The translations under genes were made by a program, and so were the position numbers. From Coriobacteriia bacterium (GTDB lineage Bacteria; Actinomycetota; Coriobacteriia; Anaerosomatales; JAAXUF01), in contig JBBRSD010000008.1 of NCBI GenBank assembly GCA_038245725.1, positions 79,946 to 143,945 of the forward strand: DNA of 64,000 bases, read 5' to 3'. The notes beneath the pieces were generated by a model. It saw nothing but the letters and a program-made list of their open reading frames with translations, was not told the origin of the DNA and did no database searches. Below, piece after piece: positions 1 through 64,000 of this stretch (positions within the stretch are counted from its first letter, which is position 1; the number at the start of each line of letters is the position of its first letter).

Positions 1-13
1 CGCGGCGGCTCCA

Positions 14-1774
14 CTAGCTCGGTGGGGGAGGTGGTGGAGGTGGTTTCGGAACCGACGGCCTCACCGTCTTCTTGTACCTCGTAGTCGTGGTTCTGCGCCG
101 CCTCGTGATGACGTGCCTCGCGGCTGGCTTGGGCGCAACATAGGCGACCCTGAGACCGTTGGTCTGCGCCGCGACAAATTCGCGCGAGCGCTCGATCCTC
201 ACGCGGAAGAACGTGGTCTTGGCTATGGCCGTCCGGTATGTGGCCGAGCCACCCGCAATCTTGAGAATCGCGACCAGCGTCCAACTCCTGTTGTCAGTCG
301 AGCGCTCAAGCAGTACGCGCGTCCCGTTGGGCACGAGGCCGTCTGAGTTTGCCTTGACCACTAGCGCGAACGTCTTGCCCTTCTTCGTGGAAGCAGCACT
401 CGCACTCACCCTTAGTCTCAGCGTGCGAGGCGCAGACGGCGCAACCGCCCGAGGCTTAGTCGAAGCAGTCGACTCAATAGCGGCGGTCGTCTCGTTCGTG
501 GCGACGGCGGGAGCTGCGCTTGCGTTTGCCCTCGAGCCCACCGCCTTGATCACGAGCGGAATCGAGATAAGAAGTGCGACGACCGCCGCCGCAACCAGGA
601 GCATCTGCATCTTGCGGCTTACTTCGGGCGCGACAACTTCATCAACCACAGCAGAACTGATCGAGCCGTCTTCGACGGTCTCCGACCCGATCTCGTCGAT
701 CTCCCCAACTGCCGGGGTATCGGCAGCGACTCCGGATTCGGCGACCTCCGCGCTGGAAACGACCGCAGCCAGTCCGACGAGCGCCGTGCCGTCCGCAGCT
801 TCGCCGGTGTCCCCCTCGATGCAACCGGAATCGATTACGCCCCAAAACGCCGTCTTCTCGCGCGGCTCTCGCGAATCGCTCGAGGAAAGTTGCTCCCAGC
901 ACGACATTGGTACGGCAAGTTCGGCTTGCGTGTCTATCTTCTCGGGAAACGCGGATCGCCATGCTGACAGCATGGCAATTGCATTCTCGAACCGGTTCTC
1001 GCGCTCCTTCTTTAGCGCGCGCATCACGACACCCGCAAGTGGACCTCCTAGCGAGTCCTCGAGTTCGAGCGCGGGAGTAGGTTCGCTCATGATGCGATGC
1101 ACGATGGTCGCGAAGTGCGTTGATGACTGCGTCCCGAACGGGTTCGTGCCACCGAGCACTTCATAGGCGATCGCCCCGAGTGCGAATACATCAGCGCGCG
1201 CGTCGGTGTCCTGTCCGCGAATCTGCTCCGGCGACATGTAAGCCGGCGTACCCAGTACAGCCCCCACACGCGTCATGGTCGCATTCGAATCGATGTGCGC
1301 GATGCCGAAGTCGGCGAGCTTGACCGTTCCGTCGAGGGTCAGAAAGATGTTGTCGGGCTTCAAATCGCGGTGTACCACGCCGTGTTCGTGAGCATAGCCT
1401 ACGGCTTGGAGCAATTGCTCCATGACGGCGTACGCTTGAGCCGTCGACAGACTCGAACGATCCAGCACTTGACGCAAAGTTGGGCCTTCAACGAGCTCCA
1501 TCGCGATCATCGGTCTGTCTTCGAACACAGTCGCCGAGTAGATCGTGACAATGCCAGGATGGTTCAGCCGCGCCGCAGCTCGCGCCTCGCGAACAAAACG
1601 TTCAGCGAACTCGCTGCGAGTCTCATCGCTGCTCTCAGGAGGGAGAACCGGCTCCTTGATTGCGACCTCACGGTCGAGTGACGGATCGTATCCGCGCCAC
1701 ACCACAGCCATAGCACCCCGCCCGAGCTTGCCCCGAATCTCGAACGGTCCGATGTAGTCCGCGATCTCTTCCAC
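14..1774 (-). CDS. Hanks-type Ser/Thr protein kinase, single-pass membrane protein with extracellular Ig-like domain and poly-Pro tail
   Basis: 586-aa ORF with GTG start preceded by AGGGGGA. Kinase motifs present: GRGAMAVVWRG, VAIK, HRDLKPDN, DFG, SPE. Hydrophobic helix LLVAAAVVALLISIPLVI lies after the kinase domain. C-terminus is KPPPPPPPPS. Confidence 0.9.
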   Translation of the reverse strand: MEEIADYIGPFEIRGKLGRGAMAVVWRGYDPSLDREVAIKEPVLPPESSDETRSEFAERFVREARAAARLNHPGIVTIYSATVFEDRPMIAMELVEGPTLRQVLDRSSLSTAQAYAVMEQLLQAVGYAHEHGVVHRDLKPDNIFLTLDGTVKLADFGIAHIDSNATMTRVGAVLGTPAYMSPEQIRGQDTDARADVFALGAIAYEVLGGTNPFGTQSSTHFATIVHRIMSEPTPALELEDSLGGPLAGVVMRALKKERENRFENAIAMLSAWRSAFPEKIDTQAELAVPMSCWEQLSSSDSREPREKTAFWGVIDSGCIEGDTGEAADGTALVGLAAVVSSAEVAESGVAADTPAVGEIDEIGSETVEDGSISSAVVDEVVAPEVSRKMQMLLVAAAVVALLISIPLVIKAVGSRANASAAPAVATNETTAAIESTASTKPRAVAPSAPRTLRLRVSASAASTKKGKTFALVVKANSDGLVPNGTRVLLERSTDNRSWTLVAILKIAGGSATYRTAIAKTTFFRVRIERSREFVAAQTNGLRVAYVAPKPAARHVITRRRRTTTTRYKKTVRPSVPKPPPPPPPPS

Positions 1775-1822
1775 GTAATCCCCCTGGGACGAAACCGAAG
1801 ACTTATCTTAGCGGTTCCAGAG
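1775..1822 (-). promoter_or_regulatory. Conserved promoter/leader element, copy A (upstream of the kinase)
   Basis: Minus strand reads GGAACCGCTAAGATAAGTCTTCGGTTTCGTCCCAGGGGGATTAC then GTG. It is near-identical to the element at 4462..4520. It contains GGAAC-N18-GTT (ECF sigE/sigH-like spacing) and an alternative TAAGAT -10. Confidence 0.45.
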
Positions 1823-1956
1823 AATGGATGCACGGCATTTGGCAGCATCTTCTTCGTATTGCCTGTGCGCGTTCGAGCTCAACTTGTCGTGGGAGAATCC
1901 CGGGCTCCCGCCCATCACGTTTCAAGGCGATCACGAAAGTTCGAGGCTGTTCAGTC

Positions 1957-4449
1957 CTAGCGCGCCCAGAATGCCTGCCCTTGGCCTTTCGTGAAGGCAT
2001 TCGCGCCGTCGGAAGGGTGTTCGAACAGTACGTACCAATACTTGTTGCCCGATGGCACCTTCAGCGTACACGCAACCTTGCTGTACGTTGCGTAATTGCT
2101 CGCCTTCACTGAAACCGTCTTGTAGTGGACGAAATGCCCAGACTTCGCATAGTAGATCCACAGCTTGGCGGCGTAGGTCCCCGCTTTGTGCCGCGGCTTG
2201 AGAAAGGCATACGTGGTGAAGCTCACCCCATGGGTAACTGCCGGATACGTCCCATGCAGGGCCCGCGTTGCGATCTTGGCCTTCGAGAGGAGAGCCGCCA
2301 CCGAGACCTTACTCGAAGGACTCGCCGAAGGAGCGAAAGCGAAGTCACCGAGAAAGTGGGCTCTGTAGTAGTACGTGCGAGGCGGAGCGAAACTGTACGA
2401 GAACTCACCAAACGAGTCGGCGCGCCTGTCGGTCAGATACACCCAGTGAGCGTTGTCGGTCGAGCGCTCGATTCGAACCGCTCGAAAATCGAGCGGGGTG
2501 GGTGAGATCCCCCCTGCGCCCCATGCGTATCCAAGAAGCCCACCGCTTGATCCGAAGGACTTACCGTAACCCAAGGACCCCTCGGCAATGCGATACCGCG
2601 TGTAACCGGGGGCGCGGAGCGCCACGATCATGCCGTTGCCGCCTACCGCCCATCCAGTACTCGCGGAGATGAAGTGGACGGAGTTGAGCTGGTTTGTCGT
2701 GCCCGATGTCCGCAAGACCCAAGTCGCGCCTCCGTTGGTCGTCCTGAGAATCGTGCCGGAGGCCCCCACCGCGGATCCCGTGCTCGATGAGACGAAGTGG
2801 ACGGACGTGAGCGTGCATATCGTTCCCGACCTTTGCGGAATCCAGGTGGCACCGCCGTTGGTCGTCCTGAGAATGATGCCGGAGGCCCCCACCGCGGATC
2901 CCGTGCTCGATGAGACGAAGTGGACGGACGTGAGCCAGTTCGTCGTTCCCGACACCTGCGGGATCCAAGTGGCGCCGCCATCGGTCGTCCGAAGGATCGT
3001 GCCGAAGGCCCCAACCACGGATCCCGTGCTCGATGAGACGAAGTGGACGGAACGGAGAACGTTCGCGGTACCGGACGGCTGCGGTGTCCAGTTCGCGCCG
3101 CCATCCATGGTCTTAAGAATGACGCCACCGGACCCAACCGCCCAGCCGGTGCTCGGCGAGACGAAATGGACAGAGTCGAGCCAACTCGTGGTACCCGACC
3201 TCTGCGCGATCCAGGTGCTCCCGCCGTCGCCTGACTTGATGATTGTGCCCCCGTCCCCGACCGCCCATCCCGTGTTCGGTGAGACGAACTGGACCGATCT
3301 GAGAGTACTGGCGGTGCCTGAGGTCTGCAGAGTCCAGATCGCGCCCCCGTCGGTCGTCCGAAGGACAGTGCCGTAGACTCCAACCGCCCATCCGGCGGCT
3401 GAGGACACGAAGTGAACTGCCGTGAGGCTGCCGATCGTCCCAGACGTCTGTGCGGCCCAATGCGCGCCGGCATCGGTGGTTCTGAGGATCTTGCCGTAGG
3501 CTCCGACCACCCAACCCGTACTGGCAGAGACAAAATGGACGGAACTGAAGTAGTTCTCGGCGCCCACGCCCTGAACTATCCATGTGGCGCCACCGTCGGT
3601 CGTTCTGAGGATCTTCCCAGCATCCCCGACCGTCCATCCAGTAGATGACGAGACGAAATGGACAGAACGGAGCCAGATTGCGCTACCCGAGGTCTGAGGG
3701 CTCCAAGTGGTACCACCGTTGTTGGTCTTGAGAATCGTGCCGTAGGCCCCGACTGCCCATCCGGTACTCGCCGAGACGAACTGGACGGCGTTGAGGGTGT
3801 TCGAAGTGCCCGAGATCTGCGAAATCCAAGTCGTGCCACCATTCGTAGTTCTGAGGATCTTGCCGTTCCCGCCTACAGCCCACCCAGTGCTCGAAGAGAC
3901 GAAATGGACGGCATGGAGCCAGTTCGTTGTGCCTGATTTCTGTGAAGTCCAAGTCGCTCCACCATTGGTGGTTCTGAGAATCTTGCCGCCATCTCCAACC
4001 ACCCATCCAGTGCTCGCGGAGACGAAATGGACGGACGTGATCCGGTATGTCGTGCCTGATTTCTGTGAAGTCCAAGTCGCTCCACCATTGGTGGTTCTGA
4101 GAATCTTGCCGCCATCCCCAACCACCCATCCAGTGCTCGCGGAGACGAAATGGACGGCATTGAGGGTGTTCGAAGTGCCCGAGATCTGCGAAATCCAAGC
4201 GACCCCACCGTTGGTGGTTCGCAGGATCACGCCCTTACTCCCAACCATCCAGCCGGCGCTCGGCGAAACAAACTGAACGGCGCTGAGATAGTTCCCTTGG
4301 GGCCGCGGGTTCTGCCAAACCCAGCCACCGTTACCAGCCGAAATCGGCGTGGCGGCAGTGGCGATGGTCATGCCGCCCAGAACCAGGAGAAACAATGTGA
4401 CGAACACGGATGACTTGACGAATGCTCGTCTGGGCGCGAAGGAACTCAA
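1957..4449 (-). CDS. Secreted or anchored 14-blade BNR/Ycf48-like beta-propeller repeat protein with C-terminal Ig-like modules
   Basis: 830-aa ORF with TTG start after GGAGG. N-terminal hydrophobic signal/anchor VFVTLFLLVLGGMTIATA. Fourteen units of the pattern (H/Q)FVSxSTGWxVGxxGxILRTTNGGxTW. The C-terminal ~180 aa resemble the C-terminus of the 50334..52364 product. Confidence 0.8.
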   Translation of the reverse strand: MSSFAPRRAFVKSSVFVTLFLLVLGGMTIATAATPISAGNGGWVWQNPRPQGNYLSAVQFVSPSAGWMVGSKGVILRTTNGGVAWISQISGTSNTLNAVHFVSASTGWVVGDGGKILRTTNGGATWTSQKSGTTYRITSVHFVSASTGWVVGDGGKILRTTNGGATWTSQKSGTTNWLHAVHFVSSSTGWAVGGNGKILRTTNGGTTWISQISGTSNTLNAVQFVSASTGWAVGAYGTILKTNNGGTTWSPQTSGSAIWLRSVHFVSSSTGWTVGDAGKILRTTDGGATWIVQGVGAENYFSSVHFVSASTGWVVGAYGKILRTTDAGAHWAAQTSGTIGSLTAVHFVSSAAGWAVGVYGTVLRTTDGGAIWTLQTSGTASTLRSVQFVSPNTGWAVGDGGTIIKSGDGGSTWIAQRSGTTSWLDSVHFVSPSTGWAVGSGGVILKTMDGGANWTPQPSGTANVLRSVHFVSSSTGSVVGAFGTILRTTDGGATWIPQVSGTTNWLTSVHFVSSSTGSAVGASGIILRTTNGGATWIPQRSGTICTLTSVHFVSSSTGSAVGASGTILRTTNGGATWVLRTSGTTNQLNSVHFISASTGWAVGGNGMIVALRAPGYTRYRIAEGSLGYGKSFGSSGGLLGYAWGAGGISPTPLDFRAVRIERSTDNAHWVYLTDRRADSFGEFSYSFAPPRTYYYRAHFLGDFAFAPSASPSSKVSVAALLSKAKIATRALHGTYPAVTHGVSFTTYAFLKPRHKAGTYAAKLWIYYAKSGHFVHYKTVSVKASNYATYSKVACTLKVPSGNKYWYVLFEHPSDGANAFTKGQGQAFWAR
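2607..4302 (-). repeat. Tandem ~123-nt (41-codon) coding repeats, 14 units, one per propeller blade
   Basis: The peptide motif recurs 14 times. Units at about 3925..4029 and 4048..4152 encode an identical 35-aa stretch (HFVSASTGWVVGDGGKILRTTNGGATWTSQKSGTT) and are almost identical at the DNA level. Confidence 0.85.
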
Positions 4450-4461
4450 TTCAGACCTCCA

Positions 4462-4520
4462 CGATCTCTTTCGCGTAGTCCCTTGGGACGAAACCGAACA
4501 CTTATCTTAACGGTTCCGGA
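4462..4520 (-). promoter_or_regulatory. Conserved promoter/leader element, copy B (upstream of the propeller gene)
   Basis: Minus strand reads GGAACCGTTAAGATAAGTGTTCGGTTTCGTCCCAAGGGACTACGCGAAAGAGATCGTGGAGG. It matches copy A, including a relic of the kinase start region (GAAGAGATCGC versus AAAGAGATCGT). Confidence 0.45.
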
Positions 4521-4588
4521 GTACCCCTGCACATCGAGTCATCACACTGGACGCGTGAACTTGACCGGGCCTCGTCGGCAATGAGGAG

Positions 4589-6073
4589 CTACACGCGACC
4601 TTCGAGCGCGAGCTTGCCGGACTTGACCGACTCGGGAATCTCGATCGGGTATTCACCGTCGAAGCACGCGAGGCAGAAGTCGTCGCACGGCGAGCCGGTC
4701 GCCTCGACCATCGCGGGAAGCGACAGGTACGCGAGCGAATCTGCGCCGATGTGGGCGCGGATCTCCTCGACGGTCTTCGTCGCGCCGATGAGCTGCTCCT
4801 GGGTGTCGGTGTCGATGCCGTAGAAGCACGGCCACACAACCGGCGGCGATGTGATGCGCATGTGGACCTCGGCGGCGCCAGCTTCGCGCAGGAGCGCGAC
4901 GAGCTTCTTGGTCGTGTTGCCGCGCACGATCGAGTCATCCACGACGATGAGGCGTTTGCCTCGGATCGCGTGCTTGAGTGGGTTGAGCTTGAGCTTGATG
5001 CCCTGCTGGCGAATCGTCTGGCTCGGCGAGATGAACGTCCGTCCCACGTAGCGGTTCTTCGCGAGCCCCTCGCCGAACGGCACGCCGCTGGCCGCCGCGA
5101 ACCCGACCGCAGCGGGGATGCCGGAGTCCGGCACGCCCATCACCATGTCCGCCTCGACCGGCGCCTCGACGGCGAGCGCGGCACCCATGCGGCGGCGCGC
5201 CTCGTACAGGCTGCAGCCGCCCATCTCGGAGTCCGGCCGCGCGAAGTAGACGAACTCGAACATGCACAGCGAGGGCTTCTCGGCGGGTATGGCCTGCTCG
5301 GCTTCGACGCCTGCGCCGCTGATCTTCAACATCTCGCCGGGTGCGACGTCGCGCACGTACTCGGCGCCCACGATGTCGAGCGCGCACGTTTCGCTCGCCA
5401 CGATCCAGCCGCGATCGTCGGGCAGCTTGCCAAGCACGAGCGGGCGCACGCCGTGAGGGTCGCGGAAGGCGTAGACGGCGTTTTCGGTGGTGAGCACGAC
5501 CGCGTAGGCGCCGTGGATGAGCTTCATCGTCTCGCGGATACCCTCGCGGATGTGGCTGGTCTTTTGCGTGAAGTAGCCCACAAGCGTGGTCATGACCTCG
5601 GAGTCGGTCGTGGAGCGGAAGCGGATGCCCTGCTCCTTGAGCGCGTCGCGCAGCTCAGCTGTGTTGACGAGGTTGCCGTTGTGCGCGAGCGCGATGACCT
5701 GGTGCCCGATTGCCGAGAGGTGCGGCTGCGCATTCTCCCAGCTCGTCGAGGAGCCGGTGGTGGAGTAGCGGGTGTGGCCGATCGCGACGTCGCCCGTGAG
5801 CGAATCCAGGTCGCTCTCCTTGAAGACGCGCGAAACGAGCCCGAGATTCTTGGTGACGGTGACCGTCTCGTTGTCGCCTACAGCAATGCCGGCCGACTCC
5901 TGGCCACGATGTTGCAGCGCGTGAAGGCCGAAGTAGGTGAGGCGGGCGACATCTTCCCCGGGCGCGTATACCGCGAAGACCCCGCAGGCTTCCTCGGGGC
6001 GATCCGGGCGGTCTTCGAGGAGCTGGTCCTCAGCAAGATCACGCATCATGTGAAATAGGGCCTCACGTCGCAA
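4589..6073 (-). CDS. purF: Amidophosphoribosyltransferase
   Basis: N-terminal nucleophile context EEACGVFAVYAP, PRPP loop LIVVDDSIVRGNT, and C-terminal Fe-S cysteines (CFYGID, CLACF). Confidence 0.95.
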   Translation of the reverse strand: MRREALFHMMRDLAEDQLLEDRPDRPEEACGVFAVYAPGEDVARLTYFGLHALQHRGQESAGIAVGDNETVTVTKNLGLVSRVFKESDLDSLTGDVAIGHTRYSTTGSSTSWENAQPHLSAIGHQVIALAHNGNLVNTAELRDALKEQGIRFRSTTDSEVMTTLVGYFTQKTSHIREGIRETMKLIHGAYAVVLTTENAVYAFRDPHGVRPLVLGKLPDDRGWIVASETCALDIVGAEYVRDVAPGEMLKISGAGVEAEQAIPAEKPSLCMFEFVYFARPDSEMGGCSLYEARRRMGAALAVEAPVEADMVMGVPDSGIPAAVGFAAASGVPFGEGLAKNRYVGRTFISPSQTIRQQGIKLKLNPLKHAIRGKRLIVVDDSIVRGNTTKKLVALLREAGAAEVHMRITSPPVVWPCFYGIDTDTQEQLIGATKTVEEIRAHIGADSLAYLSLPAMVEATGSPCDDFCLACFDGEYPIEIPESVKSGKLALEGRV

Positions 6074-6133
6074 CTGGAGGGTGGGAACGCGGGTAGTCTA
6101 GCACGATTCGCACCAGCGCGGCCTGAGCGCGGA

Positions 6134-8110
6134 TCAGCCCGCAAGTTCCAGAGACGTCGGCCGCACGCGCGCGCCCAAAAGCGCCTTGATCTCGGCGGCC
6201 GGAAGCGGCCGGCTGTAGATGTAGCCCTGGATGATGAAGCAGCCCTGCTTTCGAAGGAACTCGAGCTCGCTGGGGTGTTCGACGCCCTCGGCGACGATGT
6301 CGAGATCGAGCTCCCGGCACAAGCCGATGAGCATCGTGGCGATCGCCGCGTTCTGCGCGTCGAGGTGCACGTCGCGCATGAACGTCTGCGCGATCTTGAG
6401 CGTATGGACCGGGAGCCGCTTGATGTAACTCATCGACGAGTAGCCGGTGCCGAAGTCGTCGATCGCGACCCGCACGCCCATGTCCCGCAAGCGCTGGAGC
6501 GTCTCGATCGCGCTCTCGGGGCTGCGCATGGCGACCGTCTCGGTGACCTCGAGCTCGAGGTGTGATGGTTCGAGCCCGGTCTCACGCAAGATGCGCGACA
6601 CCATCTCCACCATGTCGTACTGCTCGAACTCCTTCGCCGAGAGGTTCACCGCCATCCTCCCGAACTTCACGCCGTCTTTCACCCACGCACTCGCCTGAGC
6701 GCACGCGGTGCGCATGACCCACGGCCCGATGCGTCCCATGAAGCCGGCCTGCTCGGCGAATTCGAGGAACGCGGCCGGGGCGAGCAGCCCCTCCTCAGGA
6801 TGGTTCCAGCGGATGAGCGCCTCGACGCCGATAGGACTGCCGGTGCGCAAGTCGATCTGCGGCTGGTAGAACAGCTCGAACTCGCCGTTCTCGATCGCCT
6901 GGTGCAGCGCCGCCTCCAGCTTGAGGCGGTCGGTCGCCGACCGGCTCATCTCCGGTGCGTAGATGCGGTACGAGCCGTGACCGAGCTCCTTAGCCCGATA
7001 CATCGCGGCGTCCGCGCATCTGAGCAGCTCGGTCGCTTCGTCGCCGTCGTGCGGGTACGTCGCGATGCCCACGCTGGCCGAGAGGCTGACGCTGTGACCG
7101 TCGACCTGGAAGTCGCGCTTGAGGTCGGCGAGGATTCGCTCGGCGAGTGTGTCGGCGTCCTCGCGATCCGCGATCCGCGCAATGAACGTGAACTCGTCGG
7201 CGCTTTGCCGCGCGACGGTGTCCTCCTCGCGCATAGCGCTCAGGAGACGGGCCCCGGCTTCCTTGAGCGCCGCGTCGCCCACCTCGTGTCCGAACCCCTC
7301 GTTGATGCCTTTGAAGTCGTCGATGTCGACGTAGCCCACCGCGACGGTCTCGCCGCGGCGTTTCGCGTGTGCGAGCGCGTTGCCCATACGGTCGCGGAAC
7401 AGGATGCGGTTGGGTAGGTCCGTCAGCGGGTCGTGGTAGGCCATGTGCGAGATCGTCCGCTGCGCCGAGACGTGCTCGGTCACATCGCGCAGCACTTCGA
7501 CGAGCTGCTCGATCCGGCCCTCCTCGTCGTAGGCCGGGTAGACTGTCTCCTCGTACCAGCGGTCCCCGCCGTGCGCCGTGTCGTGCACGGTCCGCTGCGA
7601 GCGTTCGCCGCTGCGCAGCACCTCCGCTCCGAGACAGTCCTCGCACAAGCCCTCGCCCCAGACCGCGGCGCTGCAGCCCATCCCCACGATCGTTTCGGCG
7701 CCGTGCTTCTCCGCGAAGAGCTCGTTGGCGGCCGGGTTGGCGTACGCGACCGTCATATCGGTGCCGAGGCACAGGATCGGCTCGGGGCTATGCTCGTACA
7801 TCTGGAACAGCCGGTCGCGCTCGACGCGGAGGCGCTGCTCGATTCGGAATCGCTGCCCGATCAGCGTCTGAACGAGCAGCGTGGCCAGCAGCACGAAGAC
7901 CACGCCGCCAAGCCGCATGATCACCTGCATGCTGGTGGGCTGGAACACCGCCGAGACAAGCGATGCGGCCTGACCGACGATCAGGTCGATCGACGCGAGG
8001 AGCGCCCACGCGATCAACGACAGCGCGATGCCGGCAAGCCCGACCAAGGCGACGCGATCCGCCTGGCTGAGCTTGGGTGGCGCAGAGCGCTTTGTTTCGC
8101 TGCTATCCAT
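6134..8110 (-). CDS. Membrane PAS / degenerate GGDEF / EAL protein (probable c-di-GMP phosphodiesterase)
   Basis: Two N-terminal TM helices. PAS region carries CSAAVWGEGLCEDC. The GGDEF site reads RQSADEF. EAL motifs are intact (EALIRW, DDFGTGYSS, EGVE). Confidence 0.85.
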   Translation of the reverse strand: MDSSETKRSAPPKLSQADRVALVGLAGIALSLIAWALLASIDLIVGQAASLVSAVFQPTSMQVIMRLGGVVFVLLATLLVQTLIGQRFRIEQRLRVERDRLFQMYEHSPEPILCLGTDMTVAYANPAANELFAEKHGAETIVGMGCSAAVWGEGLCEDCLGAEVLRSGERSQRTVHDTAHGGDRWYEETVYPAYDEEGRIEQLVEVLRDVTEHVSAQRTISHMAYHDPLTDLPNRILFRDRMGNALAHAKRRGETVAVGYVDIDDFKGINEGFGHEVGDAALKEAGARLLSAMREEDTVARQSADEFTFIARIADREDADTLAERILADLKRDFQVDGHSVSLSASVGIATYPHDGDEATELLRCADAAMYRAKELGHGSYRIYAPEMSRSATDRLKLEAALHQAIENGEFELFYQPQIDLRTGSPIGVEALIRWNHPEEGLLAPAAFLEFAEQAGFMGRIGPWVMRTACAQASAWVKDGVKFGRMAVNLSAKEFEQYDMVEMVSRILRETGLEPSHLELEVTETVAMRSPESAIETLQRLRDMGVRVAIDDFGTGYSSMSYIKRLPVHTLKIAQTFMRDVHLDAQNAAIATMLIGLCRELDLDIVAEGVEHPSELEFLRKQGCFIIQGYIYSRPLPAAEIKALLGARVRPTSLELAG

Positions 8111-8190
8111 GAACCCCGTGATCCGACCGTTTTGCGTATCTCGATCTTGCGACGTGCGGCGTACTCAGGTGAGGTTCCAAACCAGAGGGA

Positions 8191-10452
8191 CTACCCCTCG
8201 CGAAGCTCCTCGCTTGCGAACTCTCCCGCGACGAGCCGCTCGAGCGTTGGCTCGAACGCGCCAGCCAGCTTCTCGACGCTGACGTCGAGCCGCTCGCATA
8301 TCTTAAGCGAGTCGCCGCCGACGGTGCCGATGACGCCGTAAGGCACGTCGTGCTCGAGCAGGATCGTCACGAACTGCTCGGCGTCGGTGTCTGCGACCGT
8401 GGCGACGATGCGCGACTGCGTCTCGCCGAAGAGCGAGGCGGTCGGGTGCAGCCCGTCGTGGAGGTGGACGTCAGCGCCGATGCGGCCGGCGATGCAGCTC
8501 TCGGCGAGGCTGACCGCGATGCCGCCTTCGGAGCAGTCGTGCGCGGACTTGATGATGCCGGCGCCGATCGCCTCGCGGACGGAGCCCTGCACGTCGCCCT
8601 CGAGACCGAGGTCGAGCGCCGGCGGACGTCCGGCCACCATGCCATGCGCGACCTTGAGGTACTCGCTGCCGCCAAGCTCCTCGAGCGACTCGCCGATGAG
8701 GAACACGACGTCGCCAGCGTCCTTGAACGACGCAGTGGCGTGCTTGGTGACATCGTCCATCACGCCCACGAGGCCCACTGTGGGCGTCGGATAGATGGGA
8801 GAACCGAACGACTCGTTGTAGAAGCTCACGTTTCCGCTGATGACCGGGATGCCCCACTCCTTGCACGCGTCCGCGAGGCCGCGGATCGACTCGTAAAACG
8901 TCCAGAACACCTCGGGCTTCTCGGGATTGCCGAAGTTCAGGCAGTCGGTGATCGCGGCGGGGGTGCCACCGGCGCACGCGACGTTGCGCGACGCCTCGGC
9001 GAGCGCGATCTGCGCGCCCACGTACGGATCGAGGTAGCAGTACCGCCCGTTGCAGTCCGAGGAGACCGCGATGCCGCGGCCCTCGTCGCCGATGCGCAAC
9101 ACGGCCGCGTCGCTGCCGGGCAGCACCACCGTGTTGAGGATGACCTGATGGTCGTACTGCTCCCATATCCAGCGCCGCGAGCAGATGTTCGGGCTCGCGA
9201 GCAAGCGCAGGAGCGTCGCGCCGAGGTCAGCCGGCTCGGTGGGGAGCGCAAGGGTGAGCGGGTCGAACGCCTGCACCTCGTCGAGGTAGGCCGGCCGGGT
9301 CATCGCGGGGTCGTAGATGGGCGCGTCGTGAGCGAGCGTGGAAGCTGGCATGTCGGCGACGATCTCGTCGCCTTCGCGGACTACGAAGCGCTCGGTGTCG
9401 GTGACGGTGCCGATGACGGTGGAGCGCAGGCCCCACTTGGTGCAGATGGCTTGCGCGGCCTCAAGGTTACCCGGCTCGACGACCGCGAGCATGCGCTCCT
9501 GCGACTCGCTCACCATGAACTCGAACGCCTTCATCTCGTCCTCGCGCGCCGGAATCTTCAGCACGTCGATGTCGAGCCCGACGCCACCACGCGACGCCAT
9601 CTCGCTCGCCGAACTGGTCAGCCCCGCCGCCCCCAGGTCGCCGAGACCCACGAGCAACTCCTGGCCGAGCAGCTCGAGGCACGCCTCGATGAGCAGCTTC
9701 TCCTCGAACGGATCGCCCACCTGTACGGCCGGACGCTTGTCCTCGGCACGCTCGTCGAATTCCTGGCTCGCGAGCACGGACGCGCCGCCGATCCCGTCTC
9801 GGCCGGTCGTGGAGCCGATGAGCAGCACGAGGTTGCCGGGGCCGGCCGCAACCGCGCGGATGATCTCGTCCTCGCGCATGACGCCGAGCGACATCGCGTT
9901 GATGAGGCAGTTGCCCTCGTAGGCTTCCTCGAAGTAGACCTCGCCGCCCACGGTGGGCACGCCGAGGCAGTTGCCGTAGCCGCCAATACCGGCGACCGCT
10001 CCTTCGAAGAGGTAGCGCTGACGGGGCTTGTCGAGCGTGCCGAAGCGCAGCGAGTTCAGCGATGCGATGGGACGGGCGCCCATCGTGAAGATGTCGCGGA
10101 TGATGCCGCCGACGCCGGTCGCCGCGCCCTGGTAGGGCTCGATGGCGCTGGGGTGATTATGGGATTCCATCTTGAAGGCGACAGCCCAGCCGTCGCCCAC
10201 GCCGATGACGCCCGCGTTCTCGCCGGGGCCCTGCAGCACGTGCGGGCCGGACGTGGGAAACATCCGCAGCGCCTTGCGCGAGTGCTTGTAGCTGCAGTGT
10301 TCGCTCCACATGAGCGAGTACATGTAGAGCTCGGTAATGGTGGGCCTGCGGCCGAGGATCTCTACGACTTTCTCGTACTCATCGGGCTTGAGGCCAAGCT
10401 CCACGGCAAGTTTGGGGGCGAGGTCTTCGGCAAGCGGCTCGATGGTGATCAC
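8191..10452 (-). CDS. purL: Phosphoribosylformylglycinamidine synthase subunit PurL
   Basis: PurL-type sequence throughout (SEHCSYKHS, ESHNHPS, GRDGIGGAS). I place the start at GTG (V23 of the track ORF), 5 nt after AAGGAG. The 22 upstream codons are Pro/Cys-rich and not PurL-like. Confidence 0.93.
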   Translation of the reverse strand: MITIEPLAEDLAPKLAVELGLKPDEYEKVVEILGRRPTITELYMYSLMWSEHCSYKHSRKALRMFPTSGPHVLQGPGENAGVIGVGDGWAVAFKMESHNHPSAIEPYQGAATGVGGIIRDIFTMGARPIASLNSLRFGTLDKPRQRYLFEGAVAGIGGYGNCLGVPTVGGEVYFEEAYEGNCLINAMSLGVMREDEIIRAVAAGPGNLVLLIGSTTGRDGIGGASVLASQEFDERAEDKRPAVQVGDPFEEKLLIEACLELLGQELLVGLGDLGAAGLTSSASEMASRGGVGLDIDVLKIPAREDEMKAFEFMVSESQERMLAVVEPGNLEAAQAICTKWGLRSTVIGTVTDTERFVVREGDEIVADMPASTLAHDAPIYDPAMTRPAYLDEVQAFDPLTLALPTEPADLGATLLRLLASPNICSRRWIWEQYDHQVILNTVVLPGSDAAVLRIGDEGRGIAVSSDCNGRYCYLDPYVGAQIALAEASRNVACAGGTPAAITDCLNFGNPEKPEVFWTFYESIRGLADACKEWGIPVISGNVSFYNESFGSPIYPTPTVGLVGVMDDVTKHATASFKDAGDVVFLIGESLEELGGSEYLKVAHGMVAGRPPALDLGLEGDVQGSVREAIGAGIIKSAHDCSEGGIAVSLAESCIAGRIGADVHLHDGLHPTASLFGETQSRIVATVADTDAEQFVTILLEHDVPYGVIGTVGGDSLKICERLDVSVEKLAGAFEPTLERLVAGEFASEELREG

Positions 10453-10599
10453 AAAGGCTCCTTGGGGAGGGCTCGGCGGATAGGGACATGGTACCGCAAC
10501 GCAGGTCGGTCTCGGCACCGCTTTCCCGGAGGATCAGCACCTCGTTTTGGCGTTCAGGAGCGGTCCCTCCGCCCCCAAGCGTGATGAGGTCGCCGGGGC

Positions 10600-11007
10600 T
10601 CACTCTCCTCGTGAGGACTCTCTCACGGGCACGCTCTCGGGCTCGATCGTGTCGCCACCGTCGGCGAGAAGCTGCGGCTCCTCGTCCGGCTCGGCTACGG
10701 CCTGCTTCGGATACACGATGCGCAACAGATACGCCGCCTGCTGCGCCAGCGCGAGCGGGGTGCAGAGCACCACGATGCCGGTCAGCGCGATGGGGATCGC
10801 GTTGAACTGGCCGAACACTATGAGCACGAGGTATGCGGCCTGCGGCGCGAGGTACCACCAGCGGACGCGTTGGGTCGGGCGCGGGCCACCGAACCACGAG
10901 CTGCGCACAACGTCGATGACGACGAAGGCGGCGAGCATCCCCGCGAGGAACAGCACACTGACGAGGATCCAGAACAGCGGCCCGCCGATGCCTACCGCGA
11001 AGCCCAT
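10600..11007 (-). CDS. Small membrane protein (about 4 TM) between purQ and purL
   Basis: 135-aa reading frame starting at an ATG 2 nt after the purQ stop. The sequence is strongly hydrophobic (MGFAVGIGGPLFWILVSVLFLAGML...). The rest of the 252-aa track ORF is Arg/Ser-rich shadow over purQ. Confidence 0.55.
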   Translation of the reverse strand: MGFAVGIGGPLFWILVSVLFLAGMLAAFVVIDVVRSSWFGGPRPTQRVRWWYLAPQAAYLVLIVFGQFNAIPIALTGIVVLCTPLALAQQAAYLLRIVYPKQAVAEPDEEPQLLADGGDTIEPESVPVRESSRGE

Positions 11008-11008
11008 G

Positions 11009-11707
11009 TCAGCCAGCGACCTCGGCGAGGCGCTGCACGATGGTCGTGAAGAACGGCTGTCCGTCGGTTCCGCCAGTGATCGGGTCGACCACGCGCTCCG
11101 GATGCGGCATGAGGCCGAAGACGTTGCCGCGCTCGTTGCAGATGCCGGCGATGTCGTCGAGCGAGCCGTTGGGCGCGCTGCCGCCAGGCGCGGTCGAGCC
11201 GTCAGCCTCGACGTAGCGCAGGACGACCTGGCCGTTGGCGTTGAGGGCTGCGAGCGTCTCGGCGTCGCACACGAAATTGCCCTCGTTGTGGTTGATCGGA
11301 ATCTGGATGACGCTGCCTGCCTGGGTGTCGACCCACTGGCAAGCGCTCTCCTCGACACGCAGGTTCACGGTCTTGCAAATGAACTTCAGGCCGCGGTTCC
11401 GCAGCATCGCGCCCGGCAGCATGTGCGCCTCCGTGAGGATCTGGAAGCCGTTGCAGATGCCGAGGACCGGCCCGCCCTTCTCGGCGAAGCGGACGACTTC
11501 GGCCATCACGGGGCTGAAGCGCGCCACGGCGCCGGTGCGGATGTAGTCGCCGTAGGAGAAGCCGCCCGGCAGCACGATCGCGTCGAAGCCTGAGATATCG
11601 GTGTCGCCGTGCCAGATGTACTCGCTCTCAAAGCCGAGGTAGTGCGTGGCCCGGATGACGTCCTGCTCGCAGTTGGAGCCCGGGAAGATCACGACGCCAA
11701 AGCGCAT
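11009..11707 (-). CDS. purQ: Phosphoribosylformylglycinamidine synthase glutaminase subunit PurQ
   Basis: MRFGVVIFPGSNCEQD start after GGGGAGG. Catalytic GICNGFQ and the C-terminal MPHPER motif are present. Confidence 0.93.
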   Translation of the reverse strand: MRFGVVIFPGSNCEQDVIRATHYLGFESEYIWHGDTDISGFDAIVLPGGFSYGDYIRTGAVARFSPVMAEVVRFAEKGGPVLGICNGFQILTEAHMLPGAMLRNRGLKFICKTVNLRVEESACQWVDTQAGSVIQIPINHNEGNFVCDAETLAALNANGQVVLRYVEADGSTAPGGSAPNGSLDDIAGICNERGNVFGLMPHPERVVDPITGGTDGQPFFTTIVQRLAEVAG

Positions 11708-11709
11708 CT

Positions 11710-11952
11710 CTACGCCTCCCCGACCAGCTCGATGCGATACTCCTCGATGACCGGATTCGCGAGCAGTTTCTCGCACATCTCCGAGACGACGCTAAGATCC
11801 GCGTCGGCCTCCATGCGGATGTACTTGCCGATCTTCACCTCGTGAACGCCCTCGTAGCCGAGGTTGACGAGCGCGCGCTCGGCGGTAGCGCCGGGCGGGT
11901 CGAAGATGCCCTTCTTATACGTCACGTAGATCTCGTAGCGCGCCATCGTCAT
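11710..11952 (-). CDS. purS: Phosphoribosylformylglycinamidine synthase subunit PurS
   Basis: 80-aa product MTMARYEIYVTYKKGIFDPPG...LANPVIEEYRIELV, located directly upstream of purQ. Confidence 0.88.
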   Translation of the reverse strand: MTMARYEIYVTYKKGIFDPPGATAERALVNLGYEGVHEVKIGKYIRMEADADLSVVSEMCEKLLANPVIEEYRIELVGEA

Positions 11953-11971
11953 CGTCCTTTCGATCGAGCCG

Positions 11972-12409
11972 TTACTCGGCTTTGGGTTCCTTCGGTGTCT
12001 TCCCGGACTTGGCCTGCTGGAAGGCGGCCTTACGAAGCGGGCGCATCTTCGTCCAGTCGATGAAGAACGCGTAGATGATGGCGGCATACGACAACCCCAA
12101 GACGACGCTGTAGGCCGTGCGAGCCCACGGCGTGTGCACGTAGGCGAGTATCCCGTAAGAGATAGCGACGAGTACGATGCCGGCAACGAGGAAGATCCAC
12201 CATTGCTTGCGCACCGCGCGAAACTCCGCCGTGTCCGGATTGCGCATCGCGAGCGCGGAGCCCCCTGACGACTTCGACTTCGCCGACGACTTCGAGCCGC
12301 TGCCTGTGTTCGTCTTGGACGGCTTGGCGGCCGCCGCGGATTTGCGGGTCTTGCCCTCCGGCCCGGTGTGCTTCTGGTAGCGCGCATTCATGGGGCTGCG
12401 TCGTGCCAT
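11972..12409 (-). CDS. Hypothetical 2-TM membrane protein with Lys/Ser-rich N-terminus
   Basis: 145-aa ORF between purC and purS with two hydrophobic helices (WWIFLVAGIVLVAISYGILAY, AYSVVLGLSYAAIIYAFFI). No family recognised. Confidence 0.5.
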   Translation of the reverse strand: MARRSPMNARYQKHTGPEGKTRKSAAAAKPSKTNTGSGSKSSAKSKSSGGSALAMRNPDTAEFRAVRKQWWIFLVAGIVLVAISYGILAYVHTPWARTAYSVVLGLSYAAIIYAFFIDWTKMRPLRKAAFQQAKSGKTPKEPKAE

Positions 12410-12417
12410 GTGGAGAG

Positions 12418-13305
12418 TTACGCCTTCCCTTCCGGGATGAACGTGCGGCCGGTGATGAGCTCGTATGCCTGGATGTACTTAGCGGAAGTGGCTTCGATCA
12501 CGTCGGCGGGTAGCCGCGGCGCGGGTGCTGTCTTGTCCCAGCCGCTCGCTTCGAGCCAGTCGCGGACGAACTGCTTGTCGAAGCTGGGCTGGCTCTTGCC
12601 GGGCTCGTAGGTGTCGGCGGGCCAGAATCGGCTCGAGTCCGGCGTCAGCACCTCGTCGACGAGGGTGACTTTGCCGCCAATGAGTCCGAACTCGAACTTG
12701 GTGTCCGCGATGATGATGCCGCGCGTGGCCGCATGATCCCGCGCCGCCGAGTAGACCGCGAGCGACTTGGTCCGCAACTCCGTCGCCGGCCCTTCGCCGA
12801 TACGTTCGGCCATGCGCTCGAAGCTGATGTTCTCGTCGTGGTCGCCGATGTCAGCCTTCGTGCTGGGCGTGAAGATGGGCTCCTCGAGGGGGCTGCTCTC
12901 CACGAGGCCGGCCCGCAGCGGAATGCCGCACACGGTTCCCGCGCGCTGGTACTCCTTGAGGCCGGAGCCTGCGAGGTAGCCGCGCACGATGCACTCCACC
13001 GGGAAGACGGTCGCCTTCTTCACGAGCATGAATCGGCCCGCGAGGTACTCCGCGTGCGGCGCGAACCGCTCAGGAAGATCGGCGACGTCGGCCGAGATGA
13101 GGTGGTTCTCGACGACGCCGGAGAGCAGCTCGAACCAGAAAAGCGAGAGCTTCGTGAGGACCTCGCCCTTGAATGGTATCGGGTCGTCGAGGACGACGTC
13201 GAAAGCGCTGAGGCGGTCGGATGCGACGAGCAAGAGCCTATCGCCGAGGTCGAACAGGTCGCGGACTTTGCCCTGCGAATCGGGCGTCAGCGGGGAAATC
13301 GGCAC
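12418..13305 (-). CDS. purC: SAICAR synthase
   Basis: GKVRDLFDLGDRLLLVASDRLSAFD, IIADTKFEFG and FDKQFVRDW motifs. Start placed at GTG (V86 of the track ORF), 6 nt after GGAGGAG. Confidence 0.92.
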   Translation of the reverse strand: MPISPLTPDSQGKVRDLFDLGDRLLLVASDRLSAFDVVLDDPIPFKGEVLTKLSLFWFELLSGVVENHLISADVADLPERFAPHAEYLAGRFMLVKKATVFPVECIVRGYLAGSGLKEYQRAGTVCGIPLRAGLVESSPLEEPIFTPSTKADIGDHDENISFERMAERIGEGPATELRTKSLAVYSAARDHAATRGIIIADTKFEFGLIGGKVTLVDEVLTPDSSRFWPADTYEPGKSQPSFDKQFVRDWLEASGWDKTAPAPRLPADVIEATSAKYIQAYELITGRTFIPEGKA

Positions 13306-14615
13306 TGAGGGCTCCTCCAGGGGTCGTGTGGCGAGAGAGCCGGCCCAGGGAGCGATGTAGGCGAGAGGGGCACGGCGGTACGCCGCCATTGTAGGCGAAG
13401 CGGGAGGCCGGGGCGAGGGCTGCGCGCGTCGGCGAGCGGGTCGGATGGCGCTCCGCCCATCATGCGCAGCATCTGCATCCCGCCGGTCGCGAAGAACCGC
13501 CACACGAGCACGGCGGCCAACGCCAGAAATGCGATGTTGAGCACCGTGGTGTAGTTCCACGTGATCGAAGCTTCAACGACCGTTGCCGCTCGCTCGGTCG
13601 GGATGAGGCCCAAAACGCCGAAGACGATCTCGATGAAATACCCCGCAAGTACCATCGCCGCGTAGAACACGGCTGTCAGCATCAGCGTCATCTTCACGCC
13701 GTAATACTTCCTGTAGATGTTGATGATCGGGAGGATGAGCAGGTCAGCGTAGATGAAGCTCATCACGCCGCCGAAGCTGATGCCGCCGTTCCAGAGCACG
13801 GCAGCGAGCGGCACGTTACCGATCGAGCATACGAAACTCAGGATCGCGACGATCGGGCCGATGATCGGACCCCAGATGGCCGACCAGATGCCGTGGCCCT
13901 CGAAGAAGAAGCGCTGCCAGAACTCCATCGGCACCCACGCAGCAATCGCGCCCGCGATGAGGAGTCCGACGACGATGTCGCGCAACACAGCCGCCCACTC
14001 CATGACGAAAACTCCCGACACCGCGGTGAACCCCTCTGGGGAGAAGAGGCGCTGCCAGATCGTGCCGTCGCCACCCACGCTCATGTCCATCGCGGCGTGG
14101 CCCTCCATCGAGCCAGCCTCGCCCTTGTTCGCCTGCGCCAGCGCCTCCGCGACAAGCCGATCACGCAAGAAGAATCGGAACAGAGCGGCGATGATGACGA
14201 TCATCACGACCCCGCCGATGAATTCGGCCAAGGTGAACTGCCAGCCCAGCAGCAGCCAGATGATGATGCCGAGCTCGATGACCAGGTTGGTCGAAGCGAT
14301 CTCGAACGCCATCGCGGCAGTGAAGGTCGCGCCCTTTCGGAACAGCGAGCGCGCCAGCGCAACCGCTGCGTACGAGCACGAGGAGGATGCCGCGCCAAGC
14401 AGAGTCGCCGTGACGAGCGTCTTGGGCGAGTCTTCGCCAAGCGCACGCTCAATGTCTTGCTTGCGCACGACGGCGCGGACGACCGCCGAGAGGGCGAACC
14501 CCAAGATCAGCGCCCACAGAATCTCCCACGTCATCGCCGCGCTCATCGAGAGCGCGCGACCTATCTGGCTGAGCAGCGCCACTTCATCGTCCCTGCTATC
14601 GGGGAATCCGGACAT
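13287..14615 (-). CDS. Polytopic permease, UPF0718/ArsP-like family
   Basis: About 10 hydrophobic helices. Contains two Cys-bearing segments typical of this family as I recall it (AASSSCSYAAVA and SFVCSIGNVPLAAVLW). Start taken at MSGFPDS. Confidence 0.7.
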   Translation of the reverse strand: MSGFPDSRDDEVALLSQIGRALSMSAAMTWEILWALILGFALSAVVRAVVRKQDIERALGEDSPKTLVTATLLGAASSSCSYAAVALARSLFRKGATFTAAMAFEIASTNLVIELGIIIWLLLGWQFTLAEFIGGVVMIVIIAALFRFFLRDRLVAEALAQANKGEAGSMEGHAAMDMSVGGDGTIWQRLFSPEGFTAVSGVFVMEWAAVLRDIVVGLLIAGAIAAWVPMEFWQRFFFEGHGIWSAIWGPIIGPIVAILSFVCSIGNVPLAAVLWNGGISFGGVMSFIYADLLILPIINIYRKYYGVKMTLMLTAVFYAAMVLAGYFIEIVFGVLGLIPTERAATVVEASITWNYTTVLNIAFLALAAVLVWRFFATGGMQMLRMMGGAPSDPLADARSPRPGLPLRLQWRRTAVPLSPTSLPGPALSPHDPWRSPQCRFPR

Positions 14616-14746
14616 CTTGTGGATACCCGAGCGGCGCGAACGCGTCCCCTCGAGCCGCCGGCCCAAGCCACGCTACTGATTCACGGACGCTGCGGCCATC
14701 ATCAGTTGCAGCGCGCGACCACTTCCCAGGCGCAGATCGTCACTAG

Positions 14747-14977
14747 CTAGAGGATTGTCCATCCGGTCACGTACAGCACGCCGAGCAGCCCGTGCACCGC
14801 CGCGAGGCCGAGAATCGCGAATGCCGTCCAGCGGTGGACGACCCGGTGCTTCTTGCCCAGCTTGACGACTCGAAGGCCGAGCAACACTTCGAAGATCGTC
14901 AGCGCGAGCAGGATCACGCCGATCGTCAGCATGATCGTGCCGGTCACAGGCATGCCGAGAACCATCGCCAGCTCCAT
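14747..14977 (-). CDS. Small 2-TM membrane protein
   Basis: 76-aa ORF with two clear hydrophobic helices separated by KLGKKHRVVHR. Confidence 0.45.
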   Translation of the reverse strand: MELAMVLGMPVTGTIMLTIGVILLALTIFEVLLGLRVVKLGKKHRVVHRWTAFAILGLAAVHGLLGVLYVTGWTIL

Positions 14978-15080
14978 TCATCACGGGTCACAAGAAGCAT
15001 ACCCGAGGCCGACTCGGCGAACCGTTCGGGGGCGCGGCGCGTCTCAACGGGTACGAACCACGCAGATCCCGGGAGGCATT

Positions 15081-15458
15081 ATGCTCATCCGTCGCACCGC
15101 AATCGCACTGCTCGCGGCCATCATCGCGCTCAGCGCGTTGGCGGTCCTCTCGGGCTGTGCTCCGGTACTGCCCGGCACACCGCCCGGAATCACCGGGTCG
15201 GTCACGAGTTTCGTTCCCGGCGACGAGCGCCCGGCGTCGATGCTGGTCGAGGGGCCGGCACAACCGTCGGGAGCCGTCTCGGACAAGGCGCAGGTCACGA
15301 TCGAGCCCGCCACGATGTTCTTCGACGCGCAAGGCAAGCCCACGAAGGCGTCGTCGATTGTGGTCGGTACGCGCGTGAGGGTGTGGTTCAACGGCGCAGT
15401 GGCGGAGTCGTACCCGGTGCAAGGCTCGGCGAGTGCAGTGCAGATCCTCGGCAATTAG
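15081..15458 (+). CDS. Small lipoprotein (DUF3221/YobA-like OB-fold is a guess)
   Basis: ATG after GGGAGG. Signal peptide with lipobox LSGC. 125 aa. Confidence 0.65.
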   Translation: MLIRRTAIALLAAIIALSALAVLSGCAPVLPGTPPGITGSVTSFVPGDERPASMLVEGPAQPSGAVSDKAQVTIEPATMFFDAQGKPTKASSIVVGTRVRVWFNGAVAESYPVQGSASAVQILGN

Positions 15459-15470
15459 CGGGCGGGCGCT

Positions 15471-16979
15471 CTACGCGAGCGGCAGCCGGATCTCGAAGAC
15501 CGTTCCGCCACCTTCTCGGCGACGCGCCTCGATCGTACCGCCGAAGCGCTCGACTATCTCCTTGGTGACCGCGAGCCCGATGCCTAGGCCGCCGCTCGAG
15601 CGCTCGCGCGCTGCGTCGGCGCGCCAGAAGCGCGAGAACACCCGGCCGATGTCTTCCTCGGCGATGCCGATGCCGGTGTCGGCGACCTCGATGAGGCCGT
15701 AGTCGCCGTCCCGCTTGGTGCGCACGTCGACGCGACCACCGGCGGGCGTGTAGCGCGCGGCGTTGGAGAGCAGGTTGCCCACGGCCTGTTGGAGACGATC
15801 GGGGTCGGCCAACACGAAGACGCGGCCCACGATTTCGGCGGACCCCTGGACGTCGACGGTCTCGAGCATGGCCGCATGCGAGTCGAGGGCCGCCCGCACC
15901 GGAACGGCGAGGTCGATGCGACTCGTGCGGAACTGAACCGAGCCGTTCTCGAGCCGCGAGAGCTCGAGGATGCCGCCCGCAAGCCGGCCGAGGCGCACCG
16001 TCTCGTCTCGGACGATGCCGAGGTGCTCCTCGTCGGCCGGCATGACGCCGTCCTGCATGGCCTCGACGGTCGCCTGGATCGCCTGCAGCGGCGTGCGTAG
16101 CTCGTGCGCGACGTCCATCGTCAGACGCCGCTCGAGTTCGCGGTCGGCCTCGATCGAGTCGGCCATGTCGTCGAGCGCCTTGCCGAGAAACCCGATCTCG
16201 TCGAGACCCTCCAGGCCGGTGCGGGCATTATGTTCGCCGCAGCGCAGGGCTTGCGCGGTCTCGGTGATGTTCTCGATGGGACGCGCCAGACGCCGAGAAT
16301 AGACCGCGCCCGCGAACGAGGCGAGCACGATCGCGACGATCGCCGCGACGGCGAGACCCACCAGCGAGCCCTCGCGGAACTTCATGTCTCGCTCGCTCAG
16401 AAGCGCCCCGGCGCCACCGTATGCCCACACGCGCACAGTCCCGATGTCGTGACCGCTGACTATGATGCGCGAGGTCGCCACGTGGCCGTGCGGGTTGAGA
16501 ACGGTCGTGTCGGTGGCGGAGAGACTCGGTAAGGTCGCGCCACCCTGCTGCAGTGCGGTCTGCATATGCCTGCGCATAGTGGCCTCGTCGTAAATCAGCT
16601 GGCCGCTGGGGCTGAGCACCTGCACGCCCACGTTGCTCGTCGGTCCGAGCATCGGGATCTGTCCGATCGTCCGGTAGTCGAATCCGTAGACCGGGTAGTA
16701 CGCGCCGACGATTGCCGCGACACCATCCGAGAACCGCTGAAGGTTGTCTCGGAGATACCGGTCGAACTGGTAGTTCCAGACGACCGCGAGCAGGAGGCCG
16801 GCGAGGATCGCCGTCAGTGCGGCGACGGTCGCGAATGCGAACGCGAGTCGGCGTCCGAAGGTGCGTGGAGCGGCCGAGCGAACCTTGGCGCAGTTGGCGG
16901 CGTCAGTCTCGGAGAGTTCGGCTGCGGCGGTCTCGGCGAGCGTTCCGGCGGGCGGAGGATCCCTGCGAAGCCTAGTCAT
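15471..16979 (-). CDS. Sensor histidine kinase (TM, extracytoplasmic domain, HAMP, HisKA, HATPase)
   Basis: H-box VAHELRTPL, N-box LLSNAARYTP, and G-boxes DTGIGI and GGLGIGL. Start chosen at MTRLRR, which overlaps the response-regulator stop by 8 nt. Confidence 0.88.
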   Translation of the reverse strand: MTRLRRDPPPAGTLAETAAAELSETDAANCAKVRSAAPRTFGRRLAFAFATVAALTAILAGLLLAVVWNYQFDRYLRDNLQRFSDGVAAIVGAYYPVYGFDYRTIGQIPMLGPTSNVGVQVLSPSGQLIYDEATMRRHMQTALQQGGATLPSLSATDTTVLNPHGHVATSRIIVSGHDIGTVRVWAYGGAGALLSERDMKFREGSLVGLAVAAIVAIVLASFAGAVYSRRLARPIENITETAQALRCGEHNARTGLEGLDEIGFLGKALDDMADSIEADRELERRLTMDVAHELRTPLQAIQATVEAMQDGVMPADEEHLGIVRDETVRLGRLAGGILELSRLENGSVQFRTSRIDLAVPVRAALDSHAAMLETVDVQGSAEIVGRVFVLADPDRLQQAVGNLLSNAARYTPAGGRVDVRTKRDGDYGLIEVADTGIGIAEEDIGRVFSRFWRADAARERSSGGLGIGLAVTKEIVERFGGTIEARRREGGGTVFEIRLPLA

Positions 16980-17685
16980 CCGTGCCGCTCTTCGGGACTT
17001 CGAAGCGGTAGCCCACACCATGCACGGTGTAGATGAAGGTCGGTTCCTTGGGGTCGTCGCCCAGCTTGGCGCGCAAGTTCTTCACGTGCGAGTCAATCGT
17101 GCGTTCGTAGCCCTCGAAGTCGTAGCCGAGAACCTTCTCAACCAGCTCCATGCGCGAGTACACGCGGCCAGGGTAGCGCGACAAGGTTGTGAGCAGTTTG
17201 AACTCGCTCGCGGTCAGATCGAGTTCTTCGCCTTTGACGAAGGCCTTGTGGCCGGCGACGTCGATCTCGAGGTCGCCGAAGACAAGGCGGTCTCGCTGCG
17301 GCTCGTTCTCCACATGCGCGCGACGGAGCAATGCGCGGACGCGGGCAACGAGCTCGCGCGGCGAGAACGGCTTGACGAGGTAGTCGTCGGCACCAAGCTC
17401 GAGACCGGCTATGCGGTCCTCTTCCTCGCCTTTGGCCGTGAGCATGATGATCGGAACGTCGGACGCGTTGCGGATCCGACGGCAGACCTCTTCACCCGAG
17501 ACCTTCGGGAGCATGAGGTCGAGTACGACCAGGTCGAACTGGTGCTTCGTGAACAGGTCGATCGCTTCTTGGCCATCGCCCGCAGGCGTCACCCAGTAGC
17601 CGTCGCGTTCAAGATATGCAGCGACTGCATCGCGAATAGTCTTCTCGTCTTCCACGAGCAGGATGCGGCGGGTGTCCCCGGCCAT
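16972..17685 (-). CDS. OmpR-family response regulator
   Basis: ILLVEDE...DLVVLDLMLP receiver domain and a winged-helix output domain (TVHGVGYRF). ATG after GAGGAGG. Confidence 0.92.
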   Translation of the reverse strand: MAGDTRRILLVEDEKTIRDAVAAYLERDGYWVTPAGDGQEAIDLFTKHQFDLVVLDLMLPKVSGEEVCRRIRNASDVPIIMLTAKGEEEDRIAGLELGADDYLVKPFSPRELVARVRALLRRAHVENEPQRDRLVFGDLEIDVAGHKAFVKGEELDLTASEFKLLTTLSRYPGRVYSRMELVEKVLGYDFEGYERTIDSHVKNLRAKLGDDPKEPTFIYTVHGVGYRFEVPKSGTDD

Positions 17686-17852
17686 ACGTGCCTCCTCGGA
17701 TTCATGCGTGCGTACACGCTTCCAGTGCAAATCTTACGACCAAGCCGCGTGGCCTGCCTCTTTTCCACGTAATCTACACCCGCGCGACGGCCTCGTCGGG
17801 GCACTACAAGCGAGGATACCCAACGCCGAACCACCCAGCCCAGAATCCCGCG

Positions 17853-26688: not shown

Positions 26689-27531
26689 ATGCCTGAGTTC
26701 GACTCGGCGTATCACCGGCTGCGCATCAGCGACAACGACGGCGTCCGGTTGCTCCGGTTCGAGCGCAACCAGCAGTCTTCGATGCTGCTCGGCGACATCT
26801 TCGAGACCACGATGGAATACATCGGCTACCTGCTCATCTCGCTCGCTGTGAAGCCGGACGCCGCGCGCGTGCTCGTGATCGGACTGGGAGGTGGCTCGCT
26901 CGTGAAGCGCCTGTGGCGCGACTACCCCGAGATGTTCATCGACGCCTGCGAGCTCGACCCGGATGTCGTGCAGGTCGCGATCTGCTACTTCGGACTCCCC
27001 GAAGACGAGCGCATCCGCATCACCGTGGGCGACGGACGCGAGTTCGTGCAGCTCACACGGGATACCTACGACATCATCGTGGTCGACGCCTTCGACGACG
27101 ACCGCGTCCCGCGCACGCTCACCACCGAGGAGTTCATGCGCGAGTGCCGCGACATACTCTCACCCGACGGAGTGATCGCGTACAACGTCTTCGGCGCCGT
27201 GTACGGCCCTCACTCGAGGCAGTTCCGCAGCTTCCACCGCACGGCGTCCAACGTGTGGCGCCACGTCTGGACCTTCCCCATCGGCATCGCCGAGAACCCC
27301 GTCGACGACTCGCGCAACATCATCATGCTCGCCTCCGATGCAGACCTCTCAGACGACGAACTCGCCGAGCGGATCGGCAGCCGCGTGGACGGCCTCGTGA
27401 CGGTTCCGGCGTTCGAGCGCTACGCCGAGGACCTCTACCGCGGCCCGATCCGCGGCGGCGACGTGCCGATGCTCTCCGACGAGAGCACCGGGCGCGGGCG
27501 CAGCGACGGCGGCACGAGCCGGCGACGCTGA
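26689..27531 (+). CDS. Spermidine synthase-like SAM-dependent transferase
   Basis: VLVIGLGGGS SAM loop and DIIVVDAFDD motif. 280 aa. Confidence 0.75.
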   Translation: MPEFDSAYHRLRISDNDGVRLLRFERNQQSSMLLGDIFETTMEYIGYLLISLAVKPDAARVLVIGLGGGSLVKRLWRDYPEMFIDACELDPDVVQVAICYFGLPEDERIRITVGDGREFVQLTRDTYDIIVVDAFDDDRVPRTLTTEEFMRECRDILSPDGVIAYNVFGAVYGPHSRQFRSFHRTASNVWRHVWTFPIGIAENPVDDSRNIIMLASDADLSDDELAERIGSRVDGLVTVPAFERYAEDLYRGPIRGGDVPMLSDESTGRGRSDGGTSRRR

Positions 27532-27575
27532 CGGCGCGACGGCCGCTGACGCCGTGCGCTGGCAGCGGCGGCGCA

Positions 27576-27989
27576 TCACGCCTCGGCCGCGCGCCAGAGC
27601 TCACAGACCCAGTCGCCGCATATGGGAGCGCGGAACTCGCGCGGCAAGAGGCAGCCGGTTTCGGGGTGGCAGAACTGGCACTTGTTCGTGTCAATCCACT
27701 GCGGAAGAGCCGCGCGGTACGCGTCGCCCTCGGCGCCGGGCAGGTGGCTCACGCGTGGATCGTGCAGCGGCTCGATGCCGGCCTCGCCAGCGACCATCGC
27801 GCCGTCCTCGGTGATTCGCAGCGCGCCGCTGCCCTCGAGGCGCGCGGTCCAGACATCGACGTAGTCAGGCAGCCAGTCATCGCCGTTGTAGTCGCCCTCC
27901 TCATCGATCGCGAGGTAGATCGCGCAGCACAGCCCGCCACACGCGTGGCACAGCTCCCAGTTGTCGCGATCGTTTGCGGTAGAGGTCAC
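27576..27989 (-). CDS. YkgJ/UPF0153-type cysteine-cluster protein
   Basis: CHACGGLCC signature plus distal CQFCHPETGC and C..WVC. Start placed at GTG (V38) after GAAGGA, because the longer ORF overlaps the upstream gene. Confidence 0.6.
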   Translation of the reverse strand: MTSTANDRDNWELCHACGGLCCAIYLAIDEEGDYNGDDWLPDYVDVWTARLEGSGALRITEDGAMVAGEAGIEPLHDPRVSHLPGAEGDAYRAALPQWIDTNKCQFCHPETGCLLPREFRAPICGDWVCELWRAAEA

Positions 27990-28012
27990 GGGCGTCCTTC
28001 TCGGCGGGGCGG

Positions 28013-28669
28013 TCAGTCGTCGCTCATGGGCAGGGCGCGGGCGTCGAGCTCGCGCAGGTTGGTCGGGCACGGGTTGGCGGCGAGCACTCCCGCCATCCAC
28101 ACGAGATTATGAGCGGTGTAGAGCGCCGTGCGGTTCGTGTAACGGTGACGGTCGCCGTGGGCGGCGATGTAGCTCGGGCCCGGGCCGGCGTCGCCCACCC
28201 AGTAGCAGTCCACGTTGGGCGGAATGGTACAGCCAAGGTGCGTGAGGTTGAAGAGCGTGTTGGCGCAGACGTCGTGCGTGCCGTCCTCGTTACCGGTGAC
28301 GATGCAGCCCGCGACCTTGCCGTAGAGCGGGTACTGACCGGTGACCGGGTCGCCCTCGCCATACGTGCCGTCAAGGCGCTCGATGACCTGCTGGCAGACG
28401 CTGCCACGCACGCCGAACCAGATGGGGGTCGCCATCACGAGGATGTCGCACGCCTTGATCCGCTCGAGCACCGCCGGCCAGCCGTCGCCCTCGCCCTCGT
28501 CGCTCGAGATGCCGGTGGCGATGTGGTGGTCGACGATGCGGATCACCTCGGTGGTCGCCCCGAGCTCGCTCATGAACCCTTCCACCTTGCCGATGAGCGA
28601 TTCGGTGTTGCTCACCTCCGGCGAGCGCTTGAGCGTGCAGTTCAGGAAGAGTGCGTGTGGTGCCGTCAT
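28013..28669 (-). CDS. Flavodoxin-like fold NAD(P)H-dependent FMN reductase family protein
   Basis: LFLNCTLKRSP...ILVMATPIWFG...GKVAGCIVTGNEDG pattern. ATG after GGAGG. Confidence 0.75.
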   Translation of the reverse strand: MTAPHALFLNCTLKRSPEVSNTESLIGKVEGFMSELGATTEVIRIVDHHIATGISSDEGEGDGWPAVLERIKACDILVMATPIWFGVRGSVCQQVIERLDGTYGEGDPVTGQYPLYGKVAGCIVTGNEDGTHDVCANTLFNLTHLGCTIPPNVDCYWVGDAGPGPSYIAAHGDRHRYTNRTALYTAHNLVWMAGVLAANPCPTNLRELDARALPMSDD

Positions 28670-28763
28670 GGGAAGACCTCCTGGAGGCATCGGGTGTCTG
28701 GGAGGAGTATGCCCGCAGGGGCGCTTGTGTCTCCGCGGGCAGCTGGGAACTCCCCCGAACGCG

Positions 28764-29609
28764 CTACGGCAGCTGCTCGACGACCTTGGCGAGCAGCGAC
28801 TTCAGCTGCGACGGAGAGCCGGAATCAGGTGACGCTTCGGCCGCGACCAGAACCGCGCCGCTCGTGAAACCGATGGCCGCGAACTCTCGTCCGTCGGTGC
28901 CGAAGTAGGTGGCGTGACCGTGGATCGACGACGAACTCGCACTGGAGGGATAGCGGTTCTTGACCTCGGCTTGAAGCGCCCGCTTCGCGTCGCTTGCCGT
29001 CCTGAACTGCTCGGCGACGACGACGAGCGTGCGCGCCGGATTCCCGGCCCCCGAGACGTACTCGCGGGAGACCGACAGCGGGTCGACGCCCGCCTTCGCC
29101 GCCGAGAACCCGGCGAGCGCATCGGGCACCCACCGGAGCAGCGAGCCCGCGGTCGCGGTCGGCTCGCCGGAGGGGGGCGTGGGCGTTGAGGGCCGTGGTG
29201 TCGACGGCGTTGGCTTGGACGGCGTCAGATCGGGAGTGACCTTCTGGCCCTTCGCAATCGCGTCGTGCTGCTGCTTGGCGCGACGGTAGGTTGGCGTGAT
29301 TGCGAGGAGCTGCTTGAGCTTGGCCTCGGCGAGCGGGAGGTTCCCGGCCGCGATTGCGGTCTGCACCTGGGCGTAGAGCGATGCGATCTGCGGGTTCGCG
29401 GCGGGCTGGGTGATCGTGACGACTCGGTAGGCGCCGGCGGTGTTGGCTGGCACGCGCACGGTGTGGATGTCCTCGGAGATGAGCTTGCCCTGGGAGTCGA
29501 CGATCCGCGTGCCGGTCTGCACCTCGACCATACGCTGGCAGGCCGGTGCGCCCAGGAGCGCGGTGGCGAGTACCACTGACAGCATGAGTGCGCCGCGTCG
29601 ACGCTTCAT
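28764..29609 (-). CDS. Lipoprotein with Pro/Thr/Ser linker, unknown function
   Basis: 281 aa. MKRRRGALMLSVVLATALLGAPAC lipobox. The ATG overlaps the upstream TGA (ATGA). The N-terminal 370 aa of the track ORF are Arg-rich shadow. Confidence 0.7.
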   Translation of the reverse strand: MKRRRGALMLSVVLATALLGAPACQRMVEVQTGTRIVDSQGKLISEDIHTVRVPANTAGAYRVVTITQPAANPQIASLYAQVQTAIAAGNLPLAEAKLKQLLAITPTYRRAKQQHDAIAKGQKVTPDLTPSKPTPSTPRPSTPTPPSGEPTATAGSLLRWVPDALAGFSAAKAGVDPLSVSREYVSGAGNPARTLVVVAEQFRTASDAKRALQAEVKNRYPSSASSSSIHGHATYFGTDGREFAAIGFTSGAVLVAAEASPDSGSPSQLKSLLAKVVEQLP

Positions 29610-31174
29610 TGCGAGACCTCCTCGTGCGTGAGTCCGATCGTCTGCCAGGGGCGCATCGCGGCCACGAGCGCGATTACGCCGAGCGCGGCCATGACCAGCG
29701 CCGCCATGCGTACGGAATCGACCCGCGCTTCGACCGCGAATCGAGAGTACTCCGTGCCGTAGGTCTGTTGCACGTTGGCCGGGACCCAGCTGTTCCACGT
29801 GTGCAGCGTTGTGGACGCGAGCGGAATCGTCGCCAGGCCGCACACGAGTGCGGCAACCGAGGCTGACAGCCAGCCCGCGGTTGGCGTGCCGGTTCGAGCC
29901 GCAACGATCGCGGCAAGCGTAAGCACGGCGGCAGCGAGCGCGAGCCAGCCTGCTGCCGATTCGGCGCCGACCATCGTCCACGTGGCACTGAACGTCTCGG
30001 CGGTGCCGCCCTGCGCTGTCGCGCTCAGAGCGGGCGTCGCGAGCGAGGCCACGCCGAGCAGACATGCCACGGCGGATAGCGCCAACGGAAGCCTGAGTGG
30101 ACGCGCGGCGGCGCGGCCAACCTCGGACTGCCGCCCGGCGAGCCCCACGACGACGAGACCGGCAATGACTACGGCCACACCGGTCGCGGCCGCGGACCAC
30201 GCGACGGGGCTCGGTCCGTACACCGAGCGCAGCTGTTCGACCCCGGCGAGCGCCATCACTACGATCGGGACCCCAAAGAGCGCCAGTGCCGAACGAGACA
30301 CGCCGCTCTCGGCGATGGAGCGCGTGAAGCCCAGCGAGAACACGGCGTACGCTGCCCCGAGGTAGATGCACGGGAGGAGCGCGCGCCACCCGATCGAGGC
30401 CTGCATCGGGAGCGAAGGCAGTGCGGCCAGGACGCCTGCAGTCGCAGCCGCTGACAGCGCGACGAGCGTCACGACCTTCGGCCCCGAGCGGCGCACAGCC
30501 CGTGCGAGCGCCGTCACGCCGACTGCGAAGAACACTCCTGCCACGAGCATGAGCGCTTCGCGCGCAGGAAACTTGGCGAACGGTGAGAAGGAACTGGGAC
30601 TCTCCCAGCTTGCAAGGAGACCTGCGGCCCCCGCGACACAGCCAAGCGCTCCCGCTGCGGCAGTGACGAGCGGCCGCTCGGCTGGATCGCCGAAAGCGAT
30701 CAGGACGCACGCGAGACCCCACACAGACGTCGTGAGGAACAGCGTGTCAGCACCGGATGGTGCGTCGGTAGCGCGCTGGGACAGCGCAATGAGGGGTGCC
30801 GCCCAAAACGCCAGAACGCCGCCGATGGCGGCCAACGCGAGCGAGGTCTTCTCGGCGGAGCGAATGCCGGGCAGGGCGTCTGCGGCCTGCACCGCGACGG
30901 CTATGAGGAGCGCCACGAGCGCGGCGCATCCGACGAGCACGGTGTCGGGCACGCTGTCCATGGCGACCGTCGTCACGACGAACGAGCCCGTCGCGCCGAG
31001 CAGCGCGGCAAGAACAGCGAGCAGCGATGTGGCGCGGCGCTCGGTCAAGACAGCTCCAACCAGCTTCGAGGTAGGACTGCCACCGATGGGAAGGGCCGAG
31101 GATTCCTCCCCGGCCCCTCCACGGTAGCAGAAGCACGCCGGCACGCGCGCTCGGCTTCTTACTTGTTGTGGCAC
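29606..31174 (-). CDS. Polytopic membrane protein (12 or more hydrophobic helices), family unresolved
   Basis: Ala/Gly/Leu-rich helices throughout. The longest ORF overlaps the cytochrome gene stop by 16 nt. The true start may be internal, for example TTG near 31048 after GGAG. Confidence 0.6.
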   Translation of the reverse strand: MPQQVRSRARVPACFCYRGGAGEESSALPIGGSPTSKLVGAVLTERRATSLLAVLAALLGATGSFVVTTVAMDSVPDTVLVGCAALVALLIAVAVQAADALPGIRSAEKTSLALAAIGGVLAFWAAPLIALSQRATDAPSGADTLFLTTSVWGLACVLIAFGDPAERPLVTAAAGALGCVAGAAGLLASWESPSSFSPFAKFPAREALMLVAGVFFAVGVTALARAVRRSGPKVVTLVALSAAATAGVLAALPSLPMQASIGWRALLPCIYLGAAYAVFSLGFTRSIAESGVSRSALALFGVPIVVMALAGVEQLRSVYGPSPVAWSAAATGVAVVIAGLVVVGLAGRQSEVGRAAARPLRLPLALSAVACLLGVASLATPALSATAQGGTAETFSATWTMVGAESAAGWLALAAAVLTLAAIVAARTGTPTAGWLSASVAALVCGLATIPLASTTLHTWNSWVPANVQQTYGTEYSRFAVEARVDSVRMAALVMAALGVIALVAAMRPWQTIGLTHEEVSQ

Positions 31175-32448
31175 CTCTCACAAACACCACGGTTGTCGTA
31201 GCGCAGAAGCGCTGACGGAACCGCGTTTTGGGCCACGAACGCATTGCGCGCGACGCCGTCGGTGTCAACGACCGAGGCAGCGCCATTGTTCGACGCGTAG
31301 CCGGTCATCGCAGCGGCGGTTCCGTGAGCTCGGTGGCACGTGAGGCACTCGAGCCAGTCCGACGAGCTGTTGCTCGGATTGCCCCGCTCAGAGATGGGGT
31401 GATCGAGCGGGAGCCCTGGGTCGGTGATGTTCATCGAGGTCTTATCGGCGCCCTGATACGAATCGAGCTCCACGTTGATCGGGTGCTTGTGACGAACCGC
31501 CAGACCTTCGCCGTCGCCAGCGTTGTAGGTGGCCGCCAGGCTCGTATACGTAGTATCTACGCCAAGACTGTTCGTCTTGGTGAACGTGGTCACCGGACCG
31601 AGATAGGTCGAGTGACAGCCGGAGCACCAGCCGCTCATGCCTTTGTCGACGTTGAGGCCGGTGGCTCCGTTTGCGAGCGTCGCCGAGGGCATGTCGTAGC
31701 CCTTCGCGTACATCGGCGTCGTGTAGTTCGGCTTGTAGTTCGGATACGGCTGGTGCAGGCGGAAGCCGTTGGTCGGCCAACCTGTCTCGACCGAGGAGAC
31801 GAACCCGTTCGGATCCGGGTCGGAGGGGTTGGCGGTCGGCGTGTACTCGCCGACGGCGTTGCCGTTGACCGCGGCCTTCAGGATGCGGTAGTTCGGAGAA
31901 CCGTGCGGATCGTGACAGGTGGTGCAGTCCATCTTGATGGCGTTGCCCGTACCGGTCATGTACGCGTTGGCTCCCTGGCCTGCGTTGCTGGAGTTGGCCG
32001 CGAATGTGTTGCCCGTGCCGAAGTACCCGCCTCCGTACGCGCCCCACGACGAGCCTTTGAACATGTGCGTCGAGGTGGTCGACGACTGGTCGAGCGAGTC
32101 GAACCCGCCGCCGTTTAGGACAGCGCCCTGCTGCCCGTAGGACGTACCTTCGTAGATGCCCTCCTGGACGTTGGTGTCCGCGCCCTGGCTGGTCGCATCG
32201 TGGCATGCATAGCAGAACTGCCACATCTCGGTCGCGGATGACACGAGCAACGCCGAGTGATTGGCGCCACCCGAGGAGTCCTGCCACGTGATCGAGGAAA
32301 CCGATGTGTGCGCACGATGACAGCCGGCGCAAGCGTCGGTGTCCGACACGTAGTTTCCGTGGATCGCGAAGTTCGCGAACGCGACGGAGGGCAGCAGGAA
32401 CACGGCTGCGACAAGGAGTACTGCAAGCGTGAATCTTCTGGTCTTCAT
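31159..32448 (-). CDS. Hexaheme c-type cytochrome, secreted or signal-anchored
   Basis: Signal peptide MKTRRFTLAVLLVAAVFLLPSVAFA. Six CxxCH motifs: CAGCH, CYACH, CTTCH, CSGCH, CLTCH, CERCH. Confidence 0.88.
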   Translation of the reverse strand: MKTRRFTLAVLLVAAVFLLPSVAFANFAIHGNYVSDTDACAGCHRAHTSVSSITWQDSSGGANHSALLVSSATEMWQFCYACHDATSQGADTNVQEGIYEGTSYGQQGAVLNGGGFDSLDQSSTTSTHMFKGSSWGAYGGGYFGTGNTFAANSSNAGQGANAYMTGTGNAIKMDCTTCHDPHGSPNYRILKAAVNGNAVGEYTPTANPSDPDPNGFVSSVETGWPTNGFRLHQPYPNYKPNYTTPMYAKGYDMPSATLANGATGLNVDKGMSGWCSGCHSTYLGPVTTFTKTNSLGVDTTYTSLAATYNAGDGEGLAVRHKHPINVELDSYQGADKTSMNITDPGLPLDHPISERGNPSNSSSDWLECLTCHRAHGTAAAMTGYASNNGAASVVDTDGVARNAFVAQNAVPSALLRYDNRGVCERCHNK

Positions 32449-32454
32449 GTTGTC

Positions 32455-33384
32455 CTACACCTCCCCGCTGATTGATGCGGCCTTTTCGGCCTTTACTTCC
32501 GACTTGCGCTTGGCAAGCATCGCGAAACCGCCGAGCAGAAGCGTCGGGACCAGCATGCCACCAGTGAGAGCGCTGCTCGCCATGGGGACGAGGTGGTCTT
32601 CCACGAACGGATCCGCCTTCGGAGGCGTGAGCATGACCTTGCTGCTCGCCCAGAACATCGATCCATTGCCGATCCAGTTCTGCGTGCCATTGGAGAGCAC
32701 GTAGCCGTTGATCGGGTCGTTCAGGTACGCGAGGATGTTGGCCTTCGAGTCCCACTTCATCGCCTTGGCGGGGCACGTCGATACGCACGCCGGCTCGTGG
32801 GCGAGTTCAGGAACGATCGGATCCGGAAGTGTGCCCACGCTGAGCGTCAGGTCACTCACGAAGTTCCCGCCCACCTTGCGTGCGCGGGTCGGAAGCGCCG
32901 TGCTCGGATCGACGACGCCATCGGCGCCGGCTCGACCGGTGCACAGGGTGCACTTGTTCATCTTCGTCTGGCCTGCGTAGGTGCCGCTTTCATACGCGAC
33001 ACCGACCTTGGGATATCCACCGCGCTGGCAGCCGATCTCGCACGGCTTGGGCCCTGGCCCGGTCTTGCACAGGCTGGGACTGCACTTGGCGTTGTTGACG
33101 CTGATCGCACCCGTCGGCTCCTTCTTGATGGCCCCGAAAGGACACTCATAGGCGCAGGGGGGATCGGGACATTGCCAGCACGAGAACCGCATGAACGGAC
33201 CCATGTCGCCACGCTTGAGGCTCTTGATCGCAAGCCGTTGGCGCGGGTTGACGATGGACCGCTGCGGCTTCACGTCAGCGATACTCGTCGGGAGCTTGAG
33301 GTTCCACTCGCGCTTGCACGCCGAGACGCATCCGTTGCAGCGCATGCACTTATCGGCATCTTGCAGAATCGCCATAACAGTCAT
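32455..33384 (-). CDS. fdhB: FdnH-like 4x[4Fe-4S] electron-transfer subunit with C-terminal TM anchor
   Basis: CMRCNGCVSAC, CWQCPDPPCAYECP, CTLC and CVSTCP clusters. C-terminal helix GGMLVPTLLLGGFAML is followed by KRK. Confidence 0.85.
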   Translation of the reverse strand: MTVMAILQDADKCMRCNGCVSACKREWNLKLPTSIADVKPQRSIVNPRQRLAIKSLKRGDMGPFMRFSCWQCPDPPCAYECPFGAIKKEPTGAISVNNAKCSPSLCKTGPGPKPCEIGCQRGGYPKVGVAYESGTYAGQTKMNKCTLCTGRAGADGVVDPSTALPTRARKVGGNFVSDLTLSVGTLPDPIVPELAHEPACVSTCPAKAMKWDSKANILAYLNDPINGYVLSNGTQNWIGNGSMFWASSKVMLTPPKADPFVEDHLVPMASSALTGGMLVPTLLLGGFAMLAKRKSEVKAEKAASISGEV

Positions 33385-33397
33385 TGGTCACACCTCC

Positions 33398-36300
33398 CTA
33401 CATCTTCTCGATCTTGCAGAGACACGCTTTCGATTCGGGAATCATGGAGTTCGCGTCCCCGGCGTCGATGCACAGGTCGTTGGCGCGAGAGCCGGTCGAC
33501 AGACCCTTCTCACCCCAGTGCCACGGGATCGCGACTACGCCTGCTGCGACGCGCTGGTTACCTTGCAGTCCGCTGCCGACACGGGCACGGAAGCCGTCGC
33601 CGTACGCAGCCCTCGGGTAGTCGCCCCAAACGGTGGCGTCCGAACGCGCAGTGCGGACCCGAACCATGTCACCATCGCTGATGCCGAACGAGCGAGCATC
33701 GGCTGAGTTGAGCTCGATCCACGGCTCCGGCTCCAACTCGACGTTGGACCAGTTGTTGCGGGTGATCGGTCCACCCTGGAAGTGCTCGACGCACCGGATG
33801 GTGGTGAGCGTCAGCGGGTAGCCCGATGCGGGAACGTCCCTGCCCGCGATCTGTGTGTCGACGAAGCTCAGCTCGAAAGCCGCCCCGCCCTTCGTGTTGC
33901 GGCCCCATGCAGCTGCAAGCGCAGCCTTCGGGGTCTCGTACGGCTCGACGTGGGCCGGGAAACGACCGGCGTACGTGATGGTGCCGCCGCCGGGCTTCGG
34001 AACGAAGTGCGGGCTGCCGGCGTTGAGCGTAGCAGCAAGGACGACGTCAGGCTTGTCCACGAGCGGGTGATTGTGGCGGTACCAGCGTGAGTAGTTCAAG
34101 GTCGCTGCGTTCGCGGGCACGAAGAGGTGCGAGCATGAATCGGGCTCCATGAAGTAGTCTGTGACCTCTGCGGGGATATCGGCGTTGTTGTAGAACACGC
34201 GGCGGTTCACAAGCCACGCGTAGCCCCAGCCGTGGTAGGCGAAGGTGCCGCCATCGTTGGTGTTGTCGCGGCTCTTCGCGCGGTTCTTGACCGCCCAGCT
34301 CGCCTGCAGCGACCCCTTGTTGGCGGTAGCCCACGGTCCGCCTGTGGCGCTCGTGGCTTCCGCGTTGTACGCCCCGGTGTAGATCCAGATCGTGCCACCG
34401 GCCGCGCTCGGGGAGTTCATCTCCCGGAACACCTTCTCAGTGACCCACTCGGAACCGGTGACCGTGGCGCTCAGGTCGTACGTGACGGGATCCGTGACGT
34501 TTGCGCGAACGTGAGCCAGTTCGGCGGTGCCGCTGGCGAGGTCATACGCCGTGCCCGGGGTCCAGTCGTACGGCGTGCCGTACAGGGTGTCGTAGACGCC
34601 TCCGCTGAGTCCCAGAGCGGTCCACTTGGCCTGGATGTGCGAGAACGCACCGGCTGTCTCGAGGGCCTTTGCAAGACGGAGCAGCAGCTCCATGTCGTCC
34701 TTGCTGTTGCCCAGAGGAGCGGCAGCGCGGTAGCGCCACTGCAGCGTGCGACCGGAGTTGGTCGAGCTGCCGGCGTGCTCCACGTGCGCACTTGCGGGAA
34801 GCAGGTAGGTGACCGAGCCGTCCTTGCGATCGCACGCAGCCGTCTCGTTCTCGAACATGTCGGTGCAGACGAGAAGGTCGATGTTCTTGAGCCCCTGGCG
34901 AACCTTGCCCTGGTTCGGCTCGGTGATTGCTGGGTTCTGACCCCACACGACGGCTGCCTTCGTCACGGTGCCCGCGGCCATCGCGCGGAACATCGTCATG
35001 TGGCTGTCGCCGTTGCCCTTGGGCCACAGGTCGTAGATGCCATCGACGATCGTCTTGCGAGCCGACAGCGTCGTTGCGGCCAGCGCCTCTGCGTACCCAC
35101 CGAAGAACTTCAGCGTCATGTTGAAGAAACCACGCTGCTGCAAGCCGGTCGCACCGAGACCTGCGGCACCCGTGCTGACGTTGTACGCATCGTCGTGCGA
35201 TCCGTCCATGAGCGACCGAACGGTCCCGCTGAAGTCGGTCGTGCCGGTGGTACCGGTCAACGGGTTGCCCCACAGGCCATCCATGTAGTCGCCGAACGTG
35301 CTTCCGACGCCAGGGTTGCTCGAGTACGCGGGAATGTTGCCGTTAAGCAGCCCTAGGTCGGTCGAACCCTGAACGTTGTGGATGCCGCGCAGCGCGTTGA
35401 TGCCGCCGCCGGCGCGTCCCATGTTGCCCATGAGCGTCTGAATGACCGCGAACGACTTCACGTTCTGACTGCCGGTCGTGTGCTGCGTGATGCCCATGGC
35501 GTACAGCATCGTCAGGCACTTGTAGCCGGCGGCAGTGGGATCTTGCGAACCAGCAGCGCCGACGGCTGCCGCAACGCTCGAGCAACGGCTGTTGTCGATG
35601 AAGTATTTCACCAGGTCGAGAATCTCGGTCATGGTGCAGCCGGCGACGTCCGCCACCACGCTCAGCGTGTACGGATCCACGTGCGCCTTGAGGCGGTTGT
35701 AGACGGTGTTCACATCGGAAAGACGGCAGTCGGCTACCTTGACGGGGAAGTTCGAGATCAGCTGGTTCGCGGTCTCGCCCCCGACCGGCGTTGCACCGGT
35801 GTTGGTGACGGTGGCCCGCTGGTAGTCCGTACCCGTCGCATTCACGAGGAAGCGAGCGTCGGAGTACTTCGAGCTGCCGGCGACCGTCGCTGAGAGCGAG
35901 CTTGCGTGCGTCGCGTCACCATCGGTGTAGAAGCTTCCGTTGCCGGTCTGGTTCAGGAAGTCGTAGAACTTGGTGACGGCACCCGCGGGCGCGGTCCCGT
36001 TGGGGCTCGTGCCTTCCATCTGCGAGATGATCTCGCGGACGATACCGTTGATGAGCGCGATATCGCTACCGGGACGGATACGGATGTACTGGTCGGCCTG
36101 CAGCGCTGTACGCGTCTTGCGAGGGTCGACCACGACGAGCTTGGCACCCTTGGCACGGGCGCGGTTGATGTGAGCCATGCACGCCGGGTGGTTCTCGCTC
36201 GGGTTAGCTCCCCATACGAGAACGTTTGATGCGTTGCCGATGTCCGACCAATGGTTGGTCATCGAGCCTCGTCCGAATGCAGCCGCCAGACCGGCGACCG

Positions 36301-36958
36301 TGGACGAGTGTCAAATACGGGCCTGATGCTCGACGTTGCTCGTACCGAAGTTCGCGATCATCTTGCGATACACATAGTTCGGCTCGTTGTTCATGTGCGA
36401 TGAGCCGAAGAACGCGACGCCCTTCGACTGGTTCGTCGCAGGAAGCGCACCGCGCGCGGTGACAAGACCTGTCGCGATCTCGCTCATGGCCGTGTCGAGC
36501 GACATCTTGCCCCACGGCCCGTTACCTGTCCGCTTGTAGGCGACGCCCGTGGCGTCGTATGCGGGGTCGTAGGCGAACGCGGAATCCGCGGGATGTGTCC
36601 CGGAGAATGCGCCGAGCCTGCGCGAGTTGTTCACGAGCTGCAGCGAACCCGCGCCCTTTGCGCACAGACCGCCTGAGTTCATGGGCGACTCGAAGTCACC
36701 GTAGATGTCGACGACCTTGCCGGTGTTCGCACCGGTCAGAGCGGTCACGACCCGCTGTCCGCAACTCGCCGAGCAGTACGGACACGTGGTGTTCGTGACC
36801 CTGTAGTTGATGGCATCGCTCTCATAGGCGCTCGCCTTGGCAGCGTCGAACGCCACGTCCATTCCGCAGCCAACGACCGCGCCGGCAACCGCCGCGGTCT
36901 TGAGAAACGCGCGTCGCGTCATGCCGTCAAACGATTGCCCCTTATCTTTAGTTGCCAT
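33398..36958 (-). CDS. fdhA: Tat-exported FdnG-like formate dehydrogenase catalytic subunit, selenocysteine at codon 216 (in-frame TGA 36311..36313)
   Basis: Track ORFs 36311..36958 and 33398..36262 are in the same frame (3561 nt in total). Reading through gives [32 protein letters not shown], which is the FDH Sec-His motif. Tat signal TRRAFLK. N-terminal FeS motif CPYCSASC...LCAKG. GGINALRGIHNVQG block. Confidence 0.85.
36268..36313 (-). other. UGA(Sec) recoding site with SECIS-like hairpin
   Basis: RNA reads UGA CA CUCGUCC A CGGUCGCC GGUCU GGCGGCUG CAUUC GGACGAG. Lower stem is 7 bp, upper stem is 8 bp with G.U pairs, and the apical loop is GGUCU about 16-20 nt after the UGA. This resembles E. 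coli fdhF as I recall it. Confidence 0.7.
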
Positions 36959-37073
36959 ACCCCCGTCCCTTCTCTTGGGAGATGTGTTGGCGAAACTTGG
37001 GCTCCTACCTCATGTGAGGCTCGTTGACCGCTCCCGGTTCGCCTCCTTCCGCCATGACGGTCAGACGATTGGG

Positions 37074-37130
37074 AGCAAAAATACAAAGAACCGGCACACA
37101 CCAAGGCACAAGCCTCAGCCGTGAACCGGT
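37074..37130 (-). terminator. Intrinsic-terminator-like hairpin plus U tract in the fdh leader
   Basis: Minus-strand RNA reads ACCGGUUCACGG...GGC-UUGU-GCC...GUGUGCCGGU followed by UCUUUGUAUUUUUG. It lies between the riboswitch-like element and the fdhA start. Confidence 0.5.
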
Positions 37131-37218
37131 CCATTTTGTATGCACGTTGATCTTCCCCTACCCCGTGGAAAGCGCCACCCAGCCCAAAGGCAAACCCCCC
37201 ACAGGGGCCTTTGGTGGT

Positions 37219-37322
37219 GTGGTCTCCTTTCCAAACGGGAGGCGACCGCGTTTCCGCTGGCACCCATCGGCCCGAGAACCATAGCTGCCGCAAGGCGCCG
37301 TAGATTGAAGGGCTCGGAGATC
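37219..37322 (-). promoter_or_regulatory. Moco (molybdenum/tungsten cofactor) riboswitch-like element, copy 1
   Basis: RNA reads AUCUCCGAGCCC...GGGCCGAUGGGUGCCAGCG-GAAA-CGCGGUCGCCUCCCGUUUGGAAAGGAGAC. The conserved blocks CUCCGAG, GCCUCCC and GGAAAGGAG match the Moco motif as I remember it. Its paralogue at 50135..50240 shows compensatory changes. Confidence 0.65.
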
Positions 37323-37405
37323 ATCTGTGTCGCGCTTTCAATGTGGTTCGCCTTGAGCTACCGGGCCCGAGGCTAGCCCGCACGGAGTGCGGCCTCCACG
37401 ATTTC

Positions 37406-37434
37406 TACACTATACGCCTTGCTGACCTAGGTCA
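37406..37434 (-). promoter_or_regulatory. Sigma70-like promoter candidate for the fdh operon
   Basis: Minus strand reads TTGACC, 15 nt, TATAGT (or 17 nt to TAGTGT), directly after the NHL gene stop and about 85 nt upstream of the riboswitch-like element. Confidence 0.45.
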
Positions 37435-37443
37435 AATGTGGCA

Positions 37444-39024
37444 TTACTTGCCCTCTGAGCTGCGATAATCTCGCTTCAGGTAGATCTCGCCGAAGTCCTT
37501 GGCGTCAATCACGCGGACCTCAGCAAGCATCGCCGAAATGCGCAGGTCGTGGTCCTCGGTGCCGAGTGCCTTTGCTCGCAAGGACATGGCGAGAAGTACC
37601 GAGACCGGCGCGGCGACCTTGATCCGCTCCCCGATCGCACGGGCGTCGGACTCGGAGTACTCCTCGAACGAGATGAGCTCACCGAGGTCGACGCCGTCGA
37701 CGATCTTGCCCTCATACAGCTCGCGGTCGGTGAGCGGCGCGATGAGGCGCACGCTCGGCTTCTTCGCAACCGACGGAATCTCGCCAAGCGTCGAAAGCTC
37801 GTCGATGAAGTCGGGCGTGACGATGATGCGGACCTTGCGGCGGGCGAGAAGCAGGAGGGGCAGCAAGAGGAACGGCAGCAAGCACAGCGCGAGGAGCCAC
37901 TGCAACGCAGGCTTCACAGACGCCAGATTCGGCAGTTGGGCGATGGGCCATCCCCACACCTGGACCTGGTCGTTCTCCCGATCCGAAATGTAGATCCTCC
38001 CACCCCGATCGATGCTGATGTCGTTGGGGTAGTTGAACTGCCCGGGTCCGAATCCGCGACTGCCGAAATCCGTGAGCACCTTGCCCTTGAGGTCGTACAC
38101 ACCGATCGTGTGCGCGAGCGCGTCCGCTACGTAGACGCGCTCCTTCGCGTCGATAGCGATGCCGCGCGGCACACCACTCGTGTCGAGGAAGCGCACGAAC
38201 GTGCCTGTTGAGTCGAACACCTGCACTCGCTGGTTATCGCCATCGGATACATACACGTCGCCGTTGGATGCGACGGCCACCCCATTCGGGAATAGGAAGC
38301 TGCCGGGCGACTCCTGCAACGAGTTGACCTGCGCCGTCTTGCCGAGGGTGACCGTCCGGCTCCCATCAGCCGAGAAGTAGATGAGCCGATGCTTGTTCGT
38401 CTGTCCGACATCGGTGACCCTGAGGCCGCCGGTTGCGTCGAAAGTGAACGCGAGGGGCGTCCACTTCAGCGCCTCGTGTTTCGGCGTGAACTTGCGCAAG
38501 TACTTGCCTTGCAGGTCGAAGACGTAGATGCAACGGTGATAGTGCTCCGACACCCAGACCTCGTTACCCCTGACCACGAGATGCACCGGGTTGATCAGTG
38601 CGCCATCGGCGGTCTTCGTGAACGAGAAGAGGTAGCGCCCGGCGTTCGTGAACACACTCACGCGGCGATGGCCGAAGTCGACGACGTACACGCGGCCGTC
38701 GGCCGCGATGCCCACGCCCACCGGGCGGCTGAGCTCGCCGGCCCCGTTGCCTGAGATCGAGTACAGGTACTGCGGCGGCGCGATATAGTCGCTGCCAGGA
38801 GGGGCGATGCCCAAGCTCGGCAGTCGGCGGTTCGCATTGAAGTAGTAGGCGAAGTACGCGAGCAGAGCAAGCAGAAGCGTCAGAAGCGTCAGCAGAATGA
38901 TGCGGCGACGGCGTTCGCGTGACGTCAGTCGCTCCGGGTTCGACTGCGGACGCCCCCGCCCTGGCCCCTCGCCGAGAGGTTCGACCGGAGATTCTGCGAC
39001 GCCGGGCGTCTCCTCATGAGCCAT
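37444..39024 (-). CDS. Two-TM membrane protein with extracytoplasmic NHL-repeat beta-propeller and cytoplasmic C-terminal domain
   Basis: Cytoplasmic Arg-rich N-terminus, TM helix (IILLTLLTLLLALLAYFAYY), about six NHL-type repeats (P.G.A.D..GRVYV.D..N.RV.VF), a second TM helix (WLLALCLLPFLLLPLLLLA), then about 135 aa. Confidence 0.75.
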   Translation of the reverse strand: MAHEETPGVAESPVEPLGEGPGRGRPQSNPERLTSRERRRRIILLTLLTLLLALLAYFAYYFNANRRLPSLGIAPPGSDYIAPPQYLYSISGNGAGELSRPVGVGIAADGRVYVVDFGHRRVSVFTNAGRYLFSFTKTADGALINPVHLVVRGNEVWVSEHYHRCIYVFDLQGKYLRKFTPKHEALKWTPLAFTFDATGGLRVTDVGQTNKHRLIYFSADGSRTVTLGKTAQVNSLQESPGSFLFPNGVAVASNGDVYVSDGDNQRVQVFDSTGTFVRFLDTSGVPRGIAIDAKERVYVADALAHTIGVYDLKGKVLTDFGSRGFGPGQFNYPNDISIDRGGRIYISDRENDQVQVWGWPIAQLPNLASVKPALQWLLALCLLPFLLLPLLLLARRKVRIIVTPDFIDELSTLGEIPSVAKKPSVRLIAPLTDRELYEGKIVDGVDLGELISFEEYSESDARAIGERIKVAAPVSVLLAMSLRAKALGTEDHDLRISAMLAEVRVIDAKDFGEIYLKRDYRSSEGK

Positions 39025-40015
39025 GCTGCACCCGCTTCAGTCCAGCGGCGGCCGTCGTGTTGCCGGGATCGATCAGCAGGACCTTCTGGTAGATCGCTGC
39101 GGCCTTCGAGGGCTTCTTCAGCTTCTCGTAGAGCCGGGCCGTCAGCAGCAGCGCATCAACCGACTGCGGATCCAGCGCGACGGCGACGCGCGCTTGCGCG
39201 AGCGCGGCACTTGCGTCGGTGGACGCAAGCTTGTTTGCGTTTGCGAGCCGATCCGTCGACGACCCGAGCTTCTCGAGCGCTTGCCTCGGCTCGTCTTTGT
39301 AAGGCGCCGAGTCCGACGAGGTTCGGAAGTGCTCCGCGGCCCCGGCGATGTCACCGTCAGCAAGCAGAAGAACGCCGTAGGCGTAGTTGGCCTCGGGCAT
39401 CTTTGGGTCGAACTGCAATGTGTACTCGAGCGTTTCCCGATACGCGTCCGGCACCCCAAGGTGCTGATAGCACACCGCCAGCGCATAGGACGTATCCGAG
39501 GCGTCCTGCTTCAGTCTGAGGGCGCTTTTGAGGAAGCCGGCCGCGCCCGCGTAGTCCTTCTGTTCCATCCGCGCGACGCCCGTGTAGTAGTAGGCGACCT
39601 CGAGCGGGCTGTTCGCTGCGCTCGCCGGAGTCTTGGCCTCGGTGAGAGCGATCACCTGACGGAAGTACTTCTCGCCGTTCTTCCAGTCCTTCTGCTTCAT
39701 GTACTCGAAGCCGATCCCGCCAAGCGCCGGGACGAATTCCTTGTTGAGCTTCAGGATCTCCTGATACTGCTGGACGGCTTCGCCATCACGGCCAGCGACC
39801 GCGAGCGCCTGAGCCAGCCGCATGCGGGTGTCGATGTCGCTCGGCTTCTGCTTGAGCTTCTGCTTGAAGCCCTCGATTTCGCGCGATGCCGGAGACGCGT
39901 TGCGCTGGTCGTTGCTATTCGTCCAGGCCGCGTAGCCAAGATAAGCACCGACAGCGATGATCGCGATGATCACAATCGTAATGGCCGCGTCGAGCGGCCG
40001 TACCCGCTTCAACAC
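39014..40015 (-). CDS. N-terminally anchored TPR-repeat protein
   Basis: TM helix AAITIVIIAIIAVGAYLGYAAW followed by about 7 TPR-like units. Overlaps the NHL gene by 11 nt. GTG start after AAGGGAGAA. Confidence 0.75.
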   Translation of the reverse strand: MLKRVRPLDAAITIVIIAIIAVGAYLGYAAWTNSNDQRNASPASREIEGFKQKLKQKPSDIDTRMRLAQALAVAGRDGEAVQQYQEILKLNKEFVPALGGIGFEYMKQKDWKNGEKYFRQVIALTEAKTPASAANSPLEVAYYYTGVARMEQKDYAGAAGFLKSALRLKQDASDTSYALAVCYQHLGVPDAYRETLEYTLQFDPKMPEANYAYGVLLLADGDIAGAAEHFRTSSDSAPYKDEPRQALEKLGSSTDRLANANKLASTDASAALAQARVAVALDPQSVDALLLTARLYEKLKKPSKAAAIYQKVLLIDPGNTTAAAGLKRVQHGS

Positions 40016-40083
40016 GCGAGTTCTCCCTTATTCCAGCGCCGAGGCCTGCCGGGGCCGTCTTCGGCGCTCGTGGATTCCTTTCG

Positions 40084-40112
40084 AGCCTACGGACAGCGCA
40101 ACTTTGTGTCAA
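40084..40112 (-). promoter_or_regulatory. Sigma70-like promoter candidate for the TPR-NHL pair
   Basis: Minus strand reads TTGACA, 17 nt, TAGGCT. A 9/10-bp hairpin (AGCGCCGAAG...CCTCGGCGCT) lies in the leader downstream. Confidence 0.4.
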
Positions 40113-40132
40113 ACGTTACGTTCTTCCGGGCG

Positions 40133-41341
40133 TCAGCGTCCGTGTTCGGAGCGCGTGAGCTCCTCGCCGAGAACAGCGAGCGCTTCGAGAGCCATGTCGA
40201 CATCACTCTCCGTGACGCCGAAACCGACGCTCAGGCGCAGGGCGCCACACTCGATCGTGCCGAGCACCCGATGTGCCCACGGGGCGCAGTGCAGCCCGGA
40301 GCGCACCGCGATGCCGTACCTGCGATCGAGCGCGAATGCGAGCCGGTCGGCCGGGACATGCTCGTGCACGATCGAGACGACCGGAACGCGCGGCTCGTCG
40401 GCTGCGGGTCCGAGAACCCGGAAGCCCTGGATGCCCGCCAGCCCGCCGAGCAACCGCCGCGTGAGCGCCGTCTCGCGCGCTCGCTGCGTCTCGCCGTGAT
40501 CGCGGATCCACCGCGCCGCGGCGCCCAGCCCGATCACTCCGGGCACATTCGGCGTGCCGGCCTCGTAGCGGTCCGGCCGCCCGCGCGGGCCTATGGGGTC
40601 CTCGCTCTCGCCCCCACCGGTGCCGCCCATGACGAGTTCGGCGGGCTCGCACTGGGGAGAGAGGTAGAGCACGCCCACGCCCTGCGGACCGAGCAGCCCT
40701 TTGTGCCCGGCGCACGCCCAAGCGTCCACGCCAAGCGTAGCGAGATCGACATCGAGGTGCCCTCCGGCCTGCGCGCCGTCGACGATCATGAGCGCGCCGC
40801 GATCGTGAGCGATGTCTGCGAGATCGGCCACCGGCTGGATCGCGCCGGTCACGTTGCCGGCGTGCTGGCAGACGACCGCCCGAGTGGGAGCTGCGGCGAC
40901 AAGCGCCTCGACCGAGTGCAGGTCGACGCAGCCGGCGTCGTCCGCCTCGGCGAGCACGACCTCGACGCCTCGCGACGCGAGTACGTTGAGCGGGCGGGCG
41001 ACCGCGTTGTGCTCGACGGGACCCACGACGACTCGGTCGCCCGGCGAGAGCAGTCCGAACAGCACGAGGTTGATCGCCTGGGTGCACCCCGGCTGGAACA
41101 GCAGGTTCTTCGCGTCTGCCACGCCGAGAAGTGCCGCAATATCATGCCGCGCACCGTGCATGGCGCGCGCGGTGTCGATCGCGAGCCGGTAGGCGCCGCG
41201 GCCGGGGTTGCCGCCGAGTTCCGTGAGCGCGCGCTCCATCGCCTCCACCACCTCGGGCGGCTTGGGCCACGAGGTCGCAGCGTGGTCGAGGTAGATCGTG
41301 CGCTGCGGCGCCGCGGGCGCGGTGTTCTCGGCGGGGGTCAT
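40133..41341 (-). CDS. Class-V aminotransferase-fold cysteine desulfurase / selenocysteine lyase-like protein
   Basis: IYLDHAATSWP, PLP-lysine context CAGHKGLLGPQG, and active-site RSGLHCAPWAH. Confidence 0.8.
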   Translation of the reverse strand: MTPAENTAPAAPQRTIYLDHAATSWPKPPEVVEAMERALTELGGNPGRGAYRLAIDTARAMHGARHDIAALLGVADAKNLLFQPGCTQAINLVLFGLLSPGDRVVVGPVEHNAVARPLNVLASRGVEVVLAEADDAGCVDLHSVEALVAAAPTRAVVCQHAGNVTGAIQPVADLADIAHDRGALMIVDGAQAGGHLDVDLATLGVDAWACAGHKGLLGPQGVGVLYLSPQCEPAELVMGGTGGGESEDPIGPRGRPDRYEAGTPNVPGVIGLGAAARWIRDHGETQRARETALTRRLLGGLAGIQGFRVLGPAADEPRVPVVSIVHEHVPADRLAFALDRRYGIAVRSGLHCAPWAHRVLGTIECGALRLSVGFGVTESDVDMALEALAVLGEELTRSEHGR

Positions 41342-41344
41342 CTG

Positions 41345-41818
41345 CTAGTGGCCTCCGCCGTGCATCATGTCGACGGCATGCTCGAACTGGTCGGCGACGA
41401 AGCCGAAGCATTCGCGCGCGGCTTTCTCGGAGCCGGGCAGATTGATGACGAGCGTGGTGCCGAGCATCGCCGCGGTGCCGCGCGAGAGCATTGCGCGTCC
41501 TGTGACCTTGAGCGACTCGGCGCGGATGTGCTCGGCGATGCCGGGAACGACGCGGTGGCACACGGCGAGCGTTGCCTCAGGGGTGACGTCGCGCGGCCCC
41601 ACTCCGGTGCCCCCACACGTGAGCACGATGTCGGCGCCGGCCTCCGCCATCGTGATGATCGAGGCCTGGATCGCCGTGGAATCGTCGGTACAGACCTCGT
41701 AGACGGCAACGCGCCAGCCGCGATTGCTGATGAGTGCCGATAGCGCGCGCCCGGCGGTGTCTTCAGCCTCGCCGCGCGTGTCCGAGCAGGTCAGCACACC
41801 GATGTTGAGCTCAGCCAT
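41345..41818 (-). CDS. mog: MoaB/MogA-family molybdopterin adenylyltransferase-like protein
   Basis: IGVLTCSD...VLTCGGTGVGPRDVTPEAT...LPGSEKAA. Start at MAELNIG overlaps the MOSC gene stop by 8 nt. Confidence 0.85.
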   Translation of the reverse strand: MAELNIGVLTCSDTRGEAEDTAGRALSALISNRGWRVAVYEVCTDDSTAIQASIITMAEAGADIVLTCGGTGVGPRDVTPEATLAVCHRVVPGIAEHIRAESLKVTGRAMLSRGTAAMLGTTLVINLPGSEKAARECFGFVADQFEHAVDMMHGGGH

Positions 41819-42386
41819 CGGTGCCCTCCTCCTTCTCCGCCTTGCGGCACTCGTTCGCGGCACGCACCGATTCGGACTCGGCGAGCGACTCCTCGGGCGA
41901 GCGCGTGCACGTGCCGTCGCCCAGCGACGCGACCGCTACCGTGTCGCCGACCGCGACGTCGCCGGCCTTCCGCACGACCGCGAACACGCCTTCGCGCGGC
42001 ATCACGCAATCGCCTGCCTGGTAGAAGATCGCGCACTTGGTATGGCAGACCTTGCCGATCTGCGATACCTCGAGGACCACATCGTCGCCCACATGCACGA
42101 TCGAACCGACAGGTAGCGTCATGACGTCGAGGCCCTGCGTGGTGATGTTCTCGGCGAAGTCGCCAGGACCGACATCGAGACCCTTGGCGCACATCGAATC
42201 GATCGATTCCTGCGCCAGCAGCGAGACCTGGCGATGCCAGTCGCCCGCGTGCGCGTCGCCCTCAAACCCACGGTCGAGCACGAGCGTTCCGCGCTCGAAT
42301 CGCTGCTTGCGCACCGTCTTCTTCTCGGAGAGGTTCACCGAGACGACCCTGCCGGTGCGGCCGGTGGACCCCGCTTCCTCGTTCAT
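41811..42386 (-). CDS. MOSC-domain protein
   Basis: [12 protein letters not shown]...GFEGDAHAG...RQVSLL...GDFAENITT...[11 protein letters not shown] pattern. ATGA overlap with the moaC stop. Confidence 0.8.
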
Positions 42387-42877
42387 CGCTGCTCCTCTCG
42401 CGTCCAGGTTCCGGAGTTCCCGCCCTCTTTGGAGAGCAGCTTGATGTCGCCAAGAACCATACCGCGGTCGACCGCTTTGCACATGTCGTAGACGACGAGC
42501 GCGGCGACCGACGCGGCCGTGAGCGCTTCCATCTCGACGCCGGTCTTGCCGTCGGTCTCGGCGGTGGCGGTGATTCGCACGCCGGGCGCGTCGCCGTACA
42601 CCGGCTCAAGCTCGACGGCCACGTGCGTGAGCGAGAGCGGGTGGCATAGCGGGATGAGCTCACTCGCGCGCTTGGCGGCCATGATGCCGCCGATGCGTGC
42701 CGCCGCGAACACGTCGCCCTTGGGCGCGGCGCCCTCGGCGATCATCGCGAGCGTCGTCGGCTTCATCGAAACGAAACCGCCCGCCGCCGCACGCCGGTGT
42801 GTGACCGGCTTGGCCGCGACGTCGACCATGCGCGCGTGACCAGCCTCGTCGAGATGCGTGAGTCGCTCGTCGGACAT
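42383..42877 (-). CDS. moaC: Cyclic pyranopterin monophosphate synthase
   Basis: [20 protein letters not shown]...[20 protein letters not shown] and EMEALTA..VAALTVYDM-type motifs. Confidence 0.93.
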
Positions 42878-42879
42878 GA

Positions 42880-43908
42880 TCAGCCTCCGATCTGTGACAT
42901 GTGGCGGTCCGTGCCGATCTTCTCGGCGTGGCCCTCGGGCTTGATGCGCAGTGCGAGTTCCACGAGCGCGCGGACATCGTCGTCGGTGCCGCCACGCAGG
43001 GCGCTGCGGACATCGAGCTCCTCATCGCTGAAGAGGCAGGGTCGCAGGCGACCGTCCGCGGTCAGACGCAGGCGGTTGCACTCCGCGCAGAAGTGGTGCG
43101 AGAGCGGCGAGATGACGCCCACCGTGCCCTGTGCGCCCGCGAACCGGTAGTAGCGCGCTGGCCCCCATCCGCCGGGTGCATCGTCCTTGCCGACCGGCTC
43201 GAGCTCGCCGAGACCCGCCGAGACACCCTTGGCTGAGAGCAGCTCGATGATCTCCTCGCTCGGGATGATGTCGTCGCGCGTCCAGCCGGTGCCGTGCTCG
43301 GAGCTGCAACCCCCGCCCTCTTCGGCTTCGCCGACCGGCATGTACTCGATGAAGCGCACGTGCAGCGGGCGGTCGAGCGTCATCTTCGCGAAGCCGAGCA
43401 GGTCCTGCTCAAGCGAGCGCACGACGACGACGTTGAGCTTGACCGGCCCGAAGCCGGCCTCGAATGCGGCGTCGAGCCCGGCGAGCGCGTCCTCGAGCCG
43501 GCCGCCTCGCGTGATTCGGGCGTAGGCCTCGGGATCGAGCGAGTCGAGGCTGATGTTGACGCGCTCGAGGCCCGCGTCACGGAGCTCGCTGGCGAAGCGC
43601 GGCAAGAGCGTCGCGTTCGTGGTGAGAGCAAGGCTTTCGACGCCGTCGATCTCGCTCAGCCGACGGACGAAGTCGGGCACGCCGCGGCGAACGAGCGGCT
43701 CGCCGCCGGTCAGCCGGACCTTGCGAATGCCTTCGCTCACCGCGATGCGGGTGAAACGCAGGATCTCATCGTAGGAAAGGATCTCGGACCGGTCCTTCCA
43801 CGTCACACCCTCCTCGGGCATGCAGTAGACGCAGCGCAGGTTGCAGCGGTCGGTGAGCGATATCCGCAGGTAGTCGATGCGGCGACCGTGGGAGTCCGTG
43901 CCGTGCAT
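42880..43908 (-). CDS. moaA: GTP 3',8-cyclase (radical SAM)
   Basis: [19 protein letters not shown] radical-SAM motif, and C-terminal [19 protein letters not shown]. The ATG overlaps the mobB TGA by 1 nt. Confidence 0.93.
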
Positions 43909-44450
43909 CAGGCGTCGCCTCCGCCGAGGAATCGCGCGCCGATGAGGTCCGCCACGCCCGCATAGCCGTCGTCGAGGTCGAACACGGGAACGCCCGCGGC
44001 TGCCGTCTGCTCGGCGAGCTCGGCGTTGTCGGTGACGAGCGCGAGCATCTCGGCCGGCTCGCACACGAGGGTCTGCGAGCGCTCGCGCCGGCTGATCTCG
44101 ATGCGGTTGCGGCCTTCGCGCTTGTAGCCTTCGGTGATGAGTATGTCGGCACCGGCGCCGTGGGCGATCTGGGCGATGTCATCCAGCGGCATCTCCTGCT
44201 CCACGTCGTGGATGAGCGCGAACTTCTCGGGAGAAGAGACCATCGTCACTGCGGCACCCGCCCGCGCGTGGCGGTACGAGTCCTTGCCGGGGACGTCGAT
44301 GTCGTAGTCGTGGATGTGGTGCTTGACGGTCGCGACGCGCACGCCACGCTCCGCCAGCTCGCGGATCAGCTTCTCGAGGAAGGTGGTCTTGCCGGAGTCG
44401 CCCTTCCCCACTACCGAGACGATCGGCACCGTGTTCGGTGCTGGCGTCAT
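43908..44450 (-). CDS. mobB: Molybdopterin-guanine dinucleotide biosynthesis adapter MobB
   Basis: P-loop VVGKGDSGKTTFLEKLI and VATVKHH. Confidence 0.85.
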   Translation of the reverse strand: MTPAPNTVPIVSVVGKGDSGKTTFLEKLIRELAERGVRVATVKHHIHDYDIDVPGKDSYRHARAGAAVTMVSSPEKFALIHDVEQEMPLDDIAQIAHGAGADILITEGYKREGRNRIEISRRERSQTLVCEPAEMLALVTDNAELAEQTAAAGVPVFDLDDGYAGVADLIGARFLGGGDA

Positions 44451-44476
44451 GCTTACCCCTAACTGGTCGAGGCCGC

Positions 44477-44695
44477 TTAGAAGCAGCCGAGGTCGCAGTT
44501 GTGTACTCGGATACCAGCCAGGTCTGCCGCCGCGCCCGCGACCTTGTACGGAACGCCCGCGTCTTCGGCGAACTTGCGCAAGACCGGACAGGTGACCTTG
44601 CCGTCCACGGCTTTGGCCGCGATGGCGGCCTTCATCTCGTCGGTGACCTGCGCCGTCCAGCGCGGATCGAGTTCCTTGGGTGCCTTGTCGCTCAT
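44477..44695 (-). CDS. 72-aa conserved-looking orphan protein ending in CDLGCF
   Basis: The ATG overlaps the moeA TGA (ATGA). Product is MSDKAPKELDPRWTAQVTDEMKAAIAAKAVDGKVTCPVLRKFAEDAGVPYKVAGAAADLAGIRVHNCDLGCF. The upstream 138 codons of the track ORF are Arg-rich shadow over moeA. Confidence 0.55.
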   Translation of the reverse strand: MSDKAPKELDPRWTAQVTDEMKAAIAAKAVDGKVTCPVLRKFAEDAGVPYKVAGAAADLAGIRVHNCDLGCF

Positions 44696-45951
44696 GGTGT
44701 GCCCTCCTCCATATCGAGCCGGACGCAGTCGACCTGCGTTCCGGCGGTAAAGACGCCGTCGCCTTCGGGAAGTACGACGAAGCAGTTGCCGCGATGTGCC
44801 GCCGTCAGCAACGCGGATGATTGGCTGCCCGAGAGTGACGCGACGAAGCCGTCGCCAGCGGGATCGTGCTCCACGCGTCCGCGAAGGTAGTAGCGCCGGT
44901 CCTGCTTCTTCTTCACGTCGTGGGAGAGCCGTGCGACGGTCACCGGCCGCGCCAGCGCCGAGAAGCCCTGCATGACGCGGAGCGCAGGGCGCACGAAGAT
45001 CTCGAAGCCGACGTAGGTGCTCGTGGGGTTGCCTGGCAGACCGAAGAACGGCACGCCGTGAATGGTGCCGAGCGTCTGCGGGTTGCCGGGACGCATCTTC
45101 ACCTTGCAAAACGTGAGCTCGCCCATCTCCTCGAGCACCGGCTTCACGAAGTCGAAGTCACCTACCGAGACGCCACCGCTCGTGAGGATGAAGTCGGTCT
45201 GGCTCGCGGCGAGCGCGAAGGCCGCTCGGGTGGCGTCCATGTCGTCGGCGACGGTGGGGTAGCGCACGGGGATGGCGCCGGCCGCAAGTACCTGCGCGGC
45301 GATCGAGTAGCTGTTGGAGTTGCGGATCTTGCCGGGGCCGGGCTTCTCGGCGACCTCGACGAGTTCGCTGCCGGTGGAGAGGACGGCTACGCGCGGCCGG
45401 CGGTAGACGCTCACGGTGTCGTGCCCGGTCGAGGCGAGCAGCCCGATCGCTGCCGGCCCGATCACGTCGCCGGCGGTCAGCACGACATCGCCTGCGCGCA
45501 CCTCTTCCCCGCGGCAGCGGATATGCTCGCCGAAGCGCGGCTCGATCTCGAACGCAACGCGCGAGCCGATGCCGCCATCGCCCGACACCGTATGCGTGCG
45601 CTCGACCATAACGACGCTGTCGGCGCCCGCGGGCACGGCCGCGCCGGTCATGATGCGCGCGGCCTGGCCGGGACCGACGTCGATGCCGGCCACATCGTCG
45701 CCGGCGGCGATGTGCGCCATCACGTCGAGCTCGACGGGAGAGGTCTCGCTCGCGCCCGCCAGGTCGGCGGCGCGCATGGCGAAGCCGTCCATCGCCGAGT
45801 TGTCGAAGGGCGCGACGTCGATGTCGCTGACCGCATCCACTGCAAGCACGCGGTGAAGCGCGTCGAGCAGCGAGACGCGCTCGGCCGGAAGCGGTGCGAC
45901 GAACCCGAGCACGAGTTCGAACGCTTGCTCGACGGTCATCGTTTCAGGCAT
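44692..45951 (-). CDS. moeA: Molybdopterin molybdotransferase (or tungstotransferase)
   Basis: Typical MoeA blocks: PFDNSAMDGFA, RIMTGA.VP.GAD, SGGVSVGDFD, PGNP. Confidence 0.92.
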   Translation of the reverse strand: MPETMTVEQAFELVLGFVAPLPAERVSLLDALHRVLAVDAVSDIDVAPFDNSAMDGFAMRAADLAGASETSPVELDVMAHIAAGDDVAGIDVGPGQAARIMTGAAVPAGADSVVMVERTHTVSGDGGIGSRVAFEIEPRFGEHIRCRGEEVRAGDVVLTAGDVIGPAAIGLLASTGHDTVSVYRRPRVAVLSTGSELVEVAEKPGPGKIRNSNSYSIAAQVLAAGAIPVRYPTVADDMDATRAAFALAASQTDFILTSGGVSVGDFDFVKPVLEEMGELTFCKVKMRPGNPQTLGTIHGVPFFGLPGNPTSTYVGFEIFVRPALRVMQGFSALARPVTVARLSHDVKKKQDRRYYLRGRVEHDPAGDGFVASLSGSQSSALLTAAHRGNCFVVLPEGDGVFTAGTQVDCVRLDMEEGTP

Positions 45952-45954
45952 GGT

Positions 45955-47376
45955 TCACGCCTCCTCGCCCGAGGCGACGACGCGCTCGGGGGATGTGTAG
46001 ACGGTCAGCTTGCCGCCGCGAGCGTAGCCCACGAGCGTGATGTGCAGTTCGTCGGCGATGTCGGCGGCCAGATCGGTCACGGCGCTGCGAGAGACCGCGA
46101 TCGGCACTCGCGACTTGGCGGCCTTCACCGTCATCTCGTAGGACAGGCGGCCGGTTGAGAGCAGGATTGCGTCGCCCGTCGGGATGGTGTCGAGCCACGC
46201 CCGGCCGAGCACCTTGTCGAGCGCGTTGTGCCGCCCAACGTCCTCGCGCACAATCTCGAGCTTACCCGCTCGGCCCAGCCCACAAGCGTGCATGCCTCCG
46301 CTGTCGCGGTACATCCCCGCGCGTCGCGCCATCTCGCCGATGAGATCGTAGAGTTCGTCGGCGCTGACGCGCAGGTCCGAGTCGACCGGCGCCAAGCCGC
46401 GCGCGTGTCCCACACTTGCGAACGTCATCCCGCGACCGCATCCGCTCGTCAGGTAGCGCTTGCGCTCCGCGAGGTCGGCCGGGACCTCCTCGGCAGATGA
46501 GACGTAGACGAGGCCGCGCTTCGCGTCCACGTCGATCGAGGAGAGCTTCTCGCGGTCCGTGAGCAGGCCCTCGGAGAGCAGGAAGCCCGCGGCCATGTCC
46601 TCGAGGTCGCTGGGCGTGGCCTGGGTGGTCGCGATCTCGCGGTCGTTGAGGTAGATGGTGACCGGCGTTTCTCGGGGCATCGCCCGCGTCGAACGACGGT
46701 TCGTGACCTCCATGACCTCGAGCTTCACGCCGCCACGGACGCGGCGCGGCTCTTCCGAGACGATCTCGCGCGCGTCGAGCAGGTCGGCGGGCGTGTTCAC
46801 GTTGATGAGCGAGCGCAAGTCGGGATCGACCGCACGCAATGCGTCGGCGGGTACCTCGACGGTCTTCACGTGCGCGAAGATAGCGACGAGACGGCGGCGC
46901 CCGGTGGCAAGGACCTCGCGCGCAACCGGCAGGCACGCCTCGACGCGGTAGAGTGCGAGCAGCGGCTCGAGGCCCTTCTCGGTGATGGGGACGACCGCGT
47001 CGGCACCTTCGCGCAGGTCCCAGAGCGCTCTGACGACCTCCGGCGTGAGATGCGGGATGTCGGCGGCGACGGCGAGTATCCACTCTGAGGTCGCCTCAGC
47101 CAGAGCAGTGGCAAGGCCGCCGAGCGGGCCCTGGTACTCGACCTCGTCGCGCACGACGCGCACGTCTGCGGGCAGCTTCAAGGCGACAAGTGCTTCGGGA
47201 CGGTTCGTCACGACGAGCGTGTGCTCGCACACCTCACCCACAGCATCGATCACCCGTGAGATGAGCGCCCTGCCGTCGACATCGAGCAGCGTCTTGTCGA
47301 CACCCATGCGCAAGGAACGGCCACCAGCCAGAACGGCGGCGGTCAGCGCGAGGCGACCTGTGGCGAGCTCAGTCAA
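45955..47376 (-). CDS. MobA (MPT guanylyltransferase) fused to FdhD (sulfurtransferase for formate dehydrogenase)
   Basis: The N-terminal ~195 aa carry LAGGRSLRMGVDKTLL and PLGGL. The C-terminal ~270 aa carry FdhD blocks: LEDMAAGFLLSEG, GGMHACGL, VGRHNALDKVLG, SGRLSYEMTVKA. Confidence 0.85.
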   Translation of the reverse strand: MTELATGRLALTAAVLAGGRSLRMGVDKTLLDVDGRALISRVIDAVGEVCEHTLVVTNRPEALVALKLPADVRVVRDEVEYQGPLGGLATALAEATSEWILAVAADIPHLTPEVVRALWDLREGADAVVPITEKGLEPLLALYRVEACLPVAREVLATGRRRLVAIFAHVKTVEVPADALRAVDPDLRSLINVNTPADLLDAREIVSEEPRRVRGGVKLEVMEVTNRRSTRAMPRETPVTIYLNDREIATTQATPSDLEDMAAGFLLSEGLLTDREKLSSIDVDAKRGLVYVSSAEEVPADLAERKRYLTSGCGRGMTFASVGHARGLAPVDSDLRVSADELYDLIGEMARRAGMYRDSGGMHACGLGRAGKLEIVREDVGRHNALDKVLGRAWLDTIPTGDAILLSTGRLSYEMTVKAAKSRVPIAVSRSAVTDLAADIADELHITLVGYARGGKLTVYTSPERVVASGEEA

Positions 47377-48505
47377 TCGAGTCCCCGTTCCCGGAGGCGT
47401 GGTTCGGCAGCTGGTCAGATACTCTCCAGCGTACCGCCGTCGCCTTGAATACCGCCAGCACGGGAATTCCCGGCGCCAATCCCAGGTCCGCCGAAGCCGC
47501 GCGCGACACCGATGCCGCCAACCTCAAACCGCTTGCATCGAGCACGATGTAGTTCGTGGCGCCGCGCGTCTCACTCGAGACCACTCGCGCGGCGATCTGA
47601 TTGCGCGCTGTTGTGGGCGGGAGCTGGGCGCCGGCCTCGAACAAGATCACGTCGTGCGGCTGGACCGCGAACACCACAGCCGAACCCGCCGGCGCATAAC
47701 CCGTGACGACCACGCGCGCCTCACCGTGGCCAATGTCGACCAAACCCTCGCCACTGTGCTCCACGATACCGGTCTGCGGTTCTTCCACGCCGAGGAACGA
47801 CGCGGTCCACTCGTCGGCGGGCAGCTCCGTCACGTCGTCGGCAGGTCCGCAGGCGACGATTCGGCCGGCGTTCATCACCGCGACGTGATCCGCGACGACG
47901 AGCGCCTCGTCCTGGTCGTGCGTGACCCACACCGCCGTCGCGCCGCTCTCGCGCAGGATGCGCGCGAAGTCGCGCGTGAGTGCGCGCTTGAGCAGCGGGT
48001 CGAGGCTGGCGAGCGGCTCGTCGAGCAGCAGCACGCGCGGTTCGAGCACGAGTGCGCGCGCGAGCGAGACGCGCTGCGCTTCGCCGCCCGAGAGCGAAAG
48101 CGCGCTGCGAGGCTCGTAGCCGGCGAGGCCTACGCGCGCGAGGGCGACCGCGACGCGCTCGGCACGCTCGGCGCCGCCGACACCGCGGACCGCCAGCCCG
48201 TATTCGACGTTGGCGGCCACGCTTCCCTTGAAGAGGTACGGACGCTGGAAGACCGCCGCGATCTGACGTCGCGCCGTCTGGTCTCGAGCGTCCACATCCC
48301 GCCCGCCCAGCAGAATGCGGCCGGCGTCCGGGCGTTCGAGCAGGCCGAGGATGTGCAGCAACGTCGTCTTGCCCGAACCGCTTGGGCCGAGCAGCGCCAG
48401 CACGGTGCCGGCGGGCACCTCGACGCGATCGACCTGGAGCGTGAAGCCGCTCCGCGCAAAAGCGCGCGTGATGTTCTCGGCGACGAGGCCCAGGGGCGCG
48501 GTCAT
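47369..48505 (-). CDS. tupC: Tungstate/molybdate ABC transporter ATPase with C-terminal TOBE/Mop-like domain
   Basis: Walker A GPSGSGKTT, signature LSGGEAQR, Walker B LLLDEP. The C-terminal ~70 aa form a TOBE-like barrel. ATGA overlap with the permease stop. Confidence 0.85.
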   Translation of the reverse strand: MTAPLGLVAENITRAFARSGFTLQVDRVEVPAGTVLALLGPSGSGKTTLLHILGLLERPDAGRILLGGRDVDARDQTARRQIAAVFQRPYLFKGSVAANVEYGLAVRGVGGAERAERVAVALARVGLAGYEPRSALSLSGGEAQRVSLARALVLEPRVLLLDEPLASLDPLLKRALTRDFARILRESGATAVWVTHDQDEALVVADHVAVMNAGRIVACGPADDVTELPADEWTASFLGVEEPQTGIVEHSGEGLVDIGHGEARVVVTGYAPAGSAVVFAVQPHDVILFEAGAQLPPTTARNQIAARVVSSETRGATNYIVLDASGLRLAASVSRAASADLGLAPGIPVLAVFKATAVRWRVSDQLPNHASGNGDSID

Positions 48506-49215
48506 CGGGCCCCCGCCTCCCAGTGATCGGCCGACGTCTGGAAACCGGTCAGCACGATGTTGACGAAGATGACGATCGCCATAAGCACGACCGCGAGTGC
48601 CAGCGCGGGACCGTAGTCGCCCTGCCGGGTGAACTGCACCATGGCCGTAGTCATGACGCGCGTGTCGCCCTCCAGGTTGCCGCCGACCATCTGCACCGCG
48701 CCGACCTCGGAGATGATCGCCCCGAAGCCGCCGGCAACTGCGGCGAGCAGCCCCATTCGCGCCTCGGAGAGGATGAGCGCGCCCACTCGCAACGCGCCCG
48801 CACCCAAAGATCTCGCCTGCAGCGTGAGATCGCGGGGGACGGCCGAGACCGCCGCCGCGGTGATCGCCATGACCACGGGAACGGCGATGATGAGCTGCGC
48901 GATCACTACGACCGGGCGGGTGTAGAGCAGGTTCATGAAGCCGAGCGGTCCTCGGCGCGAGAACGTCATCGCGACGACGAGGCCGACCACCGTGGGCGGC
49001 AGCCCCATCCCCGCGTTGAAGATGACGAGCGCCGCGCGCCGCCCCAGGAAACGCTTCGCGCCGACCAGATAGCCGACGGGCAGCCCGATCAGCAGAGCGA
49101 GAAGCGTCGCTGTCCCCGAGAGGAGAATCGACGTCCCGACGATCTGCCATACGCCAACGGAGCCGGAGATGAGCATCGCCCATCCCTCGCTCCACGCGTC
49201 GACGAATATCTGCAT
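48502..49215 (-). CDS. tupB: Tungstate/molybdate ABC transporter permease
   Basis: 237 aa, about 5-6 TM helices, located between the binding-protein and ATPase genes. Confidence 0.8.
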   Translation of the reverse strand: MQIFVDAWSEGWAMLISGSVGVWQIVGTSILLSGTATLLALLIGLPVGYLVGAKRFLGRRAALVIFNAGMGLPPTVVGLVVAMTFSRRGPLGFMNLLYTRPVVVIAQLIIAVPVVMAITAAAVSAVPRDLTLQARSLGAGALRVGALILSEARMGLLAAVAGGFGAIISEVGAVQMVGGNLEGDTRVMTTAMVQFTRQGDYGPALALAVVLMAIVIFVNIVLTGFQTSADHWEAGAR

Positions 49216-49238
49216 GCTGCCGCCCGTCGGCCGGAGGT

Positions 49239-50129
49239 CTACTTGGCGTTCGGAATGAAGAGCTGCTGCCCGTACTTGGCCACGCCGAACTCGCCGATGA
49301 CCTTCTGAGCTTCAGCGCTGACGATCCAGTCCGCGAAGGCCTGGCCGCCTGCTTGGTTCTTCGACTCCGGGATGACGATGACGCCGTACTGGTTGAGCAG
49401 CGCCTTCTGCTTCTCGAGGACGATCTCGAGGCCGGGAAGCTGGGCCGCCATCGACAGCCACGTTCCGCGGTCGATGAGCGTGTACGCGCTCTTCTCATCG
49501 GCGACCTTGGCGGTCTCGCCCATGCCCTGACCGGTCGAGACGTACCACGTGTCGGCTGCAGGCGTGGGTGTTGCGATGCCCGACTTCGCCCAAAGCGTCA
49601 GTTCCTTCGTGTTGGTGCCCGACTTGTCCCCGCGCGAGATGAAGGTCGCCTTGCCAGCCTTGCCCGCCTTCTGGATCGCAAGCATCGCGGCTGTGGTGTC
49701 GGCAGAACCCTTGACCCCGGCCGGATCGGCCTTCGGGCCGACGATGACGAAGTCGTTGAACATGACGTCTTGACGCGTCTTGGCGTAACCGTCGGCCAGG
49801 AACTTGAGCTCGGCGGCGGGTGAGTGGACCAGCAGGACGTCGGCGTCCTTGCTCTGGCCGAGCTTGAGGGCCTCACCGCTGCCCACTGCGATGACCTTCA
49901 CCTTGTACTGCGGGTAGGCCTTCTCGAAGGCCGGTATCAAGACGCCGAAGAGCCCGGAGTCCTGCGTCGAGGTGGTCGAGGCCAGAATGACCTCGGGGCT
50001 GACAGCCTTCTCGGCGGAGGTGGACGAAGTTGCCGGCTTCGAGCATCCCGCCATCGAGAAGAGCAGAACGGCGGCGAGCAACGAGCCCGCCAGGCGCCTC
50101 CCTTGAGGCGCAGCGATACGGTGGTGCAT
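49239..50129 (-). CDS. tupA: Tungstate-binding lipoprotein (TupA-type)
   Basis: Lipobox FSMAGCS. TTSTQDSGL anion-binding motif characteristic of TupA as I recall it. The ATG lies 3 nt after the riboswitch-embedded AAGGGGA. Confidence 0.8.
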   Translation of the reverse strand: MHHRIAAPQGRRLAGSLLAAVLLFSMAGCSKPATSSTSAEKAVSPEVILASTTSTQDSGLFGVLIPAFEKAYPQYKVKVIAVGSGEALKLGQSKDADVLLVHSPAAELKFLADGYAKTRQDVMFNDFVIVGPKADPAGVKGSADTTAAMLAIQKAGKAGKATFISRGDKSGTNTKELTLWAKSGIATPTPAADTWYVSTGQGMGETAKVADEKSAYTLIDRGTWLSMAAQLPGLEIVLEKQKALLNQYGVIVIPESKNQAGGQAFADWIVSAEAQKVIGEFGVAKYGQQLFIPNAK

Positions 50130-50134
50130 AACGG

Positions 50135-50240
50135 ATCCCCTTTCCAATACGGGAGGCGGGGTCGTTTCCGTTCCCCGCCCTATCGGTCCGGCCACCATGG
50201 ACGCCGCGCAGCGCCGGTAGGTAGATCGGACTCGGAGATG
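50135..50240 (-). promoter_or_regulatory. Moco/Wco riboswitch-like element, copy 2, with the tupA Shine-Dalgarno inside the closing helix
   Basis: RNA reads AUCUCCGAGUCCG...CCGGACCGAUAGGGCGGGGAACG-GAAA-CGACCCCGCCUCCCGUAUUGGAAAGGGGAUCC GUU AUG. It has the same conserved blocks as copy 1, with covarying stems. Confidence 0.65.
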
Positions 50241-50270
50241 TGTGGACCGCGATTCTTCGCGGCACGCCCT

Positions 50271-50298
50271 AGCCTACACGTTTCGGGCATGCCGACAA
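50271..50298 (-). promoter_or_regulatory. Sigma70-like promoter candidate for the tup/Moco operon
   Basis: Minus strand reads TTGTCG, 16 nt, TAGGCT, about 30 nt upstream of riboswitch copy 2. Confidence 0.4.
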
Positions 50299-50333
50299 AT
50301 CGCAGGTACGCTCACGTGGCGGGCTCTGCAGAG

Positions 50334-52364
50334 TTAGTGAACGGTGAAATACTTCCGTGCCACCGAGTAGGTCTTGGCGTGGCCGGTATCCCAGTGCCTC
50401 GCCTGCACGCGCCACTTTCCCGCGCCGAGCTTCACGGAGACCGAGCAGCGGCTGCCGCTGTAGTAGTTCGCGGCCTTGCCGGAGATCGTCTTCCGAACCA
50501 CGTAGCGGTGCGTGCCGTTCGACAGACGCTCGTAGCGCTCAAAGTAGAACGTCGCGGCGTATGTGCCAGCAACATGCCGAGGATAGAGGGTGGCTCGGGT
50601 GGTGAAGTACTTCGTGCGCGTCATGTAAGTCGGAACGGATGGAGTGCCGACGTAGGCATGCGGGATGAGCTTGAAGACCGCGCTGCTCCCCGAGCCGACC
50701 GTCGTGTTGCCGTTGAAGACGACCCAATACGATGTGGCCGACGACGGCTTCACTGTGAAGCTGAACGCACTGCCTGCTGTAATGGGCACCGCCGTCAGTG
50801 CGGTACTGCCGGACCGTCTTACGTAGACGGTTCCGCTGGCAAGACCCAACCCGCTGGCCTTTATCGTGCCTGTGATCGTGGTGTTCGTGTTGTACGCCGT
50901 GATGATCGTACCGGTCCTCGAGAGCGTGAAGGCGGGCACAAGCTTCGAACTCACATGAGTCTCGGATATCTGACCCATGCCGTCGGTCGCGCGCACCGTC
51001 ACCGTGAGCGAGCCATTTACCGATGCGATCGAGTCGATCGTGGTCGTGGCCTCCCACGTGTCCCACCCGGTGCTGGTCTTGGCGGGCAGCCACGAGACCG
51101 TGCTCCCCCAGCTCGCGCCATTCCAGTACGTGCCGTCCGCGCGTCGGACGCGGATCTCGACGTTGGCGACCCCGATGCCCGCGCCATCGGTGGCCGTGCC
51201 CTCGACCGAGAGAGCCGCCGAGTCGAGAATCGTGCTCTGAGTGGGCGACGTGATGCGAACGCTCGGCGGGGTGAGCTGGTGCTGCCCAATCCAATGTTGG
51301 CCACCGTCGACGGTGCGCAGGATGGTTTCGTTGTGCCCGATGACGACCCAAGTGGTACTGGTAAGCATCTGGACGCCGGTGAGGTTGTTAGTGGCACCTG
51401 TGGTCGTGGTCGTTTGCCAGCTTGCGCCGCCGTTCGTCGTCCACGCCATCTTGCCGGCATCGCCGACCTCGACCACGTGGTTCGCGTCGAAGGCGTCGAT
51501 CGCGTTGACGACGATGGGGGTCGTCTGACCGAACGTCCTCCACGTCGCGCCATCAGTGGTGCACAGGCCAGCCTTCGACCTTGTGCCGATGAACGCGGTC
51601 CGGCTGTCGACGACCGAGACGCAGCTGATATCGGCGGTCGGCGTGCCTGCGATCTGCGTCGTCCACGACGAGCCGCTGTTCGCGGTGCGGTAGATGAGCC
51701 ACGTCTGCGGCGTGGGGTCATTTGAGGACTGGCGGTCGTTGCCGACTGCCCAGGCGACGTCGCCGCCGGAAGCCGCATCGACAGCGACGATATTAGCGAA
51801 TGTCGCCGGTGCCGGGTCAGGATCAACGGCTGGATGAATTGGACCCTGGAACTGGAACGCCCAAGCGCCGGCGCCAACAGCGGACCCGATGAACGCGTAG
51901 CGAGAGTTTGCAAAGCGATCGCCGACAATAACGCGCCGGCCTGCCGAGAGGTACGCCATCCCGAAGAAGCGAGGATCCGTGGCATTGAAGATCGGGCTCT
52001 CCACGGACCAGATAGCGCCGCCATTCGAGGTCGAGTAGATGCCGTCGGAGTTGTCGCGCCATGCCGTAGCGATGTTCGGATTGGTCGAGGCGCGGACTCC
52101 GGTCATGGTGAAGTTGGGCACGATCGAGGCATGCCAGCTCACTCCACCATTGGTCGTTCGCGAAATCACGCCTGTCAGGTTGCCAGGAGTCGCCGGAAGC
52201 GCGTAGCCGCCAGCGATGAACCCCGTCGTGGGGTTGGCGAAGCTGAGGCCGTTGAGCTGATAGTAGACGGGGGGCAAGGCCGCCGCCGCCATCGACGGAG
52301 CAAACCCGAGGGTCGCGAAGAGCGCGAGCGCAACCAGCCCCAGTACGGACTTCACCCTTACCAT
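50334..52364 (-). CDS. Secreted BNR/Ycf48-like beta-propeller protein with Ig-like modules and a shared C-terminal domain
   Basis: Signal peptide LVALALFATLGFAPSMAAA. Divergent blades (SRTTNGGVSW, YSTSNGGAIW, YRTANSGSSW, CTTDGATW, WTTNGGASW, LRTVDGGQHW). The C-terminal ~90 aa align with the end of the 1957..4449 product (L.PRH.AGTYAA...). Confidence 0.8.
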   Translation of the reverse strand: MVRVKSVLGLVALALFATLGFAPSMAAAALPPVYYQLNGLSFANPTTGFIAGGYALPATPGNLTGVISRTTNGGVSWHASIVPNFTMTGVRASTNPNIATAWRDNSDGIYSTSNGGAIWSVESPIFNATDPRFFGMAYLSAGRRVIVGDRFANSRYAFIGSAVGAGAWAFQFQGPIHPAVDPDPAPATFANIVAVDAASGGDVAWAVGNDRQSSNDPTPQTWLIYRTANSGSSWTTQIAGTPTADISCVSVVDSRTAFIGTRSKAGLCTTDGATWRTFGQTTPIVVNAIDAFDANHVVEVGDAGKMAWTTNGGASWQTTTTTGATNNLTGVQMLTSTTWVVIGHNETILRTVDGGQHWIGQHQLTPPSVRITSPTQSTILDSAALSVEGTATDGAGIGVANVEIRVRRADGTYWNGASWGSTVSWLPAKTSTGWDTWEATTTIDSIASVNGSLTVTVRATDGMGQISETHVSSKLVPAFTLSRTGTIITAYNTNTTITGTIKASGLGLASGTVYVRRSGSTALTAVPITAGSAFSFTVKPSSATSYWVVFNGNTTVGSGSSAVFKLIPHAYVGTPSVPTYMTRTKYFTTRATLYPRHVAGTYAATFYFERYERLSNGTHRYVVRKTISGKAANYYSGSRCSVSVKLGAGKWRVQARHWDTGHAKTYSVARKYFTVH

Positions 52365-52545
52365 GCCGTCAGCTCCCTCTGAGCGCCCGGGATCTCAACC
52401 GCCGGTGTGGGCGCATTCCCCAGTTGTCCTGCAAGAGTAACGCCAGCAAGCGAGCGCGAGCAACAAGCGGCGCTCCGACTCGGGGTGAATATGGACTGCG
52501 CGACCCACCCTTGTCCGCGACGGGCGCGCGGGTGATGCTGTAGGT

Positions 52546-53673
52546 ATGCCCGCTGCCCCCGACATTCTCGCGACTCGCATGCGCCGCCTGCTCATCGCCC
52601 GCGACGCGCGCCTCGCCACGCCCGAGCAGGTGGTCGCACGCATGTGCGCGATGCAGGCGCAGGACTACCTCGGCTCGTTGTGGGCGGTGGGGCTGCGCTG
52701 CCCGGCCGGCGCCCGCGACGCCGACATCGAGCGCGCAATCGCCGAGCGTCGCATCGTGCGCACGTGGCCGATGCGGGGCACGCTGCACTTCGTAGCCGCC
52801 GAGGACGTGCGCTGGCTGCTGCGGCTCCTGAGCGCCCGCCCAATCGGGCGCGCCCGCAAGCGCCACCGCGATCTCGGCCTCACCGACGCAGTCTTCGAGC
52901 GCGGCCGCGAGCTGTTCTCAGCGGCGCTGACCGGAGGGCGGCAACTCACGCGGCCTGAGGCGATGGCGATGCTCGAAGCCGACGGCATCCCAACCGCCGA
53001 GCAGCGCGGCTACCACGTCCTGTGGCGCCTCGCGCTCGACGGGCTGCTGTGCTGCGGACCGATGCGCGGCAAGCAGCAGACGTTCGTGCTGCTCGACGAG
53101 TGGGTGCCGCCCGGTCCCGCCGAGCAGGACTCGCCACCTCGGGATGAGGCGCTGGCCCGGCTCGCCGGCCGCTATCTCGCCGCGCACGGCCCGGCCACCG
53201 TCGCCGACCTCGCATGGTGGGCCGGCATCACGAAGGCAGACGCGCGCATCGGGCTTGCAGGCACAGCCGACGCGGTCGGGCGGTTCGAGGCCGACGGCGC
53301 AGAGTACTGGCTGCCGGCCGGCACCGCGGAAGCCGCCGCATCGGCCAGCCCGCTGTCCGAACCCGATGTGCACCTGCTGCCCGGCTTCGACGAGTACCTC
53401 CTCGGCTACACCGACCGCCGGCCACAACTCGCGGGGCACTACGCGACGTTCGCCTCGATGGTCACGGCGAACGGGATGCTCTCCTCGACTGTCGTGGTCG
53501 ACGGGCGCGTTGCTGGCACGTGGAAGCGCACGCTCAAGCGCGACCGCGTCGAGATCACGGTGCGGGCGTTTCGCGAGCTGACGGCCGACGAGCGCGACGG
53601 CCTCGCGCAAGCCGCCGAGGAGTACGGCAGCTTCGTCGGGCGCACGTCACACGTGGAGCTGACGCGAGCGTAG
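52546..53673 (+). CDS. Winged-helix YcaQ/AlkZ-family protein (interstrand-crosslink DNA glycosylase-like)
   Basis: MQAQDYLGSLWAVGLR, TWPMRGTLHFV and HLLPGFDEYLLGY blocks are typical of the DUF1006/YcaQ family. Confidence 0.72.
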   Translation: MPAAPDILATRMRRLLIARDARLATPEQVVARMCAMQAQDYLGSLWAVGLRCPAGARDADIERAIAERRIVRTWPMRGTLHFVAAEDVRWLLRLLSARPIGRARKRHRDLGLTDAVFERGRELFSAALTGGRQLTRPEAMAMLEADGIPTAEQRGYHVLWRLALDGLLCCGPMRGKQQTFVLLDEWVPPGPAEQDSPPRDEALARLAGRYLAAHGPATVADLAWWAGITKADARIGLAGTADAVGRFEADGAEYWLPAGTAEAAASASPLSEPDVHLLPGFDEYLLGYTDRRPQLAGHYATFASMVTANGMLSSTVVVDGRVAGTWKRTLKRDRVEITVRAFRELTADERDGLAQAAEEYGSFVGRTSHVELTRA

Positions 53674-53680
53674 GCAGAGG

Positions 53681-53887
53681 CTACCCGCGCGCGTGCTCTC
53701 GCGGCCGAGGAATCGCGCGACCGCTCTCACGTGCGGACGCAAGCCATGCGTCGCGCGCGCGCTCGACTTCGGCAAGCGCTTCAGCGGGGGTGCGGCCAAA
53801 CGCCGAGCAGTACTCGAGGTCCGGGATCTCGGCGATGTAGCCTTCGTCCTCGGGACTGTAGAAGATGGTGATCTCGTAAGTACTCAT
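53681..53887 (-). CDS. hicB: HicB-like antitoxin (short form)
   Basis: YEITIFYSPEDEGYIAEIPDLEYCSAFGRTPAEALAEVERA. Overlaps the hicA stop by 4 nt. Confidence 0.75.
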   Translation of the reverse strand: MSTYEITIFYSPEDEGYIAEIPDLEYCSAFGRTPAEALAEVERARDAWLASARESGRAIPRPREHARG

Positions 53888-54138
53888 CGGCGATCCTCCA
53901 GAGTCAGACTATACCGCTCGGCGAGCTCCATGAGTTGGCGGATCTGATAAGGCTTCGCACGACCGCGAACATCCTGGAGGTTCAGCAACTCTGGGAAGGA
54001 ACGATGGCGCAAGATTCGGTGGCTGCCCGAGACGCGCGCGAGCTGGAAGCCGAGCGAGAGCGCGAGTCGGAGGACATCGTCGAATCTCAGGTTGCGCGAA
54101 CCAGCTTGAATCGCCTCGAGAGTCTTGCGTGGCTTCAT
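53884..54138 (-). CDS. hicA: HicA-like mRNA interferase toxin
   Basis: 84 aa. LGFQLARVSGSHRILRH core (GSH motif). Paired with hicB. Confidence 0.7.
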   Translation of the reverse strand: MKPRKTLEAIQAGSRNLRFDDVLRLALSLGFQLARVSGSHRILRHRSFPELLNLQDVRGRAKPYQIRQLMELAERYSLTLEDRR

Positions 54139-54292
54139 TCCGCCCCTCTGGTCATCCCGTGCAGGTCACCCAGAGGTTGTCACGCACAGCTTCCCCGAAC
54201 CTTTCCAGGACCCTGCAGTCGCGCGTCCCGATTCGCCGCCCCTGCTCAGCGGTATGTACACTTCACACGTTCCCGCCGAGGAGGGTCTGCTC

Positions 54293-54697
54293 ATGGCCAA
54301 AGTTCAGTGGCGCCACGAAGTCATGTTCAAGGCACCAACCCGCATCGGTCTGCTCGCCGACGTCACCGAAGCGCTCAACGCCGTGGGGGTCAACATCCAG
54401 GCCATCGGCGCGTACGACAAGGGCGATATGGGCGAGTTCCTCCTGATCACCGACGACAACCAGCGAGCGCTCGATGCGCTCGCCACCCTTGATGGCGAGG
54501 CGGGCATGCAGTCGGTGGTCGTCGCGGAAGTCCCGAACAAGCCGGGCGAACTCGCCGCGATCTCGCGGGTCCTCGCGGAGCACGACATCAACGTCGGCCA
54601 GATCTACTCAAGCTCCGCCGGCGGCGCCGAGAAGGTCCTGATCGTGATCCGCGCCGAGTCCGAGGCCGACATCCTGCAGCTACTCGAGCACCTGTAA
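54293..54697 (+). CDS. Tandem ACT-domain protein
   Basis: Two units: APTRIGLLADVTEALNAVGVNI and VPNKPGELAAISRVLAEHDINV. ATG after GAGGAGGG. Confidence 0.75.
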   Translation: MAKVQWRHEVMFKAPTRIGLLADVTEALNAVGVNIQAIGAYDKGDMGEFLLITDDNQRALDALATLDGEAGMQSVVVAEVPNKPGELAAISRVLAEHDINVGQIYSSSAGGAEKVLIVIRAESEADILQLLEHL

Positions 54698-54735
54698 GGT
54701 CGAGCCGGCCGGCCAATGCGGGGCGTGAGCCTCGC

Positions 54736-56301
54736 TCAGCCGCGGTCGCCGGTCGAGCCGCGGCCCTTGCCGCGAATCCCAACCGCCGAGACGATCCCAC
54801 CGAATGCGACCAGCCCAGCGGCGAGCCACATGCCGCTGCGAAACGCCGTCTTCGCCGCCACGATGGCGAGGCGGGACGCCTCCGCTGACGCCGGACCCGT
54901 CCCTCTCGGCATGTTGAACGCCTTGTCGCGGACGGGATCGAGCGCCGCGAGGACGTCGGCCGACGCGCCGGTGGCGATATGCGAGATCCCCGACTGCCAC
55001 AGCTGCACGACGATGACGCCCATCAGCGCGATCGCGACCAGTCCCGCGACTCGCGCGACGGCGTTGTTGAAGCCGGATGCCACGCCTGAGTAGCGCTCCT
55101 CGGCCGAGCCAATGGCGGTCGCGGTCACCGGTGTCACGATGAAGCCGAGGCCGAGGCCGAACAGCATCACGCCGGGCACGAGCACCGTGAACAACTGTCC
55201 CGGCCCGGTGAACGACGCGAGCACGATTCCGGCCGCCGCCGTGAGCGCGCCGCCGAACATGAGCCAGCGCGACCCGTAGCGGTCATAGAGGCGTCCGGCG
55301 TACGGCGAAAGGAAGAAGAGCAGCAGCGTGATCGGGATGAAGAGCGTGCCCGCGACCGTGGCCGAGCCGCCAAGCGCGGACTGTACGTACAGCGGGATGT
55401 AGAAGAACTGGCCGTACAGCCCCGCGTAGATGAAGAACGTCACGACGTTGGCCACCGCGAGGTTCCTGTTCGAGAACATCCCGGCAGGGATCACCGGCGA
55501 CGGCGCGCGCCGCTCCCACCACGCGAACAGCGGCAGCAGCAAGACTCCCACGACGAACGAGCCCACGATCAGCGGGTTCATCCACCCGGACACCGGGCCT
55601 TGGATGAGCGCGAAGACGATGCCGCCGAAGGGCGCGACGATGAGCGCTATGCCCACGAAGTCGATGCGCGGGTCGGCGGTCGTGTCGCGCGACTCGGGCA
55701 CGCGCCGCGCGAGCAGCCACGCGATGACGGCCAGAACCGGCGTGATCAGTAGCGCGAATCGCCAGCTCGCGTGGTCGATGATGATGCCGCCGGTCACGGG
55801 TCCAAGCACGGTCGCGATGCCCGACCACGCTGCCCACGTCCCGATCGCTTTGCCGCGCTCGTCCACTGGGAAGGTGGCGTTGATGATCGCGAGCGTCGTG
55901 GGCACGAGCAGGGCGCCCGCGACCCCCTGCGCGGCCCGCAAGCCGATGAGCACGTAGGCGTTTGGCGACAGCGCCGCGGCGGTCGCAAGTACCGCGTACG
56001 CCGCCGCCCCGACGCGGAACTGCCTGCGCCTGCCGACGAGGTCCGAGAGCCGCCCGCCGGCAAGCATCAGCGCCGAAAGCGTGAGCAGATACGACGACGC
56101 GACCCACTGCTGCGTCGCCGTCGAGACGTGGAACTCGCGCTGGATCGAGGGCAGCGCCAACCCCACGAGGCTCGTGTCGAGGAACACCAGCCCGGCGCCG
56201 ATGATCATCGCGATGAGCGTCCGCCGCTTTGTTGCAGCGTCGAAGGACGGCGCACTGTCGGGCTTCTCGGTAGTGGGGGTCATGGTTTCCATGTCTGGCA
56301 T
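54736..56301 (-). CDS. MFS transporter, DHA2 (EmrB/QacA-like, 14-TM) family
   Basis: LDTSLVGLALPSIQ, GRLSDLVGRR and 14 hydrophobic segments. Start uncertain among the Met codons at 56301, 56292 and 56283. Confidence 0.85.
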   Translation of the reverse strand: MPDMETMTPTTEKPDSAPSFDAATKRRTLIAMIIGAGLVFLDTSLVGLALPSIQREFHVSTATQQWVASSYLLTLSALMLAGGRLSDLVGRRRQFRVGAAAYAVLATAAALSPNAYVLIGLRAAQGVAGALLVPTTLAIINATFPVDERGKAIGTWAAWSGIATVLGPVTGGIIIDHASWRFALLITPVLAVIAWLLARRVPESRDTTADPRIDFVGIALIVAPFGGIVFALIQGPVSGWMNPLIVGSFVVGVLLLPLFAWWERRAPSPVIPAGMFSNRNLAVANVVTFFIYAGLYGQFFYIPLYVQSALGGSATVAGTLFIPITLLLFFLSPYAGRLYDRYGSRWLMFGGALTAAAGIVLASFTGPGQLFTVLVPGVMLFGLGLGFIVTPVTATAIGSAEERYSGVASGFNNAVARVAGLVAIALMGVIVVQLWQSGISHIATGASADVLAALDPVRDKAFNMPRGTGPASAEASRLAIVAAKTAFRSGMWLAAGLVAFGGIVSAVGIRGKGRGSTGDRG

Positions 56302-56338
56302 ATGCCCCCGATGAATTCCGGGCCCGCTATGCGGCGGA

Positions 56339-56878
56339 TCAGGCGCCTCGTACGGACGGCTCTGGCGCGGTGAGCTCGCCTGCGAGCATGTCCATGAGCA
56401 GGTTGTCGTGGAAGGTGCCGTCGGCGCCCATCTCGTACTCGCGCATGACGCCGACCGGCCGGAAGCCGACCTTGCTGTACGCCGCAATCGCCCGGCCGTT
56501 GACGACCGCGGGGTCGATGGTGAGCCGGTGGTGGCCGCGCTCGGCGAACAGGTACGCCGCAAGCGTCCGGAGCGCGTCGCTGCCGAGGCCCTGGTCCAGG
56601 TGCGCCGCGTCGAGCGTGATGTCGATTCCCGCCGAGCGGTAGTACGGGTCGGCCTCCTCGGAGTAAATGATCAAGCCGATGAACTCGCCGCCGGTCTCGA
56701 CCGCGAGCGACGTGCCCGCGCGGTCTTCGAGTGTGTCGGCTCGGAGGCGCGTCATGTCGTAGCCGGGCCACCACTCGGCGATGCCCGGCTGCAAGAGGAT
56801 CTCGAGCAGGCGCGGCAGGTCGGCGTCGTCGAGAAGGCGCAGCGTGATCCGGTCGCCATGGAGTGTGGGATGCGTCAT
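56339..56878 (-). CDS. GNAT-family N-acetyltransferase
   Basis: LRLLDDADLPRL...QGLGSDALRTLAAYLF...NGRAIAAYSKVGFRPVG. Confidence 0.8.
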   Translation of the reverse strand: MTHPTLHGDRITLRLLDDADLPRLLEILLQPGIAEWWPGYDMTRLRADTLEDRAGTSLAVETGGEFIGLIIYSEEADPYYRSAGIDITLDAAHLDQGLGSDALRTLAAYLFAERGHHRLTIDPAVVNGRAIAAYSKVGFRPVGVMREYEMGADGTFHDNLLMDMLAGELTAPEPSVRGA

Positions 56879-56992
56879 GGGAGGTAGATACCCACCGGGC
56901 GCGTCGCCGAGTTTCATCCGGATGATATTGCGCGCGGCATTCTACCCGGGTAGTATCTGCCTTCGAACAGCATCCAGCCGAGGAGACCGTCC

Positions 56993-57607
56993 ATGCCCGC
57001 AATCCACTCCGCGCCCGCCGCCGTCGTCGCCTTCGCCGGCAGCGCGCTCATCGCCGAAGGCGATCTCGGCGACGTTGTCCGGCGCGCCAAGGAGCGGCTC
57101 GAGGCTCGCGAGCAGTCGCCGGTGCTGCTCTTCGACGCGGTCACGAGCCGGCCCGTCGAGGTCGACTTCCGAGGCACAGTAGGCGACGTGCTCGCGCGAC
57201 TCGCTCCCGCGCCCGCGGCCGCGCCGGCGCCCGGTGCGCTCCTGGCGCCGACGCGCTCCCCCGGCAGGCCGAAGCTCGGCGTGGTCGCCCGCGAGGTGAC
57301 GCTGTTGCCGCGGCACTGGGAGTGGCTCGCGACTCAGCCGGGCGGCGCGTCGGCGGCGCTGCGTCGACTCGTGGAGAGCGCGCGGCGCGACCGCGGGCCG
57401 GCGGACCGACGCCGCGAGGCGCAGGAGTCCGCATACCGCTTCGCATCCGCGATGGCGGGCGACGAGGCCGGCTTCGAAGAGGCGACGCGCGCGCTGTACG
57501 CCGGCGACGCGCAGCGCTTCGCGGAGCACACCACCACCTGGCCGCCGGACGTCCGCGACCACGCGCGCGCACTGGCCGCCGCGGCCTTCTCGGCAGGTGA
57601 TGAGTGA
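56993..57607 (+). CDS. DUF2239-family protein
   Basis: GRPKLGVVAREVTLLPRHWEWLATQPGGASAALRRLVE block, recalled as DUF2239. Confidence 0.6.
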   Translation: MPAIHSAPAAVVAFAGSALIAEGDLGDVVRRAKERLEAREQSPVLLFDAVTSRPVEVDFRGTVGDVLARLAPAPAAAPAPGALLAPTRSPGRPKLGVVAREVTLLPRHWEWLATQPGGASAALRRLVESARRDRGPADRRREAQESAYRFASAMAGDEAGFEEATRALYAGDAQRFAEHTTTWPPDVRDHARALAAAAFSAGDE

Positions 57608-57957
57608 TGGATCGCAAGGCGATGCGGCAGGCGTACCGAGACGCGCCGCCGCCGATGGGCGTGTGGGCGGTGCGCAACACCACCGACGGCACGATGCTCG
57701 TCGGCGCGAGCCCGAACGCGGCCGGGCGGCTCAACCGCGAGCGGTTCTCACTCGAGACGGGGTCACACCTCTCGCGCGACCTGCAGGCGGATTGGAACCG
57801 GCTCGGCGAGGGCGCGTTTGTCTTCGAGGTGCTCGATACGCTCGACCAGCCAGACGATCCCGATACCGATGCGTCGGAGGACCTCGCCGAGCTCCTTGCC
57901 ATGTGGCTCGACAAGCTCGCCCTCCCAACCGAGAAGCTCTACGCGGACAGGGGCTGA
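57604..57957 (+). CDS. Small GIY-YIG-superfamily protein
   Basis: ATGA overlap with the upstream gene. PPPMGVWAVRN..DGTMLVGASPN..GRLNRERF...FEVLD resembles the GIY / YIG / R / E elements. Confidence 0.55.
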   Translation: MMDRKAMRQAYRDAPPPMGVWAVRNTTDGTMLVGASPNAAGRLNRERFSLETGSHLSRDLQADWNRLGEGAFVFEVLDTLDQPDDPDTDASEDLAELLAMWLDKLALPTEKLYADRG

Positions 57958-58165
57958 CGCCGCTAACCTCGCGCGCAGCTCGCAGGGCCCGGCATCGCTG
58001 GACTGGGCGCCCGCGCGTGCGCCGACCTCGCGATGTATCGGGTCAAGCGTTCCGGAGGCAATAGCTACCGCGTCCACCAGGAGGCTTCCGGCAAGCACGT
58101 CGAACAGCAGTAGCCTCCCAAGTCCCCTTCGGCGCGGCGCGAATGGCCGCCGGCCGGGCCGCGGA

Positions 58166-59554
58166 CTACACCCGCAGGTCAGCCTGGACCGAAGCGAGCA
58201 TCGCGAGCGGGATGGCCGGGTCGATCTCGCCCTCGGCGAATCCCAGCGACAGTGTGAGGTCGCCCGCGTAGCTGCTGACTCCGAGCATCGCAAAGGGCGG
58301 ATGCGCCGCTACGCCAAGCACGACAACGCGACTGGGCGTGAGGTCGCCGAAGCTCAGGCGCTCGGTGTCGAGCGCGCCGAAGTTCGACAGGAACGGATAC
58401 GTTCGGCCGGCCTGCTGGCCGCGCTCCATATGAGCGATTATCGGCTCGCCGGTCTTAGCGTAGCCGCGAAGTCGGTACAGCAGCTCGAGCAGGAACGCAC
58501 CGCCAAGACCGGGCGACGACTTCTTGAGCAGCGACATCTGAGCGGCGACCCGCTTCAGGGTGGCTTCGAACGACTCGCCCGTCACGCGGCCGAGGCTCAC
58601 CGGCTCGACGCTCGAGAGGTTCGACGCGGCGGGCATCGGGTCCGACGGACTCAGGTAGCGGCGTTGGTCGAACGAGACGCGCATCACCATCGGCTGCCCT
58701 CCGGCGGGCTCGAGTTGCTCGAACATCGCTCGGTAGAACGCCGCCAGCACGATGTCGTTCACGGTGTAGCCGCGCTTCTTGCCCCACGCCTTGATCGCCG
58801 AGAACTGCTCGGCTGAGAGCGTGAGCAGGTCGTGGTGGCGCCGACCCGTGGCCTCGCCGGCGCGCGGCAGCCCCCATGTGGGAGGCGGGTCGGAGCGTCG
58901 GCGAGCGACCGCCGCGACCAGCCGTGGCCAGCCAGCCGGGCGCCGAAGCCGCCGCCAGCCGCGGTCGGTCGCCGCGGCGCGTGGGTCGTCGGCGAGCGAG
59001 TCGCTGTACGCTGCGGCGAGCAGCTCGACGCAGGCTTTCGCACCCTGGCCGTCGGCGGCGGTGTGATCGATGCGAATCGCGAGCGCGTCCCCCGCACGGC
59101 CGCGCACGAGCGTGACCGCGAGGTGCGGCTCGTCGGACTCGAGCGGCTGACCTGCCTCGATAACTGCGCGCGCGAAGGGGTCGATGGCGCCGTGGTGTTC
59201 GACCGCACCAGCATCCGCGACCGGCTCGTGCCACGCGTCGCGGTCCTCGACCACGAAGCGGCAGCCGAGCACCGGCTGTGCCGCGATCACGTCGCGGACC
59301 GCCCTGGCGAGGCGCTCGCCATCGAGCCGTCTCGGGAACTCGATCACTACGCCGAGTTGCTGGTCAGCGACCACACGGGCGAAGGCGTTGAAGGCGTCTT
59401 GAGGCTGGGCTGCGATTCGGGCCGAAGGGGCCGGAAGTTCACTCGCTGCCGTCAGATCCGCCGCGTCCGCCACGTGGTTCTCCTCCCCGACCGTTGCCCC
59501 CGCGCTATAGCGTAGCTCATGCCCATTGGCACGCGGGAGGGTGCGCAGCCGCAC
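58166..59554 (-). CDS. Stand-alone condensation-domain / PapA-WES-like acyltransferase
   Basis: HxxxDG catalytic motif in IRIDHTAADGQGAKA. About 460 aa, two-lobed. Start uncertain. Confidence 0.65.
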   Translation of the reverse strand: MRLRTLPRANGHELRYSAGATVGEENHVADAADLTAASELPAPSARIAAQPQDAFNAFARVVADQQLGVVIEFPRRLDGERLARAVRDVIAAQPVLGCRFVVEDRDAWHEPVADAGAVEHHGAIDPFARAVIEAGQPLESDEPHLAVTLVRGRAGDALAIRIDHTAADGQGAKACVELLAAAYSDSLADDPRAAATDRGWRRLRRPAGWPRLVAAVARRRSDPPPTWGLPRAGEATGRRHHDLLTLSAEQFSAIKAWGKKRGYTVNDIVLAAFYRAMFEQLEPAGGQPMVMRVSFDQRRYLSPSDPMPAASNLSSVEPVSLGRVTGESFEATLKRVAAQMSLLKKSSPGLGGAFLLELLYRLRGYAKTGEPIIAHMERGQQAGRTYPFLSNFGALDTERLSFGDLTPSRVVVLGVAAHPPFAMLGVSSYAGDLTLSLGFAEGEIDPAIPLAMLASVQADLRV

Positions 59555-59565
59555 TTCGACCCGTC

Positions 59566-59769
59566 TTAGCCGAGAAGTTCGACCCCCGGCCAGTCGCCAT
59601 GCGCTCGGCGGTCAGCCGAGACCAGCGGAGCGCCGAGTGTCTCGGCGAGCGCCGGAGCGAGTGCGTCATAGAACGCGCAGCCGGTGCGGGCGCACACGTC
59701 AGCCGCACGCCTGACGAGATCGTCGTTGAGAGAAGCGATGGCCATATGACCGTCTGGGAGCGCGGTCAA
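59566..59769 (-). pseudogene. C-terminal fragment of a PIN-domain (VapC-like) toxin
   Basis: CAFYDALAPALAETLGAPLVSADRR resembles the last two PIN motifs. The N-terminal half and an antitoxin gene are absent. Confidence 0.4.
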
Positions 59770-59848
59770 GGGCCGGCGCGCGAGCGCTGTACGCCCGCAG
59801 GTCCATGCGGCCGATCTGCGTTGTGCGGATGAGAGGACGGCGCTCGAG

Positions 59849-60583
59849 CTACCTGCCGCTTACCAAGTCCGCACTCAAGACATATCGGTCGGGCGCGCTA
59901 CCGATGAAGTCGAACGGGTAGCACGTGGTCACCGTCAGCACCGCGTGGTTGGTGGGCACGATGACCGTCCGGTCGTCGGCGTGAACGATTCGAATTCGCT
60001 TGATCCGGTACGTGTAGTCGCCCCTCGCCGTCTGCACGACGAATTCGTCACCTGTCTTCAACGCGCCAAGCCCCGAGAAGACGGTGTCGCGATGGCCAGA
60101 AAGAACGCAGTTGTCCTTCTGCCCCGGAAGCACGCTCTGGGCGAAGTGACCGACGCCCTTCCTCAGATCATCGCTTCGGGTCCCTTGGATGATCGGTATC
60201 GTCTTGCCCAAGGCCGGAATCGACAGTGAGCCGAGCGTGTCACCCTCCGAAGGGTGCTTCGAGTACACAATCTTGGCCGCGCCCTGCTGCGTACGTCGAC
60301 GATTCAGTGGTTTCGGCGAGCTGGAGGCAACGCGTGACGCAGCCGGCTGAGCCGTCGTGGCAACTGCGCTCGGGACGGAATGGTCGTACACGTAGTGAGA
60401 AGGCACGGACTGCGCGCGAATGTTCGTCAGCGCCCAGCCGACAAATCCCATCCCGAGAAGCAGGCATCCCACCGACAGAGCGAGCAGCATCCTGCGCCTC
60501 TTGCGTCGAATGTTGCGTAGACGCGCGTTTCGCACTCCCGCGCCTCCTACTGCGTCGTACTGAGGCGGCCTCGCGTCATCCAT
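59849..60583 (-). CDS. Sortase (class D/E-like)
   Basis: TM anchor, catalytic VLSGHRD, LTVTTCYPF and DRYVLSA. The start may be 60613 or 60583. Confidence 0.85.
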   Translation of the reverse strand: MDDARPPQYDAVGGAGVRNARLRNIRRKRRRMLLALSVGCLLLGMGFVGWALTNIRAQSVPSHYVYDHSVPSAVATTAQPAASRVASSSPKPLNRRRTQQGAAKIVYSKHPSEGDTLGSLSIPALGKTIPIIQGTRSDDLRKGVGHFAQSVLPGQKDNCVLSGHRDTVFSGLGALKTGDEFVVQTARGDYTYRIKRIRIVHADDRTVIVPTNHAVLTVTTCYPFDFIGSAPDRYVLSADLVSGR

Positions 60584-61748
60584 GGGTCTTCCTGGTGGTT
60601 TTCCACCAGCCAAGCGCTCCAGCGAACATCAGCACGATCCCAGCGAAGAGAACGTTGTACCAAGGCGACGCCGTCTTCGGGAGTGTGCCGCCTGAGACGG
60701 TCGAAACCACGACCCTGACCGTGGAGGTGTCGCTAACCGGGGCACCAGCCTCGCTGCTGCCCGAGGCAGTGGCCGTATTGGACGTCGTGGAATCCAGCCG
60801 GGCCGTGGCGCGGAAGACCCAGATCTCGTTGGGCTGGAGCAGCTTGTCGCCGTTGACGTCGCCGGAGACGTACTTCACTGAGCCGAGCTTGTTGTCGGTC
60901 ACGGTCACATTGCTCAGGTCAACCGTCCCGCTGTTGCTTACTATGTAGGTGTATGTGACAGAACCCGGTCCGGAGGTCAGCGCCTTCGGCGACGCGGTCT
61001 TTGCAACGTTTATGGCCGAACCGATGACGCATATGCCGTTCATGATTGTGTTGTGGTCCAGCGTGACCGACCCGTTTCGGGCCAACAGCTGTCCTTGCAC
61101 GGTGGCGCCCGTTTGCGCAGTGATGGACGTCAGCGCGAAGATGTGTCCCTGGAAATGGGAGTTCGTCCCGAGCGTTGCAGAGCTTCCGACCTTCCAGAAG
61201 ACCCTGCAATATCGAGCGTTGCCGATGAGGGCAACGGTGCTGTTCGATGAGGTGATCAGCGTGGACGTGGTCTTGAAGATGAAGACGGCGTTGGGGTCAC
61301 CCGAAGCGTCGAGCGAGAGCGTACCGGTGATATGGAACGTCCCGCTGTTTGAGGCGTAGACGCCCGGCTTGAGCACAGTGCCACCAAGCTCGGTGGGGAT
61401 GATCGTCACAGGCGTTCTACCTGCTGCGTCGTTGTACGCTGTCACCAAGTCGGCCTTGGCCTGCTTCGCGACGTCGTCCGCGAGGTGAACCGCCCCGCTC
61501 CGCGTCACTTGTGCGAGCCCCGGGAACGATGTCCCAGGGTAGAGGCCGAGGTCTCCTCCGGCGCTACCACCGACTGTTGTCGCCCCGGTGTTCGTGATCG
61601 TCTGGCCCGACAACACGGCGAAGCTGGACGTCGTGCCGAGGTTCACGGTTGGTTGGGCCGCAAAGCTCATCGCAGGTAGTAGCAGTATTGATGTGAAGAT
61701 GAGCGCGAACGCCAGCGCGCGTGACGGCATCTTTGGAACGGTTCTCAT
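60576..61748 (-). CDS. Cell-wall-sorted DUF3494 (ice-binding-like beta-solenoid) protein with Ig-like domain and LPKTA sorting signal
   Basis: Signal peptide. LGTTSSFAVLSGQTITNTGATTVGGSAGGDLGLYPG and the right-handed solenoid region. C-terminal LPKTAS, a hydrophobic helix and KTTRK. Confidence 0.8.
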   Translation of the reverse strand: MRTVPKMPSRALAFALIFTSILLLPAMSFAAQPTVNLGTTSSFAVLSGQTITNTGATTVGGSAGGDLGLYPGTSFPGLAQVTRSGAVHLADDVAKQAKADLVTAYNDAAGRTPVTIIPTELGGTVLKPGVYASNSGTFHITGTLSLDASGDPNAVFIFKTTSTLITSSNSTVALIGNARYCRVFWKVGSSATLGTNSHFQGHIFALTSITAQTGATVQGQLLARNGSVTLDHNTIMNGICVIGSAINVAKTASPKALTSGPGSVTYTYIVSNSGTVDLSNVTVTDNKLGSVKYVSGDVNGDKLLQPNEIWVFRATARLDSTTSNTATASGSSEAGAPVSDTSTVRVVVSTVSGGTLPKTASPWYNVLFAGIVLMFAGALGWWKTTRKTHG

Positions 61749-61839
61749 AAGGCAGTCCCCTCCAACGTAGTGCGCTCAGACTGCCAGTAGCGTACCCCTT
61801 TTGGGGTGCAAAATGGTGAATTGACCTCAAACGGAAGGG

Positions 61840-63153
61840 CTAGAACGCCAGCGCTTCCACTCGATCGAACAGCACGCCGGTCCGCGTCAGGAACGCCCGC
61901 GGGTCGAACACGTCGTCGAGCTGCTCGGTCGTGAGCGTGCACTCCGGGTCGCCCTCGAGCAGCTCTCGGTAGCTCCGCCCGGCTCGCGCCTGCTGGATGT
62001 CGTCCCACACCACCATCGCGTTGGCCTGCACGATCGCGTACGCGTCCTCGCGAACCATGCCGCCGTCGATCAGCTTCAGCAGCACTCGCGAGCTGTAGAT
62101 CAGCCCACGCGTCGACTCGAGGTTCGCGAGCATCTTCGCCGGATACAGCACCAGCCCGTCGAGGATCCACTCGAGCTTACCCAGGATGTAGTCGAGCCCG
62201 ATCGTCGAGTCAGCGAGCACCACGCGCTCGGCGCTGCTGTGCGAGATGTCGCGCTCGTGCCAGAGCGCCACGTTGTCGAAGCCCACCTGCGCGTTCGCCT
62301 TGATGACGCGCGCCAGGCCGCAGACACGCTCGGCCGTAATCGGGTTCCGCTTATGCGGCATCGCCGAGGAACCCTTCTGGCCCTTGGCGAACGGCTCCTC
62401 GGCTTCGAGGGTGTCGCTCTTCTGCAGCGCGCGGACTTCGGTGGCGATCTCCTCGGCCTCGGCGGCGACGACGGCCATCGCCGCAAGACACTGCGCGTGT
62501 CGGTCGCGGGGGATCACCTGCGTCGACATCGGCTCGGGGGTGAGGCCGAGCTTCTCGCAGACGTACTCCTCGACGAACGGATCGATGTTGGAGTAGCTGC
62601 CCACAGCGCCGCTGATCGCGCCCATGGCAATCATCTCGCGAGCGACGAGCAGGCGGGTCTCGGCGCGCTTCATCGAAAACGCCCAGCGGCCGAACTTCAT
62701 GCCCATCGTCATCGGCTCGGCGTGGATGCCGTGCGTGCGTCCGACGCACAGCGTGTCGCGCTCCTCGAGCGCGCGGCGCTTGCAGATCTCGCCGAGGCGG
62801 CGGACGTCGGCGATGAGGATGTCGACCGCCTGCGTCATCTGGTAGCACAGCGCCGTGTCGCCGAGGTCGCTGCTGGTCATGCCGTAGTGGACCCACTTCG
62901 ATTCCGGCCCGATGTGCTCGGCCATGTTCGTGAGGAACGCGATGACGTCGTGGTTGGTGACCCGCTCGATCTCCTCGATGCGCTCGACCTCGAACGCCGC
63001 GCGCGTCTTGATGACGGCGCACTCCTCGCGCGGGATCACGCCCAGCTCGGTTTGAGCCTCGCACGCGAGGATCTCGATCTCCTTCCAGATCTCGAACTTG
63101 TTCTCGAGCTCCCAGATGCGAGCCATTTCAGGTCGGGAGTAACGAGGGATCAT
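61840..63153 (-). CDS. purB: Adenylosuccinate lyase
   Basis: MIPRYSRPEM..., GMTSSD, SSAMPHKRNP signature. Confidence 0.95.
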   Translation of the reverse strand: MIPRYSRPEMARIWELENKFEIWKEIEILACEAQTELGVIPREECAVIKTRAAFEVERIEEIERVTNHDVIAFLTNMAEHIGPESKWVHYGMTSSDLGDTALCYQMTQAVDILIADVRRLGEICKRRALEERDTLCVGRTHGIHAEPMTMGMKFGRWAFSMKRAETRLLVAREMIAMGAISGAVGSYSNIDPFVEEYVCEKLGLTPEPMSTQVIPRDRHAQCLAAMAVVAAEAEEIATEVRALQKSDTLEAEEPFAKGQKGSSAMPHKRNPITAERVCGLARVIKANAQVGFDNVALWHERDISHSSAERVVLADSTIGLDYILGKLEWILDGLVLYPAKMLANLESTRGLIYSSRVLLKLIDGGMVREDAYAIVQANAMVVWDDIQQARAGRSYRELLEGDPECTLTTEQLDDVFDPRAFLTRTGVLFDRVEALAF

Positions 63154-63231
63154 GCGTCAGCGCTCCAATTCGATGTCATCAAGCCGGTCGTTGGTGATGG
63201 TATCAATCAACCGCCGATGGTGCTGTTCTAC

Positions 63232-63468
63232 TCAGCCCCGAACGCGGCGTGTAATCTCCGCGATTACCTCGTCGACGACGGCCCGCGTGGTGAACGGGCG
63301 GACTGACTGACGAATCTCCTCGGAGATCGCAGGAAGGTCGTCTGCCGTCAGCCCGACGAGGAGTTTCCCCGGCCTGTGAGTCGCCTTCGAGGCATACACC
63401 GTTGCCATGGCCCGGCCCACAAGTGGCGTGAGCACGTCGAGGACAACGTTGTGGATGTCCTCGCTCAT
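63232..63468 (-). CDS. Hypothetical 78-aa protein
   Basis: The ATG forms an ATGA overlap with the upstream membrane-protein stop. No family recognised. Confidence 0.4.
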   Translation of the reverse strand: MSEDIHNVVLDVLTPLVGRAMATVYASKATHRPGKLLVGLTADDLPAISEEIRQSVRPFTTRAVVDEVIAEITRRVRG

Positions 63469-64000
63469 GACCGCGCTCCGGCTTTGCGGGGTGCGTGCAC
63501 GTCGACAGCGATCGAAGCTCCCACGGCGATCGCCGTGTACCCAAACCACCATCCCATATCGACGAAGGAACCCGTCGCGTACGTGCCCTGGAAGTCAAGC
63601 ACGCCGAACAGCACGTCTGCGACCATCACAAGTGTCAGTCCGACCACGACCGTCCACCACGACCATGCGAGGCGTCCGCCCGCGAAATGCGAGAGCGCCA
63701 TCGCCAAGGCCAGCGCCGGGAGGAGCAGGAGCCAGATGTCGCCGACGGGATACAGGATGCCCAGAAACTTCTCCAGGCTCGAAGCCTCGGTGTCGGCGAG
63801 GATCGGCTGAAAGGCAATCGCCCAAAGTCCGGCGGTGGCCACCGCGGCGACCGCTGTCGCCAGCAACATGGGTGCCCTCAGGCTCATCGACCTGCGGAAC
63901 GAAAACAGCGCCATCAGCAAACCGCCCGCGAGGATCGGAAACGAGATGAGGTAGAAGAAGTCCGCAACCGACGGGAACGGGACTTCCTGCGGATTGACCA
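63465..64000 (-). CDS. Polytopic membrane protein, 5' end outside the window
   Basis: The reading frame stays open to the window edge (..VNPQEVPFPSVADFFYLISFPILAGGLLMALFSF..). Repeated hydrophobic helices. Confidence 0.55.
   Translation of the reverse strand, partial: VNPQEVPFPSVADFFYLISFPILAGGLLMALFSFRRSMSLRAPMLLATAVAAVATAGLWAIAFQPILADTEASSLEKFLGILYPVGDIWLLLLPALALAMALSHFAGGRLAWSWWTVVVGLTLVMVADVLFGVLDFQGTYATGSFVDMGWWFGYTAIAVGASIAVDVHAPRKAGARS

Follow-up and report, generated by a model that had tools for sequence, protein, structure and literature searches.

Two adjacent open reading frames of a Coriobacteriia bacterium form one gene for a formate dehydrogenase-type enzyme with an in-frame selenocysteine codon

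Two adjacent ORFs on the minus strand of a 64,000-nucleotide stretch of Coriobacteriia DNA (contig JBBRSD010000008.1, the window) are a single gene for a formate dehydrogenase (FDH)-type enzyme, and the in-frame TGA that separates them is a selenocysteine (Sec) codon. The reading that best accounts for the whole locus, to which we assign a probability of about 90%, is one fdhA gene encoding an extracytoplasmic Mo- or W-bis-PGD FDH/CO2 reductase, with the UGA recoded as Sec by way of a SECIS element. Sec-containing FDHs and SECIS elements are textbook biology. The recoding mechanism is thus not new, but public gene calls overlook it across a whole group of uncultured Actinomycetota. Public gene calls hold fdhA as two proteins of 215 and 954 aa, the outcome that the initial annotation had forecast for automatic pipelines, and nearly all database homologues are C-terminal fragments of ~900-1050 aa, those named by NCBI being called 'molybdopterin-dependent oxidoreductase'. 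As a result, selenium use and complete FDHs are both under-represented in metabolic reconstructions of OPB41/Anaerosomatales-type Actinomycetota.

Table 1 Features of the fdhA locus in window coordinates.
Feature	Position	Strand	Description	Basis
N-terminal ORF	36311..36958	minus	215 aa	ORF list
C-terminal ORF	33398..36262	minus	954 aa	ORF list
fdhA, joined gene	33398..36958	minus	1186 aa; predicted TAT-exported Mo/W-bis-PGD FDH-type catalytic subunit
UGA codon	36311..36313	minus	Sec, residue 216	alignment to 1h0h and FdnG; TGA in 67/67 loci
SECIS	36262..36314	minus	basal helix, two stems and GGUCU loop	fold, Rfam SECIS_3, conservation
SECIS lower stem	36302..36308 with 36268..36274	minus		fold
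SECIS upper stem	36293..36300 with 36280..36287	minus		fold
SECIS apical loop	36288..36292	minus	GGUCU, 18 nt after UGA
Moco/Tuco riboswitch, fdhA 5' leader	37208..37331	minus	P3 absent	RF01055, 59.4 bits vs gathering score 36
Second Moco riboswitch	50121..50246	minus	P3-less	RF01055, 61.8 bits vs gathering score 36
Four-cluster Fe-S subunit	32455..33384	minus	309 aa, 16 Cys, C-terminal membrane helix	Fer4_11, Fer4_7
Hexahaem c-type cytochrome	31159..32448	minus	429 aa, six CXXCH, signal peptide	Paired_CXXCH_1
Polytopic membrane protein	29606..31144	minus	512 aa, DMT-transporter fold and C-terminal extension	AlphaFold2, Foldseek
Lipoprotein-like protein	28764..29609	minus	281 aa, last of conserved cluster	signal and lipobox-like N-terminus; public gene call
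NHL beta-propeller	37444..39024	minus	upstream of riboswitch	Pfam and NCBIfam
TPR protein	39014..40015	minus	upstream of riboswitch	Pfam and NCBIfam
Cofactor supply block	40133..50246	minus		NCBIfam matches and gene calls

Results

One reading frame with a TGA at the active site

Read as one frame, the joined gene has 1187 codons and only one internal stop, the TGA that parts the two same-frame ORFs and lies 48 nt from the ATG at 36262; the arrangement and the translation are exactly as the initial annotation had given them. TGA ends 18 of the 32 window genes and is the commonest ordinary stop there, so recoding must be local, and a global reassignment of TGA was rejected on this ground. A scan of the window for other coding pairs split by TGA returned only the ordinary stop of the MobA-FdhD gene, with moeA in frame after it; its thresholds also missed the fdhA TGA, so the screen is insensitive.

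The joined protein carries the Pfam domains PF04879 (Molybdop_Fe4S4), PF00384 (Molybdopterin) and PF01568 (Molydop_binding), all above Pfam cutoffs, and a twin-arginine motif, RRAFLK, at residues 15-20. Its top PDB matches are Sec-FDH alpha subunits, led by the tungsten FDH of D. gigas (1h0h, E = 4.6e-102) and including D. vulgaris FdhA (~1e-100) and FdnG (1e-82). The TGA codon corresponds to the Sec (X) of 1h0h in HQARI-X-HSATV, and in the alignment to E. coli FdnG (34% identity over 983 columns) U216 falls opposite U196 in QARV-U-HGPTV, with the His adjoining in both cases. The active-site Arg motif (ALRG..NVQG) is likewise retained: GGGINALRGIHNVQGSTD in FdhA aligns with GGGVNALRGEANVQGSTD, and the motif is invariant among 32 clade members. 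By the same alignments, the 16 codons that separate the TGA from the ATG encode sequence homologous to FDH active sites, and in related loci these codons vary synonymously beneath a conserved peptide. Two earlier claims, that Sec-His sits where FdnG/FdhF enzymes have it and that the stretch from the TGA to the next Met is conserved FDH sequence, are thus borne out, the former by the very alignment to FdnG that had been proposed as a check. A third stands only in part: at 1186 aa against 1015 aa, FdhA is indeed 171 aa longer than E. coli FdnG, close to the ~170 aa originally noted, but the excess is not a single insertion after INGIVREI, as only 23 of the extra residues directly follow INGIVREIIS and the others fall in eight or more further segments of the FdnG alignment.

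Conservation of the TGA among relatives

Were the TGA a true stop, the locus would hold a pseudogene, an assembly error or two genes, one for a 215 aa Fe-S protein and one for a 954 aa protein re-initiated at ATG 36262. Gene callers do accept both pieces, an RBS-like GGACGAGG stretch lies 5-12 nt upstream of that ATG, and TGA is, as noted, the usual stop in this genome. We nevertheless find this reading scarcely credible. Among related loci from Coriobacteriia/Actinomycetota MAGs of different species (40-67% protein identity), all 67 that include the region have TGA at the Sec codon with both flanks intact; the codons that a re-initiated protein would omit are those of the active site, evolving by synonymous change; and homologues with Cys at this position are continuous, unbroken proteins. 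The putative RBS, moreover, doubles as the 3' strand of a conserved stem, the lower one of the hairpin described below.

A SECIS hairpin under selection

As the initial annotation had proposed, folding of the mRNA just downstream of the UGA yields a hairpin of two tiers whose apical loop is GGUCU (Table 1). Its minimum free energy of -27.7 kcal/mol (z = -2.9) was equalled in 1 of 200 dinucleotide shuffles, and of 2000 synonymous recodings of the peptide encoded there, 97.3% fold less stably (2.7th percentile). By thermodynamics alone the hairpin is therefore only moderately unusual within the 64%-GC fdhA, and it is the comparative data that carry the weight. The Rfam model SECIS_3 (RF01989) matches 36258..36316 from end to end with 43.2 bits (E = 3e-8 in a 1.3-kb search), a score below the gathering score of 63, and the match is absent from a gathering-threshold Rfam scan. 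The SECIS of E. coli fdnG, itself of the SECIS_3 type, is likewise built in two tiers and places GUCU at an equal offset from the UGA.

Folded one by one, all 56 distinct homologous sequences form an apical stem of 6-10 bp with a GGUCU or GUCU loop. We relied on this per-sequence folding rather than on the covariance model built on the codon alignment (R1), which left the GLGRTF subgroup ungapped and so understated pairing in the upper stem at 77%. Three codons inside the SECIS core are frozen, namely Gly GGT (67/67), Ala GCC (65/65) and His CAC (67/67), whereas invariant Gly codons outside the SECIS use all four codons. Columns 21 and 33 of the SECIS covary between G-C, C-G and U-A, and the observed covariation score was reached by none of 500 shuffles. 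Even in a subgroup whose peptide has changed from AAA to GRT, the stem retains its GGCCGC strand, and the hairpin is absent from the two homologues with TGC at the Sec codon (L075 and L063). A possible extension of the basal helix, pairing the Ile codon (ATA/ATT) before the UGA with codon +16, showed no clear pattern by eye. As judged from these substitution patterns, there is selection on RNA structure at the hairpin beyond the coding constraint. The fold and covariance check suggested at the outset thus came out in favor of a SECIS, and the relatives present the opposite of what had been named as evidence against one, a shared break without a conserved hairpin.

Decoding of the UGA

The SECIS would recruit SelB-GTP-Sec-tRNA(Sec) to the ribosome, where it would compete with RF2 at the UGA. 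Genes for the Sec machinery are not located near fdhA: the 64-kb window holds no selA, selB, selC or selD, with no Sel family match among ~40 window ORFs scanned, and none of these genes was found in ~1 Mb of related loci. A tblastn search with an E. coli SelD sequence gave no match in the window or the related loci, and there is no tRNA gene in the window or in 60 related loci. The UGA might then be read through without SelB-delivered Sec, for instance by near-cognate suppression with Cys or Trp, the hairpin merely slowing termination. This alternative gains from the lack of sel genes in the stretches searched and from the occurrence of natural Cys variants of the enzyme. We consider it very improbable, in that simple suppression needs no sequence-specific element of this kind, yet the GGUCU loop is invariant across the clade and matches, in sequence and spacing, the SelB-binding element of E. 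coli fdnG. The Sec-decoding trait is, in addition, documented in Actinobacteria (PMC5322559).

A conserved gene module

The genes around fdhA recur in most of 73 related loci. The Fe-S subunit is syntenic with fdhA in 69; its best NCBIfam match is HybA (54 bits), with 22 bits for FDH-beta. The hexahaem cytochrome is syntenic in 68, the 512-aa membrane protein in 58 and the lipoprotein-like gene in 54, while the NHL and TPR genes occur in 66 and 58 loci, respectively, and lie downstream of the cluster instead in a few. The 512-aa protein has no match in Pfam or NCBIfam; its AlphaFold2 model (pLDDT 88.9) resembles YddG (5i20) and LicB (7paf) in Foldseek, with a target-normalised TM of 0.79. This DMT transporter fold led us to reject the protein as a quinone-reactive anchor of the NrfD or cytochrome-b type, and searches with Pfam, NCBIfam and Foldseek revealed neither a cytochrome b nor an NrfD-type quinone subunit alongside fdhA.

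The cofactor supply block comprises genes for a cysteine desulfurase/SclA-like protein, a MogA-like protein, a MOSC protein, MoaC, MoaA, MobB, MoeA, a MobA-FdhD fusion, TupCB and TupA. P3 is deleted in both riboswitch alignments, and the riboswitch of the fdhA leader stands at the same place in all ten related loci sampled. This P3-less type of Moco riboswitch correlates with the use of a tungsten cofactor (PMC2408646).

Discussion

The locus suggests an extracytoplasmic, TAT-exported FDH/CO2 reductase with a Mo- or, more probably, W-bis-PGD cofactor. In such an enzyme Sec216 would be the metal ligand, with the formate site completed by His217 together with the Arg in ALRGIHNVQG. Electrons would pass from the N-terminal [4Fe-4S] cluster of FdhA to the four-cluster Fe-S subunit and on to the hexahaem cytochrome c, and the P3-less Moco/Tuco riboswitch in the leader would gate fdhA expression.

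Formate or CO2 as the substrate is what we infer from three active-site residues, and the enzyme could instead be a Sec protein of the FDH lineage with another physiological substrate, a different cell-surface Mo/W oxidoreductase wired to multihaem cytochromes. FdhA scores below all FDH equivalog cutoffs: its best NCBIfam match, TIGR01553 (FDH-N alpha), reaches 461.7 bits against a cutoff of 814.2, and the values for NF041513 and TIGR01591 are 386.9 against 1400 and 345.7 against 666, respectively. By these scores FdhA is within the superfamily lineage and in none of the curated FDH equivalogs, which makes it a divergent subfamily. Also in favor of another substrate are the ~170 extra residues, with clade-specific hypervariable inserts, and the unusual partners, namely a hexahaem cytochrome, NHL and TPR proteins and, instead of FdnI, a DMT-like protein. 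Against it, FdhA retains all the defining residues of an FDH active site, the Sec-His pair as well as the Arg; FdhD, an FDH-specific sulfurtransferase, is encoded nearby as part of the MobA-FdhD fusion, and the orthologous cluster of EMTCatB1, treated as an FDH, is highly expressed together with its multihaem cytochrome on the CO2-reducing biocathode of an electromethanogenic system (PMC7943316). On balance we regard a non-formate substrate as unlikely and retain an FDH/CO2 reductase as the preferred assignment.

The tungsten-type riboswitch, TupA, FdhD, the hexahaem cytochrome and the NHL/TPR proteins point to a tungsten- and selenium-dependent, cytochrome-wired FDH, an enzyme that would matter for electrosynthesis and for the cycling of formate and CO2 in the subsurface. 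The host lineage has been implicated in electrode and iron respiration. More tentatively, the cluster may represent a distinct, undescribed module confined to uncultured and newly cultured Coriobacteriia/Actinomycetota, in which a W/Se FDH/CO2 reductase at the outer surface of a monoderm cell, with hexahaem cytochrome, NHL, TPR, DMT-fold and lipoprotein partners and a Tuco-type riboswitch, would connect formate/CO2 not to the quinone pool but to electron exchange outside the cell, with minerals, electrodes or syntrophic partners. The surface loop after INGI... might then be a hypervariable docking site, which in some lineages carries whole extra domains; we hold this broader picture to be possible but doubtful.

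Of the known systems, the periplasmic W/Mo Sec-FDHs of Desulfovibrio (D. gigas FdhAB, 1h0h; D. vulgaris FdhAB, 6sdr) are the best sequence matches (E ~1e-100), and they share with the window FdhA a TAT signal, the N-terminal [4Fe-4S] cluster, the Sec-His pair, the catalytic Arg and a probable preference for tungsten. The window FdhA is, however, ~170-200 aa longer, with many insertions; its beta subunit has a membrane tail anchor and only weak similarity to FdhB; conserved hexahaem cytochrome, DMT-like, lipoprotein, NHL and TPR partners accompany it, unlike Desulfovibrio FdhAB; and its host is a monoderm actinobacterium. Compared with E. coli FdnGHI (1kqf), the window has neither an FdnI cytochrome b nor an FdnH-type beta subunit, and its leader carries a riboswitch.

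Two related FDHs have appeared in earlier reports. That of Parvivirga hydrogeniphila (MCL4079382-3) is given as two adjacent proteins (PMC9686372), and a term search of this report and of that on EMTCatB1 (PMC7943316) found no mention of selenocysteine. The EMTCatB1 cluster (Coriobacteriaceae sp., 1c0406-1c0408; our locus L056) has the same gene order, TGA and hairpin as the window.

A selenocysteine codon within a single fdhA gene

The in-frame TGA of fdhA, which codes residue 216 (U216), is a canonical bacterial selenocysteine (Sec) recoding site in a divergent formate dehydrogenase (FDH)-type gene. The initial annotation had proposed that two same-frame ORFs are parted only by TGA 36311..36313 and 48 nt. 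The minus-strand sequence at the junction (CAG GCC CGT ATT TGA CAC TCG TCC ACG GTC GCC GGT CTG GCG GCT GCA TTC GGA CGA GGC TCG ATG ACC) places both in one frame and so bears this out, and straight translation of 33398..36958 gives 1187 codons with a single internal stop and the same read-through peptide that had been quoted. Because TGA is the stop codon of 18/32 confident genes in the window, the standard code applies and recoding is local.

Automatic annotation was expected to split the gene, and FdhA gene calls are indeed split here and across the clade. A protein search with FdhA returned more than a thousand relatives, and nearly all of the closest are database entries for C-terminal fragments, about 900-1050 aa long; since these cover 80% of the query, they start just past the TGA. 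Named relatives are labelled 'molybdopterin-dependent oxidoreductase' and come from Coriobacteriia or Actinomycetota MAGs. The FDH of the related Parvivirga hydrogeniphila has been cited as two adjacent proteins (PMC9686372), and a term search for 'selenocysteine' found it neither in that paper on the Anaerosomatales nor in the one on the relative EMTCatB1 (PMC7943316). The value of the fdhA finding is mainly corrective, as the split annotation extends across the whole clade.

The SECIS candidate and its conservation

A two-tier hairpin with a GGUCU apical loop had been described right after the UGA. Folding 36316 down to 36250 (67 nt) reproduced it: a basal helix carries a 7-bp lower stem and, above that, an 8-bp upper stem capped by the GGUCU loop (MFE -27.7 kcal/mol, z = -2.9; 1/200 shuffles equally stable). 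The element lies at the 2.7th percentile of stability among 2000 synonymous recodings sampled from local codon usage; other 54-nt windows of the GC-rich fdhA equal it, so that it would not persuade on thermodynamic grounds alone. Geometry is the more specific criterion: the loop begins 18 nt past the UGA, and E. coli fdnG, also two-tiered, has GUCU at the same offset. Rfam SECIS_3 (RF01989) matches end to end at 36258..36316 with 43.2 bits (E = 3e-8, 1.3-kb search), which lies under the gathering score of 63 and explains why the default Rfam scan lists no SECIS match at fdhA.

The comparative evidence is decisive. A genome scan limited to a single genome per species yielded 73 loci; nearly all belong to uncultured Coriobacteriia/Actinomycetota, Anaerosomatales and Coriobacteriaceae sp. 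EMTCatB1 among them, and TGA occupies the same codon in 67/67 loci that include the region. Homologues with the same break keep the hairpin: 56/56 distinct sequences have an apical stem of 6-10 bp and a loop of either GGUCU 18 nt or GUCU 19 nt past the UGA. Three codons inside the element are fixed (Gly GGT 67/67, Ala GCC 65/65, His CAC 67/67), rare GGA and CGA codons make up part of the lower stem, and at invariant Gly positions outside the element (11 codons upstream, 34 downstream) all four codons occur; this codon choice shows selection at the RNA level. Upper-stem pair 21/33 is G-C, C-G (our sequence) or U-A, and none of 500 column shuffles and none of the slid controls reaches the covariation score.

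The codons from the TGA to the next Met had been read as conserved-looking FDH sequence, and their amino acids are kept under synonymous variation at codons +2, +4, +8, +12, +14 and +15, a pattern that shows this segment to be translated. After the Sec, one subgroup has the peptide GLGRTF rather than GLAAAF (GLG-R-T/A/P-F, mostly GLGRTF, at about 5947-6015 in L023, L024, L026, L028-L035, L040, L043, L048, L050, L052-L054, L056, L058, L064, L066, L068 and L071). The DNA has gained one base and lost one further on, a +1/-1 frameshift pair that leaves the GGCCGC strand and the stem intact; since the upper stem keeps its 3' strand, RNA structure is maintained at the peptide's cost. The codons just 5' of the UGA also seem to be under selection: the preceding Ile is ATA (53) or ATT (13) and never ATC across L001-L073 (36314..36319 (-) in the window), ATC is dominant in other Ile columns, and Arg at -2 is CGT in 57/67.

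Homologues with Cys at the Sec position serve as natural controls. P0048 and P0050 are such full-length proteins; the DNA of P0048 (L075) has TGC preceded by ATC, GGG in place of GGT and no hairpin, and the Altarchaeum homologue (L063) likewise has TGC and no hairpin. The contig of L008 carries two Sec-FDH N-terminal regions (4425 and 10710), each with TGA and SECIS, which suggests that some genomes have paralogues.

Neither the 64-kb window nor the related loci contain tRNA genes or matches to SelA, SelB or SelD. A Sec-decoding trait is recorded for Actinobacteria (PMC5322559), and UGA and SECIS kept over such divergence would be hard to explain if the trait were missing; we infer that decoding of fdhA depends on SelB. 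The initial annotation is confirmed as an observation, and its interpretation of fdhA as Sec-coding is supported.

FdhA is related to periplasmic Sec enzymes

FdhA has the Fe4S4, molybdopterin and dinucleotide-binding Pfam domains of Mo/W-bis-PGD oxidoreductases and a twin-arginine motif (RRAFLK) at its N-terminus. Among NCBIfam models it scores highest against FDH-N alpha (TIGR01553, 462 bits), then against actinobacterial FDH and FdhF-type alpha, and stays under the curated cutoff of each. Among solved structures periplasmic Sec enzymes rank first: D. gigas W-FDH (1h0h, E = 4.6e-102), D. vulgaris FdhA (E about 1e-100) and E. coli FdnG (E = 1e-82). The proposed Sec-His at the metal-ligand and catalytic site is recovered in these alignments, where the TGA column falls on the Sec (X) of 1h0h with His next, and GGGINALRGIHNVQG retains its Arg. 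In a separate alignment with E. coli FdnG, U216 falls on U196 (34.4% identity over 983 columns).

FdhA exceeds FdnG by 171 aa, close to the roughly 170 aa claimed; the accompanying picture of a single insertion after INGIVREI is only partly right, because the additional residues fall in at least nine segments, each 9-24 aa long, with only 23 residues directly after INGIVREIIS. The region following the INGI... helix (FdhA residues about 313-478) is hypervariable across the clade, and in some homologues it has taken up entire domains: P0103 has an insert of about 300 aa, propeller-like in appearance, and P0064 has repeated PF27730 Ig-like units. In P0048 a long insert lies beyond this region and separates the RGIHNVQG and LQQ[KR]GF motifs.

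Gene neighbourhood and cofactor supply

Features of the window
Feature	Position	Strand	Remarks
ORF, 215 aa	36311..36958	-	ORF table
ORF, 954 aa	33398..36262	-	ORF table
Conserved module	28764..40015	-	
Fe-S subunit			first gene downstream of fdhA; 16 Cys, C-terminal helix
Hexahaem cytochrome c			second downstream
Membrane protein, 512 aa	29606..31144	-	third downstream; no family match, 63 database relatives
Lipoprotein-like gene			fourth downstream
Moco riboswitch RF01055	37208..37331	-	fdhA leader; 59.4 bits
Second Moco riboswitch	50121..50246	-	ahead of tupA (TupA tungstate-binding protein)
Cysteine desulfurase family protein	40133..41341	-	TIGR01977 359 bits (cutoff 377); selenocysteine lyase SclA 290 bits
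MobA-FdhD fusion	45955..47376	-	single 473-aa protein; profile matches
hgcA	19722..20897	+	NF040863 383 bits (cutoff 275); NVWCA motif
hgcB	20897..21334	+	two-[4Fe-4S] ferredoxin, Cys-rich tail; 1-nt overlap with hgcA
Class D sortase (LPxTA-specific) and surface protein	59849..61748	-	profile matches
PASTA kinase	14..1774		

It is the tungsten/selenium/cytochrome module conserved around fdhA that may be worth further study. The order TPR, NHL propeller, fdhA(Sec), Fe-S, hexahaem cytochrome, 512-aa membrane protein, lipoprotein is found in 54-69 of 73 loci; in L020, L021, L028 and L033 the NHL/TPR genes lie past the lipoprotein gene, and this relocation within the cluster suggests functional linkage. 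Nothing around fdhA can be recognised as a cytochrome b or an NrfD-type quinone subunit, so electrons would pass from FdhA through the Fe-S subunit and the hexahaem cytochrome, and onward to further cytochromes or external partners. The EMTCatB1 FDH genes and an adjoining multihaem cytochrome gene are among the highest expressed on a methane-producing cathode (PMC7943316), and electron-exchange clusters elsewhere also pair NHL and TPR proteins with multihaem cytochromes (PMC9769857; bioRxiv 10.1101/2022.05.06.490989); both fit the route through the hexahaem cytochrome. The high-confidence model of the 512-aa membrane protein (pLDDT 88.9) has a DMT-transporter (YddG/LicB-like) fold, with a predicted C-terminal extension that includes a small beta domain. 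E. coli yddG, a DMT exporter gene, adjoins fdnG, which is probably coincidence.

The leader riboswitch, which controls fdhA, recurs in 10/10 of the related loci sampled. Both Moco riboswitches lack the P3 stem, a variant that tracks tungsten-cofactor use (Regulski et al., PMC2408646) and is proposed to sense the tungsten cofactor. Between them lie the cysteine desulfurase/SclA-like gene, MOSC, MoaC, MoaA, MobB, MoeA and the MobA-FdhD fusion; the desulfurase family protein and the fusion may serve FDH cofactor sulfuration and maturation.

Elsewhere in the window, the hgcA/hgcB pair gives the MAG mercury-methylation potential. The surface protein beside the sortase combines an ice-binding-like domain with a sorting signal of the LPXTA type, and together with the PASTA kinase this pair fits a monoderm actinobacterial host.

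Follow-up and report, generated by a model that had tools for sequence, protein, structure and literature searches.

The leader of fdhA, in the 64,000-nucleotide stretch of Coriobacteriia DNA analyzed here (the window), is probably a two-fold RNA switch in which the closing helix of an aptamer, P1, alternates with another helix, P1alt. The best explanation we have for it as a whole is that the leader may be a functional tungsten/molybdenum-cofactor riboswitch of the P3-lacking (Tuco) type that controls the fdhA operon, an account whose chances, taken entire, we put somewhat below even. The aptamer itself is ordinary, belonging to a riboswitch class known since 2008. It is the conserved platform downstream, not the aptamer, that matters: this platform, inverter-like in its design, is new.

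Aptamer identity and genomic setting

Rfam 15 was scanned with cmscan at gathering thresholds, and the fdhA leader gave a full-length match (model positions 1-135) to RF01055, the Moco/Tuco riboswitch aptamer. The match scores 59.4 bits against a gathering score of 36 bits, with E = 1e-11 over the whole window and E = 1e-13 when the 631-nt region alone was scanned. The initial annotation had assigned this leader to the Moco RNA motif and proposed a search with RF01055 by cmsearch; run as cmscan, the search returned a significant match and bears the assignment out. The blocks on which that annotation drew all lie on the minus strand, between the gene for an NHL-repeat protein and fdhA. The closing helix UCUCC/GGAGA corresponds to the two halves of P1, the GCCC/GGGC helix is the base of P2, and the GAAA tetraloop on a long stem caps P4. 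The distance to fdhA, given as about 260 nt, was about right, the 3' end of the aptamer lying 250 nt from the fdhA ATG (36958). The start position given there, 37322, leaves out the first 9 nt of the Rfam match.

The core columns CCGAG, GCCUCCC and GGAAAGG are invariant in alignments A2 (19 sequences) and A3 (27 sequences). The P4 tetraloop GGAAAC and the receptor-like bulge of P2 (CUA plus A.GG) are likewise invariant in A3, and the P2 and P4 stems vary in sequence. The leader thus shares with the Moco RNA motif (RF01055, PMC2408646) P1, P2, P4, the GAAA tetraloop and the core blocks, as well as a position before a cofactor-using enzyme gene in a tungsten-related genome. Judged by its sequence, there is very little doubt that 37208-37331 is a genuine aptamer of the Moco/Tuco class.

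Table 1. Features of the fdhA leader and of related loci in the window
Feature	Position	Strand	Description
Promoter-like element	37409..37435	minus	putative; TTGACC, 15 nt, TATAGT
5' leader segment L	37332..37339	minus	GAAAGCGC; can pair with x when P1 is formed (helix P0)
Moco/Tuco riboswitch aptamer	37208..37331	minus	P3-lacking; RF01055, 59.4 bits, full-length
Aptamer block	37321-37313	minus	AUCUCCGAG
P1 5' strand	37320-37316	minus	UCUCC
Aptamer block	37243-37222	minus	GCCUCCCGUUUGGAAAGGAGAC
Core block	37243-37237	minus	GCCUCCC
Core block	37232-37226	minus	GGAAAGG
Third core block			CCGAG
P1 3' strand	37227-37223	minus	GGAGA
Hairpin H1	37171..37222	minus	CCACACCACCAAAGGC...GCCUUUGGGCUGGGUGG, arms also given as CCAAAGGC...GCCUUUGG; dG -26.6 kcal/mol
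Anti-aptamer strand x	37167..37175	minus	GCGCUUUCC; pyrimidine-rich; predicted to pair with GGAAAG and the P1 3' strand, lengthening H1
SD-like motif	37149..37164	minus	GGGGUAGGGGAAGAUC (consensus GGGUAAGGGAG); 5' Gs predicted to pair with CCUCCC, 3' half is m
Candidate leader ORF	37005..37145	minus	GUG 37145-37143, 46 codons, UAG 37007-37005; putatively translated
Intrinsic-terminator-like hairpin T	37081-37141	minus	U tract 37077-37080; dG -33.4 kcal/mol
Post-terminator hairpin	37030..37076	minus	predicted fold; C-rich GCUCCC 37076-37071 and GGAAGGAGG block 37050-37042
fdhA	33398..36958	minus	1186-aa Tat-signal formate dehydrogenase catalytic subunit, selenocysteine (TGA) at residue 216
Paralogous riboswitch before tupA	50121..50246	minus	P3-lacking; RF01055, 61.8 bits, full-length model

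Behind the leader lies a single gene, interrupted by an in-frame TGA that its translation reads as selenocysteine. Its product matches the Pfam domains Molybdopterin, Molydop_binding and Fe4S4 and the NCBIfam formate dehydrogenase models, and it is the sole PF00384 protein and the only bis-PGD enzyme of the genome. A gene for a 4Fe-4S subunit and then one for a multihaem cytochrome follow fdhA, and on the upstream side the NHL-repeat protein gene ends with its stop at 37444. For annotators working on the Coriobacteriia-type clade a rule of thumb follows, namely that where RF01055 is matched about 250 nt before a split fdhA, the two parts are one selenoprotein gene and its leader is long and regulatory.

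Rfam found two matches in the window, both to RF01055: the fdhA leader and a second riboswitch before tupA. The 2.4-Mb, 98.5%-complete genome holds two RF01055 copies, each before a cofactor-related operon. The operon behind the second copy runs from tupA and tupBC through mobA-fdhD, moeA, mobB, moaA, a MOSC gene and a mog/moaB-like gene to a cysteine desulfurase. In cmscan both copies align with the P3 columns deleted, which places them in the P3-lacking subclass, and Moco RNAs without P3 have been correlated with tungsten-cofactor (Tuco) genes by Regulski et al. 2008 (PMC2408646). The host genome carries signs of tungsten-cofactor metabolism: the only NCBIfam match of the binding protein is TupA (196 bits, under the 400-bit equivalog cut-off), no ModA was found in the 98.5%-complete genome, and there are two AOR-family genes. 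These features and the deleted P3 fit the suggestion, made at the outset, that the tungsten cofactor might be sensed here. From sequence, a tungsten-cofactor ligand is consistent with every available indicator. Direct binding of the ligand, which is unstable, has not been shown even for the Moco RNA of E. coli (PMC2408646).

A conserved long leader with two predicted folds

Forty relatives were searched with RF01055, with FdhA and TupA placed by tblastn, and a separate search of 185,579 species genomes yielded 24 further FdhA loci, some of them in the same genomes. After removal of duplicates, 35 distinct leaders were compared, drawn from about 40 Coriobacteriia-type genomes of many genera; the related loci belong to uncultured Coriobacteriia/Actinomycetota. 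Among the forty relatives every fdhA-linked aptamer ends 225-283 nt ahead of the start codon, and 22 of the 24 further loci have it 237-286 nt upstream; the combined range, 225-286 nt, covers 19 genomes of the order together with these 22 loci. The tupA-linked aptamers end 3-10 nt before the start codon, a layout repeated in eight copies of relatives. Platform type tracks gene role perfectly, the supply genes having the Shine-Dalgarno (SD) sequence inside P1 and fdhA having the inverter-like long platform. To judge from its sequence, the supply-gene design would give OFF control, and the perfect correlation of platform with gene role fits opposite control logic at the two kinds of gene.

The order of elements after the P1 3' strand is constant in all 35 leaders: H1, x, the GGGUAAGGGAG motif, a short spacer and a hairpin with a U tract. 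A C-rich block follows the U tract, then the conserved GGAAGGAGG block, then the ribosome-binding site of fdhA. H1 lies directly 3' of P1 in every leader, where it takes up about 50 nt of variable sequence; in the window it is the strong hairpin that the initial annotation had placed after the aptamer. The GGGUA.G of the motif is nearly invariant in A2 and A3, and the GCUCCC and GGAAGGAGG blocks both recur in A2. Upstream of the aptamer, TTGACC/TAT.GT pairs similar to the promoter-like one of the window are found in two close relatives (G003 and G002). A promoter scanner that requires a spacer of 16-18 nt did not report the TTGACC-15 nt-TATAGT pair. As a candidate for a second known RNA family, the spacer gave only a sub-threshold match to the L31 leader (21 bits against 33), which we took as chance.

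All folds described here are thermodynamic predictions. In the unconstrained minimum-free-energy fold of most leaders, the partner of the P1 5' strand is m (37158-37149), in P1alt, instead of the nearby GGAGA. These folds also pair the CCUCCC and GGAAAG of the aptamer and the P1 3' strand with the Gs of the motif and with x, and H1 grows into a long anti-aptamer hairpin. H1 is thus no expression platform by itself; it is the core of this larger hairpin. The SD-like element is buried in the predicted P1alt fold and exposed in the predicted P1 fold. With P1 forced in the window, x pairs with L to form P0 around the aptamer and m is left unpaired, at a cost of 10 kcal/mol relative to the ligand-free fold.

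Co-variation was examined with duplexes. Counting P1alt pairs column by column in the MAFFT alignment A3 was given up, because the register of m shifts between lineages, and we therefore used an alignment-free permutation test in which duplex energies of cognate pairs were compared with those of swapped-species pairs (2000 permutations, 34 leaders). The positive controls came out as expected, with z = -10 for H1 and z = -12 for the terminator arms. P1alt gave z = -5.8 and P1 z = -4.4, each matched by 0 of 2000 permutations, and for the aptamer 3' core paired with x plus GGGG z was -3.1; the sampled species are related and not independent, so that these z values overstate independence. Co-variation hence backs the P1 closing helix as well as its competitor, and P1alt is extended by compensatory pairs in different leaders (CGAUCUCC:GGAGAUCG, GACAGUCU:AGGCUGUC, GACGAUCUCC:GGGAGGUCGUC and GGAGUCUCC:GGGAGACUC).

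The L:x duplex amounts to -17.7 kcal/mol in the window and to -21 to -24 kcal/mol in G009 and G003 (RNAduplex), and in the group of G012 the pairing is kept with a different sequence. As a universal helix it was rejected, being strong in some family members only and giving no overall signal (z = -0.5); the predicted P0 helix is lineage-specific.

The terminator and its possible readers

The imperfect long hairpin that had been noted further downstream is T, which ends in UCUUUGUAU followed by UUUU(G). It folds far better than expected by chance (z = -6.5 against shuffles, none of 200 shuffles folding as well). T and its U tract went unflagged by a simple terminator scanner, owing to the length of the stem and the interruptions in it. 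T begins 67 nt after the aptamer, and each of the 35 leaders has a hairpin with a U-rich tract 110-144 nt downstream of GGAAAGG. Nearly all leaders keep T whole in their ligand-free fold, as does the window in its P1-forced fold; by these models T is autonomous, folding by itself in both states.

Among twenty-odd candidates, including L, x, m, the P1 5' strand, the spacer, the strands and loop of H1, P2 and P4, no partner co-varies with either arm of T, and the spacer is less complementary to the T 5' arm than swapped spacers are (z = +2.6). An RNA antiterminator was accordingly rejected: duplexes with the T arms do not co-vary, and the segment running from x to the T 5' arm folds into weak, non-conserved structures. 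A match between the H1 3' strand and the terminator 5' arm, specific to one clade, is an exception among these folds. With T intact in both states and its arms lacking a co-varying partner, the leader does not have a classical terminator/antiterminator platform. The first reading of this leader stands in part. The U-tract hairpin after the aptamer is there in 35 of 35 leaders, but a choice between terminator and antiterminator lacks a structural basis, given the 67-nt gap, the presence of T in both folds and the absence of a co-varying arm partner.

These findings weigh on an ordinary OFF attenuator, in which the cofactor would favor termination at T and, in its absence, an alternative structure would let RNA polymerase pass. 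Terminator platforms and OFF logic have both been described for the class (PMC2408646), and T is strong and conserved. Further, the compact ligand-free domain ends 7-20 nt before T and might hinder its folding kinetically, an effect that thermodynamic models would miss. Against this, no antiterminator was found, T is intact in both folds and its arms do not co-vary. It would also make little physiological sense to repress the only bis-PGD enzyme when its cofactor is present, and with the OFF design of an SD inside P1 serving tupA next door, so elaborate a platform would be unnecessary. We regard an OFF attenuator as unlikely but still a serious rival.

The autonomy of T also suits a quite different reading, that aptamer and T form a stable stand-alone RNA, or that the stability or processing of the RNA is all that the switch affects, with fdhA driven from elsewhere and little or no effect in cis. 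The unit from aptamer to T, about 250-330 nt, would make a discrete transcript. However, the scanner found no promoter-like site between T and fdhA, aptamer and fdhA keep their distance and order in about 40 genomes from many genera, and the genome has just two copies, both before cofactor-related operons. A stand-alone RNA is in our estimation highly improbable.

In the predicted folds the sole state-dependent feature is whether the SD-like m (and x) is single-stranded. Since T folds by itself in both states, we infer that the reader of the switch would be the ribosome. The 3' end of the 16S rRNA was not found in the assembly; the SD complementarity of m is judged by the general bacterial anti-SD. 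CsrA, as another conceivable reader of GGA-rich motifs, was discarded on finding no CsrA gene in the genome.

The GUG of the candidate leader ORF follows the m strand by 3 nt and the GGGGA core of that strand by about 8 nt; it precedes the T stem by 1 nt, and the frame of the ORF reads through T. The GUG is paired in the ligand-free fold of the window, and it occupies the alignment column in which the three closest relatives (G009, G003 and G002) have AUG. A second, in-frame-independent AUG at 37134 lies within the lower stem of T. A start codon 3-11 nt after m and 10-15 nt before the G+C-rich core of T is present in all family members and many others. In the 13 nt before that core, 18 of the 35 leaders have an AUG (23 when GUG is counted), against 0.11 expected. 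Counted by sequence cluster, the figure is 16 of 27 (P ~2e-9).

In 21 of 25 leaders no stop codon interrupts the frame of the ORF up to the end of the U tract, a weak signal, the other two frames being open in 12 and 18 of 25. A conserved leader peptide was rejected, frames and stops beyond T differing even within a genus and the peptides not being conserved; if the ORF is translated, it is therefore the act of translation that would matter, not its product. In nine of the 35 leaders (G031, G032, L063 and L065-L070) none of AUG, GUG and UUG occurs between m and T, so that a reading by the ribosome cannot be universal.

The C runs behind the U tract are longest in these nine leaders, which bring in an ON switch that does without the ribosome. 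Here the freed m would pair with the C-rich block after the U tract (GCUCCC in the window, C5-C7 in the nine), either masking a Rho loading site or re-arranging the GGAAGGAGG hairpin to open the ribosome-binding site of fdhA, with T as a constant partial attenuator or pause. A C-rich tract directly follows the U tract in most leaders, most markedly in those without a start codon, and duplexes of about -10 kcal/mol are possible in every species. With m free, the predicted accessibility of the fdhA SD rises by 0.14-0.33 in six of eight start-codon-less leaders. Rho is encoded in the genome, and Rho-linked riboswitch control is known in Actinobacteria (PMC12810186, bioRxiv 10.1101/2022.06.01.494293). 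On the other side, cognate duplexes of m and the C-rich block are no stronger than swapped ones (z = +1.0), the predicted accessibility of the SD stays level over all 34 leaders (0.52 vs 0.49), and a strong canonical terminator would be left without means of being overcome. A relay in which m would act by way of the C-rich block and then GGAAGGAGG on the ribosome-binding site of fdhA was rejected on the same accessibilities and for want of co-variation. We consider this ribosome-free ON switch improbable, and return to the ribosome as the reader.

Proposed control and its relation to known systems

In the mechanism we favor, the strand x-GGGG-m (37149-37175) would, without ligand, invade the aptamer and lengthen H1, and the freed P1 5' strand would pair with m as P1alt, burying the SD-like m and the GUG. 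With ligand, P1 would hold; in the lineage of the window x would pair with the 5' leader as P0, and m would be single-stranded. A ribosome could then bind m and begin translation right beside the 5' arm of T, at the GUG or, in relatives, at the AUG. By occupying or translating this arm it would block the terminator and allow read-through into fdhA, as in coupled attenuation of the pyrBI type. The cofactor would in this way turn fdhA ON, and the sister riboswitch would turn the tupA/moa supply genes OFF by burying the tupA ribosome-binding site in P1. We hold the part played by the ribosome and the leader ORF tentatively, with chances clearly short of even.

As to the direction of control, we leave it open and think activation likelier than repression, with the chances of ON control about even. 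The characterized Moco riboswitches found in the literature are all OFF switches (PMC2408646), which counts against ON. How cells match the costly synthesis of molybdo- and tungsto-enzymes to cofactor supply is an open question, exemplified by torCAD of E. coli, whose expression requires bis-MGD through a sensor that is not known (PMC10845959), a need that also serves as a precedent for the mechanism favored here. It is tempting to suppose, doubtful as it must still seem, that the fdhA leader is the first riboswitch of the Moco/Tuco class to activate the gene of a cofactor-dependent enzyme, by means of a P1 5' strand toggle, an SD mimic and a leader ORF laid over a constitutive terminator. Supply OFF and consumer ON would then be combined in one 22-kb cluster and conserved across an order of uncultured Coriobacteriia.

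If true, this would provide a natural, sequence-defined riboswitch activated by a Moco/Tuco-type cofactor, and it would show cleanly how a single ligand can produce opposite outputs within one genome by way of two platform designs. The uORF-based control that is becoming known in Actinobacteria would be extended by an intrinsic terminator gated by a riboswitch and coupled to translation.

Coupling of translation to termination is familiar from the pyrBI and pyrE operons of E. coli, where a ribosome translating a leader ORF prevents formation of an intrinsic terminator, the signal at pyrBI being UTP-dependent pausing of the polymerase. The candidate leader ORF of fdhA likewise runs through an intrinsic terminator, and ribosome occupancy would decide read-through. 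It differs in that its putative ribosome-binding site would be gated by a riboswitch, and in that one third of the homologous leaders are without a canonical start codon. In the gating itself, a parallel is the add adenine riboswitch of Vibrio vulnificus, a translational ON switch in which the ligand locks an anti-SD-like strand into P1 and frees the SD. The P1 of the fdhA leader would sequester an anti-SD-like strand and free an SD in the same manner, but the aptamer class is another, and the freed SD would serve a leader ORF and a terminator, not the main gene.

Among Moco RNAs, terminator-type and translational platforms have been described within one organism (PMC2408646). In the platforms reported there, P1 contains the SD or a terminator comes shortly behind the aptamer, whereas the fdhA leader has a conserved module of about 250 nt, with an SD mimic predicted to pair with the P1 5' strand, an autonomous T, a further hairpin, no antiterminator and a logic that is probably inverted (ON). 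The same work mentions in passing "a long gap" after one copy in S. wolfei (PMC2408646).

Riboswitches that gate upstream ORFs are on record, as precedents, in Mycobacterium tuberculosis, in the B12-responsive ppe2 and metE leaders (Kipkorir et al. 2024, PMC11260477) and in the Mbox-uORF, which acts with Rho (PMC12810186). These systems resemble the fdhA leader in being actinobacterial and in having a riboswitch gate a short leader ORF that sets downstream expression. They are OFF switches, however, working via Rho or translational coupling, whereas the fdhA leader has an intrinsic terminator inside the ORF and is predicted to be ON. In five relatives the leader ORF stops inside codons 3-4 of fdhA, an arrangement that would allow termination-reinitiation as at ppe2.

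A translational-type riboswitch before tupA and an apparent tungsten economy

The window carries a second RF01055 (Moco/Tuco) riboswitch, of the P3-lacking subclass linked to the tungsten cofactor, directly before tupA. The tupA ribosome-binding site is the 3' strand of the aptamer's closing helix, P1 (GGAAAGGGGAUC), and this layout is repeated in eight relatives, where the start codon lies 5-8 nt past that strand. Read from its sequence, the tupA riboswitch is a textbook translational OFF design, adjoining the unusual fdhA design. Some relatives have four RF01055 copies (loci of genomes G002, G003, G007 and G009), with two to three grouped within 1-4 kb. These clusters are probably tandem or serial riboswitches of the tup/moa region, like those described in Syntrophomonas wolfei.

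In the whole genome of the bacterium (98.5% complete), we found no ModA homologue; the TupA-like transporter supplied the sole candidate for an oxyanion binding protein that turned up. The same genome holds two AOR-family genes (C10:10259-11266 and C1:494809-496014) and a single PF00384 enzyme, FdhA. Taken together, this gene inventory suggests a pterin-cofactor economy based on tungsten only. The class-V aminotransferase that closes the cofactor operon could have a role in cofactor sulfuration, or in selenium supply to the Sec enzyme.

Coordinates of features in the window
Feature	Position	Strand	Score or remark
P3-lacking RF01055 riboswitch, second copy, and tupA	50121-50246 and 49239-50129	(-)	61.8 bits (riboswitch)
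Class-V aminotransferase, end of cofactor operon	40133-41341	(-)	359 bits, cysteine-desulfurase family model (below cut-off 377); 290 bits, selenocysteine lyase SclA
Region of C-rich and GGAAGGAGG blocks	37030-37076	(-)	C-rich block is GCUCCC
L31-Firmicutes ribosomal-protein leader, rejected	37043-37088	(-)	21.2 bits (cut-off 33.3), E = 0.05
Site of CCGGCA(A) motif in the 5' leader	about 37355-37365	(-)	GGGCCCGGUAGC
Stop of GUG-initiated candidate leader ORF	37007-37005	(-)	

Motifs within the fdhA leader

CCGGCA(A) occurs in the apical loop of the H1 hairpin in many leaders (for example L006, L008, L007 and L063) and again in a small 5'-leader hairpin that precedes the aptamer by about 40-60 nt, a recurrence that spans distant lineages. 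UGCCGG of the terminator 3' arm is complementary to it; the duplex test of cognate against swapped-species pairing detected no co-variation between the two.

Immediately 3' of the U tract lies a C-rich block, found at homologous positions in the alignment of 19 fdhA leaders and reading C5-C7 in leaders that lack a start codon. About 35-45 nt beyond it is a conserved GGAAGGAGG block, which no start codon follows. The U tract and post-terminator hairpin are also overlapped by a sub-threshold L31-Firmicutes match, which we take as chance.

Where the candidate leader ORF ends

Many leader ORFs stop 10-25 nt past the GGAAGGAGG block. In certain relatives, a candidate ORF of 66-68 codons ends at a UAA made by fdhA codons 3-4 (AUGGCNACUAAAG), namely at loci L020/L033 (G009), L017 (G004), L024 (G010), L019 (G038) and L062. 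A stop at this position would allow termination-reinitiation coupling to fdhA. Unlike these, the GUG-initiated candidate ORF of the window stops earlier.

Follow-up and report, generated by a model that had tools for sequence, protein, structure and literature searches.

We propose, with a probability of roughly 80%, that the leader of tupA in the 64,000-nucleotide stretch of Coriobacteriia DNA analysed here (the window) is a P3-less riboswitch aptamer whose P1 helix, when stabilised by a cofactor, hides the tupA Shine-Dalgarno sequence (SD), and so acts as a translational OFF switch on a coupled operon; within this reading we infer which ligand and which metal are sensed, that the switch works in the OFF direction, and that control spreads to distal genes. 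The element marks the start of a ~10-kb operon for tungstate uptake and cofactor synthesis, and its value lies in annotation and physiology, with a two-platform pair of riboswitches and an early-coding hairpin as modest points of interest. The parts of the leader and of the first codons of tupA are as follows.

50271..50298, minus strand: putative promoter-like element TTGTCG-N16-TAGGCT (sequence)
50121..50246, minus strand: RF01055 aptamer, full model match, P3 absent (cmscan, 61.8 bits)
50234..50239, minus strand: 5' strand of P1, AUCUCC, pairing with GGGGAU at 50140..50135 (cmscan structure line)
50186..50231, minus strand: P2 with a tetraloop-receptor-like bulge, CCUAC...CAUGG (cmscan)
50154..50180, minus strand: P4, capped by a GAAA tetraloop at 50168..50165 (cmscan)
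50144..50153, minus strand: P5 (CC...GG), with a conserved loop of CCUCCCGUAUUGG (cmscan)
50135..50145, minus strand: GGAAAGGGGAU, made up of junction nucleotides and, at 50140..50135, the P1 3' strand GGGGAU that forms the tupA SD (sequence, cmscan)
50094..50111, minus strand: hairpin A, tupA coding positions +19..+36, GCGCCUC-AAGG-GAGGCGC (-17.5 kcal/mol)
50072..50092, minus strand: hairpin B, tupA coding positions +38..+58, UGGCGGGC-UCGUU-GCUCGCCG (folding, alignment)

When the entire window was scanned against Rfam 15 at gathering thresholds, exactly two matches were returned, both to RF01055 (the Molybdenum/Tungsten riboswitch aptamer, or Moco RNA motif; gathering score 36 bits). The match in the tup leader, at 50246..50121 (-), has the minus-strand sequence UCCACACAUCUCCGAGUCCGAUCUACCUACCGGCGCUGCGCGGCGUCCAUGGUGGCCGGACCGAUAGGGCGGGGAACGGAAACGACCCCGCCUCCCGUAUUGGAAAGGGGAUCCGUUAUGCACCAC; it covers the model over its full length (1-135) with 61.8 bits (E 2e-12, cmscan), 26 bits over the curated threshold, and was recovered again in a whole-genome covariance-model search. 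The aptamer proper occupies 50239..50135 (-). In the cmscan alignments of both copies the P3 columns are deleted, and in the tup copy P2 and P4 are joined by G-A-U only. The GAAA tetraloop on P4 and the receptor-like bulge in P2, both features of RF01055, are present in the tup copy, and would be expected to form a tertiary contact; all invariant junction nucleotides of a 70-sequence alignment are retained, and P2 and P4 together hold one A.C and one A.A mismatch. On these grounds 50246..50121 (-) is a genuine P3-less riboswitch of the Moco/Tuco class, class and subclass both having been described; it is functional-looking, and routine Rfam annotation would detect it.

The original prediction had paired this element with a second one in the leader of fdh, based on five shared sequence blocks and on compensatory differences between stems, and had proposed a search with the RF01055 covariance model. 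Both minus-strand copies contain all five blocks, and the model matches both, with 61.8 and 59.4 bits. The difference in P2 (GUCCG/CGGAC versus GCCC/GGGC) is real, as is that in P4 (GGCGGGG/CCCCGCC versus GGUGCC../..GGUCGCC), although the latter P4 contains two mismatches in the cmscan structure. With respect to the extent that had been proposed, 50135..50298, position 50135 is indeed the last base of P1, whereas 50298 lies outside the RNA fold and belongs to the promoter-like TTGTCG.

The 3' end of the aptamer leads directly into the gene, in that GGAAAGGGGAU is followed by CCGUU and then by AUG, the tupA ATG lying at 50129..50127. The sole SD candidate, AAGGGG, is composed of the junction and the P1 3' strand and lies 7 nt before the AUG. 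Consequently the claim that the closing helix contributes its 3' strand as the tupA SD holds, the strand being GGGGAU within GGAAAGGGGAU, and the arrangement is kept in ~32 tupA-linked copies; the distance from SD to ATG had been given as 3 nt, yet the actual gap after GGGGAU is 5 nt. The reading frame that opens at the 50129 AUG begins MHHRIAAPQGRRLAGSLLAAVLLFSMAGC, a lipoprotein signal peptide. An upstream in-frame ATG at 50198 was considered as the tupA start, and is not credible because it lies inside the aptamer. P1 could here be extended outwards so as to pair the AUG itself (C3-G120, A4-U119 and A6-U117 of the match), but this was rejected as a conserved feature, since in the 70-sequence alignment the extension is paired in 30.7% of cells, with mostly gaps.

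A dedicated promoter for the tup leader, with a predicted transcription start near 50264, is likely from sequence comparison, as 25 of 32 tupA-linked copies have a TAnnnT at 18-45 nt before the aptamer (shuffled mean 5, maximum 13). A consensus promoter scanner found no sigma-70 site in the tup leader, simple promoter and terminator scans returned nothing in either riboswitch leader, and a terminator scan of the tup leader in the window found no terminator. The product of the gene upstream, at 50334..52364 (-), is a secreted protein of 676 aa in which propeller-like motifs recur and Ig-like repeats occupy the C-terminal part; 35 nt separate the stop codon of this gene (50336..50334) from the promoter-like -35 of the tup leader.

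The genes that follow the riboswitch are the following.

49239..50129, minus strand: tupA-type tungstate-binding lipoprotein, 296 aa, lipobox SMAGC (NCBIfam, PDB comparison)
40133..49215, minus strand: remaining operon genes, from tupB to further cofactor genes (NCBIfam; extent to ~40133 from the ORF list)
49215..48502, minus strand: tupB, encoding a TupB-like permease
48505..47369, minus strand: ABC ATPase with a TOBE-type tail, ModC/WtpC-like in its C-terminal part
47376..45955, minus strand: mobA-fdhD fusion (NCBIfam)
45951..44692, minus strand: moeA, followed by a small ORF (NCBIfam)
44450..43908, minus strand: mobB (NCBIfam)
..42880, minus strand: moaA (NCBIfam)

The protein encoded first has a single NCBIfam match, to NF041772 TupA, at 196 bits; given that the equivalog cut-off is 400, we name it TupA-type and not an equivalog. 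In the PDB it matches the TupA structures 3lr1 (E 8e-58) and 5my5, the latter from Desulfovibrio alaskensis (E 1e-56), and alignment to both shows that the equivalents of the oxyanion-site residues His59, Arg118, Thr124 and Asp170 of D. alaskensis TupA are retained. Of the TupA-type motifs, LLVH, SRGD, SGT and DRGT are kept, and STTS replaces TTTS (the first Thr being replaced by Ser). With TupA, TupB, the ABC ATPase, MobA-FdhD, MoeA, MobB and MoaA encoded downstream, the RNA occupies the leader of molybdenum/tungsten transport and cofactor genes that is typical of RF01055, and this gene context recurs in relatives. At successive junctions of the operon the genes are first 23 nt apart, then overlap by 4 nt, and then by 8 nt.

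Under the proposed mechanism, plentiful cofactor, most likely in its tungsten form, would bind the four-helix junction and stabilise P1, which would then hold the SD GGGGAU (within GGAAAGGGGAU), block binding of the 30S subunit and reduce translation of tupA. Repression would probably run along the operon by translational coupling, possibly with Rho-dependent polarity, given that the genes downstream overlap or follow one another at very short distances. At low cofactor levels, P1 would open and the operon would be translated. The broader claim of the original prediction, that one ligand co-ordinates metal uptake, cofactor synthesis and the client enzyme, is plausible on this arrangement.

The likeliest ligand of the tup riboswitch is the tungsten cofactor, a view that draws on the correlation of a missing P3 with gene content. 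In the earlier survey of the class, 58 of 176 Moco RNA representatives were without P3, and these tracked organisms that possess tupA/tupB or wtpA, the correlation being reported in 17 of 19 organisms (Regulski 2008, PMC2408646). The genome analysed here carries the tungsten-metabolism markers associated with the P3-less subclass, namely a TupA-type substrate-binding protein and a TupB-like permease, and fits the pattern more widely: no match to ModA was found in the 98.5%-complete genome, which holds one TupA-type gene, two AOR-family genes and one bis-PGD enzyme, the selenocysteine FdhA. An alternative is that Moco, or a metal-free or both-metal pyranopterin, is sensed rather than specifically the tungsten cofactor, and that the missing P3 is a trait of the lineage and not a determinant of specificity. 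Such a reading could draw on the specificity of P3-less RNAs being a gene-content correlation (Regulski 2008, PMC2408646), on P3 being absent from 69 of 70 copies in the whole order, so that the trait is also phylogenetic here, and on the nM affinity with which TupA proteins bind molybdate as well; our searches of the literature found no report of ligand binding, or of a response selective for the tungsten cofactor, by any P3-less member. However, the lack of ModA, the single TupA-type transporter and the two AOR-family genes of tungstoenzyme type speak for tungsten, as do the presence of a Sec-FDH belonging to a type that in Desulfovibrio contains tungsten and the recurrence of the same correlation in 17/19 organisms, and we consider the alternative unlikely, while still giving it some weight. 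The riboswitch, taken together with TupABC as the only transporter, AOR-type enzymes and Sec-FDH, supports the picture of an uncultured actinobacterial lineage that runs on tungsten. Neither of the two AOR-family (AFOR_N) genes, at G000:C10:9596-10204 and G000:C1:493987-494655, has a copy of RF01055 nearby, which indicates that tungstoenzyme clients other than FDH are not under the riboswitch.

The second match in the window lies in the leader of fdhA, the product of which is identified as formate dehydrogenase alpha by NCBIfam.

37208..37331, minus strand: second RF01055 aptamer, P3-less, preceding the Sec-containing fdhA (ATG 36958) by 250 nt (cmscan, 59.4 bits)
37076..37140, minus strand (hairpin ~37140..37088): terminator-like long hairpin with a UUUGUAUUUUUG tail in the fdh leader (folding and custom scan)

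The fdh copy resembles the tup copy in belonging to RF01055, in being P3-less and in its conserved junction blocks, with 62% identity over aligned columns, and differs from it in lying 250 nt from its gene and in having a terminator-like hairpin and U-tract after it. This hairpin has a predicted energy of -32.5 kcal/mol and was missed by the simple terminator scanner; in the model it forms both with and without P1 enforced. Each of the two copies resembles its positional orthologues in other genomes (0.70-0.77) more than it does its sister (0.62), and we therefore regard the duplication, or the existence of two types, as old. The segment 37076..37207 (-) contains a further long hairpin, which precedes the terminator-like one and has outer strands that pair the GGAAAGG of the fdh aptamer with a downstream CUUUCC, and the spacer folds better than its shuffles (z -2.9). 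The fdhA gene is split into ORFs 36958..36311 and ..33398 by an in-frame TGA at 36308..36310 (-), after ...VEHQARI; judged from the reading frame, this is likely to be a selenocysteine codon, and in the Pfam search of the whole genome the match continues across it, marked '1 TGA'.

These two copies, both adjoining tungsten/molybdenum-cofactor genes, are the only ones in the 2.43-Mb, 98.5%-complete genome. RF01055 is also carried by 37 of 40 relatives of the same family or order (38 of 41 genomes counting this one), and the matches total 76 over the 41 genomes, the two of the window included. Sorting the fetched matches by downstream gene placed 32 directly before a TupA homologue or TupA-like paralogue and 6 directly before other ORFs, with 23 preceding an FdhA homologue at a distance of ~210-500 nt (207-267 nt for 19 of them). 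All directly linked copies have the order GGAAAGG(A/G)G, N4-8 and start codon. Expression platforms were then scanned for stable hairpins, of at least -12 kcal/mol, that run directly into a U-rich tract, and such a structure occurs ~100-135 nt past the aptamer in 22 of 23 fdhA-linked leaders, compared to 1 of 32 tupA-linked ones. The suggestion that the element works translationally at tupA and transcriptionally at fdh is thus supported across genomes, since hairpin and U-tract track the fdhA-linked and not the tupA-linked copies. One genome therefore combines a single aptamer class with two distinct expression platforms, each conserved in position, and this pair, with more than 70 relatives, offers a convenient natural set for the question of whether P3-less aptamers sense the tungsten cofactor.

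A further feature of the tupA-linked copies lies within the gene itself, where hairpins A and B fall in codons 7-20. Across 27 TupA orthologues, 30-nt windows that start at +12/+15 have a mean energy of -12.3 kcal/mol, compared to -6.7 +/- 1.1 elsewhere in the same genes (minimum -9.2), and the stretch -21..+3 is locally open. In a 20-sequence alignment of the early-coding hairpins, 79.5% of cells pair, as opposed to 37-51% when partners are slid, and the arms vary by lineage with compensation, for example CCU to UCU together with AGG to AGA. Hairpin B is 76.7% paired, with double-sided changes in 7 of 8 pairs (20 sequences), and the case for it is weaker than that for hairpin A. Ranked among 1507 genes of the same genome, the value of -17.5 in the window is in the lowest 0.3%; among the 256 genes with signal-peptide-like N-termini it is in the lowest 0.8%. 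Half of the 38 directly linked copies lie beyond the 5th percentile of stability of this genome, compared to 0 of 18 fdhA starts.

Two readings of hairpin A were rejected. The first treats it as a by-product of Arg/Ala/Pro-rich signal peptides at 65% GC, yet signal-peptide-like genes (n=256) average -7.6 kcal/mol, and fdhA starts that encode Tat signals average -7.8 compared to -13.3 for the riboswitch-linked group. As the directly linked copies are stable whereas signal-peptide genes and fdhA starts are not, the hairpin goes with the translational platform and not with secretion signals or GC content. The second is an anti-aptamer pairing, in which the 3' arm, GGGAGGCG, is complementary to CGCCUCCC of the aptamer in the window; this complementarity is not conserved, given that lineages with GCGUCUC/GAGACGC, GGCUUGCC/GGCAAGCC and GCCUGCCGG/CCGGCGGGC keep the local hairpin and lose it. 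The arm codons CCU (Pro) and AGG (Arg) are expected to be uncommon in a 65%-GC genome. Tentatively, and with more doubt than confidence, we suggest that a hairpin starting 17-19 nt after the start codon, with a second one behind it, may be an undescribed integral part of the P3-less translational platform, preserved as RNA by compensatory changes in the signal-peptide region that partly involve rare codons. Such a hairpin could act as a transcriptional pause or folding insulator that buys time for cofactor binding before the ribosome loads, or could position or limit the 30S subunit where the mRNA enters the channel; if so, it is a small addition to how translational platforms may be built.

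The same hairpins are relevant to a second alternative, in which the main output of the tup leader would be transcriptional or degradative (Rho-dependent termination or mRNA decay in early tupA), SD occlusion being the trigger and the early-coding hairpins serving as pause or processing signals. The conserved position of the hairpin at +19..+36 and its restriction to translational copies are compatible with such a role, and the tight coupling of the operon makes polarity likely. However, terminator scans found neither a U-tract nor an intrinsic terminator after the early-coding hairpins, and an SD within P1 is sufficient alone in the E. coli precedent (Regulski 2008, PMC2408646), such that we judge this alternative improbable, and a translational switch with the SD in P1 is preferred.

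The structure of the aptamer is supported by comparison among relatives, for which the Rfam helices were mapped onto a MAFFT alignment of 70 aptamers. Standard pairs occupy 85.6% of cells, compared to 34-49% when partners are slid by 1-3 columns, and double-sided changes occur in 23 of 33 pairs. None of 500 column shuffles reaches the observed covariation values, although these counts are not probabilities, as the sequences are related, and the better evidence is the slid control together with the many distinct pair types per column. Taking the helices separately, P1 is 89.8% paired (double-sided changes in 4 of 6 pairs), P2 82.0% (9 of 11 pairs in its proximal part) and P4 90.1% (7 of 11 pairs); P5 and the junction nucleotides are almost invariant, and P3 is absent in 69 of 70 copies, a P3 insert being found in one. 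The argument that covariation indicates a structured RNA is thereby borne out for P1, P2 and P4, each across 70 sequences, and alignment with homologues from related genomes, as had been recommended, shows that the shared helices covary against both slid and shuffle controls.

Thermodynamic folding is less informative. The minimum free energy (MFE) fold of the tup leader alone is no better than its shuffles (z -0.30), and the energies obtained were -80.9 kcal/mol unconstrained, -75.1 with the aptamer enforced and -72.3 with the SD forced open. Even when the aptamer is not constrained, several alternative folds predict that the SD guanines are paired, and because of this, and of a leader fold that is not distinctive, the energy model cannot separate ON from OFF; it is consequently the covariance model and comparative covariation that support the structure, rather than thermodynamics. 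A third alternative, chance resemblance or a decayed, non-functional aptamer, could appeal to this unremarkable MFE and to the A.C and A.A mismatches, yet it is effectively refuted by the margin of the covariance score, by positional orthologues of the aptamer that span more than 30 genera with compensatory changes, and by the intact invariant junction.

Among described systems, the closest is the Moco riboswitch of E. coli moaABCDE, which shares with the RNA of the window its RF01055 membership, the P1-P2-P4-P5 junction, the GAAA tetraloop on P4 and receptor-like P2 bulge, and an RBS in the P1 3' strand, which implies ligand-dependent translational repression of cofactor-synthesis genes (Regulski 2008, PMC2408646). 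The E. coli moaA member has its RBS within P1, and was shown genetically to repress in response to Moco and not to its tungsten analogue (Regulski 2008, PMC2408646). It differs in possessing P3, which the RNA of the window lacks, and in its response to Moco rather than the tungsten form; the window RNA heads a tungstate transporter and cofactor operon, and is followed by a conserved early-coding hairpin of which we found no mention in the part of Regulski 2008 used here. A second point of comparison is provided by the P3-less Moco RNAs of the same study, which likewise lack P3, occur in hosts with tupA/tupB and tungstoenzyme-type genes, and are associated with pyranopterin-synthesis or tungsten genes. 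The examples given there come mainly from Clostridia, delta-proteobacteria and environmental DNA, whereas the present one belongs to an uncultured Coriobacteriia-type lineage, in which nearly all copies (69/70) are P3-less and in which tupA-linked translational and fdhA-linked terminator types coexist. Given that RBS-in-P1 platforms and P3-less riboswitches beside tungsten genes were both described in 2008 (Regulski 2008), the element adds no new principle.

In some relatives, three or four RF01055 copies lie within 15-30 kb of each other (G003:C1:65846-83179, G009:C5:47990-65845, G002:C7:12290-16662 and G007:C1:153687-182363), and the riboswitch regulon is therefore larger there than in the genome of the window. 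Some of these copies in relatives precede a second TupA-like protein, ~43% identical and bearing a Tat-like RR signal, and others precede unrelated ORFs.
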